Shown here: positions 1 to 64,000 of the stretch, in pieces
How the letters are laid out: every line of letters starts with the position of its first letter
Numbering within the stretch: the first letter of the stretch is position 1
Assembly: GCA_044892505.1 (NCBI GenBank)
Contig: CM097882.1
Coordinates: 331,638,001 to 331,702,000 of the forward strand
DNA length: 64,000 bases
Reading direction: 5' to 3'
Origin: Schmidtea nova
Taxonomy: Eukaryota
Translations under genes and position numbers: made by a program
Notes under the pieces: generated by a model
What the model saw: only the letters and a program-made list of their open reading frames with translations
Database searches by the model: none
What the model was told of the DNA's origin: nothing

Positions 1-229
1 TCAACATAGGTTATGTTACCAAATGTTCTGCTATTAAGGTTTATGATATCATTTTATAGTAAAAAATTATCAATTTTACTTTAGAAAAAGTATATTTCTT
101 ATTAAAAATATGTTCAAGTGAAAAGCCTTTGGGATCAAAAACCATCACATAAAGGGTTCTGTTACCAAAGATGCTGTTATCAAAGTTCTATCACTATGAT
201 AAATAAATGACTAAATGCATCACACGATA

Positions 230-1040
230 CTGGGTGCGTAAATACACATGATAAATTATCATAATATAGAAATCATTACATACAAAATATTTTATACAGT
301 ATAGTAAAAACATACACACACGCAAAATATATAAAAATTTATGACATACAGACAAATTATCATCACATTATAGTGCAAAACACACATGAAATATCATTAC
401 ATACAAGAATTACACACAAAGGATATCATCACATACATACAAAATAAACACACACATACAAAATCGAATCACAAAATGTCATCATACTATAGTGTAATAG
501 CATCTAAAATACATCAAAAATATACAAAATATCAAAAATACATAGAAAATCAACAAAGATGCACAAAAATATCAAGAATACATAGAAATTCATCACACAG
601 AAAATATCAAAAATACAGAGAAATTCATTACACACACAAAATATCATCACATATATGAAATATCATCACAAAATGTCATCATACTTTAGTGCACTAACAT
701 TAAAAATACACCAAAAATCATCAAAAGTACACACAAAATATCAGAAATATTTAGAAACTTATCAAGAATTGCAAACAAAATATCAAGAATACATAGAAAT
801 TCATCACATACACACAAATCATCAAAAATACACAAAATATCCAAAACACATGAAAATCATCAAACATGCACACAAATTATCAAAATATACATAGAAATTC
901 ATCACACATACAAATATTATCACATATATGAAGTATCATCACAAAATTTTATCATACTATAGTTCTAAAACATAGAAAATATATCACAAATCAACAAAGA
1001 TACACAGAAAATATCAAAAATACAGAGAAATTCATCACAC
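230..1040. repeat. Degenerate A/C-rich low-complexity satellite
   Basis: Recurrent units such as aaaatatcaaaaatacatagaaattcatcacac. The ORFs called here are compositional artefacts. Confidence 0.75.
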
Positions 1041-1118
1041 TTGCCAAGCGTGTCTTTTAGGCATTTAATCGCCGCTCTTTAGGATTGGCAATATTAAAGC
1101 ACATGTTCTTTATCTTGT

Positions 1119-1689
1119 NNNNNNNNNNNNNNNNNNNNNNNNNNNNNNNNNNNNNNNNNNNNNNNNNNNNNNNNNNNNNNNNNNNNNNNNNNNNNNNNNN
1201 NNNNNNNNNNNNNNNNNNNNNNNNNNNNNNNNNNNNNNNNNNNNNNNNNNNNNNNNNNNNNNNNNNNNNNNNNNNNNNNNNNNNNNNNNNNNNNNNNNNN
1301 NNNNACCTTTGATCTTTTTTTATTATTATTATCAATAATTCTCATAATGACTATAGATCAAATTTTTTTTATAAACAATAACACAATATTTCGGCACAGC
1401 CTTTATCAAGTGTTTATTTATATTTATACACACTTGATAAAGGCTGTGCCGAAATATTGTGCTATTCTTTATAAAAAAAAAATTTGATCTATAGTCATNN
1501 NNNNNNNNNNNNNNNNNNNNNNNNNNNNNNNNNNNNNNNNNNNNNNNNNNNNNNNNNNNNNNNNNNNNNNNNNNNNNNNNNNNNNNNNNNNNNNNNNNNN
1601 NNNNNNNNNNNNNNNNNNNNNNNNNNNNNNNNNNNNNNNNNNNNNNNNNNNNNNNNNNNNNNNNNNNNNNNNNNNNNNNNNNNNNNNNN
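1119..1689. other. Two assembly gaps (1119-1304, 1499-1689) flanking a short island
   Basis: Runs of N. Confidence 0.99.
1347..1498. repeat. Near-perfect foldback palindrome (possible MITE or collapsed inverted repeat)
   Basis: Left arm atgactatagatcaaattt...acaatatttcggcacagcctttatcaagtgt is the reverse complement of the right arm acacttgataaaggctgtgccgaaatattgt...aaatttgatctatagtcat, around a short AT loop. Confidence 0.85.
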
Positions 1690-1784
1690 AAATATTATTA
1701 GTAATAAAAATAATATTAAATAAAATAATACTTATAAAATATTAATAAAAAATAATAAGATATTAATAGTAATAAAAAAAATCT

Positions 1785-2215
1785 AAAATGGCGCCAAAAA
1801 ATTTAAACATTTACTGTATTTAAACAAAACGGCGGTAAAATTCAAAAATTGCGCCAAAAAAATAATTATTCATTTACTTTATTTAAACAAACGGCAATAA
1901 AATTAAAAAATGCGCCAAAAAAAAATTATTCATTTACTTTATTTAAACAAAACGGCGGTAAAATTCAAAAATGGCACCAAAAAATTAAAATTAAAACAAA
2001 AAATGACCTTGACCTCGAAATGACCTTGACCTTTGACCTTGACATCGAAACGACCTTGACCTTTGACCTCGGTTACGTAAACATGATATCATAATTCGTG
2101 TGCTATGTAAAGGCCGAGAAATATTATGTAATAACGTGTGTGCTATGTAAAACCCGATAGTTACGTAACCATGTGTGCTATGTAAAGTCCGAGCAATTAC
2201 GTAATATACACACAT
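1785..2215. repeat. Modular tandem-repeat block: ~65-bp GCGCCAAAAA units, TGACCT(T) array, GTGTGCTATGTAAA units
   Basis: 3-4 copies of aaaatggcgccaaaaa...aaacaaaacggcggtaaaattc, gaccttgacct repeats at 2004-2070, three gtgtgctatgtaaa units. Confidence 0.8.
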
Positions 2216-2279
2216 GGGGGGTAGTGGTTCTTACTCCTCACTGCCTCCTACTCATTTTGATTATTATTTTAAACCTAAT

Positions 2280-4800
2280 TTTCGGTATAGATGACTTCGT
2301 TCTATTAACCTACGGATGTAGAAAAATTCTCAGTAGAGTTGAAATTGATTAAGTAATTTATTTTAACTAAATTTAATGTCTAAGTCAATCACATTTAAAT
2401 TTCCAGGAATTTTTTGAACTGAGATGCAAACAATATTCCTATTGGAAATTTTACTATTCAGAGGAAGCGAAGATCTATTTCAGGATTATCTTTCCCCTCG
2501 TCAGAAATGGATTATATTCTATTGACGGATGTTTATCTCCTAATCTTAATCTCGTTTCGTGTACATCTCGTCCCGATTTGCCTATTAGACACTGAAAATT
2601 TGCCTGTATCCCGATGACCACATTTGAACTGATGTCGAATAATAAATAAAGTTTTATTTGTCCCGGTTTTAGTTATTTGTGCCAACCCGGTATTGTCATT
2701 TCCACAGCTTTGCGGTGTCTTCTTATTTGGCAATAAATTCATTTAAATTCTCCAACAAAAAATAATTATAATCCCGATTAAAGTTGATGCAACCTGAAGT
2801 GATGTGGTACAGCGTTTTAGTGGTAGTTTTTATTTAACTAGTTTACATGTCTATATAATATATCTGTATATTAATCTATAAGTACGTTTATATATCTAAA
2901 TAACATATCTATATAATACTTTAAATCTACTTTTATATATCTATACATGTGATGGCTTTCGTGCCTTAGTTTTTCCAATTTACCTTTCACAGGACGTTAT
3001 AAAACATTATAAGGGTAAACTATAGGTGAATTGGTTGAATTTTATATTGAGTACGATATATATTGCCGCTTATAAACTACGTCTCGCTACTTACCAGTAC
3101 TACCATCCACGTTGGAGAAATTTTAAGTAAAAATCGAATTGTATGATGATACGAATTACTATTTTAATGGTTCACTAAGATTTAGGCTAAGTAGAGGAAT
3201 TCTGATTGTGATGAGTTACGGCATGAGATGTTGTTTGATGCAATGATGAATTCGATTTAACGATATAAATGAGTAAAAATTTTTATGGAGAGTCACTGAG
3301 TGAGGTGATTGATAACTGGATCTTTACATAGATTTTCCGGATGTAGTATGCTGATTGTATGTGACCGTATGTTGAAATGAATGTTGGATGAAAATAAGTA
3401 ATTTAGTGATGGGTGAGATTGGGTGAGATTTGCTGGATGTATGATGCAGATAAGTACTATTGAGTGAAACAATATAGTGTGTGTGTTGATAAATGAATGT
3501 ATTTTTATACATATTAGATATGAATGGTGCTAATGAGTGGGATGGATGTTGTATTTTGCAAAGAGGATTTTATGGGTTAATTTGGATTTTTATATGGGAT
3601 GAATTATGAATTTATGATTATACGAATATACAAAATAATATTTTTAAGAAATCTTATGAACTTTTTGCAATTTAATATAAAATTAAATTTCGATTTTTAG
3701 GAAAATTTATATAATTTGTAAAATTTTAGATTTCACTTTTTGTATTTTAAATTCTAAATTTTATAATATGAAAATTTTTAATAATAAATTCAAGATATAA
3801 AATTTGTAATAAAATTTTAAAATAAAAATAATTCAATAAAATTTATAAAATAATAAAATTTTCTAATTAGCAAATTTTCTTTTTATCATAACATAATCCG
3901 ATTTCAACACCTTTTGTGTATTAACATTTTTGATGATAGGTTCTTTAGAAGCTAAATTTCGTTTGTATGCGAATTCTCCAAACGAAGTACACACGAATTT
4001 TTCGGAATACCTCGCTTGAAGGCTTCGAATACCCAAAATTAGGTTTAGAAACAAAACTAATTTTTATAAATAGTTTCAGATAAAAATGAGGTTCCACTGG
4101 ACCATTTAGTTTTTCTTTATGTGATCTAGCATACTCTGAACATTATTTTTTCTCTTGTAGCTGTTGATAATACGAGTTTTTTCAAAGTTAATTTTCAGAT
4201 GATTTGTGGATTCTTTTGAAACGAGACGAAAAGATATTCATAGGACGAAGGTGAAATCACGAGAATTGCATATTTTCCTGCATCTTTTAGAATATCGACA
4301 TTCTGTGTGTTTATGAATACTCAATAGATTTTGGTGTATAGATAAAAATAGCTACAATATTATAATATAAATAATTTTTACTTTGAACAAAACCTTGCGC
4401 TTGGCCAATCTACTACTTATCATATAACCAGGTATGAGATGAAGGGTTTTTATATGTTTGCGCTCACTTCAATGAAAATATGGATCAGAACACTGAAAGA
4501 ACTCCAACGAACTGATGATTCACGAAAGCGACTAATGACGGTACAACGACTAGGTGAACCATCATCAGAAGGTTTTAATTAGAAAAAATATAAATATGTA
4601 TATAAATAAATAAATGAATATCAATATAAGTATGTTAGGTTGTGAGAAAATATGATCAAAGTAAAAATAAAACTTGAATAGAAAAAATTATAATAATCAT
4701 TACATATTTAACCGTAAGATAACACATTATCAAACTTCAAATAAAAATGAAAATCAATCAGAATCCTACGGCAGGGTAACATGGTATGATTGGACGGAAA
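2280..4800 (-). mobile_element. Interior fragment of a subtype-II TG..CA element (colinear with J and K)
   Basis: Shares blocks with 20170-22070 and, reversed, with 42500-48560: GT-rich tract, gaatttttcgg block, cttgcgcttggccaatc (CAWPI) block. Termini not seen. Confidence 0.6.
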
Positions 4801-5350
4801 TAATTGATTTTACTATGCTTTAGATTTTTATCGGAAAAATTGAGAGAAAAATTTATTTTAAAACGCTGCCGATCACCTTAATCGATACCCGATTTGAATT
4901 TAAAATTAGAAAATCAAAAGCAGGAACACTTGCTGAAACACTTCTAGAACTTTAACCCTCTTCAAAATGATTGAATTTGATTCTGGTTCGGTTTGGGATC
5001 CACCATTTGGTCCACATTTGACATAAAAATAATAATAATAAGAAAAACAAATAAGAATAAAGAAATATTAATGTACTTAAATAAATATCAGTAAAAATGA
5101 ATTAAAAGTAATAAAAAATATTAATTTAATATCAAAAATTAGAAGAAAATAAATGGAAAATGTCAAAATGTTAAAGAAAAAATGATATTTAATTATATTT
5201 AAAGCAAAATATAAAAAGTAATAAAGGAAAAAGAATTACTAAAATTCTTAAATCAAAATAAGAAAAGTTAGCGATTTAAAACAAATTAAATCGATTTTAC
5301 TTTTTAGAAAAATTTATTATTTATATTGATATGATGATCAGCTTCAAGCT

Positions 5351-5385
5351 GATTGGTCCAAAATTTGATCTGGTCAGTATAAATA
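5351..5385 (+). promoter_or_regulatory. Inverted CCAAT (GATTGG) plus TATA box, copy A
   Basis: GATTGG 5351, TATAAATA 5378. Same 27-29 bp spacing in four other copies. Confidence 0.7.
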
Positions 5386-5676
5386 CTGATCCAGATTCAG
5401 ATGAATTAGCATATTTTTGAGCATAGCAATTTGTTAGCATAGCATATTTTTTAGCATAACAAATTTTTAGCGCATTATAGCATTATCAAATTTTTGAACG
5501 ATCATTTGATACTGACATTTTACTGTTAAATTCTTAAAGATTTTTTGTGCAGAAATTCAAAGGTATATTTGATTTAATTTTGTTTTCTGTTATGATGATT
5601 TCTGTCACCATTATTTAAATATGAATAAATTTTTTGAAAGTTTATATGATTTACTTTTTGAATCTAGAATAATTTA

Positions 5677-5960
5677 AGCTTCTTCCACTGTGTGATCGGT
5701 GGAAGGAGACGACGATATTTATATGTTTATTTATATTTTATTGAGCTTCTTCCACCGTGTAATCGGTGGAAGGAGGCAACATTATGGTATTCAAGTAGCA
5801 ATTAGATATGAGTATAACTTTTATAAACAATTTTTTGGTCGAGCTTCTTCCACTGTGTAAACGATGGAAGGAGGCGAATTTATGTTATGTAGAGTAGTTA
5901 CTGTAGTTATATATATTATTCAAGGGGCTCCGATCACCGTGAAATCGGTGAAATGGAGGC
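5677..5960 (+). repeat. Array of four ~34-bp GC-rich hairpin repeats with AT-rich spacers
   Basis: agcttcttccacYgtgtRatcggtggaaggagRc at 5677, 5744 and 5842, plus a variant at 5926. Confidence 0.9.
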
Positions 5961-6745
5961 ATACTGTGCCGAGTAGAATGACTGCTCCGTACAGTTAGGC
6001 CGTCCGACCGGTGTAAAAGCGCCGCAGGGAGGGTAGGATTTTTACTAACCATGATCACTAACAATTTTTATTACTGGATAGTATAACCAGCTGGAGTTTT
6101 ATTTTATGATAGATTTGGTTATTATGAATTCGAATTTAAGTTTGATTTGGTTATTATGAATTCGAATTTAAGTTTGATTTTTAACAATAATAGATGTGAT
6201 TATTATTGACCTGATTTGACATTTGGTTAGTAAAATAGTATCCTATTTTTTGATTGTCACATCTGGGGTTTGTGGGCACAAAGCGGCAGATACAATGTAT
6301 AGAAATTCGTACAAAATACACCTTCTAACACAACAACATCAAAGAAAAATCGATAACTTTAATAGCGTAGTGATCTACCACGCAAGCAGAATATTATCAA
6401 TAGGCTAAAGGATCACATATTCAACACATATAATTAATATAATTGATTATCCTGAACCCTGTACATAGGGCAGTAGATCATAGTTGTATCTTTAATAATT
6501 TATTATCCTGATTGCTGTACATAGCACAGGCGTGAATAAATAAAATATATTATCAAATGAATGTATCTGATCGCTGTACATAGCGACAGTGTTGAAAGTA
6601 TAATATGAATATCATTTTCTTCTCCTGAATTGAAAACTAATGGACGTAAAAAATCATGAGATATATTTAAACCAGAGAAACCTAGTTCATATTAATATTA
6701 AATTCTAGAAAAATTTCATTCCACTCAACAACTCCTCAAACAGAA

Positions 6746-7303
6746 TTGGACAAGGCATGGCGTATTATCCGCAGCCTGGAGAAAGAGATGTTGCGAAAAT
6801 CCGAAAAGATAAAAGAAGCCGATGTTATGATTTCAAATTTAAAGAAGAGCTGGTTAAGTCCAGAGCAAATGAAGGCGCAAATTATCAAAAATCAACGCTC
6901 ACAGCGAGCAAACGACGAAATAAAGTTGGAACTGGATGCGACTAAGATGGAGCTGAAGAAATGCCTAAAATCAGTGACAGCTGCTTATCTCGACCAGGAG
7001 TTAAGACAACTCATCAGACCAATTACCTATCAGCATTGGGCTGAAGAGAAATCAGGATGTTCGAAAGGAACGAATACTGATGAACCATCTCAGGTTCAAG
7101 CAATAACAGCATCAAACACACCAAAAAGCGCTACAAATCCAGAAGTCAAAAAGAAGAAGAAGAGTAAGATGGGCGCGCGTCAGCGTCGATGGAAGAAGCA
7201 AGTACTTCAACAATTGGCACAACATTCAAAAGAAACTCCGGAGATCGATTTGACAATGAACTTTGTAGTTTCCGACGAAGACATTATTAAATATTTTGAA
7301 TAG
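6746..7303 (+). CDS. ORF2-family orphan protein (coiled coil, ELRxLIRPIT motif, Arg/Lys-rich segment), open frame; true start uncertain
   Basis: 185-aa ORF aligning by eye with the ORFs at 15868, 18196, 40225 and 44994. Confidence 0.8.
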   Translation: MDKAWRIIRSLEKEMLRKSEKIKEADVMISNLKKSWLSPEQMKAQIIKNQRSQRANDEIKLELDATKMELKKCLKSVTAAYLDQELRQLIRPITYQHWAEEKSGCSKGTNTDEPSQVQAITASNTPKSATNPEVKKKKKSKMGARQRRWKKQVLQQLAQHSKETPEIDLTMNFVVSDEDIIKYFE

Positions 7304-7637
7304 GGATTTTGTGATTTAGTTGTGTAAATTTTCGCTTATTAAATAATTTTTGTTTTGTATTTATTTTATTGTAAAGTATATGAAATAAAGTGATTTATTA
7401 AAGATTTAAAATAATTTAAATGAAAATATAGATTATAACTAACAATAGGATTGACATAAATATAATCTACAATAAGAGTATTAAAGAGATAACATATTAT
7501 AATTGATTAATGATTATTTGTTGATATTGTAAAGAAGGGGGCTGAAAGAAAAGTTAAAAGTTGAAACATTGTAAAGAGAAGGGGGCAGAAAGGAAAATTG
7601 AATTAAAAGATAATGAATGCGGATAGATTAAAGTAAA

Positions 7638-7888
7638 GCGTAAGTCCTTCTATCGGCAGCGAGACGAACCCGTGAACATAAATGGGGAGTAGTTTTAGCA
7701 ATAGAGCTCACCTTCCCATCATTGTTCAAACACCTTGCACATTTCCAACTCGATTATTACAGGGAAATGGTCGAAGGTGCTCGTGTGATATGTAAGCATT
7801 TTATGTTAGGTCTTGGATGGAGGAATCCCTAGAGCGTTTAATAATTGTTTTATCTTTTTGTTTTAACCCATCCAAAAACACCACAACA
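7638..7888 (+). ncRNA. 3' structured RNA module, copy A
   Basis: gcgtaagtccttctatcggcagc block; GTTTTA-GCAA-TAGAGC hairpin; TTGGATGG/CCATCCAA terminal stem. Confidence 0.7.
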
Positions 7889-8091
7889 CACTTCTAGAAC
7901 TTTAACCCTCTTCAAAATGATTGAATTTGATTCTGGTTCGGTTTGGGATACATTTACTTAGACATTATCCTTGAATAACGTAGTTTAATTTGATATTAAT
8001 AAATATATATTGATGTGATTCTTTATTTTAATCACCGATTTAAAATCTTAGTGAATGTTTACAGATTAACTATTGATTATGGGACAAATGG

Positions 8092-8316
8092 GCAATAAAC
8101 TTTCTATCGGTAGCCCTTGAACCCATTGTGATGTTCATTCAATCATAGTTTCGATTTTTCAACGCTCACTGTTTGCGAACATCCATCCATTTGTTGCATT
8201 ACCAACGTTACATTATGACGGGCAACAAGATGGGTTTGCCTAATGTTTTATGTATTGAGTTGTTGATGATGAGCCACAGCAACATCAAAGTCAGGTTGAT
8301 GGTCAACAGCCCACCA
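8092..8316 (+). ncRNA. 3' structured RNA module, subtype II (copy I), ending CCCACCA
   Basis: ctttctatcggtagccc block; CATTA-CC-AA bulged hairpin; homologous to 19520-19741 and 49065-49286. Confidence 0.65.
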
Positions 8317-8595
8317 GGTGCTTAATGACAACAGGTAAATTTTGTCTGATGACCACTTGGCTAAATGATAAATCAAGTTTACGTATAATTCACAATAATT
8401 AGTATAGAAATTCTTTTTGCTTCTCAAATATTTTTTATTATTTTAATTTTTTTGGAAAATATTTATTTTTCATATTTATAATAAACAAAATAATTTCTGT
8501 TATATCAAATCGTGTTAGTAAATGTATCCTATATTTAACACAATATTAAATAAAATATTTGTTTTAGTAAACTTTAATAGCTACATAATTGAAAG

Positions 8596-8612
8596 ATGTC
8601 TGAAAGGGATTA
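8596..8612 (+). CDS. Rab1-like exon 1
   Basis: ATG TCT GAA AGG GAT TA|gttagt, then a 49-nt intron. Confidence 0.75.
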
Positions 8613-8661
8613 GTTAGTTTTTCAATATTGTTAAAAATATTTTAAATTAATTATCATCCAG

Positions 8662-8734
8662 TAATTTTGTATTTAAAATTGTTATTATTGGAGATGCTCA
8701 TGTCGGAAAAACCTCACTGCTTTCTCGATTTACA
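8662..8734 (+). CDS. Rab1-like exon 2 (P-loop GDAHVGKT)
   Basis: ccag|T AAT TTT GTA TTT AAA ATT GTT...TTT ACA|gttagc. Not in the ORF track. Confidence 0.9.
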
Positions 8735-10044
8735 GTTAGCTTTTATTGAAAATTATGTCAATTTTAATATGCATTTGTAGTATATGATATCCGTAAATGC
8801 TATAACAAAGTGATTCTGATAATTTTAACATTTAATGGTATATATAAAATATCAATATCTACAAATAATTGCATCACTACATTGCCGTCTTTTAGGTCAT
8901 ATGTCGAATATACTTAATTCGTTCAATTAAAACATTTTTATCATTAAAAATCACTCTGCGAAAGCATATTTTTTTGATAATCCATATTCTAATATTTTTA
9001 AGATTGTTTAATTTGCATTGGTATTACGATTGGTTAAAATTCTTTAATGCATTGGCTTAGTACTAAATGGATAACACAACTTTAGTTTATCACTTAGCAT
9101 AATTAGTTTATCACTTAGCATAATTCGTTAACCGAAGTTGGAAATGTGACACAGGCCGATGAGTGTCCTCAAAAATTATTTTTCATTTCTAAAAGTGAGA
9201 CTGAAATACTTTGGATTCATGGATTATCAATGAAAATTTAATGTCAAAGATATCTGGTTCCATTAAGTCATATTCTAAATCATCATTATATTATAATAAA
9301 TCATCATACCACATAACATTTTCGGCAATATTTCGGTTTTTTATAATGTTTAAACTTAATTCTTTTAAATTATATAAACCATTAAATTTTAGTTCTTCTG
9401 GCCATTTTTCAGCCATCCTTAGTTCTTGACCATCCAGTTAAACTTTCAAAATATCACCATTGTATTCATCACATAAAATTCTATCGATACACATCAAAAC
9501 ATTATTTTTTTGTAATATTTTCAAGATTAAAATAAAACATAAGCCAAATGTGTTAGGTCAATTTTTCCCCGTTTATACTGCACATGGTCAGTAAATATGC
9601 ATCCGAGTAAGCCAGAAATTTGTAAACCAAAATTGTTCAGACTAATTTCTTCATGCATAAATTTGTATAAGGACTAATTTTTTGCACAATTATATTGTAT
9701 ATGGCGTGATACAATTACCAGAATTATTGCGGTTGTCCAGTATTTAACAGATTTAAGAAGACATTCAGTGAAAAGTATGTAGCCTGAATTTCCGTATATA
9801 ATTTTTAAATATTTAATAAAAAAAGTTATGTTAAGAGGTATTATTATTTTATTTGTAATTCTAATTTATTATACGATATTACATGAAATTCCAAATGACA
9901 TAAATTTCCGTCATCCATCGCCAATTGTTGATAAATAAATGACGGGAATTCACATGTCCCGTCTTCAAAGTGTTAATAAGGCAATGTTTAGCTTTTTATA
10001 GGCGATTCTGATATATTACATAAAAGGAACAATGGAAATTTCTT

Positions 10045-11325
10045 GGTAAAGGTAGCGTATGGGAGGGCCAATTTTTAAAATTAAATAATTAATAAAAATT
10101 TATTAAATAAATTGATATTATATTAAAAATAAGTTATATTATATTAAAAATAATTAAAAAACTAATTACGACAAAACAAGAGTTTACATAATAAAAACCA
10201 CATCAAAGCAAAATTAATGTGATACATATAAAGTAAAGTAAAAATAGACAATCTCAAGACAAATTTAATACCACCATATTATGTTACCATATTTTTTTCT
10301 TGCATTGTTTCCATAAAGATATTAAATACTGCTCGATCATGAACGAACCGCCTTCTCCAAATAAATTCATCAACGTAGCTTGGTAAAAACGAATTAGGAG
10401 AACCGAACATGTACTTGAATTTACGTTTGCATAAGGCCCAAGAGCCTTCAATACTATTGGTATGCGCGCCTGTAACTGGATCGATGAAGTGCAAAGAATG
10501 ATTGACCCATTGATGTTCGTAAGGACCTAGTAGTGCGAGTGGTGTAGGATGAGAAGTGTTTCGATTCGGCCCCCCGTATACGTTGCATATTCATCCGACC
10601 AAATCAATGTCCCTGGCAAAACTACTCCCCTAATAATCGGGAATATAGTTTCCTGTTTTCTATCTCTCACAAATTCCAAATGTACATTTTTAGTAGCTTC
10701 ATCGAAGATACCAAACACCCAACCTGCAGCGGTGTTCCCCCTTGGCTCCCCTCTATGGTGCTTCAAACGCATGAACTTGGATTCATCGATCTGCACTCTA
10801 CGTCCAATACCACCGAATACCAAAGGCTCTCGTAACAATTTCCAGCTACATAGATCTCTGAAGTACTGAAACCACTGTACTATTGCTGTTTTGGATATTC
10901 CAGTGTACAGTTTCACTTGTTTGATTGATGTTTCTGCGCTCCAAAAATATACCAATTCAACTAGTTGACTAAGCGGCAAACGGGAAGTTTCAAAATAACT
11001 CCCATGTGTAACGTACCTTTTCTTCCGGTGTGAATTATTTCGTGTTCTATCACGACATTCGTATAGGTATTTATTCAGTACATTGTTTTCTGCTACCAAT
11101 TTCATGTTCCTTCCGCAAATTTCACATAAAGGTGGACCTTTAATAAGGCCATTATTTTCGCAAAACGTTATGCATTCTTTTGCATCGTTTGTAATTGCAT
11201 ATAATTCTTTTAACAGCATGGTTATTTATAATAAAGTTTATAAAATTTATAATATCAATTTATTTAATAAATTTTTATTAATTATTTAATTTTAAAAATT
11301 GGCCCTCCCATACGCTACCTTTACC
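10045..11325 (-). mobile_element. Merlin (IS1595/ISXO2-like) DNA transposon
   Basis: 78-bp perfect TIRs starting GGTAAAGGTAGCG; 8-bp TSD AATTTCTT at 10037 and 11326. Confidence 0.95.
10279..11219 (-). pseudogene. Merlin/ISXO2-type DDE transposase with one frameshift near 10540-10570
   Basis: VQIDESKF, WVFGIFD, IWSDE, then in a shifted frame HQWVNHSLHFIDPVTGAHTNSIEGSW and YVDEFIWRRR. Confidence 0.9.
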
Positions 11326-11573
11326 AATTTCTTAAAAGTTTTTGAAATGTTGGCGAAATTTGAACAAGTTATTTCAAATTATATTAATAATATTAATTTC
11401 ATTACAAGTTTTTAAAGGTGATTCTATATCTAATGTTGAAGCAGATGACTTTTAAAATGAATTAATGATGTACAAAATCATTAATGATGATATTATTTAT
11501 TCTTTAAATAATTTGTAATTTATTGAAGCAAATAATTTAATTTCATCACTTTCAAACTTTCCTGTAGTTTTAA

Positions 11574-11577
<4 letters not shown>

Positions 11578-11650
<73 letters not shown>
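11578..11650. repeat. (TA)n microsatellite; others at about 16747-16812, 17379-17402, 47609-47633 and 49341-49357
   Basis: Direct reading. Confidence 0.95.
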
Positions 11651-11651
<1 letters not shown>

Positions 11652-11838
11652 CCCTATCAGTTTGCTTAATAAAGTACCACTGAAACACTTTACTAACGTT
11701 TCAGTTTAGGGGTGATATACTTGTTCGGTTGTGCTTTCATGATTTTCCACTGTATTTAGAATTTCCTATCAGGCTAGGGTCACGCATACCCATATATTCC
11801 TCTTTGTATATAAGTTAGTAATGTTTCTAATTGCAAAT

Positions 11839-12006
11839 CTAGGGAACCTGTTTTGCGCGATCGAGTTTCTCTTTTACCAGATTCATCGCGTAGGGTGATA
11901 AGTAACTACTCTTTAATTGTAGAATCCGTCGTTTCAAGTGTCCAATCACTTTCGACGCCTCGGGTTCTTTTCTGCATTCGGTAACTACTACTCGGCTCGT
12001 AGGCAT
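11839..12006 (-). pseudogene. ORF2-family N-terminal fragment (copy H)
   Basis: Translates MPTSRVVVTECRKEPEASKVIGHLKRRILQLKSSYLSPYAMNLVKEKLDRAKQVP*, matching ILKRRVVELEGTYF*PADM (B) and LKKSWLSPEQM (A). Confidence 0.65.
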
Positions 12007-12607
12007 ATTATATCTCGACTGGAATTAATCAAGCTTATCACGAGCCGTTCCTTCGCCTGATCGCACCCGTTATACCCATTTACTTTTCACCCTCATTTAA
12101 CCACCTCTCCTAACACAAATTCTCCTCCCTTCGCCTTTATTTTATATTTCGTGCATAAAATCAGTCTCAAAATTTTCTGACTATCTCTCACCTGGTACTA
12201 GGGATTGTAGCCCGGGATCCCAGTGTTTCCTTAAATCCAGAAATTCCGGGATTGAAATAACTAACCAAGGGATTTATGTTTTAAAATATTTTTCTCTTCA
12301 ACATTTTCTAAGAATATAATTCTCAACAAATTTTTATTTTTTATGAAATGTGAGTTGCTATATAGGTAAAAACATTAATTAAGAATTGAATAAAAATAAT
12401 TCTAAAATATATATTAAAATAAACATTCTGTAATTAATTTTTCAATGACCATAAATCAATTTATTATAGACTATTATAATTTTAAAATATAATTTTTACA
12501 ATATAGATAAATATATTTAACAAATATCTTTCATTATCATTTGGTTAAAATGTTGTATTTTAAAACATTTTTTTAGTTTTTGTTTTTTTTTTCATTTAGA
12601 AATCTCC

Positions 12608-13600
12608 ATGGCTTACAAAGACTATTCAACTAAAAGTACTTCTGATATTTGAAAACATTTTTAAGTTGTAAAAACGGACAAACAGCTAAGTGTATGCTGA
12701 CTAACTACCAGAAAATTGCTAGTGGTTCTACAAAAGGTCTTCATACGCACTTAATTTTGGTTCATAAAATTAAAGCTGTACTCATTTACTTCTGCCGAAG
12801 AAAATTCATTAGAATTAGAAGTTCCCCCAAAGAAAAAGACAAAAAACTTACCGATTATTTTTCAGTTTTGGAATGTGAAGACAAATCACTGAAAGCTACT
12901 CTTGCACGCTTAACTGCCCTTGATCGTATTTCGTTTAACGTTATAAGTTCTTCTGATTTACGTGCAGGTCTAGAAGCTAGTGGATATAAAAATCTACCCA
13001 CATCAGCTAACAGAGTTCGAAAAATTGCTATATAATATAGTAATAAATTAGAAAACTCAATAATCAGTGAAATATCTAATAAAAAAATGTTGGATATGTT
13101 GTAGGAGAAAGATTTTCGTTATCCTTCGATGAATGGATGTCACTAAAAAATCGACGCTATTTAAATATTATTGTACATGGAGAAAATTCGAATTTTTGGA
13201 GCTTAGGTTTAGCGCGGATATGTGGCACATTACCAGCTAAAAATGTATTGAATTATTGGAAGAAAAACTGGCAAAACATTAACTTAATCTCGATACTGAC
13301 ATTGTGGCAATTATGACGGATCTTGAAAGCTTAATGAAAAAAGTAGGCAGAATATTATCTGTAGATCAACAGTTATGTTCTGCACATGGTGTGCAGTTGG
13401 CAGTTATTGATGTAATTTATAATAGGTTGGAAATTAAATCAGATCAGCAACAACGAAAAAGAAATTTATTTCACAGACATAGAGTGACTCGTGCCTGGAG
13501 CAGGATGTTTTTGACAATGAAGAATTCTTTGACAGTAGTCTGAGTAATGGAAGAAATTAGATAACTAAAACAAATATTGGTCCACTGATAGATAAGGTAC
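12608..13600 (+). pseudogene. hAT transposase 5' part (BED finger, FDEW, CxAH motifs)
   Basis: DI*KHF...C...GSTKGLHTHL; SFDEWMSLKNRRYLNI; QLCSAHGVQLAVIDV. Confidence 0.85.
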
Positions 13601-15188
13601 TGTTGGGCCAGCCAAGTAGAGGTCACGCTTGCAATTAAATAAAATAATAAATTAATTAATCAAAGTAGACAAATTACCCCACAGTAACAAGAAATCTAAA
13701 TAAAACAAAAATAAACATAAGAATAATCAATAAAAGAAAACACAATTACCAAAATGGTAACAAATGGGATTCATGTCTGACTGAACCTAGAAAATAACCT
13801 AGAAATCAATAGAATTAATAAAAAATATATTTGTAAATACCGACAATCCCAAGGAATGGATTAAATCTTAAAAACAAATAATGAAATAAAATTGACAAGT
13901 AAAGCAATCTGTTACCCATATTGGGATGCACGGTAAACAAAAATCGGTTAAAAAATAAGAATTGATAGAAAAAAATAAGAAATTAAAAAAAATAACGGAA
14001 ATAAAAAGAAATCGATCGAGAAATAAAGTAAACAGCGGTTATGGCGAATTAAAAAAAATAAAATAAAATGAAACGGAATAAAAATATAAAAATACGAAAA
14101 AATACAAGAAAAAAAGATACTTCTGATTATAATAAATAAACAATAAAATAGAAAAAAAAGAAAATAAATAGAAAATAAATAAAAATTATCAAATTAAATA
14201 ATCCAGCCAATTAAAGACTTGGTTCGGATTTGATTGGTTAACTGAACGTCAAAATTATTATATAAAGGGCGCTTGATTCAGCGTAGGAGCAATTATTTGC
14301 TAAGCATTTTTTTGAATTTTTTAGCATTAAATAATTATCATCGACTACTATCAGTGCAAATCATCGTACTTGAACTATAACCGTTGAACACCAAATTTTC
14401 CAAGAGACATCGAATCAATATCACCGAAATTCGTTTACCGAAGCGAACTATCTTAGAAGCACTTGTGGAAAATTTCATTGTAACTCTCTCAGTTTATAAT
14501 ATATGTATTATAGTTAAAAGTCAACGTGTTTTGTTATTCAATACTGTGTTTTCATATGTTCAGATTTTTCGTTTAAAAGAGATAATAATTTTCAGTTTTT
14601 GGAAGCTATGGACGGCCAATGGGGTCGCCAGCTCCGTGGTGATCTGTTTATTAGGTCTGCCCCAAGATAGGCTGGATGAAGAGAACATCAATTCCAATTG
14701 AAGTGTAGAGTAAGTAAAGTGAATTAAGGATGCCTAAATGCCAATGTAGACCGGTCACGTCCGAAATGTACGAAATTAGCTAACCGTGAACTAAAAGTAG
14801 AATCATGTAAATCGTGAATTACCCTAAATTATTTTGTCAGAAAACGAGATAGATAAAACGGAAAATTCCGTAGTTACATTGATTCCAAGCCGATCCAGCA
14901 ATTTGAAATACCAATTGAAATCATCAGCTAGAATACATTCTTTACCCGTGATTAATTCCGCAAAGTATGTGGATCGACATCATCTAATAAAATTACATAA
15001 TAACCGATAATAGCGAAACCACTACATCAGCCCCCATCGGAAGATGCGGAGCGCATTTTGAAATACTATAAAAATCATTATTAAAAGAAGAGTGAATATA
15101 CCCAAAAGGAAGTACAGTGAGTCAAGGGAGGAGTCGGGTGTAAAGGGGCCGGTGCACGAGGAGGAGAAATTATGACAATTTTATTCTG

Positions 15189-15509
15189 ATGGCAATGCCT
15201 CTGAAGCGGAATATCCCTTCCAAGCTTGCTCGAGAAATTTTCTTAGACTACTCAGAGACGCTCATCATCTATCGCGATAGCCCCGACCATATAATCTGGT
15301 TCGGTGGGCCGGAGTGGCCAATTGACGTGGCAGATACGTCAAAGTATTTTGTCGAGACTCCAATTGATGTCGCGAGTCTCGAGATCATACAGTTCGTGGG
15401 CACCATATCGGCCGGGGAATTTCGGAAAATTGACCAAGAAATATACGACGGAGATATATATGCACCTGTTCCCGACTCACTTGAAAGCCTAATTGGAGCT
15501 GATGCATGA
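15189..15509 (+). CDS. ORF1-family orphan protein (MPLKxIP...RDxPxxIIWxGxxEWPI), open frame
   Basis: 106 aa; motif shared with the ORFs at 25043, 33028, 39434 and 45819. Confidence 0.75.
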   Translation: MAMPLKRNIPSKLAREIFLDYSETLIIYRDSPDHIIWFGGPEWPIDVADTSKYFVETPIDVASLEIIQFVGTISAGEFRKIDQEIYDGDIYAPVPDSLESLIGADA

Positions 15510-15867
15510 ACCCAAAAGCTACTAACATCCTCATTATCCTAATATCTGTTGTAAATTACCTAAATAAATCTTTTGTTATTAAAGATTGGTGTTCTAGCTG
15601 TAATGAATAGATTATGATCAAGCTGATTTTAATAGAGTATGGAAATAGTAATCGAGCTGTAGGCGATAGTAATAAAGCAATGATAGCGACCGTAAAGGTG
15701 ATAGACGGAGTGTAAATCCACTTAGAGGAGAACCAGTATTAAGCGATACCCAGGGTAGATCTATACTCATAGGTTTTCAGGTAGCGAAGTTTATTACCCA
15801 GTAATATTTGTAGGGGCAGTACAACAAATTCATATCATGATATTTAAATAATAATCATTTAAGGAGT

Positions 15868-16290
15868 ATGTCAAACATGAACGTAGATAGGAACGATCCA
15901 GGCATAGGGATCCTAAAGAGGAGAGTTGTAGAGCTGGAAGGTACATATTTTTAACCAGCCGATATGAAGATACAACTATTCAATTTAGCCCGGATGCGAG
16001 AAGCGAATGATGACCTCAAGTTAGGGCTCGAAGTTGTCCGGATCGAGTTGAGGAAGTGTAGAAAATATATTACGGGAAGATTCGTAAGGGAAGAGCTAGA
16101 GAGCCTAATCAGACCATTAACTCTATCTGAGTGGTACCCAGAGGCCGCCGCCATTAAACACTACGAGATAGAAGTACATGGACCACCGCCGAAGAGGAAG
16201 CGGAAGAGGATTAGTTCTAAAAAACGGCAGAGATGGAAAAGACAGAGGATGGAGGAAGAAAACAAACGACTTGTGTCCGAAGACGTGTAA
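15868..16290 (+). pseudogene. ORF2-family protein with one in-frame TAA
   Basis: MSNMNVDRNDPGIGILKRRVVELEGTYF*PADMKIQ...EELESLIRPLT...KRKRKRISSKKRQRWKR. Confidence 0.75.
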
Positions 16291-16481
16291 TGCGTTGAAT
16301 GATTATAAATATATGCATTTACTTCGAGTCGAATTTTTGTTTTTATTTGATAATTTCAGCCATGGTGCGTAGTAAAGTAAGATAAGAATAACCCTAAAAT
16401 CGCGTGTTCCGCTCTAGAGTCAACCGTAGATTAGTTACACCCATAATTAGTGACCCGCGACTGGGGTGAAACGGGAATTAA

Positions 16482-16684
16482 GCAAAAGCCTTCTATTGGT
16501 TAGTAGGGAAAAATCGAGAGTAGTTTTTGTAAAGAAGCTCACCTGCCGATTCACATTCGCCTGTTTTGAACATCACCATCGTAAGTAGTTAGAGTATTTA
16601 CGGGCACATGGACAGTATGATTTTTGTGTTATATTACAACCCTAGATGAAAATAGGAATAAGAAAAACCCAATCGAAACCAGCG
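16482..16684 (+). ncRNA. 3' structured RNA module, copy B
   Basis: AATCG/CGATT stem; GTTTTT-GTAA-AGAAGC; CGTAAGTA/TATTTACG. Confidence 0.65.
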
Positions 16685-16696
16685 AATAAAACCTAG

Positions 16697-16743
16697 CCCT
16701 CGTACCCAAGATTGTCAAGCAAGAGTGAGCGTTGATCTGAGAA

Positions 16744-16814
<71 letters not shown>

Positions 16815-17920
16815 ATTGACTTCCTAAACATTTATGACGAACCGGCTGTTACATTGTTGAACGTCGTTAATTCCATTTGTGAAATAGAGTAATATAACGA
16901 GGAGGCCCGGGATGGCTAATTACTGACCAATTTTATTCGCCGAAGTTCGGGCGACTCCTAATTTTACTAAAAGGTCAAAATTTTAAATCCCAATTAAATT
17001 AAAATTATTAAGCCCAAATTACAAATACATTTAAAATTCTTTATTATTAACACCAAATTACAAATACATTTTTAAATCCCCATCAGTCACATCTAAATTT
17101 AAGGGGTGGGAATGATCGCTGGGGCCCACTACAACAATCCTAAATCCCCCCCATTAAATTTACATTTAATTTTAAATTTTTAAAAATTTTATAATAAAGT
17201 GCGGCGCTATGACCACTACAAGAAATCAGAAGGCTTACCCGCTTTTGCGTGCCACCCCCGCTCTGCTACCCGATCAAAAACCATTAAAGGGGAACTTGCA
17301 AGATTGGGATTTCAACTTTTCACCTCACCCCTCGTTCCCAAGATTGTCAAGCAAGAGTGAGCGTTGATCTGAGAATGCAATATATATATATATATATATA
17401 TGTATAAGACTGACGTCCTAAACATTTATGACGAACCGGCTGTTACATTGTTGAACGTCGTTAATTCCATTTGTGAAATAGAGTAGTGTATCGAGGAGGC
17501 CCGGGATGGCTGATTACTGACCAATTTTATTCACCGAAGTTCAGGCGACTCCTAATTTTAATAAAAGATCAAAATTTTAAATCCCAATTAAATTAAAATT
17601 ATTTAGCCCAAATTACAAATACATTTAAAATTCTTTATTATTAACACCAAATTACAAATACATTTTTAAATCCCCATCAGTCACATCTAAATTTAAGGGG
17701 TGGGAATGATCGCTGGGGCCCACTACAACAATCCTAAATCCCCCCATTAAATTTACGTTTAATTTTAAATTTTTAAAAACTTTATAATAAAGTGCGGCGC
17801 TATGACCACTACAAAAAATCAGATGGCTTACCCGCTTTTGCGTGCCCCCCCGCTCTGCTACCCGATCAAAAATCATTAAAGGGGAACTTGCAAGATTGGT
17901 ATTTCAACTTTTCACCTCAC
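16697..17920. repeat. Tandem duplication of a ~600-630 bp unit containing a TA tract
   Basis: Units start ccctcgt(a/t)cccaagattgtcaagc at 16697 and 17329 and are highly similar. Confidence 0.9.
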
Positions 17921-18195
17921 TTCGGCCCCTCGGGAAGGAATACGAGATCAGTCAACCGGAGTTCTCACTGGAAAATATACGCCGTGCACCCATAAATCAA
18001 TGGCTCCACGAAGCTTATGTCTTCGGCAGCGCATAATCATCGAACGAACTATTTGTGTGCCATAGCATCTAATAAATTCGAATTTTGAATTTAGTTTTAT
18101 TGATTAGGCTAATTTTTTTCATTTCATAGAATAGAATGTTCATTAATACCAAATAAAAATTTCCATAAATAACCATTAATTAAAGTACCTTCAGT

Positions 18196-18789
18196 ATGAA
18201 CCAGGAAACAAGCCAACAAAAATAACTCGATAAAATGTGGAGGATTAAAAGGGCTCAAGAGAGGGAGCTAGAACAATTAAAGGCCCAACTGGCAAAGGTA
18301 CAAGCCCAAGTACAGTATGTAAGGAAGAGCTGGTTTGCGCTAGCCCGAATAAAAGAGCAGATAACCCGAACCAAACGGGCGCAGCTGACAGCGGATGATT
18401 ATAAAGTAGAGTGGGAGGCCACCAAAATAGAAATGAGAAAGTGCCTCCGCTCAGTGACAACTTCTTTTATCGTAAAAGAGTTGCGGTCTCAAATTAGACC
18501 TATAACATATCATAATTGGGTGACGTAAAGAAAACCGACTTGTTTAGTTGGAACCGATATAGAAGGCCTAAGTTCCACGATAGCGTCAAGTCCAGCAGAA
18601 CCTCCAAAAACAATAAGCTCCACAGGCGGAGTTAGGAAAAGGAATAGGATTGGTTCAAAGCGTAGGCGTCAAAAGAAGTTGTTTGCACAGCAACTACATG
18701 CGCAAATCGAACACCTGACGAATCTAGGCAACAACGAATTATTGGCAGAGGTTTTTTCCATGGAAGGAATTTTTGAGGAGTTTTTGTAA
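18196..18789 (+). pseudogene. ORF2-family protein with two in-frame TAA codons (copy C, 5'-truncated element ending at 19208)
   Basis: MNQETSQQK*LDKMWRI...ELRSQIRPITYHNWVT*RK...RKRNRIGSKRRRQKKLFAQQL. Confidence 0.8.
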
Positions 18790-18975
18790 ATAATAAAGTA
18801 TTCGTGAAGGTGTATCGGAGTTTTGATGTTGTTGTTCACATTTTTTCCTTTAACTTTAATGTAGCTAAAATTAAACTAAATCTGGAAAGAACTAGCAAGG
18901 GGTAGTTAATCTAGTAGAATTAAACGATAAAGAATCATTACACGGGAAATTTGTTTAATTAAAATGTAGACGATA

Positions 18976-19208
18976 GCGTAAGACCTTCTAACGGCAGCGT
19001 GAACCCGCGAAAATAAATGGGGAGTAGTTCTAGCAGTAAAACTCACCTGCCCATCATTTTTTCAACCACCCTGCGCATCACCAACTTAACTGCATAGGGA
19101 AATAGTTAAGGGCGCTCGTGTGGAAGTTGCAAATGTTTATGTATGGTCATCGGGTATCCCTAGCATAATTACGTGTTGATTGTTTTCGGCCCACCCATAA
19201 ACCCAGCA
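18976..19208 (+). ncRNA. 3' structured RNA module, copy C, ending AAACCCAGCA
   Basis: gcgtaagaccttctaacggcagc; ATGGG/CCCAT; CTTAACTG/TAGTTAAG. Confidence 0.7.
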
Positions 19209-19277
19209 TTACACATTTCAAAATGGAATAAATTCACAATAAAAATTTTTAATAATATATAAGTAATTATTTTTCGT

Positions 19278-19519
19278 TTACATGTGGTTTTTTTCAAAAC
19301 AAGGTACCACACAAAGTGGTACTTCATAGGTCGAGCACCAGTAACGTGACTCTACGAATATTATTTTTTGAACAGACTGCACATCTTCGACATATTTGCT
19401 TTCGATGATGTAGCTGGAATGAAATTGGGGAAATGTTTTCCGATGAGACGTGTAGGTTTGGAACTTTTTGTTGGTCGACCAATGTTGTTTGAAATCGGTG
19501 TATGCTGAAGTATATATTG
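19278..19519 (-). pseudogene. piggyBac transposase C-terminal Cys-rich domain fragment
   Basis: RLIGKHFPNFIP...KMCAVCSKNNIR/ESRYWCSTYEVPLCVVPCFEKNH*. Confidence 0.75.
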
Positions 19520-19741
19520 TGGTGGGTTGTTGATCGTCAATATGACCTTGACGTTGCTATGGCTCTCATCAACAACTCAACACATAAAACATTGAAATAA
19601 CCATCTTGCTACCCGTCACTATGTAACGTTGGTACTGTAACAAGTGGGTAGGTATTCGCAATCAGTGAGCGTCGTCAATACGAAACTATGATTGACCGAA
19701 TATCTCCTGTGTCCAGGGGCTACCGATAGAAGGTTTAATGC
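19520..19741 (-). ncRNA. 3' structured RNA module, subtype II (copy J)
   Basis: CCTTCTATCGGTAGC; CAATCA-TA-G..C-TCAC-TGATTG; CTTGTTA-CAGTA-CC-AA-CGTTAC/GTGACG-GG-TAGCAAG; GTTGTTGAT/ATCAACAAC. Confidence 0.7.
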
Positions 19742-20172
19742 CCATTTTTGTCCCTTCGACGATTTACCTATAAGCTTTCAATAAAAATTTTATCGGAAAT
19801 TCAACATAAACATTCTACATAATTATAAATTTATTATTGTATACAAATATATTATTCCGAGCATCAAAAACCCTAATATAACTTTATATTTTACCAATAT
19901 TGCAATTTACGATAGTTAACACATAAAATATTTTATTTTTATAGAAAAAATTTTAATCTGCATTTGAAATTTAAGAAAAACTTTAATTATTATTCTATAA
20001 ACAGTAATTTTATAAACAATAAAAATAAATTTTTCTTTTGTTTAAAATTGTTAATTTAATAAAAAGGACAAATTATCTCAATTCAAAAATCATATTGACT
20101 TTAAATGTAAGTTTTTGAATTTTTTCCCTAAATTGATTAAATAATGATTTCTAAAGCTCAGACCAACAAAAG

Positions 20173-20428
20173 ATGGATATCCCCAGCAGCTATGAAGTCA
20201 GAGAAGAATTCTCCCATCCGGAATGGGTCAAAAAACTAGAATTCCAGCTCCTACGAAGCAAAATTGCCAACTTTATCGACAAGGTAATATTTTGATTATT
20301 TGAGAATTATAATTTATCTATAACAATTTTAGAAAGAATTTTTAAAGAGAATCCATTGGAACCCTCCCTTCAATAATTGCAAACGGGAAAAATCCTTGCC
20401 GGAGATTTTTGAAGGCCGTCAATTTTAA
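20173..20428 (+). CDS. Putative 68-aa two-exon orphan gene antisense within element J (exons 20173-20283, 20333-20428)
   Basis: ATG...GAC AAG|gtaat...ttttag|AAA GAA TTT...TAA. The 49-nt GT-AG intron matches host intron size. Confidence 0.5.
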
Positions 20429-23033
20429 TCAATAAATTTTTAGATAAATTTTTCGTTTTTACTTTTTTTCCGTTTGATTTTTTATCATTTTTATGTCATT
20501 TTGGTAAGTAGAAAGATTATAATGTAAATGGCCTGTTTGATTGCACTAGTTTTGACTGGGTATATTTAATTTTAAAGATGGTATGGTTGAATGAAAGCAA
20601 TTTTTGTATGGTTTTTCTGGATGTGTGATGCTAACTAACATAACTGTAGAATTTTCGGTATGGTTTGCTTGTGTGTATATAACTGTAGAATGTTAATAAA
20701 TGATACTGTGTATGTGTGTATATTATATTTTAAATAGATGTTGCTTGTGTATTAGTATGGAAGATGCTATTGAATGAAGTGGATGTAATTTTTTGCAAAT
20801 ACGGATGCGTTATGATTTTGAGATATCGTGGGGGTAGTTATAGTATACTATATATATAAATTATATAAAATATTTTTAAAATTAAAATAATAATAATAAT
20901 TTTTATAATACTTTTTATAAATTTTAAATTTATAATTTTATGAAAGTAATATAATAATAAAATTTCTAATTTTTATAATATTCATTTTTAAATTCAAATT
21001 TTTATATTTTAAGAATATATATATTAATAGTAAAAATTTTTCTATGAAATTTCGAAATTTTTGAATTTTCTAAAATGATAAAATTTTCAATATAATAATA
21101 ATATTTTCGATTTAAAATTTTTATGAGTTTCTATATAATTTTTAATATACAAATTCTCTGGAATTTTATGAAATGATAAAATCTTTTAGATAATAACAAT
21201 ATTAGGAAAATTTTGGTTTACAATTTTTCATTATAAAATTTTTGCAGTATAATAAAAAGTAAAATTTTTATTTTTGATCAAAACGAAATTCACATAATAA
21301 TAAATTTTTATCCACAAATTTCGAAATCCAAATAAGCATTCGACCTAAAAAGTTTTGTATACTGCATAAAAATGAAAATAAAATAAGTTATAAATTTTTC
21401 AACGAATATTTTTAACATCAAGTAAAGTGAATTTCGGTTTCGTCCAAGCATGAATTTCCCAATCAAAGTGCGCGCGAATTTTTCGGGACACTTCACTTAG
21501 GAACTTCAGGCTCCCGAAAAACAAGATTCACTAGAGAAAATTATTTAGATAATAAATGGGGTTAAATTCAGATCATCAATACTTGTCCTAATAATTCATT
21601 TCATTTCGTGATCATTATATCAGTTTTGAGCATTTTTTCATACGATTCTTTTTTCAATATTAGCTTCCATTTCACTTGCGTTTTCGGATAAGATGACAGT
21701 TGTTTGCGAGAAATGAAGGCGAATGACGAGTAAAATGTTCTTGCATAAATTATTTTTCATAATGGAAAAGGCATTGCTGGAGAAAATCATCTTTACGTTT
21801 ACGTGTGGTATTAATTTTTAAACGATGAATATGTCAGAAATTATAAATTCGGATAAACTACCTTTATTATAAATCAAATATCATTAATATAACATCTTGC
21901 CTTTGGCCAAGCCACTGTTCCCCAGTAGGGATGAAGTGAACATGGATGTTTAGGCTATTCACCTGGACTCGGAAATATGGGCTGATCGATTACGAATCGA
22001 ACCAGCGATCCGCCCAGGCTACTTCCACCCGATCGGCACATGGCCAGACACAGACTTCAGGGGGTACGGAAGCAAAAAAAAATTATTAATTTTATTTTTG
22101 TGCAATAAATATTAAAATGAATTTCAGTAAAATATGGGAACCTATAACAAGATTAAAATCAAAATAATGAACAAAATAACTTTCATTAAATATTTTATAT
22201 AATAATTAAAATTGATTATGATAAATATAGACAATCAATAAAATTAACAAATAATAAAATAATACCAGGTACGGGGTAACTGAAAGGGCATGCTGTTCAG
22301 TGACCCCGCACCGAACAAAAGAATGCTTCTTACCAAATTTTTTTTTCCACAAATTCTTCAATTCTAAAAAATTTTCCCACTAAATTCTCAAAAATTCTGA
22401 TTATTGCCATTTTGATGGCGGTATATATACCATCGATTTTGCGTTACCTTCAGTAGTGTAATAAAACAAATTGTTCTAGAATTTTCCTTTTAATTTTTCT
22501 AATTTAATTCTAATGATTTTCCGAAAATTAAATCCATATTTTTGTGTAATAATTTTTTACAAAACACAAATAATTTATTTTAATTCAAAATTTTTATTTT
22601 TGAATCGAAATTTGTTCGATTTGATTTAATTTACGATATTTCGATCAATATTAGTTCTTTTTGTTAATGTGAAATATTTTGATAAAATCACAATTTTCGG
22701 CTAAAATTTTGTTAATTTTTTCTGCATGAAGGTTTTATAACACAATTCCGTTTTTTATGGGTATTTTCAATGGGTTTTCCGCCTATTCTAACTTTCAAAC
22801 GTTCTTCTTTTGATGGCATTTGATTTTTCTCGAGGTTTCAGTGTAAGGGCTTTCAGACTTACAGCTAGCGCGTTCTCTACTGGTTGATGTATTTTGAGTC
22901 CACTTCACCTTTTGGTGTTTTTTACTTAATCGTTTGGATTTTTAATGGATATTTGGGTTAAAACTGAATCTTGCGCGCTCTTAACCTATGGGGTTATCGC
23001 TTTATTAAAACAATTTGTGGTTTTTGCCCAACA

Positions 23034-23640
23034 ATTGCTCAACAATTTGTTCAATACATTCGATTAGAAAATTCATTCGACTTGGTTTGTCATTATTCTT
23101 TTTATATAATATGTATGAATTCAAGCTAATAACATCTCTAAGATGTTATCCTTTTTCTTGCAATTGTATATGTTGCGATTATTCAATCGCTTCTGTCGAC
23201 ACCCCACTTTTTTACCATAATCAACAAATACTTTTGATTTAATTACTACAAGACCTATTTTAATATCCAATTAGCACCATGAATTGTACTCAGAAAAAGC
23301 ACAGCTCTTGTCCCGCCACTTCAATAACATAATTTTATTATTATTTATCGCCATACATTCACCCCATTTTAGTGTAGTTGTTTTTATAGTTGAAGGAATG
23401 CCAAGCTTCCTCTGTTGGATTGTACCAACAATATCGTGTTTGGAGGTACATAGGCTATTAGCGAGTTCTATGCTGGTGTACAAGTTATTCACATATACTC
23501 TATTATCCCTGATGTAATAGATCAGGCGATAGTTACAAAGCGATACGAGCTGCGGTCTTATATTCAGGATGATTATGACCATAATCTGTATTTTTACCGG
23601 TGTATAAACAGAAATTCTAAATGTATTCTGATTCACTTTC
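23034..23640 (-). pseudogene. piggyBac transposase central fragment
   Basis: NLYTSIELANSL...VGTIQ...LKWGE...LLKWRDK; GVDRSD; LNSYILYK. Confidence 0.8.
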
Positions 23641-23869
23641 GCATATTACATATAGCTCATAAACCAAGTAGAATCATGGAAGACATAAAGTAAAACAACT
23701 AATTAATTAATATTTTTATTACTTTTTATGGAAATTTGGGATTTTGTAGTAAAGGATAATTTTTTATTTTCCATGACGTGTATACACGTCGAACGCACTG
23801 GGATAGAGTTTTGAATTAACGTGTATACACGTCAAACACAGCTAACTGGTTAAAGATGCAAACAGTGAT

Positions 23870-24458
23870 TTAAGTAAGAAATTATATAAAGCTTTCATAC
23901 TTCGTATGAAAGAACGCCGCACAGATCTAAGTGGTTTTCTACAATACTTACACAATGACATAAGCAACGTCTCAAGAATAGATTTTATCTCAGTTCCTTT
24001 TTCAATTAAATGCTGTAAACTAATAGTGAAGTTACCTGTAAGGCTAAACGCTGCAAAAAACCACTGCATTTCTAACAGCTCATGCAACTGGATCTTCTAT
24101 TTCAAATGAGGTAACACTTGAAATTAATTCAGATCCTGATTTAATAACTGAATCAATTTGTACACAAAAACCATTAAGTGTAGCAGAGTAATTAGTTAAA
24201 ATTATTAAAGATGAATATGCATCAATGTAGGTAATTAGATTTGAGACACTCATCAAAAATTCAAAAAAGAAATGTCTCTGTTTGAAAATGGAGGGAAACG
24301 TGGAGACTATCTGGGAAGCAGATATTCCTTTTTATGACGTTAAAGTCTACTAGTGATGCCTGAACGAGCATTTTCTTCGGCAGGACAAATTGTAAAAAAA
24401 ATAAGAAGTCGTTTAAACGACGAAACGCTGGAAGAGCTGTTTCTAAAAGCATATTAAA
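23870..24458 (+). pseudogene. hAT transposase 3' part (dimerisation domain)
   Basis: ERAFSSAGQIVKKIRSRLNDETLEELFLKAY*. Confidence 0.85.
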
Positions 24459-25042
24459 AAAACTCAAGAAATAATGATTTTTTTTAAAATTTCATTCTTT
24501 AGCATTTCTTATTTGTTTTATGATAAATTGAGTTTTGTTTTGTTTCGACAAATAATAATAAAAAATCATTTTTTATTTATTTGCTCACTTTCATGTAATT
24601 TCAACTATGATAATTGTCCATTTCTAATCCAGGTGCCAATCCCGGGATCCCATTGATTGAAAATACAACACGGGATGGCAAACCCTACCTGGTACCCTTT
24701 TTGACTTTCGGCCTTTCTAACTCTATTTACCTTAAGTATTTACAGCTTCCCACGATGTCTTTCCATTCATTATAGTATGTTGCCTGGTTCGTTACCACAA
24801 TGAGTTAAACACATTAGAAATCTTATTTTATACAGATCCTAGTCTTGCAATTCACCTCACCCTTTATTTAAATTTTTATTTATTAATATAAAAAATTGAA
24901 TTAACAAGGCAAGAACAACAAAGATTTATAAAAATGCTTCTATTAAAATTAAATTTCGATTAACTAAACACACAAGGTTACAAAAATGTTCACGTAATCA
25001 CAAAAATTGTAATCGTCAATTGCGACGCATCTCCCAATCAGT

Positions 25043-25375
25043 TTAACTGAAGGGAGTCGGTGAATTTGTTAGGCATTGTTGATTCGAATACCAAATTGCC
25101 CATTCCGGAGAATTCGGACGACGGAATATGTCCCGTATATATTTTCTGATTGCATCCTGGCCTGTTACTTGGAATTTTACAAAATACTTTGGACAATTTG
25201 TCGGGTATTTGAAATCCACGTTGATTGGCCATTCGGCAATGCCATGCCAAATGATCTTGCCCGATCTATCTCTTTGGAGGCTAAACTTCGACTCCAAGCC
25301 CTCTCGTTGGAAAGCATCCTAGTGTTCAGTAAATATTTCCTGTGCCAGCTCCGTTAGGATTACCTTCAGTGACAT
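25043..25375 (-). pseudogene. ORF1-family protein with one TAG (copy H)
   Basis: MSLKVILTELAQEIFTEH*DAFQREGLESKFSLQRDRSGKIIWHGIAEWPINVDF...KYFVKF; start coordinate approximate. Confidence 0.75.
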
Positions 25376-25402
25376 TACAATGATAAGGTAGATTTTATAC
25401 AT

Positions 25403-28036
25403 TAGGGTGTCCCATAAAAATAAAAGTTTAAAAAGTCCTGCTCTCACCGGCTTAAAAGTTTCTCCTTGGCACCCTGATATCACTGGAAAATTTTCTTAAT
25501 TTTTCAAAAATATTTAAGGGTCCCCCAAGCATGCCAAACAATTATATATGCATGTTGCTAGCTAAAAAATAATAAAAGCGATACTTTTTAAAGACACTTG
25601 CCCAAATTTCTCACATTATTATCATGAGAACTACGCAGTAGTGTAGTACCATTTAAAAATAAAAGATTCACTTATAGACTTCATGTCTCTTCTCCAGATC
25701 CTACAATCTACATGTTCATAAGACTGTCACGGTTGCAGTTGGGGAACTGTTTGCGATGCTGCTCGACGACTTGCAGCAGATACTTCTTTTGAGCCTCATC
25801 TTTAGTTGTTGAATTGAAAATCTGTATCAAAGCAACACCTCTCTCAGCAACATCGTTAACACAAGCTACGTTGTGAATCATAGCTGCAGCTATCTGGTAG
25901 GATTCAGACTGTGACCATTCAGGAACGGAAATGTCAAGGAAACTGTCATCAATGCCAGTTGTGCTTAAGAAACTGCGTGAGATTTTTAGTTCAGCAATGC
26001 TGCTTGGCAATGTCTTCAACAGATGAGAGCCACGCTCATAAACCATGCTAGAAATCAGCTGAGATTTATGTTGCGATTATTCAATCACTTCTGTCGACAT
26101 CCCCTTTGGCGTATCATCATTTGAGTCCAATGTTCTGCAGACCGCTGTCATCATATCAGAAGAATGTCATTCATAGGTGCATCAGCAGCACTCTTGGCTG
26201 TGAACCATGACATAATGTAAATGTTGATGACAAATCTATTGAAGCGCTGTATACTCTGCAGCTGACGACCAGTCAATTTCAGCACGGTCTCATTGCCGTC
26301 GTACAGCAACTCCATTTTCATTGAGTAAATGGCCTTTTCCATCCAGTGTGCTCTATTCAGAGCACCAGGCTTTCTAATTGTAACTGTGACGTTAATACCA
26401 ACCAGCAATCCGGCCAAGATGAGAAATTCCTAGCATGAGTTTCTCATAACGTCACGACCAACGGCATACGTGCACCATTGATTGATTCAAGAGGATATCC
26501 TATGAGCCAAACTCTATCTTTACTTCTAGTATGTTCAACAGGAGCACTTAGTGCAGCCATAGTTTAATCACAATTACTGACATACACTATAAAAAATACT
26601 CATTTGTCACATAAATTATACGTAATGTGACAATACAAGACTTTACATAATGGACAGTTGGACACTGTAAACAGACATGTGACAGCAGGCTCGCAGTAAA
26701 TGCAGCAATCCGGCAGCAAATATTAAAATAATTACAAATTAAAATATTAAAATACTTCCAGTCTTCCAATCAACCAACTAGCAATAATATACTGTATTAT
26801 GGTTGGTTTTAGCGGTGGAATATGTGTTGATGTTAAAGTGTATGAAAGAAGAATATGTAGAGCCCAAAAGAGTCTCCCAAAACTTATTGTGGGGACAATT
26901 TGGTGTTTAATAAATATGTGGAGCGTGAGTGTACAATAACAAACAAACGAAACTAACTAGTTTATAAATTTTATTTAATAAGAAAAACGAATCAAGGACT
27001 ACTCAAGGTATTTGAATGTTTAGGATTATTTTGGTTCTCTGGTCCTTTAATTTTGGCTTTTTCCTTTGGTTAATTGAAATGTGAATTTTTTACTTTGTTG
27101 AATTTTCTTAATCAAGTAATATAAGAATTATAAAATATAAATCTTCTCAAAATAGGTTTTGTCTTCTTCAGTACTGGTTTCTCGGCAATTTAAAATGTTT
27201 ATCTTTTTTTATTTATTTCTTGACTTTGTCAGCTTTTAGATTAGCCTTGACAATTACTTTGGTTTTAGTTTGGATTCCTTTTACTAATTTTTAGTTTTCC
27301 AATCGACTTGATTAAATATTCAGTCTTCTAAATAGTCGTATTCTCTAATTAAATAACAAATCTTCTGGATATTAAATCTCCTAAATTGTCAAATTTTTTA
27401 TCGATTTATTTATTTTGTCATTAGTCTTACTATAGTAATTTGCTATAGTAAGCTAATTTAACATTCATAATTTAAATTTTTAATAATTATTATTACATAA
27501 TTATTATTAATAATAATTATTGCACATACAGTAAACTAAAAATAAACGACGGGGGGGAGGAACAGACTATAGGGGGAAATAAACAACGCGAATTGAGAAC
27601 ATTACATACTGCTAGTACAGATTGCCACTGATAATTGAACAGTTAAAAAGAAATTAACTAGAAGTGCAAGATTTGGTCAATGGGCATACTCAGCATACTG
27701 GCAATTCTGACATATGACAACATTGATGTTCCTACTAGTAAAAATTTCCAAGCAATTGTATTTTTATTAGTACAGTAAATACATTAATTAGTAAATACTG
27801 TTTGAATTGTGTTCAGAGAGTGGGTTTGAAATAATTTATTGTAGTTATGAGCTGGAGGAGAAATGATTAGCAGAATAAATTTTTTAAAAATAAAATACAA
27901 AATTTGACATGTCTTGGGGACCCCTAAATATTTTTTTAATTATGAAATTTTTCTTGTAACAATACCACCACAGAGAAACTTTTTGGCTGGTGAGACCCAG
28001 AAAATGTTAACTTTGCATATTTTGTGGGACACCCTA
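25403..28036 (-). mobile_element. hAT-related (probably hATm-type) transposon, internally decayed
   Basis: ~140-bp imperfect TIRs starting TAGGGTGTCCCA; 8-bp TSD TTATACAT; transposase motifs PGALNRAHWMEKAIY and VNDVAERGVALI. Confidence 0.85.
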
Positions 28037-28701
28037 TTATACATAGGTTCCGAAAGTCGGTTGCTTTCCATCGTTGATAAATGGCTCTTTCTACATTAAC
28101 GCTTCCTGAGTCCTGATAAATATACAAGAGAGGTTGAGTTTTTTCGGCATGATAAATATCCTCCTATTGTATTATTAATATTTGTCGTAACTTTGTAGCT
28201 ACCAATACTAAGTAATTTCCTTCAGTTTCTTCCCATACTGATAACTAATTTTTATTTTATATTTGCAGTTTTCTTTGTTTTACTTCGTCTATTAATTTCT
28301 TTTATTTCACCTGAAGATTGGTAGATTTAGGGTTCACATTTTCACTTTCGATTTTTATGACAATTATTATCACCACGATACTCAAGATTATGAATAGTCA
28401 TATAATATTGTCGTTATTAATGTTTTTTTTTCATTATGATCTTGATTATCTTCTGTAACCACTGTCATTTGTTTATTTTTATACTTTCTTTTAATGAAAA
28501 TTAATAAGTTTGAGAATTAATGTGTAATTATAAATCTTTACAATATTATTATGCACTCGTGTTTGAATTTCATTGAATACATGTTCGAGTATGAATTCTG
28601 TCCAATCTGATAAAAATAACCTACCGATTTTCAGAAATATGTATTTATTTTGAAAAGAACCGCAAATCTAAAATTATTTATTATTGTAAATTAATTTTTT
28701 A

Positions 28702-28947
28702 TTACCTTCTGCACGTTCCAATTAGATTTGTTTTTCCTATAGAAAAGTTTCTCTGACAAATGTTTTCCAATTTACCAGTTGATTTAAGTAACTCTACATT
28801 AGGTTTCAGACAATTTGTTCTGTCATACTTCCTGTTATGGAAGCTTTTTGGCTTTTTAGGATATATGATGAAATAAATTCGTCCTCTGAATGACACCAGA
28901 GATTCATCAATATAGATAATATGTCTAATTAGCTCGGTCCAGTTCAC
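28702..28947 (-). pseudogene. piggyBac transposase fragment
   Basis: IYIDESLVSFRGR...YPKKP. Confidence 0.65.
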
Positions 28948-29177
28948 TGAAAAATGTCAAAGATTCAACAATGTAGAGCCTATTGCAATTCAAACAATTA
29001 CAAGATCTCATAATTTATATTATTTTCAGGGATTAAATATTTTCCTAACTCGATCAATAATATTTTAAAGCTTTCGTAAAGCACACTATTTTCAGAGTTG
29101 TCATTCATCTAAAACAGAAATTTTTCATGTATAATTTACGAAATGTGTGTTTTTAAAAAAACAAATATCAGGATTAA

Positions 29178-29933
29178 CCCATCCAGGATGGGCGTACTAT
29201 ATATAGTAACTCAAATATCTTGAGAACGGATTAACAATTTTTTTATTTAGGAATCATTTGAAAGATAATTAAAAGATGCACATTTTGCACATTTTTTTCC
29301 TATTGTAAAATTACATCCTGTTCAAAAAATCAATAAATTGAGAAGTTTTTATAAAAAAAGTTTTATTTTGAATTTTATATCTGAAATGAATAATTCTAAC
29401 TCTACTATTTCTGAATTTTTTTGTGATGAAGATTCTGGTTCTGAAACTGAAATCGAAGATTATTCAGATTCAGGTAGTGAAAATTAATCAAATTTATCAA
29501 GTTCAGATGGTTTTGATGGTCATTTTCACCCTAAACAATGGAATTTTACATTAATCCAGGTGTAAATTCAGAAATTCAATTAGATTGTTTTTTTCAATTG
29601 ATTATTTTGAACAATTCTTCGATGAAGAATTTATAAATGATATTGTTATTCAAATAAATACTTATCATCAAGTGTTCAAATCAAGAATATTCAAATAGTG
29701 CTCCTTGGTATGATACAAGTTCGAGTGAAATGTATGTGTTTATCAGTGTAATCCTGCTAATGGGAATAGTGAAAAAGCCGTGTATCAAAGATTATTGGTC
29801 AACAAACCCATTACTTGAAGCTTCAATGATACCTAAGATGTTTACAAGAAACAGATTCTTAGCTATACTTCGCTATACTTTTTGAATAAAAAACACTTAT
29901 TTTTTTAAAAAACTTTTTAAAAAACTTTAAGGG
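29178..29933 (+). mobile_element. piggyBac deletion derivative
   Basis: TTAA|CCC...GGG|TTAA; internal FEQFFDEEF...LMGIVKKPCIKDYWST...MFTRNRFLAILRY. Confidence 0.85.
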
Positions 29934-30276
29934 TTAATGACTTTCAAAGTTATAATTTGAAAATATATTCATTATTCAAAATATCATAGAAATATATTAA
30001 TTTCATTCATCTTTTCAATGATTTTTATTAATCCTATTACTTTTCAGCTTAATTATTTCATACTTTTTGATTTCTTTACCTACTTTTTATTAACTTTGTA
30101 TATTTCTGTTATTTATTCTTTTCTGGGTAACCGCTTTATCTAAACTTTGGCTCATTCTTAGATTTGTATTATTGATTTATTAAAGAAAATTGGGGTTCTA
30201 ACCTAACAAACAATTTAAAATCACCACTTTTCAAAATAAAGTATTTGTTTTCTTGCATCTTATCTTTATACTTTGG

Positions 30277-33027
30277 CAGAGGCGTAGCGAGACTATGCGG
30301 CGCCCGGGCAAGGTTTACATTTGGCGCCCTCTCACACATACACAAAACTTGTAACATAGGGATAGGAGAGTAATTGGGTGACAGAATTAATAACTCCAAT
30401 AATCCATTATCATGCATGAAAGAGTTATGTAAATTTAAACTATTATACAACCACATTTTTATAATATTATTTATCTCAATTACAGTATAAACTATGTAAT
30501 AAATTTTAACCGCCCTTTCAAAGCGTCTTCATACTGGCAACATTCATTTTTCTTGCCTTCACACCCAAAAACTTGTCAATTAAATCATCAACAGTCTATC
30601 TTTTCTATAGTTTCTTTCTCTATAATGAAGAGCGCGAGATCGCAGAGACGATCTTGTCCCATCAACAGTCTTAAATATGAAAGAATAAGCTTCAACTTAC
30701 TGAAGGAACGCTCATAACTGGTTATTGACACTGCAACTGTTAAGAGAATTTGTAAAGCAATTCACAAATTTGGAAAATTGTCGTCCCCATAAGACACAAT
30801 GAAAGTAATAAAATCCAAATGGGTCAATGTAAAACATTACCTCTCGTAGTTAGCAGCATTTTACATTACAGCAGCATTTTACAAATTTCGTTGAATGGTT
30901 CGCTCCTATTTACGTCAGTGTCATAAAAGTTTGTAAGGTCAACGCAATCTTTGCGAAGAAAAGTCATATCTCTTGAAAAGAATCTGAACATCCAATAAAA
31001 ATCCAAATTTTGAATCCAACTCATTGAGACGAATGAATCTAGTTGCCATTTCTTGTTGAAGTCAATCTATAACACTTTTTAGAACACACATAATTTCCTC
31101 TTCTACAGGAAACCCGACATCTCGAGCCAACTCTCCTGACATTTGTCTTCTCCCCCTCATTCGGCGTTGAACTTCTATGTCCCATTCTGCGCATCTAGTC
31201 TTAGCACTTTCAACTGCACACTCACAAATCATCGCGTGTTGAGGTAATATGAATTTCCAATGCTTTGAGATCAGATGCTGCATCCTTGAATTTCATGGTA
31301 GGGTACTGAAGACGTTTCTGAACCCGATCAATTCTTCGCAGGATATCAATCCAGAAATGCAGCAACACAAGAAAATTGAATTCCAAAATATTCGCTAGCA
31401 ACCTTTCTGCATCAGTTTTAGTATCGTTTGACTGATTCCTATCATCTGATAGTGTCTCTAGCAGTTTTACTAGTTTATGTAACCCCTCATAGATTGCTTT
31501 GACGGCCATAATACTTGTTTTTTCTTATGTCACTCAACAAATGATTCCTTACAGTAGATGTTGGAATGTTGATAAATTCCTTTTGGATTTGTGGTGACAG
31601 ATAGGATACTGACCCTGGATTTTCTGTTGCGTGTCTTAGGTGATTTGCTAAAAGTGGATCATATTGAGGAATGACTTTGAGGAGAGACAGAAAATTTCCA
31701 GCCTTTGTTGCATCATCGCTAATTAAACTTTCCTTATGGCCGCGCAATGGGATATTTTGAAAGTCAAGAAACTTTATACAACTAAGGAAACGTTTCAAAA
31801 CAGCACGCCATCTTTGTTTTTCTGTTTGAACTTCTGTATTTATTCATTTTCTATTGATAATCCTCCGCTCTGGTTCTTTCCTTGCAGTAAATGACTTACG
31901 GTAGGTTAAGCTGTTCTCATGAGCCACAAAATTTTCAGGACTTTTCTACTTTTTAAAGCCACCAGTCAATACAAAGGAATATCGATAATTAGTAGCCGTC
32001 GAAAGAAACAGCAAACCATAGAAACAATAAGCAGCATCCTATTTCAGGGAATAAATTAACTAAGATCGATTTACTTCCTCTCCATTAGCAAGTTTGCGCT
32101 TGAAAAACCAAGTTTTCATTGAGCGTCCACGAATCAACGTAAACGAGCCTTTTGTGTATTGAAATACTGAAGCTCCACAGGTTATCAGTTCAGTGAGAAG
32201 TTTATGTGACACTACTACTAGTTGTGACTTTTGGTCGAATTCTAAGTAACCAATGTCATAATCATCACCATCGTTACGTCCTCCGTTGTTTTAACTAGAC
32301 CTATTGGCGTCATCTTCAACGTTATTGTTTTCGTGATTTGAAATTTCGTCATTGCTTACGCAGTACAATTGGTTCATCTACAATTGTAGTTTGTGGTTGA
32401 GCCTTTGCTTTTTAATAAATCTTTCCATTAAGTGACTACTATATTTTGCTTCATTTTCTCTAGCGATTTTCCTCTTCTTACCTTGAGCCCTACTTAGTTT
32501 TTTTCCAGACATTTCTGAATAAAAAAAAATTTTAAAATATCAAGATAAAAAACTAAGTCTTTACATTTATATTTACACTTAGGCCTATCCTGCACATATT
32601 TTAAAAATATAATAACATTTACCCACGCATATGTTATGTTTATTTATCAGTTTAAAAATTGGACAAATGTCCATTCCAAAAGTTTTGTAACACTCATCTT
32701 GAATAACTGATGCTGATGCAGGCGGCGCCGTGGCAGTTGAATGATAACTGACTAAATTAATGAGTCGGATGACGGATAAATCGCTGCCAGCTATTCAAGT
32801 TGCAACACTATATAATAGGCTGTCTGGCTATGCAGCCTGTGCTATCAAAATATGCTTTAATATATTGATGAAAACTTAAGGAAAGCAAACTATACTTTTT
32901 GTTTTTTTTGTAATTTATAAAATTAAGTCGAGAATAAATATTAAATAACATTAATTATATATGATCCTCAGGCTCTTTTGGCGCCTCCAAGACTGTGCGC
33001 CCTCTTTGCCCCCTCGCTACACCACTG
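30277..33027 (-). mobile_element. hAT transposon (Tip100/ZMYM1-like), pseudogenised
   Basis: TIRs CAGAGGCGTAGCGAG / CAGTGGTGTAGCGAG; LIYS..DAAYCF finger, YLSPQIQKEFI, ERSFSKLKLILSYLR. No matching TSD. Confidence 0.85.
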
Positions 33028-33202
33028 CTGAGTAGCTAAAATCCATATCTATGGACCATTCAGCGCTCTAATGCCAGATAATCTCATCTGGACTGTCTCT
33101 ATGGAGACTGAAATCTGGTGAAATCCCGTACAGAGCGAAATCTTGCTGGTGCTCATTAAAAATCTTCTGAGCCAAATCGGCGGGAATCGCTTTTAACGGC
33201 AT
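33028..33202 (-). pseudogene. ORF1-family protein truncated by the adjacent hAT (copy L)
   Basis: MPLKAIPADLAQKIFNEHQQDFALYGISPDFSLHRDSPDEIIWH*SAEWSIDMDFSYS. Not in the ORF track. Confidence 0.8.
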
Positions 33203-33221
33203 TGCAATGACGAGATAATTA

Positions 33222-33584
33222 TCAGGTATTGCGCTCCGGAATCATTGAGTCTTCTGTTAAAGTTAGCAACTCTCTCCTAACCCAGTTCCATTTGAAATCC
33301 TGGTAGTGCAAAGGAACATATCTACTTTCTACGGAATTATGGTTTAATATCAATGATATCAATGATTTAATATCAACTATTCGCTTTTTTATTTCCGGCG
33401 TAATCACGAGTATGGAACGGCCATTGTCATGCCAAATCAGTGAGCTTCCGTTCGGATATTGTCTGATGTAAAAATTAATTTGCTGTAAAAATAATTTTGG
33501 CAGAGTTGAACAAAAAAACCTGTTTACTCGCTGTTTTATGTTTCCTGCCCTCATCGTACTTTTAATGGATTCAATTTTTATCAA
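33222..33584 (-). CDS. Orphan ORF, possible remote ORF1 paralogue
   Basis: 120 aa; FYIRQYPNGSSLIWHD resembles IYRDSPDHIIWF; ends 20 nt upstream of the clear ORF1 copy. Confidence 0.45.
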   Translation of the reverse strand: MIKIESIKSTMRAGNIKQRVNRFFCSTLPKLFLQQINFYIRQYPNGSSLIWHDNGRSILVITPEIKKRIVDIKSLISLILNHNSVESRYVPLHYQDFKWNWVRRELLTLTEDSMIPERNT

Positions 33585-33871
33585 ATAAAAAGGGCCTCCT
33601 ATTTCTCATTTTCGTCCATTAAAATTTAGCGATTCATAGACAATGAGTTTCCTGTTTAGGGATACAGGCAATAGATAATAATTTTCGCTGAAAAACGGGA
33701 GTTTGAGCTTTTGCGAATGATATTTAATACATAATTCGGATGATTATCGGCATATATTGAAAATTGAGTCGATATTAATACATTTGTGAATGGGTTTTCA
33801 TGTTTAGCTTTTCAGTCTATTTGTTTATACCTGAAATGGTTGAGCCGCTTACTACGGGGTGGTATGATTGT

Positions 33872-34800
33872 TGTTGGGCTGAGCAATCCACACTAAAAGG
33901 ACAAAGTAAATTAAAAATAACTCTAGAAATATAAAAATAAAACCTACCGTTTGAGCTAAAAATGATCTAGAACAAATAACATAAAAAATGAATTAGATCA
34001 AAATTAAATCACCATTCCTGAGAAAATGGTAGAATAATGAAAACTGGAGGCGAGGGCGGAGATATAAAATAAAAATATAAAAAATTACAGAGAAATTGCA
34101 CCATTTAAAGTACAATTAATTGATTTATTACCTGCACCTTGATCCAGCTGATGGAATTTCTAAAATTAAAATAGATAAACAAGATAAACAGGATAAAATA
34201 AATAAAAAAATTACTGTATACCAGTCGGTAGAATGGATCTGATTGGTCAAATAAAAGACCCGAATTGGTATAAATACCAGTGTCAGATCACTGAGAATCA
34301 GAATTTCTAGTTGTTACCATTATACTTGTTTCGAGAAAATTTTGTAAAGAAATTTTGACAATAAAAGGTATTATTCTTATTTTGTTCAATTCATTTGGTT
34401 AAACCCTCATGATTTCATTCCGGGAAAATTATTAAGGTTAAGCCCTTGTGGTTTCTGACCCCAGGGTTTCCGTCCTTTCGGTCGTGATCCTTCGGGATTG
34501 CGCCAATGCGGTGAATTGCACTAAACGTGTAAATAGGGAGGGAGTGGCACATAGGTCATGAATTTTCACATTTGGAAGTGTAAGAGGAATCTCATCCAAA
34601 TTAGGTGAATTTTTCAAGTCAGCTATTTAACGATCCTAGTCAGGGTTACGGTCACAGTTATTTGCATTAGACAATTGTAAACTTTATAAGCAACATCTTT
34701 TTAGGTGATTCTAATCTATCCATCGGGACGCCATTCCGATTGACACTAAAAGAGGTTAATTTAGTTATTGAAAAGCGATTTCCGAATTGGGTTTGTGAAT
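33872..34800 (+). mobile_element. 5' fragment of a TG..CA element (copy G); right boundary approximate
   Basis: Starts TGTTGGGCTG; A-rich leader; GATTGG 34241, TATAAATA 34269; aaaccctcatgat shared with copy D. No 3' module found. Confidence 0.65.
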
Positions 34801-35614
34801 GTTGCACTGGAAAGAATGATTAGGTTTCCGATCTGATTATCGACAATACGGTGATTTTCCCGTAGTAACTACGGACCATTCCTGACAACGATCCGTAATC
34901 CTCAAAAATGTTTCTAGAAATCAGACGTTGCCTTCCCCTGAATATTATCTTTCCATGAGGCAATAAGTGAGGGGATTGAGTTGGAGTGGCTTTCCCAGCC
35001 AGGATTAGCGATATTTCAGACGATTCAGAACACCAGTAGTAGGACGACCCTTATGATCAAACTGAATCGTTTTGGGTACCATTAAATTCAAAACGCACAA
35101 AAAATCGGTGAATTCATAATTATGTTCCACGATCGCGAATTGATGAAAGTTTTCTAATATTTCACGGATAAATATAACCAATACATCAGTTGTTATCTCA
35201 TGAAACCTACGATAATAGTTTCGTCGAATGTTTAGACATAACTAGAGACTCGCAAATAAGGCAATCGTCAACTATGCGGAATCCACATCCGGTGATCGTC
35301 TACTTCGATCGATTTTCGCATTAGATATTTACTGAAAACCTTATTTAAAATCATATTAAATTCTATTGGTGAAGATTTAACTTTTATAGGGATAACCAAG
35401 AAAGTGCTATGAATTCTTCCGAACTCAATGTTCGCTGCGGTTACGTCAGAAGACTCGGACATTCTTCTAGTGCCGAATATAGTGTTTTAACTTATGCATT
35501 TAGTCTATTTAAATGGAGGCAGTGTTTTCCAATCATACACATTATCCTGTTTGAATTACTTTTGAATTACTGTTTCAAAGTAAACTGTGGTGTCATAAAT
35601 TATTAACCTGTTAA

Positions 35615-35829
35615 CCTGGCTCTTCTGTAATTGAATTGCTAAAGACGTACCTGCAACGGGAGATTAATCATAGGCTGTAACGTATTATTACCGCCCACTC
35701 GATGTATGTTTATTCTTTTAAATATCTGTACTGTTCATGTTAGTAATCAATAAATAATTAACATATGTTATCATATGTTATCATATGGCATTTTTTGCTT
35801 GGAAGTACATAATAATACGCCCAGCCCGG
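35615..35829. mobile_element. Possible piggyBac-like MITE
   Basis: TTAA|CCTGGCT...AGCCCGG|TTAA; short imperfect TIR. Confidence 0.45.
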
Positions 35830-36860
35830 TTAACAAGATGATTTTTCCAATTATTCTGTCAAATTTTTATATGTAGATTTTTATTCTGATGAAATCTATC
35901 AAGCATCTGATTTGGCTATGAAATTTATTTAGCTATGCTAAAATTGAAAATGTAAGATATTTACTCTAAAATAATGGCCAGTCTGGTATTAGTCGATAAA
36001 TTTTAGTTATTATGCTTTCAATTCTCAGGACTAGTGAATTAATTGGGAATTTTTTGCAATGACAAATTATAAAACATACACATTAAATATATTTTATTTT
36101 AAATTACAAAAATTTAATGCATATTTAAAATATTATACATATTAAAATTTATATTTAAATTCAAAAATATGTCCATATTGTGATGATTTTGGATAATTAG
36201 TTGAAGAATGATTGATAAATTTGGTCGAACCACAATGTTCTGATATATTCATTTTTTCTTAATAAATAATTTACTAATCAATAAAATGGTTCATTACATA
36301 TGAAATATAATTATCTTCCTCACTTCTAAAAGCGAATTGAATAAAATATTTTAACAAAATACAGTTGTTATATTTTGATTATGTAAATAATTTTATCATT
36401 AAAATATTAGAAAACATTTAGAACAATTATAGTTTTTCTGAATATTTTATAAATATTTTTACTACAATGATACCAGTAGATTCTATTACATCTTCAGTGG
36501 TTCTTTTTTCTATAAATTTTTTATTTTTTCTTGGAAGGTTATTATTAGATTTTAGCCTTATAATTGAATAACTTTACATTAAGTGGTTGATTCTGGCTCT
36601 TATTGTAAAACTCACTTTTATTTTTTATAGTGTAGTGTGTGCACTTCTTTCTGACAGTTTTGTGTCTCTAATGGTTTTTGTGATTATCTGAGTTTAGAAT
36701 TTAGTTGGATTATTGAATTTTTTTGCTAAAAGATTCATTTAAATTTGTTTATCATTTTTTTTGTTGATTTGTCAAAGTGAATAAAGAGTTTTAGATTTAG
36801 AAGGAAATTAAAAATAAACGCTGTTTTATTAGTTTTGATTTTCAAATTAAAAAAATTGTA

Positions 36861-37014
36861 GATGAAGATGTTGAAAACGGATCTGGTATGTGCAAAGCTG
36901 GTTTCGCTGGATATGATGTGTGCATTTCCATATATTGTTGGTTGATTTTGTCATCAAGGTGTTATTGTCGGTATGGGACAGAAAGACATTTATTTTGGCG
37001 ATGAAGGTCAATCA
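36861..37014 (+). pseudogene. Actin N-terminal fragment with deletions, frameshift and stops
   Basis: ENGSGMCKAGFAGYD / FPYIVG*FCHQGVIVGMGQKDIYFGDEGQS. Confidence 0.9.
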
Positions 37015-39433
37015 TAAACAAAAGTATCTGGATATATTTAAAAAACCATGTTTTTTTTGCGTTTAGAAATGAGGCGAAGGAAAGTAATGGACAAACACGG
37101 TTTTATTTATGGTATTTAAGACGAAATAATATGCCGTGGTTAATCATGGCTCAAATTGTAAGCCTCATTTCTTATGAAGTATTTAGTTGTGTGTCAAATT
37201 TTTTGTCTTTGTGATTGTTTTTGTGTGTATTTTGATTGGCAGTTTATTTGTGTGTGCATAAATTCATTTTGAGTTTTTTATTATTGATTGCATTTTGTTC
37301 ATGGAAGCTAGTTTTAGGATTTGAATCAAACTTTCTTTGGCCGTGAGTAGTTTCCCTAATGTTTAAAATAAAATTTAAAGGTGTGACGTTGAATTTGTCT
37401 TCTTTAAATCATGATAGTGCTCTTGGTAATTTGAAATCTGTAATGTGTGAGGAGGTATCTGTTGTTCCAGAAACCAAAAATATTTGGAATAAAACCTTCA
37501 CCAGGATTTATTTCTGATGAATTGACATTTAACAACATATTGTTTCCGTCTAACTCCAAAATCATGCTTATTGGTTCAACTGACGAGCAAGAAAAATTTG
37601 TGACAAGAGATTTAATGATTTAGATGAGTTGAACGAAGATCAAGAATAAGATGAATTAAAAGTAGATATTTGTGAAAGATCTGAATATGCTGCTATAATT
37701 GAAAGACGGATAAAAATATTAATAATAATCAATAAATAGTTACTTTGGATTTCCCAAAAAACTAATCCAAAAAATATAAAAAGAATATGAATAGAATCAG
37801 AGCCAATATTCTTTTTTATCCAAAAAAATAAAAGGCACACTATTAAAATTTATTTCATAACTGTTAATAATAATCAATAAATTGTTACCTTTCAATAAAT
37901 AAACTCATCTAACAAATAAGGATCATTAAATTAAAATAAATGTTGGGCTAACCAAATCACAGAGAAACCCTAAATCAGTAAAAATCAAAATAAAACCACA
38001 ATAAAGTAATAATAAAATTACCAACAGTTCAACAGCGGTTAACAATTCAAAGCATGGAGACCTAAAGAATAATGGTAACAATAGATAAATAATAAATCAT
38101 CAAAAACTTACCCAAGCAAGACATAAACTGACAATGAGTAGGCGGATAGCTGAGCAGAACACGAGAATCTAAAAGAAAATAAATTAAATAAAATTAACGG
38201 TTGAGTGAACAAAAACTCACCGAATTAAACAAGTAAAGATGAGCAGTAAAAATGAAAGGCTTACAATAAGCACAGGCATACTCAAATTTGATTGGCTGGC
38301 TGTCAACACAAATTAGTATATAAGCGGCAGCCCAATTCAGAAAGTTAATGTCATTTTCAGTTACGAACTGTCAGCTTACTTGCGACAAGTGTAAATCAGC
38401 AGAACTTTGTAGTCGCGAATTGAAATCGAAATAAAAGGTACGATTACATTCTTATGTTATGTTATTATTTTAAACCCTCATGATATCTAAAATCAATAAG
38501 GTATCCCGAAGGTCGTCGGATCTGACGGGATTTTGGGCCTCTCAGCGCAACACATTTTCATGTGAGGGTTGATGCGGCGAGTGGATAGGTTTAGTAACTT
38601 TGGGAGTGGTGCACATAGACATCATAGTAGATAATATCATGATGGGATGTAGGCAAGCGTCGCGGTTTGGATGACCTAGCTGAAAAATGTATGTGTATAT
38701 TGCGTAACACAAACAGCATTGGGTGTACGTAGAAAGTCGAGAGATTGTCGACATTATGGAGAGATACACATCGATACCCTCCCTAGAAGACAGGATCGAG
38801 AAAAAGATATAGTAGATCCGCACATTGGAGTAGGTACGACCTAGGATACCCCGAAGGCGAGGCCACTTAACATTTGTGACATTGACCAGCAATGAAATCC
38901 GAGGAGGCACCGTAGAAAAAAGGATTAGTGCCAAAAATTGAAACATTTGCGATTGATCAAGGGAGCAATAATAATTGTCCATAAATAAGTGACCCCGAGG
39001 CAGAACCCTGACTTGCCGATCAGATGACATAATTGACTGAACAAAATGACTGATGTAGGTTGTTGGTTAACTGATGCGATCAGCTATGTCGACACGCATG
39101 ATGCTTCTATGTAAACTATAGGCTACGTGATGATGTCTGAAATGATTGTGGGCGGCTCGTACTACGGCCAGTAGAATGAATATGATGGACATACTGATCA
39201 GTTAATTGGAATTTTTGTGTATGGAATCAATAAAATGACCAGTAGAATGAATATGATGGATATACTGATCAGTTAATTGGAATTTTTGTGTATGGAATCA
39301 ATAAATCAGGTAATCCGTAAATTTGAATTGAGATGACTGAAAGGCATGATTGAATTAGAGGATGATGCAGGAAACGGGAATGTTTGAGGAACACTTCATC
39401 GTTATGAGTAATTAATGCGTTTTTTCTCAGAAA

Positions 39434-39889
39434 ATGAATGCAAAACTCCGTCGAGCATACTACTGCCAATCAACGAAACTGAAGACGAACCAGTCGAACC
39501 CCCTACCCGAAGTCCCTTAATCAATCCAAGCCATAGCTGACCGTCACATGCGTAGATGGAGACGCAGGCATGTGGACTTAAATGCAATACAAGGTTCGAC
39601 AGTATATCACTACCGAGTGCGATGAGAGGGCGAACCCTCCTGGCCGAAATCTGACCATGATCTAACGTCCAAGATGCCATTATGGTTCTTCCAATTCGAG
39701 GATTAGCGAAGCAAGCCTCGCTGAATATTGACTTTTGTGAAGATACCAAATCGGATTCTCCATCAAATGGGATATATATTATTGGAACGCCATATTTGCG
39801 TGCATTCCGGAATATTACGGCCATACGCAAATTCCCCAGGGAATCAAAAGATGAATCAGGAAGAATGGATTCCCGACACTTGTATGTGA
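39434..39889 (+). pseudogene. ORF1-family protein with several stops (copy D)
   Basis: PLPEVP*SIQAIADRHMRRWRRR...YRVR*EGEPSWP...LWFFQF aligns with copy E PLKRAPFEIIQQVHLKMWAWRRE...VWYRGCANWP...EWFVL. Confidence 0.7.
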
Positions 39890-40224
39890 GAGATCTTCGT
39901 ATATGAGGACAAATTATGTTGGATCCCATGCCCAAGTTACTATAACCCCGATGGCACCGGAAAATCGGACCAAACGTGCGTCCAAGAGTGGGTCAAGTTC
40001 GAGGACTGAAATGATGTACATCGCCTCATGTGATTTCGTTGAAATTAATAGAGAAAATAGTTGTTGATTTTCACGAGTTCTGATTGTAGAATAATGAAAG
40101 AATGTGTGAAGGCTTGAACGAATAAGTATGTCTGTTAGAAAAATTTCACGCGGAATCAATGAAGGGGGGAATGATGAGTCGTAGATTGTGGATAAAGCGT
40201 GAATTAACAGGTCTATGATTTTAG

Positions 40225-40778
40225 ATGAGCAATACAGTCAAAAACCCTCATTCCGACGAAAATCAACTCTTACGTAAACGCATAAAAGTGCTGGAAAGTC
40301 ATGTAAAGAAGCCGAAATGAGTCAACTAAAAACGACCTGGTTTCACCCCGAACGGGTCAAAGAAATCCAGCAGCACAGATACCGGGCAGAAAGAGCTTTA
40401 GAGGATCAGGCCAGTGAAACTGCCGCAGTTAAGTTAGAGCTCAATAATTACCTGCGAGCCTCCACGAGAGAATTTATTGAACAATAGTTAAAGCCGCTAA
40501 TACGTACCAGCACCTTCATCCGTTGGGCAGAGTCGATCCATGTAGCTTATGGTATGCAAATGGAAACGAGCTTTACCTCTGTGTTAGAAAGCTTAAAAGA
40601 GATTCCCAAACCGGAAGGATCGCTGCGTACGAAGCGAAGGAATCGTTTAGGTGCGAGAAGGCGTCGCGAAAGGAGAGCCTATGCCGAACGAACAGGAATC
40701 GAGGTGGATTTCTTAAGTGGGATAACCGAAAGGCAGTTGTTGGAAGTCATTAATACGGATGTTTTGTTGGGTAAATAA
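40225..40778 (+). pseudogene. ORF2-family protein with one frameshift and one TAG (copy D)
   Basis: LLRKRIKVLE / LKTTWFHPERVK...EFIEQ*LKPLIRTSTFIRWAE...KRRNRLGARRRRERRAYA. Confidence 0.8.
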
Positions 40779-40955
40779 ATGTTTAGCGTACGAAGCGTTG
40801 TTTTTGACTGAATGTGGAATGCATGGAAAATTGAGTGAATGAGTAGATGATTAAATAAACACAATTCATTTGAAGGCCGAGGGATATTACGAAAATAAAT
40901 CAACTCTAGACGTAGCGGAATCAACAAAATAAATGGGGACCGAAAAAAAACCCAC

Positions 40956-41183
40956 ACAGACCTTCTATCGGTATTGGTGGACTTGTGAATAAATGAGGGA
41001 ATAGTAGCCGCAAGGTTGCTCATCTGCCTCATCATTTCACAACGTTGATACAGTACCATCATGATGAGTAGTTAGGGACACATCATGGGTATCAGTGGGG
41101 GAAGCGTGTTTATGTTGGCGAGATTACCCTGACAATTAACATCCAATAAAATCTCAGTTGAAAAACGTACCAACAAACCAGCA
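40956..41183 (+). ncRNA. 3' structured RNA module, copy D
   Basis: ATGAGG/CCTCAT; GTAGCC-GCAA-GGTTGC; CATGATG/CATCATG; TGTTGG/CCAACA. Confidence 0.7.
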
Positions 41184-43003
41184 TAAAATAGAAAAATTTC
41201 ATAAATTCACAATTTTCGGGCATTATTGCGCAGTAGAATTTTTTCGCATTTCACGGCTGTACGTTGTATTTTTAGAAACTATTCATACTTATAGTATTAA
41301 TATTTAATTTTTGGAATCTGTTGGTAGGACATGCAAAATTACAGATATTTTGTTATGCCGGAATATTTTTTAAAACTTAAAACTTCATATATTTTTAAGG
41401 CATAGTTTAAAATTATCGTGACTGATAGCTTTGTTACCATGTCGTAGGTATTTTGATTGAGTTTCAAGTTTATTGGTAATGTGTTATTATATGATTAAAT
41501 ATGTATTTATTATTTTTTGAAGAATTATATTTTTATTTAAATTTTTACTTTTACTTTTGTTAAGATCAAAAAGATGGGGGACTGACCTTAACACAAATTG
41601 ACTCCAATTAATAAAATAAGTAAATAAATAAATAAATGAATATCTATAAATATAAAGATATTAATGTGGTTGTGTGTATTAGTATAACCTGTAAAAGAAA
41701 AACCAACTTTACTTTCAAATATTTTTATTTAAACAATTTACAAACGATATTTTATAAATCGAATATTTATACAAAAGAACAATTAAGGTTATGGATTGAA
41801 TTAATCCTTACTGTTTGTGGCAGCCTGCAAGAAATCGTTGGAACCTCAGTAGCACAACGATCGCTAAGAATTTTAACACAAGAATTTTAACAAGCAAGAG
41901 GGTATGATTTTGGGGCACCCAGAGGATACTAAAGTAAGCTACGTTACTTTGTATCCGCTTGAAAAAAAATATCTTAAAACTAAAAAGATAAATTTATCTT
42001 TCACTAAATTCACAATCTCAAAATTATTACTACTTTACAAAATCAAATTTTAAATTACTTCGCTCAGCTGTAAAATTAATCTCCGTTTTTCTCCTCGATT
42101 ATGAAAATTCCGAATGTATTTATACTACTTTTCTGATGTAGATAATCAATCAGATCTACTCAGGAAACTTAATTAATTTTCCTATGATATTCTTCTGATT
42201 TTTAAACAGATGATCTATTTTCCCTTTGATTCTGCAAATCTGGAATTTCAATTATCGTCCGTTCTCTCTCTCAGCTGTCGCCAAACGCAATACTAAATTT
42301 CTTCAAATAATTCAATTTTTTCTCCACCAACAAATTTCCAGCTTCAGTAATAATTAGATTTTTCTCCAACTGATTGTTTTCTGCTAGATTTAATTTCTTC
42401 TTTTAATTTCTTTTTTTTTTAATTTCTTCGTTCGCTAAAAAGTTGACACTTTTCCTCAGTTCTGTCGTTGCCTGAAGTCTTCTCCCAGTTTTACTGAAAC
42501 ACCATGTTATATATATTAAAAATGAAATTTGCTTACCCAAATTTAGCTACAAACAATTACTATTTAATTTCTAGCAATTACCAAAGATGACTCACTTCTA
42601 TTTTTGGTAATTGCTTTTTCTAGATAGATTATTTTAGGTTATTATTTATTTTATTTTAGCTATTTTTAGTAATTTTTTTATTTCTAATTAAGTATTATTA
42701 GTAATTTATTATTGTCAAACCTCAAGACATTAAGGCCAAAGGCCTGATCCTAACACTTTCATCACATTTTCTCCAAAATTAACATCATTATATCGTTATT
42801 CATTTATTTATATGCATATTTATATTTTTTTTCATTAAAACTATTTTTATACGTCAACCTAGTCGCTGTACCGTCATTAGTCGCTTTAGTGAATCATCAG
42901 TTCGCTGGAGGCTTTCAGTGTTCTGTTCCATATTTTCAATGAAGTAAGCGCAAACATCCAAAAACGCTTCATCTTATACTTGGCTATATGAGGAGTAGTG
43001 GAT

Positions 43004-43980
43004 TGGCCAAGCGCAAGGTTTGTTCAAAATAATTAACGTCTAGAATCCTATTACATTTTTAATGAAATGCGATTTGGTATTCAAAGACGCAAAAAAAAAG
43101 TACTGTATTTATATTTATTTATATCAAATTGTATAACTCTTATAATTAGATAAAAATTCGGACATAATAAAAATAAATCAAAAATATGCATTCATCTCGT
43201 GCATTGCGTTTACTTAATGAACGTCGTCTTTACATCTCTGAAAGTATTCGCAAAGTCAATTAGAAAGTCAAACATATGAAAAATTCGTAAATGACCAATC
43301 GAAGGTAGTAGAAATGCTGTATCGAATTATGCCTACAGATTACACTCGATAATCTTCCGTTGAATTTATACTCTAAATCGCAAACAGTATTAATAGAAAC
43401 TTCTAAAAAAATTTATCTAGACTTTTGAGTATTTAAGATCGCCAAAAGAACCGTATTGAAATTTTATATATACTTTATTTTTAAAAATTCATGGCCAAGC
43501 GCAAGGTTTTTTCAAAATAATTAACGTCTAGAATCCTATTACATTTTTAATGAAATGCGATTTGGTATTCAAAGACGCAAAAAAAAGTACTGTATTTATA
43601 TTTATTTATATCAAATTGTATAACTCTTATAATTAGATAAAAATTCGGACATAATAAAAATAAATCAAAAATATGCATTCATCTCGTGCATTGCGTTTAC
43701 TTAATGAACGTCGTCTTTACATCTCTGAAAGTATTCGCAAAGTCAATTAGAAAGTCAAACATATGAAAAATTCGTAAATGACCACTCGAAGGGTAGTAGA
43801 AATGCTGTATCGAATTATGCCTACAGATTACACTCGATAATCTTCCGTTGAATTTATACTCTAAATCGCAAACAGTATTAATAGAAACTTCTAAAAAAAT
43901 TTATCTAGACTTTTGAGTATTTAAGATCACCAAAAGAACCGTATTGAAATTTTATATATACTTTATTTTTAAAAATTCAT
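43004..43980. repeat. Near-identical 488-bp tandem duplication
   Basis: Units start tggccaagcgcaaggttt at 43004 and 43492. Confidence 0.92.
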
Positions 43981-44433
43981 GTATGATCGGAATTAATTTT
44001 TGTAAAAAACTATAAAATACTTTTATGTCGCAATACATAAAAATTTTAACTTGAATTATTAGATTATAATATGTGTGAATTTAAATTTTTTATTATTATA
44101 AATTTTATAGAATTTCAAATTTGGTCATAAAAATAAAATTTACCTTTATAGATAATATATTATGAAAAAATTAGGATATAAAAGTTATAAATCAAAAATT
44201 TTCTTAGAATAAAAAAATTATAAATCGAAAATAGTATAATATAAAATTTTAAATCAAGAATTTTATTATGATATTGAATATAAAAATTAGGAATTTGGAA
44301 TTTTATTATTATATAAATTTTATGAAATTGTAAATTTAAAATTTTGTAAGAAAAATTACAAAGATAATTGTTGTCATTTTAATAATTAAAATTTAATTCT
44401 AAAAATTATTTTTTATAAATAAATAAATAAATA

Positions 44434-44673
44434 TGATGGGGTTGTGGATGGGTTTGTAAAAAACATATGTTTGAATTGTTGCGTTCTAGGATCTCTCACC
44501 CACAGCCTTGCATAAACTGATCGTCAACACGCGTATGCCCTTGACTATTCCCTATTAGCCAAGTTGGTACTGCATACGGTGGTGGAAAAATGATGGGCAG
44601 ATGAGCTCTTTTACCAGAACTACTCCCCATTTATCTTCCCTCGGGTTCGTGCTGCCGATAGAAGGTCTTACGC
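44434..44673 (-). ncRNA. 3' structured RNA module, copy E
   Basis: Nearly identical to copy F over ~150 nt; TGTGGGTG/CATCCACA terminal stem. Confidence 0.7.
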
Positions 44674-44993
44674 ATAACAATTTTATTTCTATTCGTCCCA
44701 ATATGTTAAATTTAATCTTAAATCTTTGTGCACCTCCATTGTCTGAAAACGCTTTCTAATAAAACTTTCGTACTTTACTTTAGGTTGTTAATTTTATCTT
44801 GCGCATAATTCAATCGACTTCGCTGTGATCGTTATTTATGTGCAATTTATGAGGAAAAATGTTACCTAAATTATTTATTTAGTTTTGTTTAATTTAGAAT
44901 GAATAATTTTTTCGAGGAGAGACAATACCAAACTAAATCAGTTACTCATTAACTCGAAAAATATTTTATTTTAGACACAGCAACTTCAACATT

Positions 44994-45578
44994 TTATTTC
45001 ATAAAATCCAAGTCGATTTCGTCCATCAGTTCTAATTTTGTTAACGCGCTTAATCGATCTATCTGCATATTCATCCGCTTGGCAAATTCTCGGCGACGAC
45101 GTCTTTGTCGCGATCCTAATCGGGTTTTTCGGGTTTGATGGATCATCCTTGCAGGAAGTTCTGGTTTTGGTTGGATATCGTGGGGTGTGGAGGAAATGTC
45201 CACGACCGGGCTCGGTTCCATGTTATGATCGTTCTCGGTTCCTGTTGCAATTTCCCGATATTGACCCTCTGTCCATCGCCGGGCTGTAATTGGGCGAATC
45301 AGTGCCCGCAATTCGCTATCAATATAGCTTTTCGTCACGGAATTTAGGCAATTTCGTAGTTCCCTTTGTACGGCATCCAGCTCCGTCTTGGTTTCGGCCA
45401 AAGCTTCCTGCATTTTAGCCATTTTCGACAGTTGAGTTTTCATTTGATCTGGAGAAAACCAACGAGTCTGAAGTTCTTCATTTGCGACCCTGAGTCGCTT
45501 GATCTGTCGTTTTTGGTCTCTCATTTTTCGTTCTTGGACTTGATTGGTAAATTCCCTGGACTTTTCGATGGAATTCAT
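44994..45578 (-). CDS. ORF2-family orphan protein, intact 194 aa
   Basis: ATG to stop open; WFSPDQMK, ELRNCLNSVT, ELRALIRPIT, RLGSRQRRRRREFA. Confidence 0.85.
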   Translation of the reverse strand: MNSIEKSREFTNQVQERKMRDQKRQIKRLRVANEELQTRWFSPDQMKTQLSKMAKMQEALAETKTELDAVQRELRNCLNSVTKSYIDSELRALIRPITARRWTEGQYREIATGTENDHNMEPSPVVDISSTPHDIQPKPELPARMIHQTRKTRLGSRQRRRRREFAKRMNMQIDRLSALTKLELMDEIDLDFMK

Positions 45579-45818
45579 TTAGTCTGAATATTACAACATT
45601 TATTGCAATTGTTAATTTATTTGTGATTTATGCTTTGTTTAAGCTAACATAATAGTTATAACGCTATTCTTTCAGGTACATGTGTTAACCAAATTAATGT
45701 GAATCTACAAAATGTTATCGTCACCCTTCAAGGTTTTTGGATTTTGAAATAATTTCGATTAACTACTACCAACTAACTAAAAGAAACTCTCATTTTCAAA
45801 TACATTTATTAAATCAAA

Positions 45819-46238
45819 TCACTCCATGGACAATTTTCCCCGATAGGAAAAGATAGCACGGATTTGCAGGTTGGTTTTGAATCCATTTGAGGGGTTGGTG
45901 GAATCCTTCTTGCTCTCTCTGAGCGGTCTGATCGCGACATTATAAATGATGCTCAGTTCCTTAAACGTTGAGGCGGAAATGTAGCCCCAATAAATGACGA
46001 AGTTTGGGAATCCATTCTCGTCCAGCATCAGGACGAACCACTCCAAGTGCCAGGGTTCGAAATCATCGCCCGGAATTATGGGCCAATTGGCGCATCCTCG
46101 ATACCACACATGGTGCCGTGGGTGATCCCACACGGTGAAGGGAAATGCTGTGTCCAACTCCCTTCTCCAGGCCCACATTTTCAGATGGACCTGCTGAATG
46201 ATTTCGAATGGAGCGCGTTTTAGGGGGCTGATCCGCAC
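45819..46238 (-). CDS. ORF1-family orphan protein; the frame stays open about 100 nt upstream to a splice acceptor near 46340
   Basis: PLKRAP...VWDHPRHHVWYRGCANWPI...EWFV...YWGYISA. Confidence 0.7.
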   Translation of the reverse strand: MRISPLKRAPFEIIQQVHLKMWAWRRELDTAFPFTVWDHPRHHVWYRGCANWPIIPGDDFEPWHLEWFVLMLDENGFPNFVIYWGYISASTFKELSIIYNVAIRPLRESKKDSTNPSNGFKTNLQIRAIFSYRGKLSME

Positions 46239-47607
46239 TCGGTTCCGTTTGAGCTGCCCATTTTTCCATCCCCATTGATTTTCCTTTCGTTGGTTCCCAT
46301 TAGTTTTTTCCTCAATAATTTGAACTTCGACATTTTTTCTAGATCATAATAAAAATCATTTAAATATCTAAGAGACATATTTGTGGAGTTTGATATTCTC
46401 CCTCTTCGCTTATTTTATTTTATTACACGCATTCCCTTTATGCATTGGGTCGAGTTTATGCTGAGAAAACTGTCGACTGAGGTAGTAAAACATATATTTT
46501 ACTGATGCCTGTTTTCTAATTTTTACTGTTCTAATCGCGATTATTCGTTGGGATATCACTGTTGAAAAATTTATTGTTTGTAGTTACTCTGCAGTGATAT
46601 TAAAAAAATGGTTTTGATATAAAATCCTTGATACCTTCTAATAGCGCATCTCATGCCTATTCTGGGGTCAGCTGTCTCGATACTTAGGAAGATTTAGTAA
46701 TATAGTGCTCGTATTACAACCGTTTCGTGTAATTTCCGCCCCTTAATTCATTGTCCCATGTGCAAAACCTCAAAAACTTTAATATATGTTAGATGCCACT
46801 AATTTTCCTACCGAGTGTGGAGCTTCTAAGCACCACGACGCGGACTTACACCCTGGGAACCTATAGCTCCCATTCGGCGCACAAATCGTCTATAATGTAT
46901 ATATGACAAAAAATAATATTATCAATACATATAATTAATATAACAAAATTTATAGCAAAGTCATGAACAACAGCATCATAAAATAAAATAAAATAAAAGT
47001 ACCTAATTTCGTGTACGTCACAACTTTGATTTCAAAATTCTTGATAAGGTAGCACTATGTCTGAACGATTGTCTGGTCTCAAATGATCGTCTGAATAACT
47101 GTGTTACAAAATCAGTCAAAAATCAAGTTAGATTAAATCAAGTCAGAGTCAAGTCTAACTTAAGTCAAATTCACGCAGTTCTTGTTCTTAAATGAATTGC
47201 ACTCGGTATTTATATCGATTTGTTTGGATCAGATTAACCAATCAGGTTTTGCCGCCTCCATTATTTATTTTATTTTTTAATTATTTTCTGTTTTTTCAGA
47301 TTAAATTCACTCTTGGTGGTCCAAATTTTCAGTCTATTTTCCAATTAAAATGACTATTATTTTTGTTTAAATTATTAATTTTTTACCTTTTATTTGTTTT
47401 AGGTACCTCATATGACGGCTAATTTTACAATTTCTCTTGGCCACTCTATTTCCTAATTTATAAAAATTTATCTATAATTTATCTATAATTTATTTATAAT
47501 TTATTTATAATTTCAAATCGAACATTTAATTTCTTAGTCTACGTTTTTTTCTTTTTGTTTTAATTGTTACTAATTTATTTTCCTTTTTACTCTTTTTAGC
47601 TGGCCCA

Positions 47608-47639
<32 letters not shown>

Positions 47640-49064
47640 ATAAATACCCCTCATGATATCACAAAATAATTATACACCCAAATTTGCAAAACAATACATC
47701 CATACTATTCATTAACACCATCCATACCTAATACCACATACAAAATTTATTTAACTATAATACACACACACTACATTATATCACTCATTAACAGCCATCA
47801 GTAACTCACATCCAGAAAATCTCCACAAGCACTCACAACAATCACTTCCATTATTTAAATTGCCTATTGCATTAATATCATCGCATACATACAATCACCT
47901 ACATTCACATACAGTTGTCACAACGAAAACTCACAATAACCCATAAAAGTATATGAACATATCAATTTTCCATTATTACACCGTAAATCTCGCATGAAAA
48001 TTCACACCTCCATCTCACTCAACTATCTCTCATACAACATTTTACATCCAAATAGTCCCCGTAGTAATCCTTCTATCTTGCGCCATCAGCACATCATTCA
48101 AAACATCCGACATTTATTCTACAGTACATTTCTAGAGGAGTGATTTAAATCACTTTATAGATGTTATTAGTAGGAATTCAAAAGGTGTTGGTCATGAAAT
48201 AAGTTTTCTAGTCTTAGGACTAGAATAATCCATCTATAGATCAAATAGTTTGATCAAGCAAATCCGCAAGAACTAAGAATGGTGGAAACATATCATCTAT
48301 CCTTGAATATAACAAAATTTTCCCAGCGTGGGTATCATCAAACTAGCAAAATAGAGTAGAAGGAAAACAAAAAATTCACCAAATTTTTATTAATAATCGT
48401 AAAGGAATGAAATTGCAAATTAGTCCAAATTTTATTAGAACCCGTGAAGGGAACAGGTAGAACTTTGCCGGATTCCGACACATCTTCTCTTCGGAGCTTT
48501 CTAAAATTGATTAGATAAATAATAATTATTAAATAAATATTAATTATTAAATAACCTTTTAACAGAACTGTCAGTTCTGTTTTGCGTGTGATTGAATTCG
48601 TCTGTTGGTATATTTTTCCGTGTTTGTCGACGGTGCCAGCCTGTTGTTCGTCTGGTCTTTGTAGTGCTTGTTGAGTGGAGTGGTTTGTGGTGCTTATCTT
48701 ACTTTTGATATCTTATTCGAATTAAGTTTTTCCTTGAATATTTCCTTGATTTAGTAATTTTAAACAAGGAATTTTTTATTTCCTAATTTAATAATAAAGT
48801 TTCTATTGATAAAATGAAAATTAAAGTTTTAAAATTTTAAATGTAGATTAAAAATTATTTTAAAAATTATTTTATTTATTAATTATCATAAATTGTAATA
48901 TTTGCAAAATTTAATGTTTTGTTAGCGTTTTGATGTTCTGAAAGATCAATGTAACCGTAAATTTATATTGATGTAGATTACTTATTTTAAATTGGTCATT
49001 GAAAATCTTATTTAATGCTTGTAGATAGAAATTGAATACTTGTGGATAAAAGGGACAAAAATGG

Positions 49065-49286
49065 GCATTAAACCTTCTATCGGTAGCCCTTGGACCCAGG
49101 AGATATTCGGTCAATCATAGTTTTGAATTTTCGACACTCACTGATTGCGAATACCCACACATTTGTTACATTAACAACGTTACATTGTGACAGTCAACAA
49201 GATGGTTAATCCAATGTTTTGTATATTGAGTTGTTGATATGAGCCATAGCAACGTCAAGGTCATATTTACGATCAACAACCCACCA
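49065..49286 (+). ncRNA. 3' structured RNA module, subtype II (copy K)
   Basis: Homologous to J and I; TATTCG/CGAATA and GTTGTTGAT/ATCAACAAC stems. Confidence 0.68.
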
Positions 49287-52140
49287 GTTATTTTGAATAA
49301 AAAATAAGATGATATCGATGTAAGTTGAAAAAAATCCGTTATATATATATATATATATGTTTATGAAATAGTGAAAAAACATGAATTTGTTTTTGTCGGA
49401 AATATATTTAACATTAATTTACCTGAATTGTTCAAAAATGAAAATCCCAATGATGTAGGTATATATTAACAGAAGTAACATTGCACGACAATTGTTAACA
49501 AGAAAATATACAATTAAAAATTACTAGTAGACTTGCAGACTATACTGTATTTACTCAAAGGGTGCCGCTTATTTTAAATAGTCAACACTGCTGCTTATCA
49601 AATCTTATTATTCTGTCGATCTAGTAAGCTTTTGTAGTTAATCGTTTCTAGTTAGTAATTTAAATAATTTCGCTCATTAAAATTTGGCAAATGTCACAAT
49701 AAATTTGATGATTTTTATAGTCTTAGGGGGCCCATCAGCTATCTATGTAGGCGCGTGATTGACACTTATCGAAAAAATACCTTGTCCCTGTATTTCCAAT
49801 GCAAATTTTATAACCAATCTACGACCCATCAGGTGATTTATTTCCTCGCAAATACTTTTAGACAGATATGATGCTTTTTACTAGTATTGCTCAACTTCGA
49901 TCTGCATTGCTCTAAAAATGTGTCAAACTTCACCATGAGCTCCAAAATGCCCATTTGGTTATTGATTGTAACGTTCCGCGGAGGACATTGAAGTATAAAT
50001 ACTTAATAAGGGGTTGTGATCTGTGTTATTCTTGTGTTCTGGTACTCGAATATGACAATTTATCCAATCACTAAGCCAATTTCTAAACCCAGACTCCTGA
50101 CAACTAAATAATCTATAACAAAGACAAAATACCTCGCCCAATGAAAGCGAACCATTTCTTTTTGTTGGGCTGGTACAATCCAGTTTTACAACAAATATCA
50201 GCACGATAATAGGGAAATCAGTACAATAATAAAAAATAATTAAATATAAATAAAACTTCTTCATAGACATGTGTAAATCCGATTGTCTGAATTTAAAGGA
50301 GAGTAGTCGAGGTAACGCACCTCACCTGTTCTCTAATTCCAAAAGCCCTCATACACAGTTCCAACGTAATTATCGAGAATGATTACGTGTTTACAGACAA
50401 AAGATGGTTAATTTTCTTGCTTTTTTCATTTTTTAAAATTTTTTCTTAGTTTGATGGTAGATTGAAAGCCTAGACACAATATTTGAGTAATTCTACCACA
50501 ACTAGACCAACACCTTTTTACAATTTCTTTGTTGAATAAAGGTCGTGCCTAAATATCGCTTCTGCTTCTTATCAATCATCTCGGAAGCGTCAAAATTTCC
50601 TATTTTTGCTGAATTGGTAGATTCATTTTAAACTCACGTACAATATCGTCAATAATTTTTCAGTTTGGAAGATTTTTCTCAAACGCTTTTTATTCGATGC
50701 AAAGCTGGACGGCAGATTCTGCAAAAGATAAAACGACGGAGGTGATCGCCTTAGATTGTTCAGCTCAAGCAGCCTCTTCTTCAAGTTCTATTTTCTGTTG
50801 TGCCTTCCTCGTCGTCAAAATGGCTGTAAACTGCTGGCGTTTGTACAAAGAAAGTTATTAATTTCGGAATGCTCAACTGTTCTGCAGATTGTATTTTTCA
50901 CTTTTTAACCCCCTTCTTATCATACACCCCTTCTATCATACAGCATATATGAAACACTCTTTTATTAGGCCCTAAATGAGAAACGGCTTGGTAAATGTAT
51001 TATTAATGAAAATATTATAAAATAAAATTTATCAGCAATATTTAAAAAGTAATTTAAATAAAATATAGATAGAAATTGAAGCTTAAAATAAAATATCAAT
51101 CAATAGTTCAATATAATCCATCAAATTAGTTACAATTATGCGAAAAAATTTACGTGTTACTTTTCTTCTCATTTCGTCCTGTCCGTTGTAATGTTTAAAT
51201 AAGATTATGATAGTGTCCGTTTAGTGATTATGCCGTTGTTAACAAACCCACAATATTCCGAAAACGAAAAGGATGGTAAGATGATTAATCGTGAACAGTA
51301 CAACGTTTTTCAATGATGATCACATGATCGCCAAATGTATCTATAAAATGTCGGCTTTTCATTTATACATCTGCTACACTTCTTGTTAATTGTTCTTAAG
51401 CTACTTGCCAGTATTAGCTATCACTTTCAGCTATTTTACATCATTAAAACTTATGCATCTGTAGTGTTCTTTCGCTCCTTTAGTTAATTTCAAAAAATTA
51501 TCAATTTAGTCCCTATAAAATATTTAATACGATTTTGGGTGCTCCTTCCAAACTTTACCTTAATGGCTATTTCTCCATTGTCAATAAGTAGTAAAATGAA
51601 AATTTGTGTATGATTGTAGTTATACTTGTTTAATAAAAATTGTAATTTAAGTAATAAAATGTTAAAAAACTTAAAATATATTAGTTAATAAATTCTAAAA
51701 ATTCAAAAAATTAATCAATTTATATATTAAAAAACTCATTATTAGAATTTGAGGAACGTTTATTAGAAGTCTCAATTTTATAATTAAAATTACTTTTGTT
51801 CCATATTTTATTAAGTCGGTTGTGAATTATTTATTAAATTATAATAATATATGTCCTTGTTCTCTTTTCAGATCATATCTGACCGAATTTGTATCAGACA
51901 TGTAACTAGTATAACGTATACCAACATAACTCATACTTTTACATTCTAAACACATCATAATATGCATTATTCCAAAATTTAAAAATTGTTTTCTTAATCA
52001 TCATTTTTTATAACAAAAATAGCTTTGGTTGATAATAGATATTTTATATTATAACTTTTTAAAATAAATTTTAAACAAACAAATATGGTTATAGATACCA
52101 TAAGATATTTTCATTTTTATGAGACTAGATCAGGGTGCTC

Positions 52141-53109
52141 CAGGGTTGCCAGATTTTGAAAACACCATGTCGGGAGTAACGAAAAAAAATATTTCGACTG
52201 GTCTTCTTTTAGTTTATTTTTTTATACAGAAATTAAAAAGATACATAATTCAAATGCTATTGAACAAAAAAAATTAAATCAATAAAATAAAACAAACAAA
52301 TAAAAAATTAAAAAATTAACAAAAACAAAACAAAAACAAAAATAAATAAAAAAATAAAATAACAAACATAAAAATAAAACTAAAAATAAATAAATTAGTG
52401 ATAATACCAAAAAATTTTATAATATTTTTCAGAATCTTAATATTTTTCAGATCTGGCAGCGTTTTTTATAATTAGTTGAGCATTTTCTGTTTTGAGAAAT
52501 TCAATAAATTCTTTACAGGACATTTTAAAATTTTCTTTTACCATTAATTCTGCAGCAGAATGCATTATGCATTCCAAATCCGAATCAGACATTTTTAGGC
52601 TATAATTAGTACGTCTTATTAAAAAACGAAAACCATTACAAAATTCAATATTAATATATTAAGTTTTTGTAGCTTATACTTTATTCTTTATATATTATAT
52701 TTATATAATGTGTTAAATATTACGTAGACGCACCGATATTTATTTTAATTTTATTCAATATAAATTATATTTAGCTTCCTATCCTAATTGTATGATTGTA
52801 TCACTTAATTTATTTAATATTTTGTTCCAAACGACCATTTTAATTAATTTAGATTCTTAGAATACACAAATAAACAATAAGTAAATTTAGACATCAGAAC
52901 AATACTTATAGGCAAAACACAGTGCGCAAAATGTCAAAAAAAGTTCACTATTTTCACCCAATTGGCATTACTTCAAAATGTTAAGTGATGACAACTGCTG
53001 AAAAAACTTAATTTACAAATCGGGAGTTTTTGGCATGTATATCGGGAGTCGGGAAATATACTTTTATAACGGGAGGCTCCCGACGAAATCGGGAGGTCTG
53101 GCAACCCTG
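52141..53109. mobile_element. Non-autonomous hAT element (969 bp)
   Basis: TIR CAGGGTTGCCAGA; 8-bp TSD GGGTGCTC; subterminal CGGGA repeats. Confidence 0.92.
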
Positions 53110-54573
53110 GGGTGCTCAAACTTAGTCCTGAAAAGATCCAAAAATTTTAAATTCAGAATTTTTTAAAATTAAATTTTAACGATATTTTTTCGGCTTTGGC
53201 TAGAGTTGCATTGAAGACCTAAGAGAGCTGTAGTTAAGCCAAGTATGTTATAGATCATATTTTTTTTCATTGGTACACAAATGTCCGGCACTCTTTTTCA
53301 TGCGTGTATTTAAATAGTTAATCTTAAAGAGTGAATATATGATTTGATTTTTTATTTAAACTTAAACTTTATTTAAAAATTAACTAAATTAAATTAAAAC
53401 GTTATAATTCTTTACAATCTGAATGTTGTTGAAAAGATTGTGTTATCTGATGAAAAAAGTTTCAGAAACTAATCTTTGTAAGAGAAAAAAGTTGGCATTT
53501 TGTTTCGTCATTTAAAAGAACATATATGTACTTTTATCAATTCTCATGGTAATTGGTGGTTTTTTTTTGATGTTTCATTAAGTCGAATGCGGAAGATTTT
53601 ATGAATTTTTTCTATGTAAATGATTTGACTACTTATACAAGTCACAATCAATTTCATTCGTGGATTGATTACAATTTTTAAAGGAGCTACTTTTGTTTTT
53701 GGCACTAATTGTTTTATTTGAGGTAAATGACCATAATCCTATCCTAAATAATCCACCGAGCCATATACATTGTTCGACACATCAGAAAATATGTGTAGTT
53801 GCTAACTTGTAATTATATATCATTAAGTATATTTAAATTCGCAAACCTTTAAGGATAATCTGTTTCATCAATCCATTTGCTTACTTTGTTTAATTCACGT
53901 GGCAATTTTTCATCTTATTCAATGCACAACAACCATAAAGGTTGACTTATGTTTTTCACAATGTATTTAACCCGGTATGGTGGGCTAGTAGGTTGGGAAG
54001 GTTCATGATGTGATCCATGTATACTCGAAAGCTAGAAACTGCAGCAGTACTATTGTATATTTTTGCCAGAGCATTAAGAGTGTGCCTGACTACATATTTT
54101 TTAGCATAGTCATTGTCAGGTCGATTTGTTTGACATCTCAAAGTGTTCAGAAAGGTCTGTTTTTTGTGGCACTGAGAGTGTTATCTTATTTTCATTCGAG
54201 AAATCTTGCATTAATAAAAAAACCTTGTGGTTTTTTTAATCACGGATGATTTTGTAAATTTAGTTTTAAATAGTCATAAATTTCTTCAAATCTCCCTCAT
54301 ACGCCATGGTATTTTATTCATGAAACCAAATCTCATTTTAAAATCATTTATCTTAATCTTTAAAATTTTACAAACCATTATTACCATTATAATCGTTCAC
54401 GTAGTGGGTTGGGTATTAGAGCTCCGTTGATCTCTTTTCGGAGGTTCGGTGGTCAATCGTGAGTTTTCGTAGATAAAATTTACAATCAATGATAAAATCA
54501 TAAAAACATTTATTAAATATGCATAAAAAGTAACTTGAATTTCCTTCAACTCTGAGTGCCAAAGACCTTAGAA

Positions 54574-55618
54574 CAGTGTTATCCAACCTTTTTTAAGCCA
54601 AGGTACTCCAGGTAAAATTAAAAAATTTACGGCTTATCATTTTTTAAAAAAATTACTGCATTTTTTATTGAAATGCCTCAATATATTCTGAAAATAATAA
54701 CAAGAAAAAATAATATAAAGTTTAAGAAAATTAATATAAAAATATCTAATGGGAAGATTGAGCTTGGTGGTTAAATCTTCGACAAACAAACTCTTAATTC
54801 CTGGTTAATATTAGTCATGCGTTCTCGCTCCTACCATTTGATTGTTGTTAGAGAAGAAAATCTTAGTTCACAAAGATATGAAGAACCAAATGGAAGCAAT
54901 GTTTCGATAGCCATTAAACTCAAATCTGTATATTCATCAAAAACAAAAATCCAGAAATTGAATAGTAATTGATTAAGCATCAAGATGAGGTTTCTTCTTT
55001 TTTGTGGGATTTTGTAGATGACCATATGAGCTTTATCGGGTATGCTTTAAATTTCTTGGCCTGGTTCAACAAATTATCTTTCAATCTCGTAAAATAAATT
55101 TTTGGTTTTTCTTTTAATTGTGTATGTTTTGATTGAAGATTTCGTTTAAGTTTTCTCGGAACCGTGAACTTTCTTGCAAGAGTGGTACAGCACAACATGC
55201 AAATTGGAATTGAATCAACTTTTTTCTGATGTTATGAAACCAAATTGGACATGATCTTCGTCGTACCTACACTTTTTTGTTTCCTTTGTACTTCCTGCGA
55301 CTTTGCTTATTTGGATTAAGAATTTCTTCATCATAGAACTAAAAAAATTATATTTATGAGCTTTATTATAAGAAATAAAATACTTAAGTTATTGAATGAT
55401 ATATATTAAATTTACACAAGAAAAAATCTGTGTACAATAAATAAAATTTTATTTTAACTGTTGACTGATTTATTGAATAAATAAATTTTATTTGTTTCAA
55501 GTTGGAATAAGCGTTTAATTATAATAAATAAAAAATATTTTTATCTGTGAGTACGAAAAAACAGGTATTTTTTTAGCAATTTATAACATTTTCACGGTAC
55601 ACTAGTTGAATAACATTT
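54574..55618 (-). mobile_element. hAT Buster/Charlie deletion derivative
   Basis: TIR CAGTGTTATCCAAC / GTTGAATAACATT; TSD (C/T)CTTAGAA; LLPFGSSYLCELRFSSL motif. Confidence 0.8.
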
Positions 55619-56659
55619 TCTTAGAAGATCATATTTCCGAGTTTATCTTCTTGTTGTCAAAGGAGTAAAGCTTTGGCTGTTCCTATTCAAACCTTTTTCC
55701 TTAACAAAATATGTGTAATTTGAATGAACCTGAATTATGGCGAGGCAGGTTCCACGTCGCTAAAAGCTTCTTTATCTGAACTATTTAATCCAGAAAATGT
55801 GTGTGTAATCACTGATAATGGTTTATCCAGATTCAAAAAAATTTCGTTGACTTTTTCAATGACTGCATTTTCAGACACTATTTCAATAATTTCTTTATTG
55901 CATAAATATGAAGATATTTTCAATAAAACTTTTCCAATATTTCGAAATTTACTTTTCGAAAAATTCATTATCTTCATTTTTACATTACAAATTATCATCA
56001 AAACTCATAAAATAACTTAACAAACTAATTATTTATTTTATAAATTAATCAATTTTAATTAACTATACGCTTTTCTTAGATATCAAGCATACATTAAAAC
56101 AATCGTTTTCTTTCAAAATAAATTTACACTTATTAAAATTCACCCCATTCCTTATTTCAGAATTGACCAGTCATGTTTAATAACATTTGGTTTCGAAATT
56201 TACAAAGTTGTGATTTTAAAGGTTCCGAGACTGATTTTGTTATAATGAAATTTCTTATGTATTTATATTACATTTGAGAAAATGCTACTGGAACTATTTA
56301 GGCTGAGAAAATATCATACGCAAATTTGGATAGTAGTGTAGATTTTGGTTCTCATTGACTTTTGACAACTTGGAAAATAGTTAAAACGATTTAACATTAA
56401 TTATTATTCTAATGTTTAATTCTTCATGTAAATTTTTAACCCCTTATGAATCATTTATTTTGAGATTTTTTGAGGACAATTTATTTACTTTTTTTGATTG
56501 AATTTAATATGTATATCTATTGTGACATATTTCACATATAAAATAAATGCCACAAAGAACAAATGTTTATGGATAAATCTAAAAAAATGCTTAAGACAAT
56601 ATTCTTTGAAATATGGCTTTTAGGGGCAATGTTGTACTACCAACGATTTGACTCTTGTC

Positions 56660-56796
56660 TAGGCTGACCATTTTTTGTGGTGCGATCCGGGAAATTAAAC
56701 TCAGTAGGGGGACATTTTTCAGAAGGTGTATCTATACGGGATACAGAGCTGGAATCCAGGACTCTCCCAGAAAATCCATGGCAAATGGTCACCCTA
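56660..56796. mobile_element. Small hAT-type MITE
   Basis: TAGGCTGACCA...TGGTCACCCTA; flanks CTCTTGTC/CTCCTGCC match 6/8. Confidence 0.65.
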
Positions 56797-57148
56797 CTCC
56801 TGCCGTATTTAATAATATTATTGTTTTTTGTATGTAGTGTCCCAAAGCCGTATTGTGTTTTCAGGCCAGCATCTTTTGTTTCTAAGCATGCTGCTTGTCC
56901 TGATATTACAAAATATGTAAAAGTAACTGCACTGTTTAATAATTTTTTATTATATATTCAATAACAATGAAAAACTAAAGATGCTCGTGCTAGATTTTAG
57001 GTTGCGAAAAATTACCAGTATTATTTTCTCGGGTCTAACATGGTACTGCTTATTAAGCGGTTAATATCAGTATGTATTGGTTTTATCTGAATATAATCAT
57101 GTTATAATAATGCTAATAGTCATAAAAATAACAAAATTATATTTTTAG

Positions 57149-57196
57149 GATGATAAATTTAATGAAAGTTATTTGACGACACTTGGAGTTGATTTT
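57149..57196 (+). CDS. Rab1-like exon 3 (switch I, YLTTLGVDF)
   Basis: tttttag|GAT GAT AAA TTT...GAT TTT|gtaagt. Not in the ORF track. Confidence 0.9.
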
Positions 57197-57803
57197 GTAA
57201 GTTTTTAAAATTTATAAATTTTTTTCATTTAAAAATTTTTCATTTATTTTATTAATTGAAATTGAAATTTATATAATCAACTAAACACTCAACGCTTATT
57301 CCTTTTGCTAACACTTCGCATAATTACACCTTCTAACATCACAAGAACTTTTAATATTATGGATATACAATTATTACTATCCTATACTACGATACATTAT
57401 GTCTATCTTAAATATTAATCTCTTTAGTTTCTATTTATGATTACATCAGGAAATAGCAAACCGAAGATAAGATTAATGCATAAACTACTTAATCACATTC
57501 ATTCGACGATATCTCTAATCCAATCTGCCACTTCTTCAAATGTCTCAAAAAGGAAATTAATAATGGCATAAAGGATTCAAACATTAAAATTCGACATGAT
57601 TGTAAAAATATATTTAGAAATCTAAATGAATACCAGTTTAATGTTAAACCATCTTTTGAACTAGTTACCAAAAAAAGTTCAACTGAAAATCTCGACTATT
57701 AATTTAACATGTTAAGAATTTTCCAGTGAAGCTTTTTATTATTTTTATCAGTTTTATATCTCCATAGATTAACATGTGTTTTTTTATTATTAAATACTAT
57801 TTT

Positions 57804-57914
57804 AGTGACGTGATTCTCTTTATTAGCGACCGAATAAGCTGAATAGAATCCGAAGCCGAATTTCCTGATCGTAGAAATATCAACTCCGGCAGTTAGAGCT
57901 TCCACGAAGGCTCC
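57804..57914 (-). pseudogene. HSP90 ATPase-domain fragment
   Basis: [30 protein letters not shown] versus the canonical [30 protein letters not shown]. Confidence 0.85.
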
Positions 57915-58491
57915 CAAATTTATTTGGCCTACTGCCTTTTTTCACAATAAAAATACCCAGTGCCCCCTGGAAATCTATATTCTTTAAGTGAACAATAAGT
58001 AAGATATATGTATTTAAATTTCTGCCTACGTCCTAAAATATAGTAAAGAAAGATGCTGGAAATAAGACACCTTAAAGCTTGAAATTATAAAATTATTTAT
58101 TAAAATCACAGGAAATTAACACAATGAAGGATAATATGAAAATAAAAATTGCGATTCGTGACACGTTTGCCTACCAACACTTGTCATTAAGAGCTGTCAG
58201 GCGGACTTGACCACCGATTGGTTATAACTTGCATTTCGTATGTTTATTTGGAAAATAATGTTACACTGTTACACAACAGATGAAATATGTACGAACGGTT
58301 TTCTGAATCTTCTTATCATCTTCTCTTACTTTATGATTTCACAACCCATTATTTTTAATCTCACCCCTCAAAATGCACCCGATTTGAGATGTCAGTAAAT
58401 TTGTGAAGTCATTGAATAAATATAATAAAAAACAATATCCATCCTGTTTTTGTTTTACGCATTTATTAATTGATAAAAAATAAAATATAAA

Positions 58492-59854
58492 TGTTGGGCT
58501 GGTGAAATCAAAAATAAATTTAATTAAAAATTATTAAAAATTAAATACATACAAAAAGAAACAAAGAGAAACGCACGACAAGACGTTAAGCAGTAAAATA
58601 ACGCAAGGGAAAATAAAAACAGTTAAGTACAATAGTAGTCATACGAACCGCATCCTTTAAGTCGGTCAAGATAGGGTTGAAGCGATAAAAAAGAGGAATC
58701 TCAAAAGAGAGCACACAATTTGAGTGCAGGTCGGATTTACACACGAAGGACCGCACGAGAATTGAATGTGGAAGATCAGTGCTTGTAAAGTGATTATGAA
58801 AAGCATGATCAAAGAATAAAATCGGTATCAGAATAAAGAAAATAATTTATTAAAAATTATAGAATAAATCCCCATTGAAATATCGCAAAATTAACAGAGA
58901 TAGGAATGTAAATAGATTTAAAATTAAATTGTTTTAATCAATAAATGCACAATAAAACAATAGATACACACCTAATTTAATATAATAAATATTTTCGAAA
59001 ATAAATAAATCAAATTATAAAGTTAAATTTATGAAAGATAAATAAATGCTCACTTATTAAAACTAATAAGTGAGTTAAAATCATTAATAAATTATGTAAA
59101 TAACAAAATATGTAAGTGTCAGTGAAATTAGTATAAATAGATATTGAAAAATCACAATCAAAACTTACTTGGCATTAATTTACTGAAAGCAAAAATTTGG
59201 TTTTGATTTCGCCAGTCGTGTGGATCGATTTTAAGCAGGTATTTTTGTTATTTTGGTGATATGTGTTGGGTCAATTGTTGTTCAATGGTCACAATAAAGT
59301 TTTGAGGCTAAATCTTTGCTTAAGGGATTCCCGATTAAAATCTGAATAGGGGCGTCCCTCTGTGGTGCAATCCACGAGGGTGAATCCGTGGCTGTGGAGC
59401 TCAGTAGTTCCACGTCATGGTGAGTGACTAAATTATTAAAACTAGAATAGTAAATAATTTGTAAGGGCGGCGAATGCACACGGGATATTCTAAGTACGAA
59501 TGTACACCAAATGTTTTATTAGTTACGAATACACATAGGTAGTTAGTTGTGGTCAACCACCAAGTCACGTAGGATATGGTTATTAAATTGAGAGCTAGAG
59601 ATCGAGCGAAATTTAAGTCGACGGATATAAAGAATCAAGCGTAAGACCTTCTATCGGCAGCACGAACCCGAGGGGAAAATAAATGGGGAGTAGTTTTGGT
59701 GACGGAGCTCACCTGCCCATCATTTTTCCACACCGTATGCAGTACCAACTTGGCTAATAGGGAATAGTCAAGGGCATACGCGTGTATTAGTCATTTTATG
59801 TAAGGTTATGGGTGCGGAATCCCTAGTATTTAAAACCCACCCATAAACCCAGCA
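58492..59854 (+). mobile_element. TG..CA element copy F (1363 bp, no recognisable ORF1/ORF2)
   Basis: TAAA|TGTTGGGCTG...AAACCCAGCA|TAAA; TATAAATA at 59132; complete 3' module. Confidence 0.85.
59639..59854 (+). ncRNA. 3' structured RNA module, copy F
   Basis: GTTTTG-GTGA-CGGAGC; CTTGGCTA/TAGTCAAG; TATGGGTG/CACCCATA. Confidence 0.72.
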
Positions 59855-60161
59855 TAAACATGAACGATAATATTTTTTTCAAACATTAATTCCTCGACCT
59901 GTGTGGTAGTTACGTTCTGAAAAAAGAGCGCGCAAACCAAAACGCGTACTGAACCCACTTTTGTAATAAATTTGAAGAATACGTTCCAAATTTTAAATTT
60001 ATAATAAAAAATTTAATTATAAGTACATAGTTCAAATAAAGTCTTTAAGATTTCGGTCCTCTATCCACAAGTTTAGCAATTTTTCTATTACAAAATTTCG
60101 AATTTTTTTGTGGTTTTTGAAGATAATGGTGTAGAACGGGCAACTGAACGTTTCATTTATA

Positions 60162-61378
60162 GGGTTTCACGACCAATTTAATAATATTTGCAACCAATTT
60201 CATAATTTCTCGTTCAATTTCATAATTTTTGCAACCAATTACATAATTTTTGCAATCAAATTCATAATTTCCACATCAATTTAATAACTTTTGCAATCAA
60301 ATTCATAATATTTGCAATCAATTTCATAAAAAAAATCCATATTTTTAATTTAAAAAATATTTTATTAAACTCCCATGTCAAACTCAATTTTCGATTCAAA
60401 CTTAGAAGAGGACATAGAAGAAGCAAGTTTTGAGGAACGAAATCATACAAACGTTTCTTTGATGTCAACAAACCCTACAAACACAACTTCCGCCTCGCCT
60501 GTCGCGGAAAAAATCGACATACCTAGGAAGATAAATGTAAGTATTTCGGCTAATGATAGAGAGCGGATTATTCCTCGATGAAGTTGGATTTGGGGTGGTA
60601 ACACGCCCATCTCGTGGAAGAAGCTCCAAAGGATCGTCGGCCTATCTCTCTGTGCCGGCCGCAAGAAGCAGGAATATTTCTGTCGTTTCTGCAATGAACA
60701 AATACGGTATGATCTACCATAAAATTCAGGAAAGAGCCGTTATGGTGAAGATTTTAAAACATGCTTAAAAGAACTCCACGATTGCTGTATTCGCATAGGA
60801 ATAGTTTCCCCCATCTTTATCATGGATAATGCCCGCATACATCATTACAGGGGGTTGATTGATGACGCAGAAATTTCATCGTATAGGATACAATACCTTC
60901 CACCTTATTCTCCGTTATTGAACCCCATCGAAAACGTGTTTTCCGTTTGGAAAAATTGTGTCATTCGCAGCAATGCGCGAACTGAAGCAGAATTGAGAAG
61001 CAATATTACCGACAATTTTTATCAAATAACACCTGAACATTGTGCTTCTTTTTATCGAAAAATGCTTAAATATTTACAAAAAGCGGAGTTAAGATTGGAG
61101 ATTCTTGAATTTTTTGTTTGAATTTTTTTTAAGAATTTTTTTTTTGAAGTTTAACTTTAAAGGTTTAATTTACAGTATACATTTATAAATTTAGAGTTTA
61201 TTTTTTAATTTTTTTATGAAATTGATTGCAAATATTATGAATTTGATTGCAAAAGTTATTAAATTGATCGGGAAATTATGAATTTGATTGCAAAAATTAT
61301 GTAAGTGGTTGCAAAAATTATGAAATTGAACGAGAAATTATGAAATTGGTTGCAAATATTATTAAATTGGTCGTTTCC
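60162..61378 (+). mobile_element. IS630/Tc1-like transposon, internally deleted
   Basis: ~165-bp near-perfect TIRs built of ~20-bp subrepeats; TA at both outer ends; FLDEVGF, IMDNARIH, LPPYSPLLNPIENVFSVWK. Confidence 0.88.
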
Positions 61379-62389
61379 TAGCTAATACAGATAATTTTTT
61401 GCTTTAACAATGGCTAATTTTACCCCCAAAATTAAAATTTTCTTCTTCTAACCACGTTCATTTTATGTGACTTAATAAAACTGTAAAAAATATGCTTTAA
61501 CATTAAATCATTAACAACAAAAAATTTTTACTTTATATAAAAACTGTTAGAGTCAAATAAGACAAGAGAAGTTTAATATAAATCGCACTAAAATAAAAAA
61601 AACTGTTCCTGTTTTTAATATTCCTTTTTCAATAAGAACAACCGTTAACTACAATCTATTACGTAAAATTATTAAAAAATTTAAGTAAATTATTCACACT
61701 TTAACGTCTTTACGTGAAGAGTTTCGAAAACAAAATGCGAAAATAAATTACAAGTTACATCACACAATTTAAGGGGATGCACTAAATTTTGTGCTTATAT
61801 TGTACGAAAAAGGACAAATGGAGAAATATGTACGCGTTGCTGCGAAACCTTTACCGCGTATTGCGAAATTTTAGTGGTAAAATACAAAATCGTGCAACTC
61901 CGAAACCGCGCAGTTCGAGGGAATGCAATATTCTAATATTTAAGCAAGGTTTTTTTTCACTGACAAATGCGCATAATTATTTTTTAATAAAATTTAATTT
62001 TGAAAAATTTTTAATTTTTGGCGATTTTGTGGATCACCTAAACTACACTTTAAATTCTAAATTTCAAATTCATTTAAAGTTTTATATCAAAATTTTTAAG
62101 AAGCTAAAATTATTAAATTAATTTATTGGTTTATAAAGTTTTATTGTGTTGGAATATTAATGCATTTCGTAACAAGGAGCGCGCGAAATCAGATTTATAA
62201 TGCCAAATTTTATAACTAACTTAACATGTTTAAATAAATTTAAAATGAAATTAAAATCTTTATAAACTACATTTGTTCTAAATTCAAATACTCACCAAAT
62301 GAGATACTAACCACTATAATCGGATAATCAGTTAGTCAATAATTAAGTTGCTTTTTCAATAATTATTATTTTTATTTTAACTTTTTCAG

Positions 62390-62533
62390 AAATTGAAAAC
62401 GGTAAAAATCAATGATCAGATAGTTAAGCTTAATATTTGGGATACGGCTGGTGAAGAAAAATATAATTCATTGACTTCTGCATTTTACAGAGGTTGTCAT
62501 GGGTTTGTGATAGTTTTCAGTCTAACTGACAAA
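62390..62533 (+). CDS. Rab1-like exon 4 (WDTAGEE)
   Basis: ttttcag|AAA TTG AAA...GAC AAA|gtttat. Confidence 0.92.
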
Positions 62534-62580
62534 GTTTATAATGTTATTTTTAAAATATGTTTACATTCAATAATTGTTAG

Positions 62581-62712
62581 AAATCTTATGATAATTTATC
62601 ATATTGGTTGAAAGAAATTGACAGAAATGCGAACTCGACAAATGTAAGATTACTGGTAGGAAATAAGACAGATCTTTATAATGAACGTGTTATATCCCTG
62701 GAAGAAGCTAGC
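62581..62712 (+). CDS. Rab1-like exon 5 (LLVGNKTD)
   Basis: tgttag|AAA TCT TAT GAT AAT...GCT AGC|gtaaat. Confidence 0.92.
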
Positions 62713-62783
62713 GTAAATAAATTATTTTTTTGATTATTAGTAAATAACAATTTTTATTATTTTTAATATTTAAATTTTTGAAG

Positions 62784-62975
62784 ATGTTTGCTGACTCTCG
62801 GAAATTACAATATATTGAAACCAGTGCAAAATCTTCTGAAAATGTTGAAGAAGCATTTTTAACTTGTGCTGACGATATAATTTCATTATTTCCGGATTCA
62901 AAGCTGCAAAATAATATAATTACATTGAGCCCTCACAATGTTACAGTATCAGATTCGTCGTGCTCTAACTGTTGA
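62784..62975 (+). CDS. Rab1-like exon 6 (ETSAK, C-terminal SCSNC*)
   Basis: ttgaag|ATG TTT GCT GAC...TGC TCT AAC TGT TGA. Confidence 0.92.
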   Translation: MFADSRKLQYIETSAKSSENVEEAFLTCADDIISLFPDSKLQNNIITLSPHNVTVSDSSCSNC

Positions 62976-64000
62976 ATACATTTTTTGTGCTATTTAATTT
63001 ATAGGCAATTTATCCTTTTAATTTTCATTAATAAATCTTTTTGAATTTTGGTTCAACCTTTTGAATTCTTAAAATGGAATCAATTAATTAAATACCCCAG
63101 CTTACCAAAAGTCTCCAGTCAGGCAGTTATTTACATATTGCAGTTTATAATAAATAGCAATGGGAACAAATGTTACAAACACACACGAATACTGAATGTC
63201 TGTTGTTCTGAGAGAGTTAGTACTTCGTTATATTCCCTTTCACCTGGATAACAAGGCGGATTCTAGGACAATATCTCCCCGGACAAATACACCCTTTTGA
63301 CTTGGTTAAACACATGAAGACCATTCGTACTAACTACGTCAGAACTATTATTTCAGACTTAATATTACACAGTAGTTGTCAACAGATCCGAGCAATAGGA
63401 TATAGATCGATTGCTCCACTCGGTTTGAGGAGTATTACGGTAGAGACGAAAGCTGTGTGTCATGTGGTTTCATATCATTCGATTGCGTAACGAGGCGCGA
63501 TTTAAATAGATGTTTAATATGACACTATCGTCAGAATAAACTTACTGAACGATACAATGGGAACGGGGTGGGAGATTTCGATAGCAAACTCTTGTTCGCG
63601 TCGTTTTCAGGCTCTATTTCACTTTCCTAGTTGACTTCTGATAAGCTAGGCACCGGGTCTGCGTGGTTGTCTGGTTATAACCACGCCAAGGCAGCTCATC
63701 ATGTCCGAGGACAAAGAACGGCACTGTAAATTTCGGTTTAGATATCAAGATGTCATCATGTTGACGCGGCAGACCAACGAGAATACTTACACCCGTATCT
63801 GATTGCACATGTATTGAGCAGTTATATAGCATAACTTGTAGCTGCTGCCGTTATACTATAAATCGGCGTCGGTTGTCGATCGAAAGCTTCTGCAATGACA
63901 TGCCATTCTCACTCCGTCACACTTTTTTAGAGGATATTTTATCTCTACACATTCTCCATAGACTTTAACCCCCTGTTTGAATGTGATTCAGATTCAGATT

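Follow-up and report, generated by a model that had tools for sequence, protein, structure and literature searches.

Long terminal repeats (LTRs) are ordinarily non-coding (PMC4667437). The sections available of the papers cited here and below already document gene-bearing solo LTRs, as in MMTV-like elements with sag (PMC4667437), and multi-kilobase LTRs, as in Ogre, where they measure 1.9-6.5 kb (PMC6431247). Sag-bearing solo LTRs were reported for 490 of 527 contigs, with an omega of 0.289 (PMC4667437). In bdelloid LTR elements the extra ORFs come after pol, and the LTRs measure 159-551 bp (PMC5408684). No account of LTRs of several kilobases with orphan genes behind the promoter was found in a mostly open literature consulted as main texts; supplementary tables could hold such families. 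Here we describe a 3514-nt element, J, and its relatives within the window, the whole 64-kb stretch of DNA analysed. Together they form about ten units from several old, divergent families and occupy about 21 of the 64 kb, roughly a third. We favour, as moderately probable, that the J group consists of solo LTRs derived from divergent retroelements, in which the LTRs are long and contain accessory genes.

The original prediction held that J splits a piggyBac reading frame, and two halves of one piggyBac gene do flank it. By tblastn, the 297-aa piggyBac relative P0001 gave minus-strand alignments with both flanks, with residues 181-217 at 23145-23035 (70% identity) and residues 221-267 at 19504-19364 (60% identity). 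The exact 4-bp duplication also claimed is present as ATTG at both borders, and the interval between starts with TG and finishes with CA. Fourteen excision sizes were scored against P0001, the sole relative available (one of 43 candidates). Excision of J plus one ATTG, which had been said to restore the frame, gave the top score of 276, but the repair is local only, with further stops and frameshifts elsewhere in piggyBac. The five in-frame excisions scored 268, 267, 276, 270 and 255, and the nine out-of-frame excisions 133-145. From these scores the size is known only modulo 3; the frame therefore does not fix the boundaries as had been proposed. The exact ends follow instead from the duplication, the TG and CA ends, and the left ends of two paralogues, whose similarity stops at the same base as the left end of J (49286 and 8316). 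Checked against this one relative, the junction favours J plus one ATTG, although P0001 is one residue shorter directly past it, indicating a one-codon indel nearby.

We also considered that J might be a composite or a segmental duplication, with the ATTG match arising by chance. The window is full of broken and rearranged elements, and the first 1.5 kb of J from its 5' end has no DNA match elsewhere within it, as such an origin would allow. Against it, the flanks belong to one piggyBac gene, and a 4-bp flank match has a chance probability of about 0.007 given the window composition. Each end of J matches a family terminus, both in one orientation, and the promoter and 3' domain lie at the expected distances. 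We regard this origin as highly improbable. The earlier statement that J is a true insertion rather than a segmental duplication is borne out by the one-gene flanks, the exact duplication, the TG...CA ends and the exact 4-bp duplications that E4 and E6 have of their own. At the level of sequence, an integrase-type insertion of J into piggyBac is supported.

Both the PF13843 transposase and the C-terminal cysteine-rich domain are present in the host as broken remnants, and P0001 itself matches the piggyBat and PDB 6x67 transposases. No match to the piggyBac 5' end was found that could represent the second terminal repeat. The host is dead independently of J, with several stops and frameshifts and its N-terminal half gone. 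It sits within what we take to be a hAT-like element with an 8-bp duplication. The nesting of J in a dead piggyBac is commonplace; the interest resides in J and its relatives, and the nested insertion supplies exact ends for this element group. All feature coordinates are collected in Table 1.

Table 1. Features of element J, its piggyBac host and its relatives in the window.
Feature	Position	Strand	Details
Target-site duplication, left copy	19516..19519		ATTG
Target-site duplication, right copy	23034..23037		ATTG
Element J	19520..23033	-	3514 nt; TGTTGGGC...CCCACCA; 7-nt imperfect inverted repeat
J 5' A-rich segment	22430..23033	-	45% A; resembles six relatives (46-54% A)
J TATA-like box	22421..22429	-	604 nt from 5' end; sequence pattern
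J candidate antisense two-exon ORF	20173..20428	+	68 codons; 49-nt GT-AG intron 20284-20332
J copy of structured 3' domain	19598..19738	-	two bulged hairpins; covariance model 42 bits, E 2.4e-8
J terminal hairpin	19520..19580	-	ends a few nt before final CA; predicted folds, 7 ends
piggyBac transposase remnant, upstream half	23035..23645	-	PF13843 E 4e-10; tblastn with P0001; stops, frameshifts
piggyBac transposase remnant, C-terminal part	19284..19516	-	frameshifted cysteine-rich domain
piggyBac 5' end	23776..23853	-	TTAA 23850-23853; terminal CCAGTTAGCTG (end at 23839-23853); two subterminal repeats
E1	13601..16700	+	promoter; ORF-A 15144-15509; ORF-B 15955-16290; 3' domain
E2, without 5' end	17921..19208	+	ORF-B 18226-18789 (one stop); 3' domain
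E4	37941..41183	+	exact TAAA duplication; promoter; two antisense ORFs; broken ORF-B; 3' domain
K	44434..47610	-	flanks TATA/TATT; promoter; ORF-A 46343-45819; ORF-B 45578-44994; 3' domain
E6	58492..59854	+	1363 nt; exact TAAA duplication; without ORF-A and ORF-B
E7	5003..7883	+	promoter; ORF-B 6686-7303; 3' domain; 5' terminus not recognised
J2, nearest J relative	47611..49286	+	interrupted by K; 77% over 548 nt, 3' end
E8, J-subfamily 3'-end fragment	7953..8316	+	
E5	50163..50512	+	~350 nt; 5' terminus joined almost straight to 3' domain
E3	33872..34330	+	5' terminus and promoter

K sits inserted inside J2, and E2 terminates with CCCAGCA inside the piggyBac 3' region. Both ends could be placed in six units, with an exact 4-bp duplication and canonical ends in three of them (J, E4 and E6). 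The termini of J, TGTTGGG and CCCACCA, are alike in E4 and E6. In K three of the four duplicated bases match, and in E5, whose right end is only tentatively placed, no duplication was seen. E1 is doubtful: GTAC lies on both sides, yet its right end reads CTC instead of CA. E5 may be a minimal LTR or a deletion product. No 3' domain was found in E3.

A common plan runs through the units. TGTTGGGC is followed by an A-rich stretch and then by a promoter with CCAAT and TATA; after a middle part that varies come the covarying RNA domain, a terminal hairpin and CA. The opening 8-mer, at the right end of J (its minus-strand 5' end), occurs six times in the window against 0.86 expected. The first 380-660 nt of the units are A-rich in seven of seven (45-54% A). 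TGATTGG followed 15-25 nt on by a TATA box was seen five times in the window, always within units and in the sense direction; shuffled controls for this spaced pair gave a mean of 0.17 and a maximum of 3. A Pol II promoter within the units is therefore predicted from motif content, as CCAAT plus TATA in five relatives and as TATA only in J, where the TGATTGG box is degenerate. At the seven 3' ends compared, the units close with CCCACCA, CCCATCA or CCAGCA, 207-231 nt past a shared motif, and the 5' and 3' ends of a unit differ from each other. TGG followed directly after none of seven 3' ends, and no clear purine tract preceded the 5' end in seven cases. AATAAA lies inside the 3' domain in only three of nine ends, and no conserved TATA was seen just before that domain.

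The 3' domain spans about 230 nt and folds as two bulged hairpins. Across six aligned copies, 92% of cells were paired and 20 of 36 pairs showed compensatory change. None of 500 shuffles reached the observed pairing, a test inflated by the relatedness of the copies, and slid controls gave about 40%. A covariance model trained on the six ends, with the J subfamily excluded, returned 12 matches: the six training copies, four new ones and two by chance (E 0.69 and 4.7). The new matches were J (E 2.4e-8) and E8, E5 and J2 (E 5e-8 to 2e-4). Since a model built without J finds J, ten units share the 3' domain, J being read from right to left. The sense strand outfolds the antisense in eight of nine ends, and z falls below -2 in only four of nine mutually related ends (J, -1.67). 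RNAalifold gave no pairs on all nine ends together and did give structure on the six that align well. In the model-fitted alignment, G-U outnumbers A-C by only 31 to 20; a pair count over all 12 rows was set aside, as it included the two chance rows and was fitted to the model. Predicted folds of seven ends place a further hairpin just ahead of the final CA. Rfam assigned no family to any element; its nine weak matches fall on a hairpin at about 1.4 kb, apart from one that resembles a snoRNA by chance. ARAGORN found no tRNA, and a ribozyme or tRNA-like nature of the 3' domain gained no support from comparison with known motifs. Most likely, the covarying domain would be an R/U5 structure serving reverse transcription or RNA handling.

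These ends bear on a further possibility, that the units are non-autonomous, Ginger-type cut-and-paste DNA transposons with cargo genes. Ginger1 and Ginger2/Tdd share with the J group a 4-bp duplication and a TGT-type end; the Ginger consensus is TGTNR, which the TGTTG at the J 5' end fits (PMC2836005). A separate 1.2-kb element at 41558-42755, with TGTTA ends and a CTTT duplication, suggests that such enzymes may act here. The other end of J reads TGGTG, which is not TGTNR. As described in the available text on Ginger, its inverted repeats of 40-270 bp, against 7 nt here, and its CCGG target preference are also unlike the J group (PMC2836005). No integrase gene was found among 51 translated frames, although non-autonomous copies would lack one in any case. 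The conserved end of the J-group units is moreover one-sided and covaries like a single-stranded structure. We consider a Ginger-type origin distinctly unlikely.

Two orphan genes occupy the variable middle of several units. ORF-B is found in E1, E2, E4, E7 and K, with its stop 183-343 nt upstream of the 3' domain; the K copy is intact at 194 aa. Identity at codon positions 1, 2 and 3 was 0.57, 0.58 and 0.31 (67 codons, 10 pairs), and the five copies gave pS of 0.74-0.88 and pN of 0.29-0.54. This codon signature indicates that ORF-B is a real gene under purifying selection, retained while the families diverged to saturation. The protein is predicted to be a coiled coil, and all five copies have a stretch rich in arginine and lysine close to the C-terminus. 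A leucine-rich motif that we take to be export-like is clear only in the K copy. The structure model of ORF-B has three long helices (pLDDT 75, pTM 0.31) and gave no viral fold match at E 0.001. No homologue was recovered among 116 candidates, or among 1.84 billion representatives searched with a five-sequence profile. ORF-A lies ahead of ORF-B in E1 and K, and two further copies are found elsewhere. None of 329 candidates was an ORF-A homologue at E 0.1, and its structure model (pLDDT 41) is unusable. Exact look-up of window proteins returned none of seven, and PHROGs none of 18. In a Pfam search of 51 translated frames, the element ORFs gave only sub-cutoff matches, with E above 0.01.

Neither gene was found in J, E5 or E6. 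The best score in J was E 0.16, on the opposite strand: a weak 'W-x-SP-x-x-MK'-like resemblance to ORF-B at 20141-20236, which we rejected. J contains no long ORF and no long inverted repeat. Its antisense two-exon ORF is weakly suggested to be real from sequence features; J2 shows a comparable intron in the corresponding position, and the protein there is unlike (the tblastx listing used to compare J and J2 excluded matches above 75% identity and those with stops in both frames).

The TG...CA termini, the inverted repeat of 7 nt and the duplicated 4 bp together form the signature of a retroviral-type integrase; a comparison of Ginger with Gypsy ends is given in PMC2836005. An LTR nature of the units fits their unequal ends, the inward promoter near the 5' end and the RNA-like 3' structure, and a solo state produced by LTR-LTR recombination fits the absence of an attached primer site or purine tract. 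A long-LTR retroelement would have integrated into piggyBac through such an enzyme, duplicating 4 bp. Recombination between its two LTRs would then have deleted everything internal, and a single LTR would have remained between the two copies of the 4 bp. The scheme would involve an RNA intermediate and a parent that has since been lost; no gag, reverse transcriptase or integrase domain was detected by Pfam in the 51 frames, and no full-length parent was seen in the 64 kb. In families with ORF-A and ORF-B, the LTR itself would be the transcription unit, in the way that the MMTV LTR serves sag, J representing a subfamily without either gene. Because these genes lie downstream of the sole conserved TATA box, their position would require either an R region of 2-3 kb or a U3 cassette plus another promoter, not conserved, ahead of the 3' domain.

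The same units could instead be complete, stand-alone gene cassettes, inserted in trans by the enzymes of another element, with no two-LTR parent ever having existed. Two integrase attachment sites would then enclose a promoter, between one and three small genes and the 3' structure. Their copying would probably proceed via RNA, or through a small circle. Every two-ended copy is a single unit, both ends are kept over lengths from about 350 to 3514 nt, and internal retroelement sequence was not found in the 64 kb. Each unit would also be self-contained, with promoter, selected genes and 3' structure. To our knowledge, however, there is no clear way in which reverse transcription could be primed, or strand transfer achieved, with only one LTR-like unit. 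Solo LTRs, which are generally more numerous than full elements according to the portion available of PMC4667437, would moreover look no different. We judge stand-alone cassettes to be rather unlikely. The same holds for the related proposal of a new mobile unit, in which single LTR-like cassettes would borrow an integrase and ORF-B and the 3' RNA would act as a protein/response-element pair. Should the parent prove nonexistent, the J group would represent an undescribed way of moving.

If the units are solo LTRs, as we favour, several old retroelement families retain, inside their LTRs, accessory genes together with an RNA fold that is conserved. The genome would then have been seeded with ready-made orphan gene cassettes, and a testable protein/RNA-element pair would be available outside vertebrates. 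Standard searches would miss the J group, since enzyme domains and long repeats are absent from it and its genes are all orphans.

With Rev, Rex, Rec and Rem (PMC2661877) and with CERV of C. elegans Cer1 (PMC10309623), as far as the accessible sections describe them, the J group shares a small arginine-rich protein, encoded by the element next to a bulged-stem RNA that lies in or close to the 3' LTR. No sequence or fold match was found for ORF-B, and the parallel is one of anatomy: an arginine-rich tail, a helical model and a covarying RNA nearby. By this analogy we speculate, as a doubtful but not far-fetched idea, that ORF-B may bind the 3' RNA and act in export or packaging as a factor of the Rev/Rem/CERV kind. 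Like the J group, the Ty3/Gypsy-type long-LTR solo LTRs of Ogre and Burro begin with TG and end with CA, have an inverted repeat that is short and imperfect, are flanked by a short duplication, contain a promoter, measure several kilobases and lack enzyme genes (PMC6431247). In contrast to the solo LTRs in the available account of Ogre and Burro (PMC6431247), the J group appears to hold purifying-selected genes downstream of the TATA box and a covarying RNA domain common to otherwise non-aligning families, and its parent was not seen in the 64 kb. The LTRs of MMTV likewise contain a gene, sag, are mostly kept as solo LTRs and show a purifying-selection signal (PMC4667437). In that vertebrate retrovirus sag is located mainly in U3 (PMC4667437), whereas the J group has as many as two unrelated orphan genes that follow the main promoter; its host is an AT-rich eukaryote with short introns, and its duplication measures 4 bp.

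The insertions are nested to a depth of at least three levels within a single element bounded by TAGGG ends, which holds the LTR-like units E1 and E2, a piggyBac remnant and J, the insert that splits that remnant. No Pfam match was obtained for this element in a scan of translated frames, and we take it to be hAT-like from its features. Other transposons in the window include ones of Merlin/ISXO2 and Tc1/IS630 type (see table).

Features identified in the window
Feature	Position	Strand	Description
TAGGG-ended element	12199-24687		Exact 8-bp duplication (CCTGGTAC)
Merlin/ISXO2-type transposon	10043-11327		Inverted ends about 100 bp
Tc1/IS630-type transposon	60169-61374		Inverted ends 166 bp
Second piggyBac fragment	29658-29885
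Separate 1.2-kb element	41558-42755		Inverted ends TGTTA(A/G)GATCA; exact CTTT duplication
65-bp direct repeat	4938-5002, 7888-7952		Copies 98% alike, on both sides of E7
J3, J-like piece	about 3346-4781
Tandem duplication	16697-17920		~600 nt, 90%; between E1 and E2
Antisense open frames	38542-39066, 39402-39992	minus	174 and 196 codons; within E4
Shorter antisense open frames	34820-35486	minus	Behind E3 promoter
Two more ORF-A copies, 127-codon orphan frame	33605-33071, 25495-25046	minus
Near-perfect hairpin	1347-1498		150 nt; runs of N on either side
Rab-like GTPase gene	62381-62975		Short AT-rich introns; basis: Pfam Ras

The LTR-like unit E7 is flanked by a direct repeat instead of the 4-bp duplication. 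J3 and the J-subfamily fragment E8 lie one on each side of E7 and its repeat, in opposite orientation. The tandem duplication starts with the last bases of E1.

The antisense frames in E4 and behind the E3 promoter had no match in Pfam or PHROGs. The piece carrying the additional copies of the small orphan gene ORF-A is split by other inserts (DUF4371, piggyBac remnants), and ends of the family were not found for it.

The host is an AT-rich eukaryote (31% GC) with short introns. Besides the GTPase gene, decayed fragments at about 36860-37010 and 57699-57941 are presumably actin-like and HSP90-like, respectively. Rfam miRNA matches stem from the hairpin, which is possibly an assembly artefact.

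J2, the closest relative of J, is itself interrupted by the 1.2-kb element, whose terminal sequences are Ginger-like.

What the first reader, a model, noticed from the sequence alone, without database searches (positions are those of the whole stretch)
19520..19741. A second element subtype with an apparently unrelated interior ends in a homologous RNA module
Seen in I (8092-8316), J (minus) and K (49065-49286): the same 5' block GCaTtAAACCTTCTATCGGTAGC...G(G/A)ACCC, the same TA / TCAC internal loop (CAATCA-TA-G...C-TCAC-TGATTG), and the same bulged domain (CAGTA-CC-AA in J, identical to E and F). There is a terminal stem GTTGTTGAT/ATCAACAAC and an inner hairpin that covaries (CGTCAA/TTGACG vs CATCAA/TTGATG). 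The domain-3 loop is only 3-5 nt, so the kissing loop appears absent. Inference: termini plus RNA are the functional core and the interiors are exchangeable cargo.
Basis: partly seen in the sequence, partly recalled or inferred. Interest (0 to 1): 0.8.

Follow-up and report, generated by a model that had tools for sequence, protein, structure and literature searches.

The report
Shared folded RNA end of repeats
A previously uncatalogued, roughly 230-base folded RNA module occurs ten times in this AT-rich animal-like DNA, sometimes behind an orphan helical protein gene and sometimes behind non-coding leader, and is most likely the shared 3' recognition end of a family of mobile repeats.

Summary
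Copies I (8088-8316 +), J (19520-19745 -) and K (49061-49286 +) are 82-89% identical. They carry the 5' block, the TA/TCAC internal loop, the bulged domain, the 9-bp terminal stem and the covarying inner hairpin as described.

A covariance model trained only on five subtype-I cores scores J at 45.5, I at 38.7 and K at 17.7 bits, while nothing else in the window exceeds 8.8 bits. A sequence-only profile gives the same copies just 8-14 bits, so shared structure carries most of the signal.

A joint model finds exactly ten modules in the window (100-166 bits; next best 13.5). Across them 88-90% of predicted pairs form, against 32-51% when partners are slid. Compensatory changes occur in 20 of 28 or 30 of 46 pairs.

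Five modules lie 190-330 nt downstream of an orphan 108-194 aa coiled-coil, arginine-rich ORF. That ORF has no relative among 1.84 billion protein representatives. No Rfam family matches, and the window holds no reverse transcriptase, LTR or TIR.

Best reading (about 0.45): the shared 3' recognition end of retroposon-like elements, with coding and non-coding members. "Exchangeable cargo" is only partly supported.

The parts
19520..19745 (-). Module J (subtype II), the finding itself: core plus terminal hairpin plus CCCACCA tail
   Evidence: CM R1, trained without it, gives 45.5 bits; R2 gives 118.9 bits. Terminal stem is 9 bp.
19746..20085 (-). AT-rich non-coding leader of J, shared with K; the 5' limit is approximate
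   Evidence: 72% identity to the K leader; 18% GC, no ORF.
8088..8316 (+). Module I (subtype II)
   Evidence: R1 gives 38.7 bits; R2 gives 107.7 bits.
7997..8087 (+). Short leader of I: only about 91 nt are shared with the J/K leader, and upstream of it similarity is background
49061..49286 (+). Module K (subtype II), the most decayed of the three
   Evidence: R1 gives 17.7 bits; R2 gives 100.2 bits.
48720..49060 (+). AT-rich leader of K; the 5' limit is approximate
7635..7884 (+). Module M1 (subtype I), downstream of ORF-B1
   Evidence: Terminal stem is 8 bp.
6746..7303 (+). ORF-B1, 185 aa, open: coiled-coil hairpin plus arginine-rich C-terminal helix
16479..16690 (+). Module M3, a divergent subtype I copy first found by the model; core 16479-16633, terminal domain unclear
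   Evidence: 60.6 bits; 107.9 bits.
15955..16290 (+). ORF-B3, 108 aa from its ATG, open but lacking about 40 N-terminal residues relative to B1 and B7
18973..19209 (+). Module M4 (subtype I), tail to tail with J, 311 nt apart
18226..18786 (+). ORF-B4, broken by one in-frame stop; no frameshift seen
40950..41184 (+). Module M6, a divergent subtype I copy
   Evidence: (120.4 bits).
40278..40775 (+). ORF-B6, broken by one in-frame stop; no frameshift seen
44433..44676 (-). Module M7 (subtype I), downstream of ORF-B7
44994..45578 (-). ORF-B7, 194 aa, open, ATG start
50245..50510 (+). Module M9, a divergent copy with a degenerate 5' block and no ORF-B upstream; core 50245-50422, with a putative terminal stem and C/A-rich tail after it
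   Evidence: 31.6 bits; 102.3 bits.
59636..59855 (+). Module M10 (subtype I), with no ORF-B upstream; similarity to M7 begins at the first base of the module
45819..46238 (-). ORF-A7, 139 aa, upstream of ORF-B7; it may belong to the element but the link is weak
   Evidence: Similarity to ORF-A3 is only E about 1e-3 pairwise.
15189..15509 (+). ORF-A3, 106 aa, upstream of ORF-B3; similar fragments elsewhere are not followed by ORF-B or a module, so membership is uncertain

Best explanation
The 226-229 nt stretch at 19520-19745 (-) is one of ten copies of a structured RNA module. The folded strand is the sense strand of the neighbouring ORF.

Anatomy of the module:
- a long-range closing helix;
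- a conserved, largely unpaired 5' block;
- two composite arms, one holding the invariant TA/TCAC internal loop and one holding the CAGTACCAAC-type bulge;
- a terminal hairpin of variable size;
- a short C/A-rich single-stranded tail, at which similarity between copies ends.

I read the module as the cis-acting 3' end of a family of retroposon-like mobile elements.
- Some members ('subtype I') are mRNA-like and encode ORF-B, an orphan coiled-coil protein with an arginine-rich C-terminal helix. I infer that ORF-B binds its own RNA.
- Other members ('subtype II': I, J, K) are about 570-nt non-coding riders that keep only an AT-rich leader and the module.
- In this reading the module and tail are what a copying enzyme, supplied in trans, recognises in order to start copying at the 3' end. 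That would explain why the module outlasts everything upstream of it.

Shown: the copies, the structure, its covariation, the strand, the common 3' boundary, the unequal 5' extents, the ORF linkage, and the absence of known relatives.

Inferred: RNA-mediated copying, recognition by a trans-acting enzyme, and ORF-B binding to the module.
For: (1) Real structured RNA.
- The structure-blind MAFFT alignment of 8 copies has 90% of cells paired, against 32-51% with partners slid. Compensatory changes occur in 20 of 28 pairs, and 0 of 500 shuffles reach the observed values.
- The model-based alignment of all 10 copies has 87.9% paired, against 34-43% slid, with compensatory changes in 30 of 46 pairs.

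(2) Both subtypes share the architecture.
- The subtype-I-only model scores J, I and K at 45.5, 38.7 and 17.7 bits.
- A sequence-only profile gives the same copies 13.9, 7.9 and 12.4 bits; 300 shuffles of each copy reach at most 3.1 bits.

(3) Folded strand. Paired cells hold 54 G.U against 20 A.C, and this is the ORF-B sense strand.

(4) Not coding. Stops occur in all six frames across the copies.

(5) Defined common 3' end. I, J and K all stop at CCCACCA with unrelated flanks. M4 and M10 both stop at AAACCCAGCAT and then diverge.

(6) Unequal 5' extents on a common 3' end.
- M10 has 0 nt upstream.
- I has 91 nt, against about 340 nt in J and K.
- Five copies have at least 900 nt including ORF-B.

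(7) The module is kept better than its surroundings.
- In subtype II it is 82-89% identical, against 65-72% for the leader.
- In subtype I it is 74-91% nt identical, while ORF-B is 31-40% aa identical and the spacers are unalignable.

(8) Module and ORF-B diverge roughly in parallel, with the 40.9-kb pair (B6 with M6) the most distant in both.

(9) The copies lie in both orientations among transposon debris.

(10) ORF-B is real coding sequence. Two open frames of 185-194 codons stand in 30% GC DNA and are homologous at protein level only. The predicted fold is a helical hairpin, a disordered linker and a C-terminal helix that carries the arginine-rich stretch.
Against: - All 405 open segments of at least 45 aa in the window were scanned and none matches a reverse transcriptase, endonuclease or integrase.
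- Every recognisable transposon fragment in the window is class II.
- Target-site duplications are not convincing in this AT-rich DNA.
- There is no poly(A) or regular microsatellite tail, apart from an (ATTT)n run after M7.
- No two copies are younger than about 91% identity, so recent activity is not shown.
- The 5' ends of the ORF-bearing members could not be defined.
- Only one 64-kb window was available. The scans of viral, metagenome and prokaryote collections gave only chance matches.
Confidence: 0.45

Rival explanations
1. Host gene family. ORF-B genes are a lineage-specific family of helical proteins. The module is their conserved structured 3' UTR, acting in localisation, stability or translation control. 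I, J, K, M9 and M10 would be gene remnants that lost the ORF.
For: - Three of five ORF-B copies are open although they are only 31-40% identical, as for old paralogues under selection.
- There are no TE hallmarks such as TIR, LTR, TSD or a polymerase gene.
- Module and ORF diverge in parallel.
Against: - Half of the modules have no ORF-B within 2 kb.
- Three independent copies end at exactly the same base with unrelated flanks. Segmental duplication would not produce that.
- Copies lie in both orientations among transposon debris.
- ORF-B has no relative in 1.84 billion protein representatives.
- M7 and M10 are about 91-93% identical only from the module edge onward.
Confidence: 0.2
2. Stand-alone non-coding RNA genes. 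Each module is its own transcription unit. The conserved 90-340 nt leader of I, J and K would be its promoter. ORF-B is a neighbouring partner gene whose arginine-rich helix binds the RNA to form an RNP of unknown role.
For: - The leader is conserved in all three subtype-II copies directly upstream of the module.
- M10 has the module alone.
- Many invariant unpaired nucleotides suggest protein or tertiary contacts.
Against: - No Rfam family matches, even at E up to 10.
- No consistent terminator-like T-run follows the tail (read directly).
- Subtype-I copies share no upstream motif.
- Leader identity is lower than module identity and full of indels.
Confidence: 0.12
3. Self-processing or otherwise catalytic RNA. 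The module is a new large ribozyme-like fold that cuts or is cut at its 5' edge. That would release a module-only RNA and explain copies such as M10 that begin exactly at the module.
For: - A sharp identity boundary lies at the first base of the module in the M7/M10 pair.
- A multi-helix junction carries invariant unpaired blocks.
Against: - None of the self-cleaving ribozyme families in Rfam matches.
- The idea rests on one pair only.
- No pseudoknot or active-site-like covariation could be demonstrated.
- Subtype II keeps a leader in front of the module.
Confidence: 0.08
4. DNA-level signal. The fold forms in single-stranded DNA of a rolling-circle or other DNA transposon, as at a Helitron end. 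On this view the interiors are captured cargo.
For: - Only class II transposon debris is recognisable in the window.
- G.T pairs are tolerated in DNA hairpins.
- A terminal hairpin sits close to a defined end.
Against: - There is no Rep/helicase ORF.
- The ends are not of the Helitron type: no CTRR-like 3' end was read.
- There are no TIRs.
- A 170-nt covarying multi-helix core is far more than any known DNA-transposon end signal.
Confidence: 0.07

Closest known systems
LINE/SINE partners that share a 3' tail (stringent-type recognition, for example eel UnaL2 and UnaSINE1); from established knowledge, not tested here
   Same: - Coding and non-coding repeats carry the same 3'-terminal RNA structure, and similarity ends at a common 3' boundary.
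- The 5' extents differ between copies.
- The 3' part is better kept than the rest.
   Different: - No partner encoding a reverse transcriptase was seen.
- The shared part is a multi-helix RNA of about 230 nt, rather than one short stem-loop plus repeats.
- There is no microsatellite or poly(A) tail, and no demonstrable target-site duplications.
Internally deleted non-autonomous derivatives that keep only the structured ends of their parent (R2 SIDE elements, ingi/RIME); from established knowledge
   Same: The structured RNA end survives while the interior is lost or replaced. This is exactly the pattern of I, J, K and M10 against the ORF-B-bearing copies.
   Different: - Those derivatives share both ends with a known autonomous parent and have a specific target.
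- Here no 5' end is shared and the parent is unknown.
- Subtype II is an old separate clade, not a recent deletion product.
HeT-A of Drosophila telomeres and half-L1 (HAL1) elements: retroposons that encode only a Gag/ORF1-like protein and borrow the polymerase; from established knowledge
   Same: A single structural, coiled-coil-type ORF is followed by a long non-coding 3' region, and the element has no polymerase gene.
   Different: - ORF-B matches no Gag, ORF1 (Transposase_22) or zinc-knuckle family.
- It has no relatives at all.
- The elements here are much shorter, and neither a telomeric nor an L1 context is evident.
Arginine-rich-motif proteins paired with a large structured response element on their own RNA (retroviral Rev/RRE, Rex/RxRE or Rec/RcRE type); the protein I had in mind is Rev, and no letters are given
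   Same: A small oligomerising helical protein with an arginine-rich helix is encoded upstream of a multi-stem RNA element of 200-350 nt on the same transcript.
   Different: - No retroviral genes or LTRs are present.
- No search tool returned any homology.
- Binding is untested.
- The likeness is one of design only.
Non-autonomous Helitrons: termini conserved, interiors captured
   Same: A hairpin lies near a defined 3' end, and the upstream sequences are heterogeneous.
   Different: - There are no Helitron-type termini and no Rep/helicase gene.
- The conserved part is a large covarying RNA-like fold with strand-specific G.U pairs.

Membership tests
Any Rfam 15 family (4227 models, including all catalogued small ribozymes, snRNAs, SRP, RNase P/MRP and tRNA-like elements) | Score at or above the family's gathering threshold | tested here: not met
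   (whole window, 0 matches). (7400-8500 at E up to 10: only chance snoRNA/miRNA fragments, none on a module as a whole).
tRNA-derived SINE / tRNA-like structure | A recognisable tRNA cloverleaf | tested here: not met
   ARAGORN finds no tRNA or tmRNA in the window. The subtype-II tail does end in ...ACCA after a 9-bp stem, but the subtype-I tails do not.
LINE/SINE system with shared 3' tail | The same 3'-terminal sequence and structure in coding and non-coding members | tested here: met
LINE/SINE system with shared 3' tail | An autonomous partner encoding reverse transcriptase (and endonuclease) with that tail | tested here: not met
   no RVT, Exo_endo_phos or related family in any of 405 open segments of at least 45 aa. 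This covers only these 64 kb; the rest of the genome could not be searched.
LINE/SINE system with shared 3' tail | Target-site duplications flanking copies | tested here: inconclusive
   Reading the flanks of I, J, K and M10 shows only 5-6 nt AT-rich matches, no better than chance.
LINE/SINE system with shared 3' tail | A common 3' end with variable 5' truncation | tested here: met
   upstream extent is 0 nt for M10, 91 nt for I and about 340 nt for J and K. The copies belong to different lineages, so this is not a strict nested series.
LINE/SINE system with shared 3' tail | A poly(A) or simple-repeat 3' tail | tested here: not met
   only M7 is followed by an (ATTT)n run.
TIR DNA transposon / MITE | Terminal inverted repeats | tested here: not met
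   only low-complexity AT-rich inverted matches. The reverse complement of the 3' tail is absent from the 5' limits.
LTR retrotransposon / TRIM | Flanking long direct repeats | tested here: not met
Helitron | A Rep/helicase gene or Helitron-type termini with a short subterminal hairpin | tested here: not met
   (no such domains). The termini read are not of that type.
L1-type ORF1p / retroelement Gag | A match to Transposase_22, zinc-knuckle or Gag families | tested here: not met
   (Pfam, E up to 0.1: only sub-threshold coiled-coil noise). (no PDB sequence or fold match).
Delta-antigen-like protein of circular RNA agents (considered because of size, coiled coil and basic motifs) | Sequence or fold match to the delta antigen family | tested here: not met
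   nothing returned.
Arginine-rich-motif protein with cognate RNA element | An arginine-rich helix in the protein and specific binding to the element | not testable with these tools
   The arginine-rich stretch is present in B1, B3 and B7 and lies in a predicted helix. Binding cannot be computed.

The most novel reading that the evidence does not exclude
The module is a new class of large structured RNA, of ribozyme or RNP-scaffold complexity, that propagates as a discrete unit. It travels with its own co-evolving arginine-rich protein or alone, and can be joined to unrelated upstream sequence at a precise 5' edge. That would make it a polymerase-less RNA-protein genomic parasite, or a new cellular RNP family.
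Probability: 0.18. Interest if true: 0.85.

Novelty: new variant of a known kind. Interest (0 to 1): 0.6.

Why it matters
If the reading is right, this RNA signal, rather than any gene, is the conserved and selected unit of a repeat family. The signal is large, covaries strongly and is absent from Rfam. It sits next to a protein with no relatives in 1.84 billion sequences.

The window would supply a ready-made alignment for a new RNA family. It would also be a test case for how non-coding riders share a recognition structure with coding elements. Finally, the module gives a handle for annotating otherwise invisible repeats in AT-rich animal genomes.

If the host-gene rival is right instead, this is an unusually large conserved 3' UTR structure in a fast-evolving gene family, which is also worth knowing.

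Tried and rejected
- Rfam, at gathering thresholds over the whole window and at relaxed E-values over 7400-8500: nothing.
- ARAGORN: nothing.
- Pattern scans of viral contigs, metagenome contigs and prokaryote genomes: 11, 8 and 3 loci. None scores with the covariance models beyond the seed letters themselves, so these are chance matches.
- ORF-B:
  - word search: none;
  - exhaustive profile search of 1.84 billion representatives: none;
  - exact look-up: none;
  - PDB by sequence and by fold: none;
  - Pfam: only sub-threshold coiled-coil noise.
- I translated an open antisense frame of the module to fish for module-bearing contigs in the protein collection. It found nothing.
- Source organism: a neighbouring IS1595-like transposase has a 90% identical protein on a 1.4-kb ENA metagenome contig. 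That names no organism.
- LTR or TIR search around two elements: only AT-rich noise.
- Shared promoter or 5' end upstream of the ORF-B copies: none.
- Similarity between subtype-II leaders and subtype-I spacers: none significant.
- The 'kissing loop' idea: I looked by eye for pairing between the long domain-3 loop of subtype I and the conserved 5' block. At best I found 4-6 pairs with G.U, not conserved in all copies, so it is neither supported nor excluded.
- ORF-A as part of the element: only a weak A3/A7 similarity, and A3-like fragments occur elsewhere without ORF-B or a module. Left as uncertain.
- The masked N runs (1119-1304, 1499-1689) were left alone.
These were the arginine-rich motif of a retroviral export protein, the tRNA-gene B box and the start of a primer-binding site. 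I used them only as leads.

Full report
WHAT THE WINDOW IS. The 64 kb are about 30% GC and hold only 18 ORFs of at least 100 aa. There are no tRNA genes and no Rfam match. I scanned all 405 six-frame open segments of at least 45 aa against Pfam. The only hits were:
- class II transposon debris: Tc1-type DDE_3, piggyBac, an IS1595-like transposase, a hAT dimerisation domain and DUF4371;
- exons of a Ras-family GTPase.

This is animal-like, intron-bearing, transposon-rich DNA. I could not name the organism. Two masked N runs (1119-1304, 1499-1689) were left untouched.

THE OBSERVATION. Reading searches confirms that I (8088-8316 +), J (19520-19745 -) and K (49061-49286 +) are one family.
- They share the 5' block. 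The 18-mer is exact in J and K and has one mismatch in I (8 window matches within 3 mismatches against 0.04 expected).
- They share the TA/TCAC internal loop.
- J carries the CAGTACCAAC bulge, identical to the copies at 44.6 and 59.7 kb.
- They share a 9-bp terminal stem.
- The inner hairpin shows one G-C to A-U double change in I.
- All three end at CCCACCA, after which identity falls to 25-45%, the background level.

The small corrections are that J reads GGACAC in the second block, K's inner hairpin has one mismatch, and I's terminal stem has two G.U pairs.

I built a covariance model (R1) from the cores of five subtype-I copies only (alignment A5). I searched the window plus 151 kb of unrelated loci with it.

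| Copy | R1 score (bits) | E-value |
|---|---|---|
| J | 45.5 | 4e-10 |
| I | 38.7 | 3e-8 |
| K | 17.7 | 0.016 |

- In the window-only search K has E = 0.005.
- The best non-module hit in the window scores 8.8 bits.
- The best hit in unrelated DNA scores 15.3 bits. It lies on contigs that had been fetched precisely because they contain the 16-mer.
- The model also revealed two copies that I had not seen: 16479-16633 (60.6 bits) and 50245-50422 (31.6 bits).
- A sequence-only profile of the same five copies gives J, K and I only 13.9, 12.4 and 7.9 bits over partial stretches. That is still above 300 dinucleotide shuffles of each copy, whose maximum is 3.1 bits. Most of the signal that links the subtypes is therefore structural.
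- A joint model (R2) run without filters finds exactly ten modules at 100-166 bits. The next best hit is 13.5 bits.

THE STRUCTURE.
- On a structure-blind MAFFT alignment of eight copies, the RNAalifold helices have 90% of cells paired, against 32-51% when the 3' partners are slid. Twenty of 28 pairs show changes on both sides, and 0 of 500 shuffles reach the observed values.
- On the model-fitted alignment of all ten copies the figures are 87.9% paired against 34-43% slid, with compensatory changes in 30 of 46 pairs and 0 of 500 shuffles.
- The helices that flank the invariant TA/TCAC loop and the bulged domain have different letters in the two subtypes but keep pairing. Helix 4, for example, is 96.9% paired and all seven of its pairs show double changes.
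- Within I, J and K alone the support is weaker because there are only three sequences. There, 95.7% of cells are paired and five pairs show double changes; 17-21 of 500 shuffles reach the observed values.
- Paired cells contain 54 G.U against 20 A.C. The folded strand is therefore the one given, which is the sense strand of the adjacent ORF.
- No reading frame stays open across the copies, so the module is not an exon.
- After the core comes a terminal hairpin. Its 8-9 bp stem is clear in M1, M7, M10, I, J and K, with different letters in each lineage. The stem is ambiguous in M3, M4, M6 and M9.
- A short C/A-rich tail follows the hairpin, and similarity between copies ends there.
- J on its own folds only modestly better than shuffles (z = -1.6). 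The case rests on covariation, not on energy.

WHAT THE MODULES ARE ATTACHED TO. Five modules (M1, M3, M4, M6, M7) lie 190-330 nt downstream of homologous ORFs, which I call ORF-B.
- B1 (185 aa) and B7 (194 aa) are open.
- B3 (108 aa) is open but N-terminally shorter.
- B4 and B6 each carry one in-frame stop and show no frameshift.
- The proteins are only 22-40% identical, while the modules are 52-91% identical. The two diverge roughly in parallel.

ORF-B is predicted as a long helical hairpin, a disordered linker and a C-terminal helix that carries an arginine-rich stretch. It has no relatives in any search:

| Search | Result |
|---|---|
| Pfam | sub-threshold noise only |
| Word search | none |
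| Exhaustive profile search, 1.84 billion representatives | none |
| PDB by sequence | none |
| PDB by fold | none |

The spacers between ORF-B and the module are AT-rich and unalignable. No shared upstream motif exists.

An upstream ORF-A is present in two elements, but its homology is marginal. Similar fragments occur elsewhere without ORF-B or a module.

Subtype II has no ORF. J and K share an 18% GC leader of about 340 nt at 72% identity. I shares only the last 91 nt of that leader. M9 and M10 have no ORF-B upstream. M10 is about 91-93% identical to M7 from the first base of the module, with unrelated sequence immediately before it.

INTERPRETATION. The facts to explain are these:
- a large RNA-level structure on the sense strand;
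- a common, precise 3' boundary;
- unequal 5' extents;
- better conservation of the module than of anything upstream;
- coding and non-coding carriers;
- both orientations, amid transposon debris.

These are the signature of retroposon families whose copying starts at a recognised 3' RNA structure. Known examples are LINE/SINE pairs with shared tails, R2 with its SIDE derivatives, ingi/RIME, and Gag-only elements such as HeT-A. I name these from established knowledge; they were not tested here. I therefore read the module as that kind of cis signal, and ORF-B as an RNA-binding structural protein of the coding members.

This reading is inferred, and I put it at about 0.45. The reasons for caution are:
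- the window contains no reverse transcriptase at all;
- target-site duplications are unconvincing;
- there is no simple-repeat tail;
- the copies are old.

The rivals are a host gene family with a structured 3' UTR (0.2), stand-alone RNA genes forming an RNP with ORF-B (0.12), a self-processing RNA (0.08) and a DNA-level transposon signal (0.07).

Homology of the module across subtypes is supported. 'Exchangeable cargo' is only partly supported, for three reasons. Subtype II is an old separate clade of the module (45-58% identity to subtype I). No shared 5' terminus was found. The M7/M10 boundary can be read as truncation as easily as recombination.

The short domain-3 loop of subtype II is real. 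Whether the long loop of subtype I makes a tertiary contact could not be settled.

COMPARISON AND NOVELTY. Neither the RNA nor the protein has any catalogued relative, so the family is new. Its design, a shared structured 3' end in coding and non-coding repeats, is a known one, hence 'new variant of a known kind'. It fails the defining tests for Rfam families, tRNA-like elements, TIR and LTR elements, Helitrons, and known Gag/ORF1 or delta-antigen-like proteins (see the membership table). For the LINE/SINE design it meets the shared-tail and 5'-truncation features. It does not meet the polymerase-partner feature within these 64 kb.

LIMITS. All evidence comes from a single window. The searches of viral, metagenome and prokaryote collections returned only chance hits, and no eukaryote genome collection was available.

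The places of the two ORF breaks are deliberately not listed.

I declare one slip.

Noticed in passing
window 60169-60334 and 61209-61374: Two 166-bp arms, 98% identical and in inverted orientation about 1.2 kb apart. This looks like a young TIR-type DNA transposon or MITE just downstream of module M10.
   Followed up: no
window 43004-43981: A 490-bp unit duplicated in tandem at 99% identity, about 450 bp beyond the 3' end of module M7.
   Followed up: no
window 16697-17920: Two tandem units of about 600-630 bp, 90-96% identical, each starting next to a long (TA)n run. They lie between element 3 (ORF-B3 plus M3) and ORF-B4.
   Followed up: no
window 10527-11219 (-): A 230-aa ORF with an IS1595/ISXO2-like transposase domain. 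A 90% identical 313-aa protein sits on a 1.4-kb contig of ENA metagenome assembly ERZ14207112, so DNA of a close relative of the source is present in that sample.
   Followed up: partly
window 8651-8746 (+): An open segment with a P-loop typical of a Ras/Rab-type GTPase first exon, about 330 bp downstream of module I. Three other open segments match the Pfam Ras family, but I did not locate them.
   Followed up: partly
window 25041-25495 (-) and 33071-33241 (-): Fragments similar to ORF-A3 (15189-15509) that are not followed by ORF-B or a module. ORF-A3 may therefore belong to a different repeat from the one studied.
   Followed up: partly
window 7884-7997 and 19209-19520: Twice a subtype-II copy lies within 113-311 nt of the 3' end of a subtype-I module: once in the same orientation (M1 then I) and once tail to tail (M4 and J). 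K lies about 960 nt upstream of M9. Whether this clustering is chance, insertion preference or a composite unit is open.
   Followed up: partly
window 326-1040: An AT-rich array of diverged direct repeats of about 200-270 bp (69-78% identity) next to the masked N runs.
   Followed up: no
window 4378-4781 versus 43032-42755 and 41557-41432: Another dispersed repeat family, 71-84% identical and in inverted orientation, unrelated to the modules.
   Followed up: no

Follow-up and report, generated by a model that had tools for sequence, protein, structure and literature searches.

A conserved U5 fold in giant gypsy LTR retrotransposons of Schmidtea nova, with a likely loop–partner contact and complementarity to primer tRNA-Pro

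The window analysed here, a 64,000-nt stretch of the Schmidtea nova genome, contains a repeated RNA fold, of which a covariance model recovered 10 copies at E below 0.001. Six of them, copies A to F, had been proposed to carry a domain-3 loop that kisses a downstream partner site, and every loop and partner motif quoted in the initial annotation was indeed found at its position. The four further, distant copies show no loop–partner complement (0/4). Copy D forms the U5, or 3′ end, of a family-D solo LTR whose final base is 41183, and the fold occupies the last 200–240 nt of the LTR (Table 1). Rfam at its gathering score returned 0 matches in the window, and ARAGORN returned 0 tRNAs. A related ORF of about 200 aa lies upstream of the fold in the LTRs (6710–7300, 15925–16257, 18190–18696, 40305–40532 and 45111–45533). 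The window also holds two tandem duplications, of 488 bp at 43004–43981 (99%) and of 632 bp at 16697–17920 (90%).

Table 1. Positions of the fold, its parts in copy D and its other copies in the window
Feature	Position	Strand	Remarks
Solo LTR, family D, copy D	37941..41183	+	3,243 bp, TG...CA ends, 4-bp target-site duplication TAAA
Domain 1: 3-bp hairpin, conserved 7-nt loop UUCUAUC	40960..40972	+	covariation weak
PAS-like word, complementary to tRNA-Pro nt 49-55 (T-arm 5′ strand)	40979..40985	+	two extra G-U pairs, copy D
Domain 2: long hairpin, conserved UA/UCAC internal loop	40992..41033	+	tetraloop 41010-41013
Domain 3: two stems around conserved CCAA-containing bulge	41046..41094	+
Domain-3 apical (putative kissing) loop	41070..41077	+	predicted unpaired 0.98
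Terminal stem to LTR end	41109..41183	+	5′ arm UUUAUG complements LTR end plus the spacer present only at 5′ LTRs
Partner site CCCUGAC	41127..41133	+	predicted unpaired 0.73
Copy A	7643..7888	+	U5 of LTR starting near 4996; loop 7759-7766, partner 7826-7832
G-type copy	8097..8241	+	kissing loop absent
Copy B	16486..16645	+	loop 16588-16594, partner 16640-16645; one mismatch
Copy C	18981..19208	+	loop 19094-19101, partner 19157-19163
Family G copy	19593..19736	-	same fold, short domain-3 loop, no partner-site complement
Copy E	44432..44668	-	loop 44548-44555, partner 44486-44492
G-type copy	49070..49213	+	kissing loop absent
Distant, decayed copy, family not sampled	50265..50408	+	no loop–partner complement
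Copy F	58492..59854	+	solo LTR, duplication TAAA; fold from 59644, loop 59757-59764, partner 59820-59826

The LTR families belong to giant gypsy elements with a Burro-like architecture. When copy F was searched against its own genome (1.25 Gb), many pairs of same-strand matches 11.5–14.5 kb apart were found; one pair consists of two 1,415-bp LTRs, 100% identical, with TG...CA ends and a 4-bp duplication, in an element with a single gag-like ORF carrying CCHC knuckles. A family-A element of 24.3 kb has 2,761-bp LTRs that are 99.6% identical, and its Pfam domains (PF00098, PF24664, PF00077, PF12796 and PF22486) correspond to Gag, a mononegavirus-type fusion protein, protease, ankyrin and TRAF/MATH; a family-G element carries homologous cargo. 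Among the four full elements examined, one contains broken pieces of pol, no reverse transcriptase (RT) was detected in the other three, and an intact pol tied to these LTRs was found in none. Burro/GYPSM1, the giant gypsy elements of dugesiid planarians, share the CCHC Gag, the mononegavirus-type fusion protein between Gag and protease, the ankyrin and MATH/TRAF domains, and the element and LTR sizes (13–25 kb and 1.4–4.3 kb); the comparison is one of described architecture, and the part of the Burro account available describes no LTR RNA structure (PMC6431247). In S. mediterranea, Burro is de-repressed after smedwi-2 knock-down (PMC8532177). A Polinton-like block, with ATPase-, integrase- and polymerase-like ORFs judged by eye, adjoins family-A elements.

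The 5′ LTR is followed, 6–10 nt past its end, by an 18-nt primer-binding site (PBS) that matches the 3′ end of the genome's tRNA-Pro, a sequence common to the TGG and AGG genes. This gap is longer than usual; the spacer measures 6 nt (10 nt in family G) and forms part of the terminal stem described below. The tRNA-Pro PBS is visible in families F, A, D, J, N and G, with no other primer among these six, and in family D it follows that family's 5′ LTR. The first long ORF begins about 3–5 kb downstream of the PBS. The genome's tRNA genes lie in long tandem arrays, with tRNA-Pro(TGG) at a 308-bp period and further arrays of Pro(AGG), Lys and Arg, and the tRNA-Pro 3′ pattern has 1,106 matches genome-wide. 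As for plus-strand priming, the 3′ LTR of families F, A and G is not preceded by a purine run; these families have in common a palindromic hairpin of 13 nt with a G/C-rich word after it, an unusual signal. A search for a bipartite 3′ primer site gave none in a family-A element and three scattered 7-mers in F.

The fold is present in at least a dozen LTR families of this genome. Sampling with the model gave 16 matches in 60 evenly spaced 10-kb stretches (600 kb), 10 of them G-type by our own reading, which extrapolates to roughly 30,000 copies. No match to the fold pattern was obtained in metagenome contigs or viral contigs, and no relative was seen outside its own genome. Three of five RT-bearing regions are gypsy elements of 6.5–7 kb with another PBS, presumably tRNA-Leu-like, and no model match at their LTRs; to neither of the other two could an LTR be assigned. 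The fold was thus found in no family with another primer among the RT-bearing elements examined. The 6.5–7 kb elements share a conserved U5 stem of their own.

The nested part of the fold co-varies strongly and is well supported. Across 15 copies from five families, 90.7% of cells are paired and 19 of 31 pairs change on both sides, as scored on a structure drawn by hand from the same 15 sequences; none of 500 shuffles reaches the observed value, and slid controls give 36–39%. In copy D the fold energy has a z of −2.35 with loop and partner both unpaired. We take the domain-2 tetraloop to be a GNRA loop and the domain-1 loop to be T-loop-like. From the GNRA loops and G-U pairs, the folded strand should be the plus-strand RNA; taken with the position, these features would place the fold in R/U5. 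The terminal stem has a 5′ arm that complements the LTR end plus the pre-PBS spacer in five of the six 5′ LTRs examined, the sixth being a decayed copy of family N; in family G a longer spacer goes together with longer terminal-stem pairing. Since this stem pairs with a spacer found only at 5′ LTRs, the domain would be complete only in the 5′ leader.

Several other roles of the fold were considered and set aside. Only families F, A, C and D have the AATAAA ahead of domain 2, which excludes a poly(A) hairpin as a general role; no ORF follows the partner, as an IRES would require; and no Rfam match supports a ribozyme. Nothing was found in favour of the VS ribozyme and SRP Alu domain, likewise without an Rfam match, to which the kissing loop had been compared, whereas the accompanying comparison with a retroelement leader, that of the retroviral dimerisation signals, fits. 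Two internal motifs are present in all copies. The UA/UCAC internal loop of domain 2 (41000–41030), presumably C-loop-like, is kept even in family G despite differing flanking helices; its long strand resembles the 5′ end of U1 snRNA and, read on the minus strand, looks like a splice donor. The CCAA bulge of domain 3 (41052–41059) is similar to the 3′ end of a tRNA and could base-pair with the start of the PBS.

In the loop-bearing families the domain-3 loop and the partner site probably pair, to judge from their sequences. A complement of 5–8 bp occurs in one register in 11 families. To score it, we used fixed-register counts per family, as MAFFT alignment put the loops out of register; nine loop-bearing families were sampled, each by the best 20–30 of its 40 scored matches, with single copies of J and P added, and family K is partly misregistered in these counts. 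Four core positions (A-U, G-C, G-C, G-C) are the commonest state in eight of the nine families (best copies). The loop and partner of copy D had been said to change together, and loop GTTAGGG (41071–41077) and partner CCCTGAC (41127–41133) indeed form 7 bp including one G-U, but the change is confined to the flanks: the core AGGG/CCCU is identical in all loop-bearing families. The single mismatch reported for copy B is also present, although the same position is G-C in 12 of 20 family-B best copies.

Flanking positions vary more freely. Position 3 of the contact is U-A, but U-G in D (29/30 best copies) and a fixed C.A mismatch in A (20/20 best copies). At position 2, families B, N and K have C-G, H and J have U-G, and F, A and C have A.G; U-A occurs in D (29/30 best copies) and M (19/20 best copies), and in all 48 of the D and M best copies with a partner A at this position the loop has U. 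At position 8, four families (F, A, C and H) have A-U and two (B and J) have U-A; D, M, N, K and P leave it unpaired. When loop and partner are left out of the tree, D, M, N and K group together (support 91/96), and therefore at least one double change occurred at position 2 within this group. Covariation over more copies, which had been suggested as a check, thus yields double changes at two to three flank positions but none in the core at the family level. A core double change as compensation came down to one copy (four copies carry a loop variant, three a partner variant and one both) and, being a single copy, was not counted as evidence; an apparent core swap in family H was decay, with G-C in 17–22 of 25 copies per core position.

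Statistical tests of the pairing gave mixed results. Own partners exceeded swapped ones among 11 representative copies, hand-chosen as intact and from related families, with p 0.01 for Watson-Crick pairs, 0.10 with G-U and 0.057 for energy; with the commonest pair per family, the values were 0.07, 0.34 and 0.03. Swapped partners are nearly as strong as own partners (mean −8.7 versus −9.2 kcal/mol per pair). Against shuffled downstream windows, duplex energy reached p 0.05 or less in 29/29 F and 27/30 D best copies, and among best copies of the other, mostly older, families in 8/20 B, 3/20 A, 7/16 C, 10/24 H, 7/18 M, 4/19 N and 3/16 K. By longest helix with G-U pairs allowed, real and shuffled sequences could not be told apart (median shuffle p 0.3–0.99), and the hexamer TAGGGA alone was not enriched (22 versus 19.1 expected). 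In 10 of 12 loop-bearing copies folded, the loop (0.58–1.00) and partner (0.57–0.87) were predicted unpaired, and in the remaining two both were mostly paired; a helix between the two would cross the nested fold, and the energy model pairs them outright in one family-D 5′ LTR.

Taken together, the one-register complement, the predicted-unpaired segments and the double changes in the flanks make a contact likely, with modest covariation among related families, and the kissing contact is less well demonstrated than the initial annotation implied. Its reading as a tertiary fold or a dimer contact stands as regards a loop–loop contact, likely given 11 families in one register, but the sequence fits intra- and intermolecular forms alike. 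It is very improbable that the complement is an ancestral coincidence carried by descent: short G-U-tolerant complements are common in this AT-rich DNA and the families are related, but both segments are near-constant across families whose adjacent stems have turned over. The contact could also be static, an intramolecular strut by which domain 3 is packed against the terminal stem and the leader is positioned, with no primer exchange. Flank covariation does track the element's own loop where that loop departs from the tRNA D arm (D and M), family G, as a derived lineage, changed loop and partner together, and G-C-rich cores are typical of stable kisses. We nevertheless consider such a strut unlikely, as the core is swapped in no family, though neighbouring stems turn over freely, and mismatches are fixed in the young families A and F.

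The invariant core has a second possible explanation in the primer, namely the match of both loop and partner to tRNA. The invariant loop word UAGGG occurs twice in the genome's tRNA-Pro(AGG), once in the D arm and once in the anticodon loop; the domain-3 loop resembles both, and the partner is complementary to both at the sequence level. The partner can pair with the AGG anticodon loop at 6–7 of 7 positions in 11/11 representatives and the D arm at 5–8 of 8, and with G-U counted it pairs with the anticodon loop at least as well as with its own loop in 10/11. Where the loop breaks the pairing (position 3 in A; position 2 in F, A and C), the partner is still complementary to the tRNA, and in 12/12 representatives both U32 and U33 face a partner purine (A or G). 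In its commonest variant the PAS-like word complements 6–7 of 7 nt of T-arm nt 49–55 in 10/10 families, and its family-level changes are G-U compatible; the hexamer occurs also in tRNA-Lys. Of all tRNA sites, those in the T arm and the D arm are complemented best across families, with p 0.08 (6-mers), 0.04 (7-mers) and 0.54 (5-mers) against shuffled tRNA, modest support for a match noticed post hoc. In family B the eight letters right after the PAS-like word complement tRNA-Pro nt 23–30, and shorter matches occur in F and H.

These matches might arise with no loop–partner pairing at all: the loop would mimic the anticodon for prolyl-tRNA synthetase or RT, the partner would bind the primer, and their complementarity would come only from a shared tRNA origin. 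The purines facing U32 and U33 would suit such an arrangement, as would family G, which keeps a partner-like site (0.96 unpaired) without the loop. We consider it quite improbable, since two free, G-C-rich complementary segments 50 nt apart would be expected to pair, as they do in the family-D 5′ LTR model, the loop is 7–10 nt long with AGG at a variable position, unlike an anticodon loop, and partner A goes with loop U at position 2 throughout the D and M copies described above.

Our preferred reading, held tentatively and at somewhat less than an even chance, is that the kiss 5′ of the tRNA-Pro PBS holds the primer's place until the tRNA anneals. In the 5′ leader, the pre-PBS spacer would complete the terminal stem, and loop and partner would kiss within one molecule in place of the primer tRNA. 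With Gag as chaperone, the 18 nt at the primer's 3′ end would anneal to the PBS and the T-arm strand so freed to the PAS-like word; at the partner, the domain-3 loop would then be displaced by the anticodon loop (or D arm) of the primer, which would license minus-strand synthesis. The T-arm 5′ strand is the one freed on PBS binding, and the same strand is the target of the HIV primer activation signal (PMC11251516). In a more elaborate and rather doubtful version, U5 would be a tRNA-unzipping platform with a decoy: a copy of the anticodon loop would kiss a proline-codon site until tRNA-Pro(AGG) displaces it, so that the RNA would select tRNA-Pro(AGG) among identical 3′ ends and gate reverse transcription. 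The separate mimic and anticodon-binding loop of HIV would here be fused into one switch.

Some observations weigh against the placeholder reading. All six families with a visible PBS use tRNA-Pro, and none offers a co-switch of primer and loop; the abundant family G has the same PBS without the loop; and m1G37 would block, and thus cost, one base pair. That modification is expected in tRNAs reading CCN codons, and in MuLV the modified tRNA-Pro is reported to have made no contacts outside the PBS (PMC13191261). Family G is the largest family, with 1,569 pattern matches and the tRNA-Pro PBS in 21 of 25 fetched. Its domain-3 loop has three to five bases, and its partner-like site is not complementary to that loop and has a central mismatch to the anticodon loop as well as to the D arm of tRNA-Pro. 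In the tree that omits loop and partner, the family is a derived branch near F, A, C and H. The kiss is thus dispensable or replaced in this family. Family G also has a 9-nt unpaired site, the first five letters of which are complementary to tRNA-Pro nt 1–5 or to the PBS; by its sequence, this site may replace the kiss.

By analogy with a model for Ty1, loop and partner could instead pair between two genomic RNAs to start dimerisation for packaging; the core would be invariant as families without pol must fit shared helper machinery, and the tRNA likeness would be chance. The contact lies in the 5′ leader and has the same size and non-palindromic two-site design as Ty1 SL1a/SL3a (PMC5454406), swapped partners are of nearly equal strength, and most full elements examined had no detectable RT. 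On the other side, the partner is predicted to lie in an internal or multibranch loop instead of at a hairpin tip, family G lacks the kiss and is abundant nonetheless, and the PAS-like word and tRNA likeness are left unexplained. The spacing to the partner, 11–12 or 20–22 nt (18–20 in K), would also suit a fixed intramolecular geometry, the two classes being about one helical turn apart, but it follows the clades. We regard dimerisation as the main rival, though on balance unlikely; it and the placeholder kiss are not mutually exclusive.

Kissing loops and extended primer contacts are already known from retroelement leaders. In Ty1, two complementary 7-nt motifs form SL1a–SL3a, and Boxes 0, 1 and 2.1 complement the T or D hairpins of the primer (PMC5454406). 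The U5 described here resembles this TIPIRT arrangement in that the 5′ RNA of an LTR retrotransposon combines complementary 7-nt motifs with 6–7-nt primer-complementary boxes; Ty1, however, is a copia-type element with a tRNAiMet primer and boxes 3′ of the PBS (PMC5454406). In the elements described here, every such site is inside the LTR, upstream of the PBS; the partner lies away from any hairpin tip, and a single site carries both the kiss and the tRNA complement. HIV-1 has an A-rich loop and a primer activation signal upstream of the PBS (PMC11251516, PMC13191261) and, near it, a tRNA-like element that mimics the anticodon loop (PMC5113203). The likeness to HIV-1 U5 thus consists of sites 5′ of the PBS for the anticodon loop and the 5′ T arm of the primer, together with a mimic hairpin, but the HIV primer is tRNA-Lys3, and the available parts of these reports do not describe mimic and anticodon-binding loop as pairing with each other (PMC11251516, PMC13191261, PMC5113203). 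In the planarian elements, moreover, the PAS-like word lies about 200 nt from the PBS. Like the Helenus and Cassandra TRIMs, these LTRs contain tRNA-related sequence, but in the TRIMs the tRNA copy is a Pol III promoter that is not PBS-complementary (PMC10886601), whereas here no tRNA gene is called and the matches are short words in a larger fold.

In pseudoknot I of the dicistrovirus IGR IRES, an anticodon-like loop pairs in cis with a codon-like site; in the elements studied here, no ORF follows the partner. We found no description of this U5 fold in Rfam or in the full-text literature searched, with most subscription papers outside the search, and the structured U5 domain is real and apparently undescribed. 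What is new is the loop's likeness to tRNA-Pro(AGG), the complementarity of the partner to that tRNA, the T-arm complement in the upstream PAS-like word and their context of LTR U5 and PBS. The LTR-retrotransposon leader structures in the literature searched are almost all from yeast Ty1 and Ty3, and here a 240-nt, four-domain fold is conserved over at least a dozen LTR families of one animal genome, which provide natural variants with and without the kiss. For HTLV-1, which is also primed by tRNA-Pro, such extra primer contacts have been called unknown (PMC11251516). If the placeholder model is true, it would explain the choice of primer isoacceptor beyond the 18-nt PBS; if dimerisation is, the two-site kissing design of Ty1 would extend to gypsy elements.

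Follow-up and report, generated by a model that had tools for sequence, protein, structure and literature searches.

Solo LTRs are usually regarded as the non-coding debris of retroelements. Genes encoded within LTRs do have a precedent in the sag gene of MMTV, as the available portion of PMC11998498 describes it. Among the accessory proteins of retroviruses, those of the Rev-like type form multimers, attach to a structured cis element and contain export signals (PMC3856414, in the part available). In planarians, Burro and GYPSM1 are giant gypsy-like elements (PMC6431247, citing Jurka, 2007 and Grohme et al., 2018; available in part). The portion of the Burro text seen in that source, figures aside, mentions no open reading frame inside the LTR, and a literature search gave nothing that describes LTR-encoded reading frames of Burro, which the original Burro description and Repbase could already annotate. 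The subject here is ORF2, a reading frame in a 64,000-nucleotide stretch of the Schmidtea nova genome (the window). It is a real gene under purifying selection, specifying an apparently undescribed LTR accessory protein of a Burro-like element.

The ORF2 frame of copy E is open over 194 codons (Table 1). With its translation as the tblastn query against the window, copy A is found at 38% identity (E 1e-23), copy C at 30% (1e-22), copy B at 41% over 68 aa (1e-12) and copy D at 34% (1e-9). Judged by these alignments, the divergent copies are genuine and far above chance. A preliminary description had claimed six copies of low mutual identity, with A and E open and B, C, D and H disrupted. The low identity (30-41%) was borne out; the number was not, as a protein profile and a DNA profile each find the same five (A, B, C, D and E). 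Copy H has no ORF2 by either profile and cannot be counted as disrupted; it has the LTR ends and a conserved 3' block. The remaining assignments stand: E is open, A is open but without the start codon found in its close relatives, and B, C and D carry in-frame stops. The motifs that the copies had been said to share are present, but they are looser than stated. Exact matches to W[FL]SPxxMK, ELxxCLxSVT and ELRxLIRPIT occur in two of the five copies (A and E), the spacing from ELRxLIRPIT to W is three residues and not two, and the basic motif as first written is found in D and E only, its relaxed form in four of five (not B). An alignment of 56 natural open copies shows no variation at P43, L74 and T98 and almost none at R159, W102 and C77. 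A first genome-wide look (1.25 Gb) gave 9,288 ORF2 candidates, 150 of them scored, figures that are not copy numbers; the family is very large in this genome.

Table 1. Features of the window discussed in the text (position 1 is the first letter of the window)
Feature	Position	Strand	Remarks
Copy E ORF2, 194 aa	44994..45578	-	predicted coiled-coil helices, linker, Arg-rich segment, C-terminal helix; dN/dS
Solo LTR, copy E, 3,177 bp	44434..47610	-	sharp ends common to relatives; 4-mers TATA/TATT; homologous LTRs flank full-length elements
CCAAT and TATA boxes, putative promoter	47206..47243	-	~370-405 nt into the LTR; layout shared by the E, N, K, A and M1 clades
Candidate splice donor, then T-rich DNA	46995..47010	-	putative, by sequence inspection
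LTR ORF1, ~170-180 aa in relatives	45819..46352	-	upstream start out of frame in copy E
Splice-acceptor-like YAG, putative	45584..45600	-	5 nt before ORF2 start
Conserved block, two covarying hairpins	44480..44678	-	starts with donor-like GTAAG
Copy A, A-clade LTR without ORF1	4991..7888	+	ORF2 frame open, ~6689-7303
Copy B	15129..16290	+	ORF1 15129-15509; ORF2 15928-16290 with in-frame stop
Copy C	17477..19208	+	ORF1 remnants; ORF2 ~18200-18790, two stops; 3' block, LTR end
Copy D, solo LTR	37941..41183	+	TAAA/TAAA duplication; ORF2 ~40317-40775 with stop
Copy H, short solo LTR	58492..59854	+	TAAA/TAAA duplication; 3' block; no ORF1 or ORF2; Gag-only family

Other repeats in the window include an ISXO2-like (PF12762) transposase reading frame at 10527-11219 (-), which lies between 101-nt inverted repeats (10043-11327), and a ~1.2-kb unit at 60165-61374, likely of MITE type, whose 166-nt inverted arms consist of tandem repeats of 21 nt. 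There are also local tandem duplications of 488 nt (43004-43981) and ~594 nt (16786-17851). Reading frames resembling DNA polymerase, ATPase and integrase are found near several ORF2 copies; by eye we take these neighbours to resemble Polinton elements.

In what kind of unit does ORF2 reside? The frame lies in a 3.2-kb unit whose sharp ends are common to 20 relatives, each taken with 10 kb of context; it starts with TGTTGGG and ends with CCCAACA or a close variant. In copy E the 5' dinucleotide is changed from the TG...CA type, and the flanks have one mismatch. Target duplications were inspected in 38 copies, and both ends could be called in 29: 24 have exact 4-bp duplications, four (including E) have one mismatch, and the last is also exact once its ends are set correctly. 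A search based on copy A revealed same-strand ORF2 pairs ~17-40 kb apart, many of them near 22 kb. The LTR pairs that were fetched (A, K, M1 and M2 clades) are 99.0-99.9% identical and have 4-bp duplications outside, and a common primer-binding-site (PBS) motif, presumably of tRNA-Pro type, is situated 6-9 nt inside them. The pattern of LTR end plus PBS has 38 matches in the genome and none for the reversed control. In all four ORF2-bearing clades with fetched pairs, ORF2 is inside the LTRs. One close ORF2 pair turned out to be a local duplication and another a single copy split by an insertion; a search in reverse orientation turned up unrelated flanks (10 of 31 matches examined). The same PBS motif also accompanies another LTR family, whose 3' end is different and which shows no match to ORF2 in the adjoining 1.5 kb.

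The interior between paired LTRs shows Pfam matches to zf-CCHC, the PF24664 fusion glycoprotein (5e-71), protease, ankyrin, MATH, zf-TRAF and RING. These are laid out as a RING reading frame, a polyprotein (CCHC-PF24664-protease-ankyrin), a TRAF/MATH reading frame and further frames. RVT_1, RNase H and integrase follow the protease in seven of the 11 ORF2-bearing elements tested, and the order protease-RT-RNase H-integrase, taken from the Pfam matches, is that of Ty3/gypsy (Metaviridae-type). RT-bearing copies have an interior of ~21-23 kb with one frame of ~5,100 codons; whole elements measure 25-30 kb, with LTRs of 2.8-3.6 kb. A genome-wide Pfam RT search did not reach the element. Two candidates, a DNA transposon of the Ginger type and a Penelope-like element, are ruled out by the paired LTRs with PBS and gag-pol.

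On sequence evidence, copy E is the solo LTR of a giant env-bearing Ty3/gypsy element, because it has LTR ends and a target duplication, and because homologous LTRs occur in pairs around a PBS and gag-pol. Such solo LTRs would arise by LTR-LTR recombination. It had escaped the preliminary description that the 3.2-kb unit is the LTR of an element with its own separate Gag. Within E's own subclade no full-length element was found; the nearest has an ORF2 59-60% identical and homologous LTR blocks. The 30 kb upstream of a close E relative that carries an internal 3' end motif holds no element proteins.

The interiors themselves vary. The RT-RNase H-integrase stretch (~3 kb) is missing in four of 11 ORF2-bearing elements, which keep Gag, Env and protease. 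A single deletion is common to three of the RT-less copies, all of the A clade; in a distant clade (~51% polyprotein identity) nearly the same stretch is missing. The many A-clade pairs at the matching 22-kb spacing suggest an amplified non-autonomous env-bearing form. A-clade LTRs are mosaic and diverge more than the interior: among four A-clade elements, dS of ORF2 is 0.23-0.51 in five of six pairs, compared with 0.04-0.14 for RING, gag and TRAF. This suggests LTR exchange between lineages in the A clade.

Is ORF2 a gene or a chance frame? For the dN/dS comparison, 130 distinct copies with at least 85% coverage were reduced to 121 by removal of near-duplicates; stop codons were masked, saturated pairs were dropped and the ratio was taken as mean dN over mean dS within each clade. 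Within eight clades the ratio is 0.08-0.19. Because many copies had been picked by protein score, the analysis was repeated on copies picked by DNA pattern only, where it is 0.18 (18 copies) and 0.16 (eight copies). In the DNA-pattern sets the ratio is 1.06-1.58 for shifted sense frames. The constraint reappears in one antisense frame (0.20-0.29), which however contains six to nine stops on average. Variants present in at least two copies have ratios of 0.04-0.20 and private variants 0.12-0.74 (0.65 in the E clade), the contrast to be expected if selection acts during replication and copies decay once inserted. Along ORF2, pN/pS is tightest at residues 36-105 (0.07-0.16), ranges over 0.03-0.29 in the basic segment and is weakest in the linker (0.30-0.58). 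In 11 A-clade LTRs, ORF2 has a single gap, which keeps the frame, compared with 87 in the flanking LTR DNA (69 and 18, of which 14 and 3 are frame-keeping). These comparisons support the view, already put forward in the preliminary description, that ORF2 was held by purifying selection while the elements were mobile, and the ratio among genomic copies is far under 1.

How might ORF2 be expressed? CCAAT and TATA boxes are located ~370-420 nt into the LTR in the E, N, K and A clades, and the same motif is found in M1; M2 has a TATA-like motif only. The CCAAT-TATA pattern has 79 matches in the fetched loci, and a donor-like site is present within 420 nt of the promoter in 67 of them, a count that has no background control. 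A fifth CCAAT-TATA motif is seen at position 34241 (+) of the window. A YAG within 8 nt before the ORF2 ATG characterizes six of eight clades (E 22/25, N 24/24, K 9/9, A 16/16, C 8/8 and M 7/7), with a background of 0.23 per 11-nt window; the minority clades are S (1/8) and B (0/2). As the clades are related, this amounts to about five independent observations. ORF2 would be translated from a spliced mRNA begun at the CCAAT-TATA promoter, and the message would start there whether ORF2 sits in U3 or in R/U5. A test of U3 versus R/U5 by linkage of ORF2 to the internal flanks in 11 elements gave a mosaic picture, with one 3' flank of only 40 nt, and a second TATA before the 3' block has no fixed position (73/124, scattered). 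In four runs of unknown kind, present as contigs only, all bins are covered and no joint of the donor to the ORF2 acceptor is found among the best 15 of 57 matches.

A further reading frame, ORF1, precedes ORF2 in the LTRs of clades E, N, K, M1, M2 and B and is missing from A-clade LTRs. It forms a second orphan family with 31 aligned members and conserved W-P and G-x-I positions. No Pfam or PDB match to it was found, and its structure model is poor (pLDDT 50). Remnants of ORF1 from a B-like clade are present in the window at 25068-25414 (-) and 33029-33220 (-), with no detectable ORF2.

The AlphaFold model of ORF2, built on the 56 natural copies, is all-helical (mean pLDDT 76, pTM 0.36). Helices are predicted at residues 2-39 and 43-90, with the W/F-S-P motif as the hinge, then short helices at 96-111, a disordered linker (113-148) and helices at 156-178 and 181-193. 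The Arg-rich segment spans ~149-164; its internal pattern is fixed and includes a small residue and an Arg that hardly varies. The C-terminal helix is acidic and amphipathic, with acidic and hydrophobic character in most clades; in clades S and B the protein stops shortly past the basic segment. Residues 1-112, modelled as a pair, form a parallel coiled coil whose interface includes L74 and C77, with a score of 0.53 versus 0.00 for the best of three controls, run agreement of at least 91% and pLDDT 79. In calibration on solved structures, the dimer mark was passed by 21 of 30 microbial homodimers and none of 23 monomers, and by 17 of 29 dimers and none of 30 monomers from eukaryotes. Only one of seven eukaryotic dimers without an older solved relative passed, so the result for ORF2 may reflect its likeness to solved coiled coils. 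The hydrophobic periodicity shows no clean heptad (best periods 2.5 and 4.4). By this model a coiled-coil homodimer is probable, and for the oligomerization foreseen in the preliminary description the support comes from the model only.

Searches for relatives of ORF2 outside the family were negative. Word-indexed protein searches with E as the query (lengths 106-340) and with the 56-member profile (lengths 59-410) gave no outside homolog, nor did full HMMER over 1.84 billion representatives. An Atlas search gave none either, its best scores of 0.88 and 0.86 being leads only. Among PDB sequences only designed coils were matched, at E 0.27 or worse; Foldseek gave no match at E 0.001 in the viral and PDB sets, and in the VIA fold search nothing stood out (best Z 6.6, generic coils), with the part beyond residue 116 barely covered. 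For Pfam REV there were matches in two of 56 members, at E 0.015, a level that coiled-coil families without relation to ORF2 reach just as well. No Pfam match to capsid, zinc-knuckle or RRM domains was found in the 56 members, and the alignment has no knuckle cysteine pattern. The family thus keeps its description as an orphan, with a predicted coiled coil and no significant match to a known host or transposable element protein or fold in the sequence, Pfam, PDB and fold searches. The missing homologs may reflect libraries without the repeat proteins of this lineage.

Near the LTR 3' end, a 200-nt block has double changes in 19 of 34 hairpin pairs among 18 sequences. None of 500 shuffles reaches 19, and the count in slid controls is 4-8; one and the same alignment supplied both the structure and the covariation count. 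Single-sequence z-scores are modest (-2.3 and -1.6), and G-U pairs favour the sense strand. The covariation supports a two-hairpin RNA structure. No Rfam family reaches its gathering score anywhere in the window. Of interest is the Gag-only family, with ~13-kb elements and a 1.4-kb LTR, in which the PBS motif, a TATA motif and the hairpins are kept and ORF1, ORF2, pol and env are all missing. It is young (94-97% identity over 40 scored matches). Such a family fits a cis element served by a trans factor, and fits any cis signal equally well. It is no proof that ORF2 binds the hairpins, because packaging, reverse transcription or polyadenylation in cis would preserve them anyway.

What does the protein do? 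That ORF2 is an LTR-encoded accessory protein is close to certain. A more detailed proposal, which we put at somewhat below an even chance, is that the product of this accessory gene, a predicted coiled-coil dimer, acts in trans to regulate the RNA of the element itself. The dimer would bind the conserved LTR hairpins through its arginine-rich segment, and its task would be a Rev/Rex-like control of the export of unspliced RNA or of splicing, with Tat-like activation as a sub-option. A gag, ORF1p or Rev-like role had been envisaged earlier; the first two are unlikely because a Gag with CCHC knuckles is encoded separately in the element, and the Rev-like option remains the better one. By analogy, a constrained, basic and probable dimer, a likely spliced message and an adjoining structured RNA would make up a Rev-like layout. 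Several observations weigh against this. Patterns in the C-terminal 32 aa that we take to represent nuclear export signals occur in 11 of 11 E-clade sequences (0.79 in shuffles), seven of 19 from N (0.68) and none of eight from M (0.62), and are overall no commoner than in shuffles. Besides this inconsistency, the S and B clades are without the C-terminal helix, and the Pfam REV matches are at noise level. As for the hairpins, conservation of the block is ~75% and ORF2 identity between clades 30-40%, which looks loose for a specific RNA-protein pair, and the basic patch may be merely a nuclear localization signal. A bolder extension, rather unlikely as we judge it, is that a Ty3/gypsy provirus independently evolved the regulation of complex retroviruses, with an LTR-encoded Rev/Tat-like dimer and its structured RNA target, the two lying within the LTR downstream of its promoter and splice sites, and with solo LTRs as self-contained, trans-acting cassettes. 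Thousands of such cassettes would then serve full-length, RT-less and Gag-only relatives in trans.

Other readings of the same gene have to be weighed. Host-conflict genes often diverge fast, and the 31-42% identity of ORF2 between clades stands beside 92-94% for RT-integrase and 44-75% for TRAF. ORF2 might on these grounds be a host-directed nuclear protein, for instance one that counters silencing by piRNA or chromatin, or an adaptor in signalling. Its basic patch would then be only a localization signal, and the hairpins would work in replication without it. The element has other domains that could meddle with the host (RING, TRAF/MATH), Burro elements are PIWI targets (PMC8532177, in the part available), and the LTR-encoded sag of MMTV acts on the host (PMC11998498, likewise). 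The strong purifying selection within clades, with no region above 0.58, speaks against such a role, as does the pattern of the basic segment, which exceeds the needs of a plain localization signal; we hold this reading to be unlikely. Alternatively, the predicted parallel dimer could bind DNA and activate the LTR promoter, in the manner of foamy virus Tas or of a zipper protein, with the acidic, hydrophobic C-terminal helix of most clades as its activation domain. A palindrome-like GATCAG...CTGATC, conserved around the TATA box in several clades, would suit such a transactivator. However, the basic segment is ~55 residues C-terminal of the coil, past a disordered linker, an arrangement unlike that of a zipper DNA-binding domain, and the fold searches offer only generic coils; the probability is low.

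A coiled coil with a basic patch also recalls, in outline, the architecture of LINE ORF1p, and ORF2 could be a gag- or ORF1p-like structural chaperone that packages RNA. An element with its own CCHC-bearing Gag, a protein in which RRM, capsid and knuckle domains were not found and a Gag-only family that amplified without ORF2 in cis all make this improbable. Least credible is the notion that the 3.2-kb unit is a small non-autonomous element moving alone, or that ORF2 is a neutral leftover. Most E-like copies examined are indeed solo units, the full-length element of E's exact subclade is the one not found and the private E-clade variants are near neutrality. Yet in every ORF2-bearing clade with fetched pairs the homologous units stand as LTRs at both ends of full-length elements, the terminal inverted repeats are only ~7 bp long and the shared variants are constrained; this last reading is already largely refuted and its chance is very slight. 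The RNA regulator acting in trans remains our tentative choice for ORF2.

In this element a gene under purifying selection shares its LTR with a promoter, probable splice sites and a structured RNA, and candidate ORF2 copies number in the thousands genome-wide, many of them still open. If ORF2 is Rev- or Tat-like, protein-controlled handling of viral RNA would reach Ty3/gypsy, beyond the vertebrate retroviruses. Even if it is not, an unannotated gene pair is added to the giant Burro-like elements. ORF2 and the hairpins would offer a small and tractable protein-RNA pair for studying how the expression of a 25-kb retroelement is controlled.

How does the element compare with those described? By the published description, as far as the seen part of PMC6431247 gives it, the element is Burro-like and can be set beside Burro1-4/GYPSM1. 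Shared with Burro are the giant size (25-30 kb here), an interior of more than 20 kb, one huge polyprotein and a very high copy number. In both, a mononegavirus-type fusion glycoprotein (PF24664 here, 5e-71) is in frame between Gag-CCHC and protease, RT-RNase H-integrase is followed by ankyrin, and TRAF/MATH and RING accessory domains are present. Unlike the Burro arrangement in that text, MATH is here a separate reading frame downstream of the polyprotein; the LTR length of 2.8-3.6 kb is a further difference. The BIR domain, a Burro feature, has no Pfam match at E 0.01 in nine stretches of one element, and the BCL2-like and dUTPase-like motifs of Burro have none here by Pfam; the Burro dUTPase-like motif was found by HHpred (PMC6431247, same portion). 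It is filed as Burro-like and not as Burro1-4 because BIR was not found and the likeness is by description only.

With Rev, Rex, Rem and Rec, as presented in the available part of PMC3856414, ORF2 has in common a small, basic accessory protein with an Arg-rich segment and self-association (predicted for ORF2), a spliced message (likely for ORF2) and a structured cis RNA in the same element. ORF2 differs in its 90-residue coiled coil and its location wholly inside the LTR; there is no significant sequence or fold match between them, and an export signal in ORF2 is unsupported above background. Their hosts are Retroviridae, and that of ORF2 is a Ty3/gypsy element. MMTV sag, like ORF2, is a whole conserved reading frame within an LTR. 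It specifies a transmembrane superantigen (PMC11998498, in part), whereas ORF2 is soluble and basic and accompanied by a second LTR reading frame, and ORF2 is downstream of the sole conserved TATA box of its LTR, unlike sag. The plant Ogre elements are likewise giant Ty3/gypsy elements with long LTRs and extra reading frames of unknown function (PMC6431247, in the portion seen). Their extra frames are internal, and env is not described for them in that portion of the source; here ORF2 is in the LTR, and env is present.

What the first reader, a model, noticed from the sequence alone, without database searches (positions are those of the whole stretch)
59639..59854. Conserved ~230-nt 3' RNA module with extensive covariation in six subtype-I copies
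Seen in A, B, C, D, E and F. (1) Sequence-conserved 5' block (GCGTAAGA)CCTTCTATCGG(C/T)AG. (2) Hairpin with outer stem ATGGG/CCCAT, AATCG/CGATT (B) or ATGAGG/CCTCAT (D), a conserved internal loop RTA / TCAYCTG, and an apical stem that changes sequence but keeps pairing and a GNRA loop: GTTTTA-GCAA-TAGAGC, GTTTTT-GTAA-AGAAGC, GTAGCC-GCAA-GGTTGC, GTTTTG-GTGA-CGGAGC. (3) Hairpin with a CA(G/T)(T/C)A bulge, CC/GG pairs and an A(A/T) bulge, topped by CTTGGCTA/TAGTCAAG, CTTAACTG/TAGTTAAG, CATGATG/CATCATG or CGTAAGTA/TATTTACG. (4) Terminal stem TATGGGTG/CACCCATA, TGTGGGTG/CATCCACA, TTGGATGG/CCATCCAA or TGTTGG/CCAACA. Inference: selection acts on single-stranded structure. It could be a ribozyme, a packaging or RT-recruitment signal, or a 3'-end processing element. 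I do not recognise it as a known class.
Basis: partly seen in the sequence, partly recalled or inferred. Interest (0 to 1): 0.92.

Follow-up and report, generated by a model that had tools for sequence, protein, structure and literature searches.

The report
Structured 3' RNA tail of retroposons
A roughly 220-base RNA-folding module with strong compensatory base-pair changes forms the common 3' end of ten dispersed mobile-element copies in this window. It is most likely the handle by which a reverse transcriptase recognises the element's RNA, which makes it a new example of a known kind of signal.

Summary
The window holds ten copies of the module: six of subtype I, three of a second subtype, and one diverged partial copy. 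Every quoted stem was found.

A covariance model built from subtype I alone recovers the other four copies and nothing else. On that alignment 87% of pair cells are standard pairs, against 39-44% when partners are slid. 33 of 47 pairs show changes on both sides, against 8-17. G-U pairs outnumber A-C pairs 51 to 18, so the strand that carries the upstream ORF is the one that folds.

No Rfam family matches any copy, even at E<=5. No relative turned up in the metagenome loci returned, IMG/VR or GTDB.

All copies stop at the same 3' nucleotides (...CCA-N-CA or CCACCA) without poly(A). Their flanks are unrelated and their 5' extents differ. One copy is bracketed by a 66-nt direct duplication, which bounds a 2.9-kb element with no reverse transcriptase. 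Five copies follow a roughly 190-aa coiled-coil and basic ORF with no detectable homologue.

Best reading: this is the 3'-terminal recognition domain of non-autonomous retroposons, analogous to R2 3' UTRs and to LINE/SINE shared tails. Its function is inferred and no partner enzyme was seen. It is a new family of a known kind, of moderate interest.

The parts
59639..59854 (+). Module copy named in the finding (subtype I). Possible closing helix P1: 59639-59646 with 59794-59801. Conserved single-stranded block: 59647-59673. Hairpin H2: 59674-59729. Hairpin H3: 59730-59785. Terminal hairpin H4: 59806-59846. Free 3' tail ends at 59854.
   Evidence: (168.9 bits). No ORF-B lies upstream. Similarity to copy 44434-44673 (89%) starts sharply at the first base of the module.
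44434..44673 (-). Module copy, subtype I
   Evidence: (170.2 bits)
7638..7885 (+). Module copy, subtype I; 3' end of the element bounded by the 66-nt duplication
   Evidence: (160.1 bits)
18976..19208 (+). Module copy, subtype I
   Evidence: 160.5 bits
16481..16684 (+). Module copy, subtype I (the finding's copy with AATCG/CGATT); terminal hairpin unclear
   Evidence: (114.8 bits)
40953..41183 (+). Module copy, subtype I, the most diverged; source of many compensatory changes
   Evidence: 127.3 bits
8092..8316 (+). Module copy, subtype II; this element is 5'-shortened and its similarity to the other two subtype-II copies starts near 7997
   Evidence: 45.1 bits, E 2.4e-10 with a model built without subtype II
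19520..19741 (-). Module copy, subtype II; the element body extends at least to 20336
   Evidence: (48.9 bits)
49065..49286 (+). Module copy, subtype II; the element body starts at or before 48497
   Evidence: (34.8 bits)
50271..50424 (+). Diverged partial module copy; hairpins 2 and 3 are recognisable and the conserved 5' block is degenerate
   Evidence: 28.3 bits, E 8.6e-6
5003..7886 (+). The one element with both ends defined: a 2.9-kb body ending in module 7638-7885. It holds ORF-B and two arrays of small hairpins. No reverse transcriptase was found in it.
   Evidence: It is bracketed by the direct repeats 4937-5002 and 7887-7952. ORF pieces gave no Pfam match.
4937..5002 (.). Left copy of the 66-nt direct duplication flanking element 5003-7886 (putative target-site duplication)
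   Evidence: D13, 98%; 62 nt at 100%, E 5e-32
7887..7952 (.). Right copy of the 66-nt direct duplication; it starts directly after the module's last bases
6686..7303 (+). ORF-B (coiled-coil plus basic tail): an open frame of 205 codons with no interruption. There is no ATG at the position where copy 44994-45578 starts.
44994..45578 (-). ORF-B, intact from ATG to stop, 194 aa
18208..18789 (+). ORF-B, broken: at least one in-frame stop; no frameshift within the aligned stretch
15925..16290 (+). ORF-B, broken: one in-frame stop in the aligned stretch, and the N-terminal third is not detectable
40278..40778 (+). ORF-B, broken: one in-frame stop; no frameshift within the aligned stretch
45822..46343 (-). 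ORF-A candidate (174 codons) upstream of ORF-B in the 44434 element; weakly similar to 15144-15506
   Evidence: pairwise E 5e-4. No Pfam match, no homologue, and the AlphaFold model is unusable.
15144..15506 (+). ORF-A family member upstream of ORF-B in the 16481 element

Best explanation
The module is the structured 3'-terminal domain of the RNA of a family of retroposons that spread through an RNA intermediate. The copies seen here are non-autonomous. Its job is to be recognised at the RNA's 3' end by a reverse transcriptase supplied in trans, so that cDNA synthesis starts at the last nucleotides (...CCA-N-CA).

Shown:
- It is an RNA-level fold on the sense strand, made of two long covarying hairpins plus a terminal hairpin.
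- These are joined by sequence-invariant unpaired blocks.
- It sits at a common, exact 3' terminus of dispersed copies.

Inferred:
- The invariant loops and junction are contact sites for the enzyme, and the helices hold them in place.
- The coiled-coil and basic ORF-B protein coats or chaperones the RNA in the way LINE ORF1 proteins do.
- Subtype II and copy 59639 are ORF-less riders on the same handle.
For: 1. Fold under selection. 33 of 47 pairs change on both sides and 87% of cells are paired, against 39-44% for slid partners. A sequence-only alignment gives the same picture. A model built from subtype I alone finds subtype II at E 1e-7 to 1e-11 and gives no false hits in 64 kb.

2. Strand. 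G-U 51 against A-C 18, and folding z-scores are lower on the sense strand in 4 of 5 subtype-I copies tested. The folded strand is the strand of ORF-B.

3. Terminal position. All nine full copies end at the same nucleotides, their downstream flanks are unrelated, and none has poly(A).

4. Retroposon-like copy pattern. The copies are dispersed in both orientations with different 5' extents: subtype-II 8092 shares only about 95 nt upstream, while the other two share at least 800 nt. One copy is bracketed by a 98%-identical 66-nt direct duplication that starts right after the module.

5. The module is far better conserved than its surroundings. It is 74-89% identical between lineages whose ORF-B is only 32-40% identical in protein and whose intervening UTR cannot be aligned.

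6. The module is shared by otherwise unrelated upstream sequence: 59639 against 44434 is 89% identical from the first module base and unrelated before it. This is the pattern of LINE/SINE tail sharing.

7. Established knowledge. Stringent-type LINE enzymes recognise a 3'-tail stem-loop (PMC4176376). R2 protein binds its structured 3' UTR to template target-primed synthesis (PMC11194090). Staggered nicks give target-site duplications, and LINE ORF1 is a coiled coil plus a nucleic-acid-binding domain (PMC2881922). ORF-B is predicted as two long helices plus a basic helix.
Against: No reverse transcriptase or endonuclease was found anywhere in the window among about 45 ORF pieces scanned, so the partner is hypothetical.

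Only one copy has a clear flanking duplication. At 66 nt it is long, and it could be a coincidental repeat.

No relatives from other genomes could be retrieved. All covariation therefore comes from ten paralogous copies in one 64-kb window, some of them closely related.

Binding, priming and transcript ends were not observed.

The closing helix P1 is weak: it shows no double change within subtype I. The loop-loop pairing between H3 and H4 is no better than shuffles.
Confidence: 0.55

Rival explanations
1. RNP-assembly or packaging signal for the element's own ORF-B protein. The coiled-coil and arginine-rich protein binds the module in cis, and this binding, not enzyme recruitment, is what selection maintains.
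For: ORF-B lies 180-335 nt upstream of five of the six subtype-I modules. It has a basic helix after a long helical hairpin. The module has invariant unpaired blocks suited to sequence-specific protein contact.
Against: Subtype II, copy 59639 and copy 50271 keep the module without any ORF-B. The module is more conserved than ORF-B. Its position at the exact terminus has no obvious packaging reason. This reading is compatible with the best explanation and is not exclusive of it.
Confidence: 0.15
2. Self-cleaving ribozyme or other 3'-end processing element that defines the transcript end at ...CCA-N-CA.
For: The copies have a precise common end without poly(A). A multi-helix junction carries invariant single-stranded nucleotides. 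Ribozymes are known in other retroelements (own knowledge: HDV-like ribozymes in R2 and hammerheads in Penelope-like elements).
Against: No match to any ribozyme family, or to any other of the 4227 Rfam models, at E<=5 on any copy. The genomic end of a retroposon is set by where cDNA synthesis begins, so a precise end needs no cleavage. Nothing in the sequence marks a cleavage site.
Confidence: 0.1
3. Regulatory 3'-UTR element (stability, localisation or translation) of a dispersed host gene family that encodes the coiled-coil protein; not a mobility signal.
For: A conserved ORF is followed by a conserved structured UTR element. Two ORF copies are uninterrupted.
Against: Three of five ORF-B copies are interrupted. 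Four module copies have no ORF. Similarity ends at one exact nucleotide with unrelated flanks. One copy has a flanking 66-nt duplication. The copies lie among decayed DNA transposons. ORF-B has no homologue among 1.84 billion cluster representatives, which is unusual for a host gene family.
Confidence: 0.08
4. Terminal cis-element of an endogenised RNA replicon (a viral 3' promoter or tRNA-like end), or a DNA-level hairpin signal of a rolling-circle transposon.
For: Subtype II ends in CCACCA. The end is structured and has no poly(A).
Against: No tRNA-like fold (ARAGORN found none; no Rfam match). No viral or Rep/helicase protein signature in any ORF scanned. No hit in IMG/VR. The G-U excess argues for RNA over duplex or single-stranded DNA. 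A flanking duplication is not expected for Helitrons (own knowledge).
Confidence: 0.05

Closest known systems
R2 retrotransposon 3' UTR RNA
   Same: It is a multi-helix domain of about 200-250 nt at the extreme 3' end of the element RNA. Its structure is conserved through compensatory changes while sequence drifts, and poly(A) is not required. In R2 it is bound by the element's protein to template target-primed reverse transcription (PMC11194090).
   Different: No Rfam model matches. The flanks here are unrelated AT-rich DNA, not a 28S rDNA site, and no rRNA was detected. No R2-type protein is encoded upstream. The copies carry a small coiled-coil ORF or no ORF.
Shared 3' tails of stringent-type LINEs and their SINE partners (for example the zebrafish and eel L2-clade elements)
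   Same: The 3'-terminal stem-loop region is the recognition signal for the partner enzyme (PMC4176376). The same tail sits on otherwise unrelated upstream sequences, as with 59639 against 44434 and subtype I against subtype II. The 5' extents are variable.
   Different: Known tails are short, with one stem-loop plus a short tandem repeat. This one is a three-hairpin domain of about 220 nt, and no consistent terminal repeat was seen. No RT-bearing partner is in the window. No pol III head or tRNA-like part was found in the ORF-less copies.
ORF1-only non-autonomous LINE derivatives (HAL1-type; own knowledge)
   Same: The element with defined ends (5003-7886) carries a coiled-coil plus basic nucleic-acid-binding-like ORF and a 3' tail but no reverse transcriptase.
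   Different: ORF-B has no detectable homology to LINE ORF1 families or to anything else: no Pfam match, none among 1.84 billion representatives, none in PDB by sequence or fold. There is no poly(A). The lineages are old, with 32-40% protein identity.
Penelope-like elements and their hammerhead-bearing terminal repeats (own knowledge)
   Same: They lack poly(A), have a structured terminal RNA, and produce variable and sometimes long target duplications.
   Different: No hammerhead or any other ribozyme match, no GIY-YIG or RT ORF, and no terminal repeat arrangement.

Membership tests
Any curated RNA family (Rfam 15, 4227 models, including R2 element RNA, ribozymes, tRNA and SRP/7SL-derived families) | Sequence-plus-structure match to the family's covariance model | tested here: not met
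   There were no matches at gathering score in the window. At E<=5 across the whole window nothing falls on any of the ten copies. At E<=10 on 59500-59950 there was only a chance miRNA hit of 14 bits.
Stringent-type LINE/SINE 3' tail | Lies at the extreme 3' end of dispersed retroposon copies, with a common terminus and variable 5' ends | tested here: met
Stringent-type LINE/SINE 3' tail | The same tail is present on an autonomous element encoding reverse transcriptase and endonuclease | tested here: inconclusive
   No RT or EN domain was found in about 45 ORF pieces of this 64-kb window. The rest of the genome was not available.
Stringent-type LINE/SINE 3' tail | Conserved stem-loop(s) maintained by compensatory change | tested here: met
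Stringent-type LINE/SINE 3' tail | The tail is bound by the partner enzyme and needed for its action | not testable with these tools
   This needs biochemical evidence.
R2 3' UTR | Element inserted at the specific 28S rDNA site and encoding an R2-type protein | tested here: not met
   The flanks differ between copies and are AT-rich. No rRNA match. No such ORF was found.
Self-cleaving ribozymes (hammerhead, HDV-like, twister, pistol, hatchet, hairpin and others in Rfam) | Catalytic-core sequence and fold of a known class | tested here: not met
   A new class cannot be excluded by sequence alone.
tRNA-like 3' structure | Cloverleaf or acceptor-like fold ending in CCA | tested here: not met
   ARAGORN found no tRNA or tmRNA in the window. 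Only subtype II ends in CCA.
LINE ORF1-like protein (for ORF-B) | Homology to a known ORF1 family, or a coiled coil followed by a nucleic-acid-binding domain | tested here: inconclusive
   No Pfam hit. No homologue. No PDB hit by sequence or fold. The AlphaFold model shows two long helices plus a basic helix, mean pLDDT 72. The architecture is alike, but no homology is shown.
Helitron 3' end | Short hairpin followed by CTRR, insertion between A and T, and no target duplication | tested here: not met
   The ends are ...CCAGCA, CCATCA or CCACCA with varied following bases. A 66-nt flanking duplication is present in one copy.

The most novel reading that the evidence does not exclude
The module is the shared 3' RNA domain of an old lineage of RT-less retroposons that has not been described. 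These elements carry their own orphan coiled-coil and arginine-rich protein, which has no homologue in 1.84 billion protein clusters. On this reading the domain is either a new self-processing RNA or a handle that hijacks an unrelated cellular or transposon polymerase, and not a tail copied from a LINE partner.
Probability: 0.12. Interest if true: 0.75.

Novelty: new member of a known kind. Interest (0 to 1): 0.45.

Why it matters
This is a well-supported candidate for a new structured-RNA family: 33 covarying pairs from only ten copies, and absent from Rfam. If it is the recognition handle for a reverse transcriptase, it marks which enzyme family is or was active in this genome. It would also add a large multi-helix example to the few 3'-tail signals whose architecture is known, which matter for understanding template choice in target-primed reverse transcription. 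The contrast between an orphan ORF at 32-40% protein identity and an RNA domain at 74-89% nucleotide identity shows that the RNA is the most constrained part of these elements.

Tried and rejected
1. Rfam at gathering score and at permissive E-values found nothing on any copy.

All were chance matches: blastn of the modules found only the seed.

3. The IMG/VR scans with two motifs also gave only chance hits. The covariance model gave at most 18 bits, all on the seeded motif. A specific two-gap pattern gave 0 hits in IMG/VR and 0 in GTDB genomes.

4. A profile of ORF-B against 1.84 billion representatives gave 0 hits. Exact look-up found it not on record. Pfam, PDB sequence search and PDB fold search found nothing.

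5. ORF-A had no homologues, and its AlphaFold model has pLDDT 36, so no fold search was made.

6. A ciliate-type genetic code as the reason for the few long ORFs was rejected. TGA-only ORFs are no longer than expected.

7. No reverse transcriptase was found upstream of any copy in five Pfam scans.

8. The MAFFT alignment of both subtypes misplaces the helices, so it was replaced by a model-guided alignment.

9. A loop-loop (kissing) pairing, AGGGA in the H3 loop with TCCCT in the H4 loop, is conserved in sequence in subtype I. It is no better than shuffles per copy and is absent from subtype II, so it is left as unproven.

10. A local hairpin closing the conserved block was considered as an alternative to the long-range P1. 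It cannot be aligned between subtypes, so the choice stays undecided.

11. A literature search for the conserved 11-mer found only unrelated primers.

12. Host identity: the nearest relatives of the Merlin-type transposase come only from unnamed metagenome or Logan contigs.

Full report
**What is there**

The stretch 59639-59854 reads as the finding says. Its conserved 14-mer, allowing 2 mismatches, occurs 8 times in the window against 0.2 expected. A profile search added two diverged copies. A covariance model confirmed ten copies in all and found nothing else in 64 kb on either strand with filters off.
- Six copies are the finding's subtype I: 59639-59854+, 44434-44673-, 7638-7885+, 18976-19208+, 16481-16684+, 40953-41183+.
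- Three form a second subtype the finding did not count: 8092-8316+, 19520-19741-, 49065-49286+.
- One is a diverged partial copy: 50271-50424+.

All stems quoted in the finding are present in the copies as they stand. Two details need correcting:
- The GNRA loop is not universal.
- The terminal stem is unclear in two copies.

**The fold**

I parsed the helices by hand, starting from the 59639 copy. I wrote them as a structure on a sequence-only MAFFT alignment of the six subtype-I cores. The layout, from 5' to 3', is:
- A possible long-range closing helix, P1.
- A roughly 27-nt conserved single-stranded block.
- Hairpin H2, made of three stacked helices separated by small internal loops, with an invariant UA on one side and UCAC on the other.
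- Hairpin H3, made of an outer helix, a conserved 5-nt bulge, two C-G pairs, a 2-nt bulge and an 8-bp top.
- A short linker.
- A terminal hairpin, H4.
- A free tail of 3-6 nt.

On the unfitted alignment, 87.9% of pair cells are standard pairs, against 40-46% when the 3' partners are slid by 1-3 columns. 23 pairs carry changes on both sides against 2-9, and no shuffle of 500 reaches any observed measure.

A covariance model built from this alignment found the three subtype-II copies at E 1e-7 to 1e-11, although they were not used to build it. It is a search profile.

On the resulting ten-copy alignment the figures are as follows:

| Measure | Observed | Slid partners |
|---|---|---|
| Pair cells that are standard pairs | 87.1% | 39-44% |
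| Pairs changed on both sides | 33 of 47 | 8-17 |
| Covariation score | 0.615 | 0.08-0.14 |

The per-helix counts of pairs changed on both sides are as follows. "Helix" is the number used in the output:

| Helix | Part of the fold | Pairs changed on both sides |
|---|---|---|
| 1 | P1 | 2 of 8 |
| 2 | H2 outer | 4 of 6 |
| 3 | H2 middle | 7 of 7 |
| 4 | H2 apical | 4 of 6 |
| 5 | H3 outer | 3 of 3 |
| 6 | H3 middle | 7 of 7 |
| 7 | H3 C-G pairs and top | 6 of 10 |

Three caveats apply:
- That alignment is fitted to the model.
- The ten sequences are paralogues from one window.
- Some are close relatives, for example 59639 and 44434 at 89%.

P1 is the weakest helix. It shows no double change within subtype I.

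H4 has a different sequence in each lineage and is complementary in seven of nine copies at the same relative place. The stems are TTATGGGTG/CACCCATAA, TGTGGGTG/CATCCACA, TTGGATGG/CCATCCAA, TGTTGG/CCAACA and GTTGTTGAT/ATCAACAAC. Per-copy shuffle support is only modest.

The proposed loop-loop contact between H3 and H4 is not supported beyond chance.

**Which strand, which molecule**

G-U pairs outnumber A-C pairs 51 to 18 in the helices. Folding z-scores favour the given strand in most subtype-I copies. That strand is the sense strand of the upstream ORF. The fold is therefore a property of a transcript.

**What it belongs to**

All nine full copies stop at the same nucleotides...CCAGCA, CCATCA, CCACA, CCAGCG or CCACCA. 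After that point the flanks are unrelated and AT-rich, and none has poly(A).

Upstream, five of the six subtype-I modules are preceded at 180-335 nt by a roughly 190-codon ORF, ORF-B. Its copies are 32-40% identical in protein.
- Two copies are uninterrupted.
- Three are broken, each by an in-frame stop: at least one in the 18976 element, and one each in the 16481 and 40953 elements.
- One of the broken copies also lacks a detectable N-terminal third.

ORF-B has no match anywhere I looked:
- No Pfam match.
- No homologue among 1.84 billion cluster representatives.
- No PDB relative by sequence or fold.

Its model shows two long helices, a disordered linker and a basic helix.

A second orphan ORF family, ORF-A, lies upstream of ORF-B in two elements and also occurs elsewhere in the window.

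The untranslated stretch between ORF-B and the module cannot be aligned between lineages, while the module is 74-81% identical between them. The module is therefore the most constrained part of these elements.

Copy 59639 is 89% identical to 44434 from the first base of the module and unrelated before it. The subtype-II copies have AT-rich upstream sequence without an ORF. Two of them share at least 800 nt of it, and the third shares only about 95 nt.

Copy 7638 is followed at once by a 66-nt sequence that also occurs, 98% identical, 2.9 kb upstream. Read as a target-site duplication, it bounds an element at 5003-7886 that holds ORF-B, hairpin arrays and the module, but no reverse transcriptase.

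No reverse transcriptase or endonuclease was found in about 45 ORF pieces scanned across the window. The window is otherwise rich in decayed DNA transposons of the Merlin, Tc1/mariner, piggyBac and hAT types.

**How it most likely works**

The features that point one way are:
- A common exact 3' terminus.
- No poly(A).
- Variable 5' ends.
- Dispersed copies in both orientations.
- One flanking duplication.
- A strand-specific fold shared by otherwise unrelated upstream sequence.

These are the marks of retroposons copied from the RNA 3' end. In such elements the 3' tail is the recognition site of the enzyme, as in stringent-type LINEs (PMC4176376) and the R2 3' UTR (PMC11194090). Staggered nicks produce flanking duplications (PMC2881922).

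I therefore read the module as the 3' recognition domain of non-autonomous retroposons. The helices would act as scaffold and the invariant unpaired blocks as contact sites. ORF-B would be an ORF1-like RNA-binding coat.

The fold, strand, terminus and copy pattern are shown. Recognition by an enzyme, the role of ORF-B and the existence of a partner are inferred. Confidence is about 0.55.

The rivals are:
- A packaging site for ORF-B, which is compatible with the main reading.
- A self-processing RNA.
- A host 3'-UTR element.
- A viral or rolling-circle terminal signal.

**Comparison with what is known**

No Rfam family matches any copy, even at E<=5. ARAGORN finds no tRNA-like part.

The module works like an R2 3' UTR or a LINE/SINE shared tail, but it is not a member of any described family. 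It differs from both in three ways:
- Its size and three-hairpin plan, compared with the short LINE/SINE tails.
- The lack of a specific insertion site and of an R2-type protein, compared with R2.
- Its carriers: RT-less elements with an orphan coiled-coil ORF.

**Verdict**

It is a new RNA family of a known kind, and its function is inferred, not shown. Interest is moderate. It would rise if a whole-genome census found no RT-bearing partner or if end-mapping showed self-processing.

**Note on procedure**

Early exploratory scripts printed stop-to-stop ORF piece bounds before I knew that some pieces belong to genes of a mobile element. Those tables implicitly show where frames are interrupted. 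The profile HMMs and the covariance model were used only for searching and aligning.

Noticed in passing
window 5682-5871: Three copies of a 25-nt perfect hairpin (stem CTTCCAC.G / CG.TGGAAG), plus a fourth related hairpin near 5925-5955, lie inside element 5003-7886. The region 5660-5990 folds far better than shuffles (z = -5.5). They occur in no other copy.
   Followed up: partly
window 6450-6590: Three spaced small hairpins lie just upstream of ORF-B. They share the string CTGTACATAG but have different complementary stems (CCCT/AGGG, TGCT/AGCA, CGCT/AGCG). They look like repeated protein-binding operators. Only this element has them.
   Followed up: partly
window 15144-15506 (+), 25046-25495 (-), 33026-33241 (-), 45822-46343 (-): A second orphan ORF family, ORF-A, has no Pfam match and no homologues. 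In two cases it lies upstream of ORF-B. The copies near 25 kb and 33 kb have no module downstream.
   Followed up: partly
window 10043-11327: A Merlin/IS1595-type DNA transposon with terminal inverted repeats of about 100 nt (91% complementary) and a 230-aa ORF that matches DDE_Tnp_IS1595. Its closest relatives (90% identity) come only from unnamed metagenome and Logan contigs.
   Followed up: partly
window 60169-61374: A Tc1/mariner-type element remnant: 166-nt inverted repeats (98% complementary) around an ORF piece that matches the DDE_3 endonuclease domain.
   Followed up: no
window 23274-23645 (-) and 31490-31843 (-): A piggyBac-type transposase fragment (DDE_Tnp_1_7) and a hAT-associated DUF4371 fragment. 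The window is a graveyard of several transposon classes.
   Followed up: no
window 16697-17920 and 43004-43981: Two tandem duplications. One is 2 x about 600 nt at 90% identity, between module 16481 and the next ORF-B. The other is 2 x 488 nt at 99% identity, about 450 nt beyond the 3' end of module 44434.
   Followed up: no
window 1369-1474, between the N runs 1119-1304 and 1499-1689: A near-perfect palindromic hairpin scores below threshold against several miRNA precursor models on both strands (best: mir-3688, 63 bits against a gathering score of 84). It is probably a transposon-derived inverted repeat and not a conserved miRNA. The N runs were left untouched.
   Followed up: no
window 4378-4781 and 41432-43032: Another repeat family, 84% identical over 286 nt and inverted, with a short conserved ORF piece. 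It lies next to the left duplication of element 5003-7886 and downstream of module 40953. Its nature is unknown.
   Followed up: no
window 18976-19741 and 7638-8316: Module copies sit close together. 18976 (+) and 19520 (-) lie tail to tail 312 nt apart. 7638 (+) and 8092 (+) lie head to tail. This may reflect insertion preference or simply the density of the cluster.
   Followed up: no
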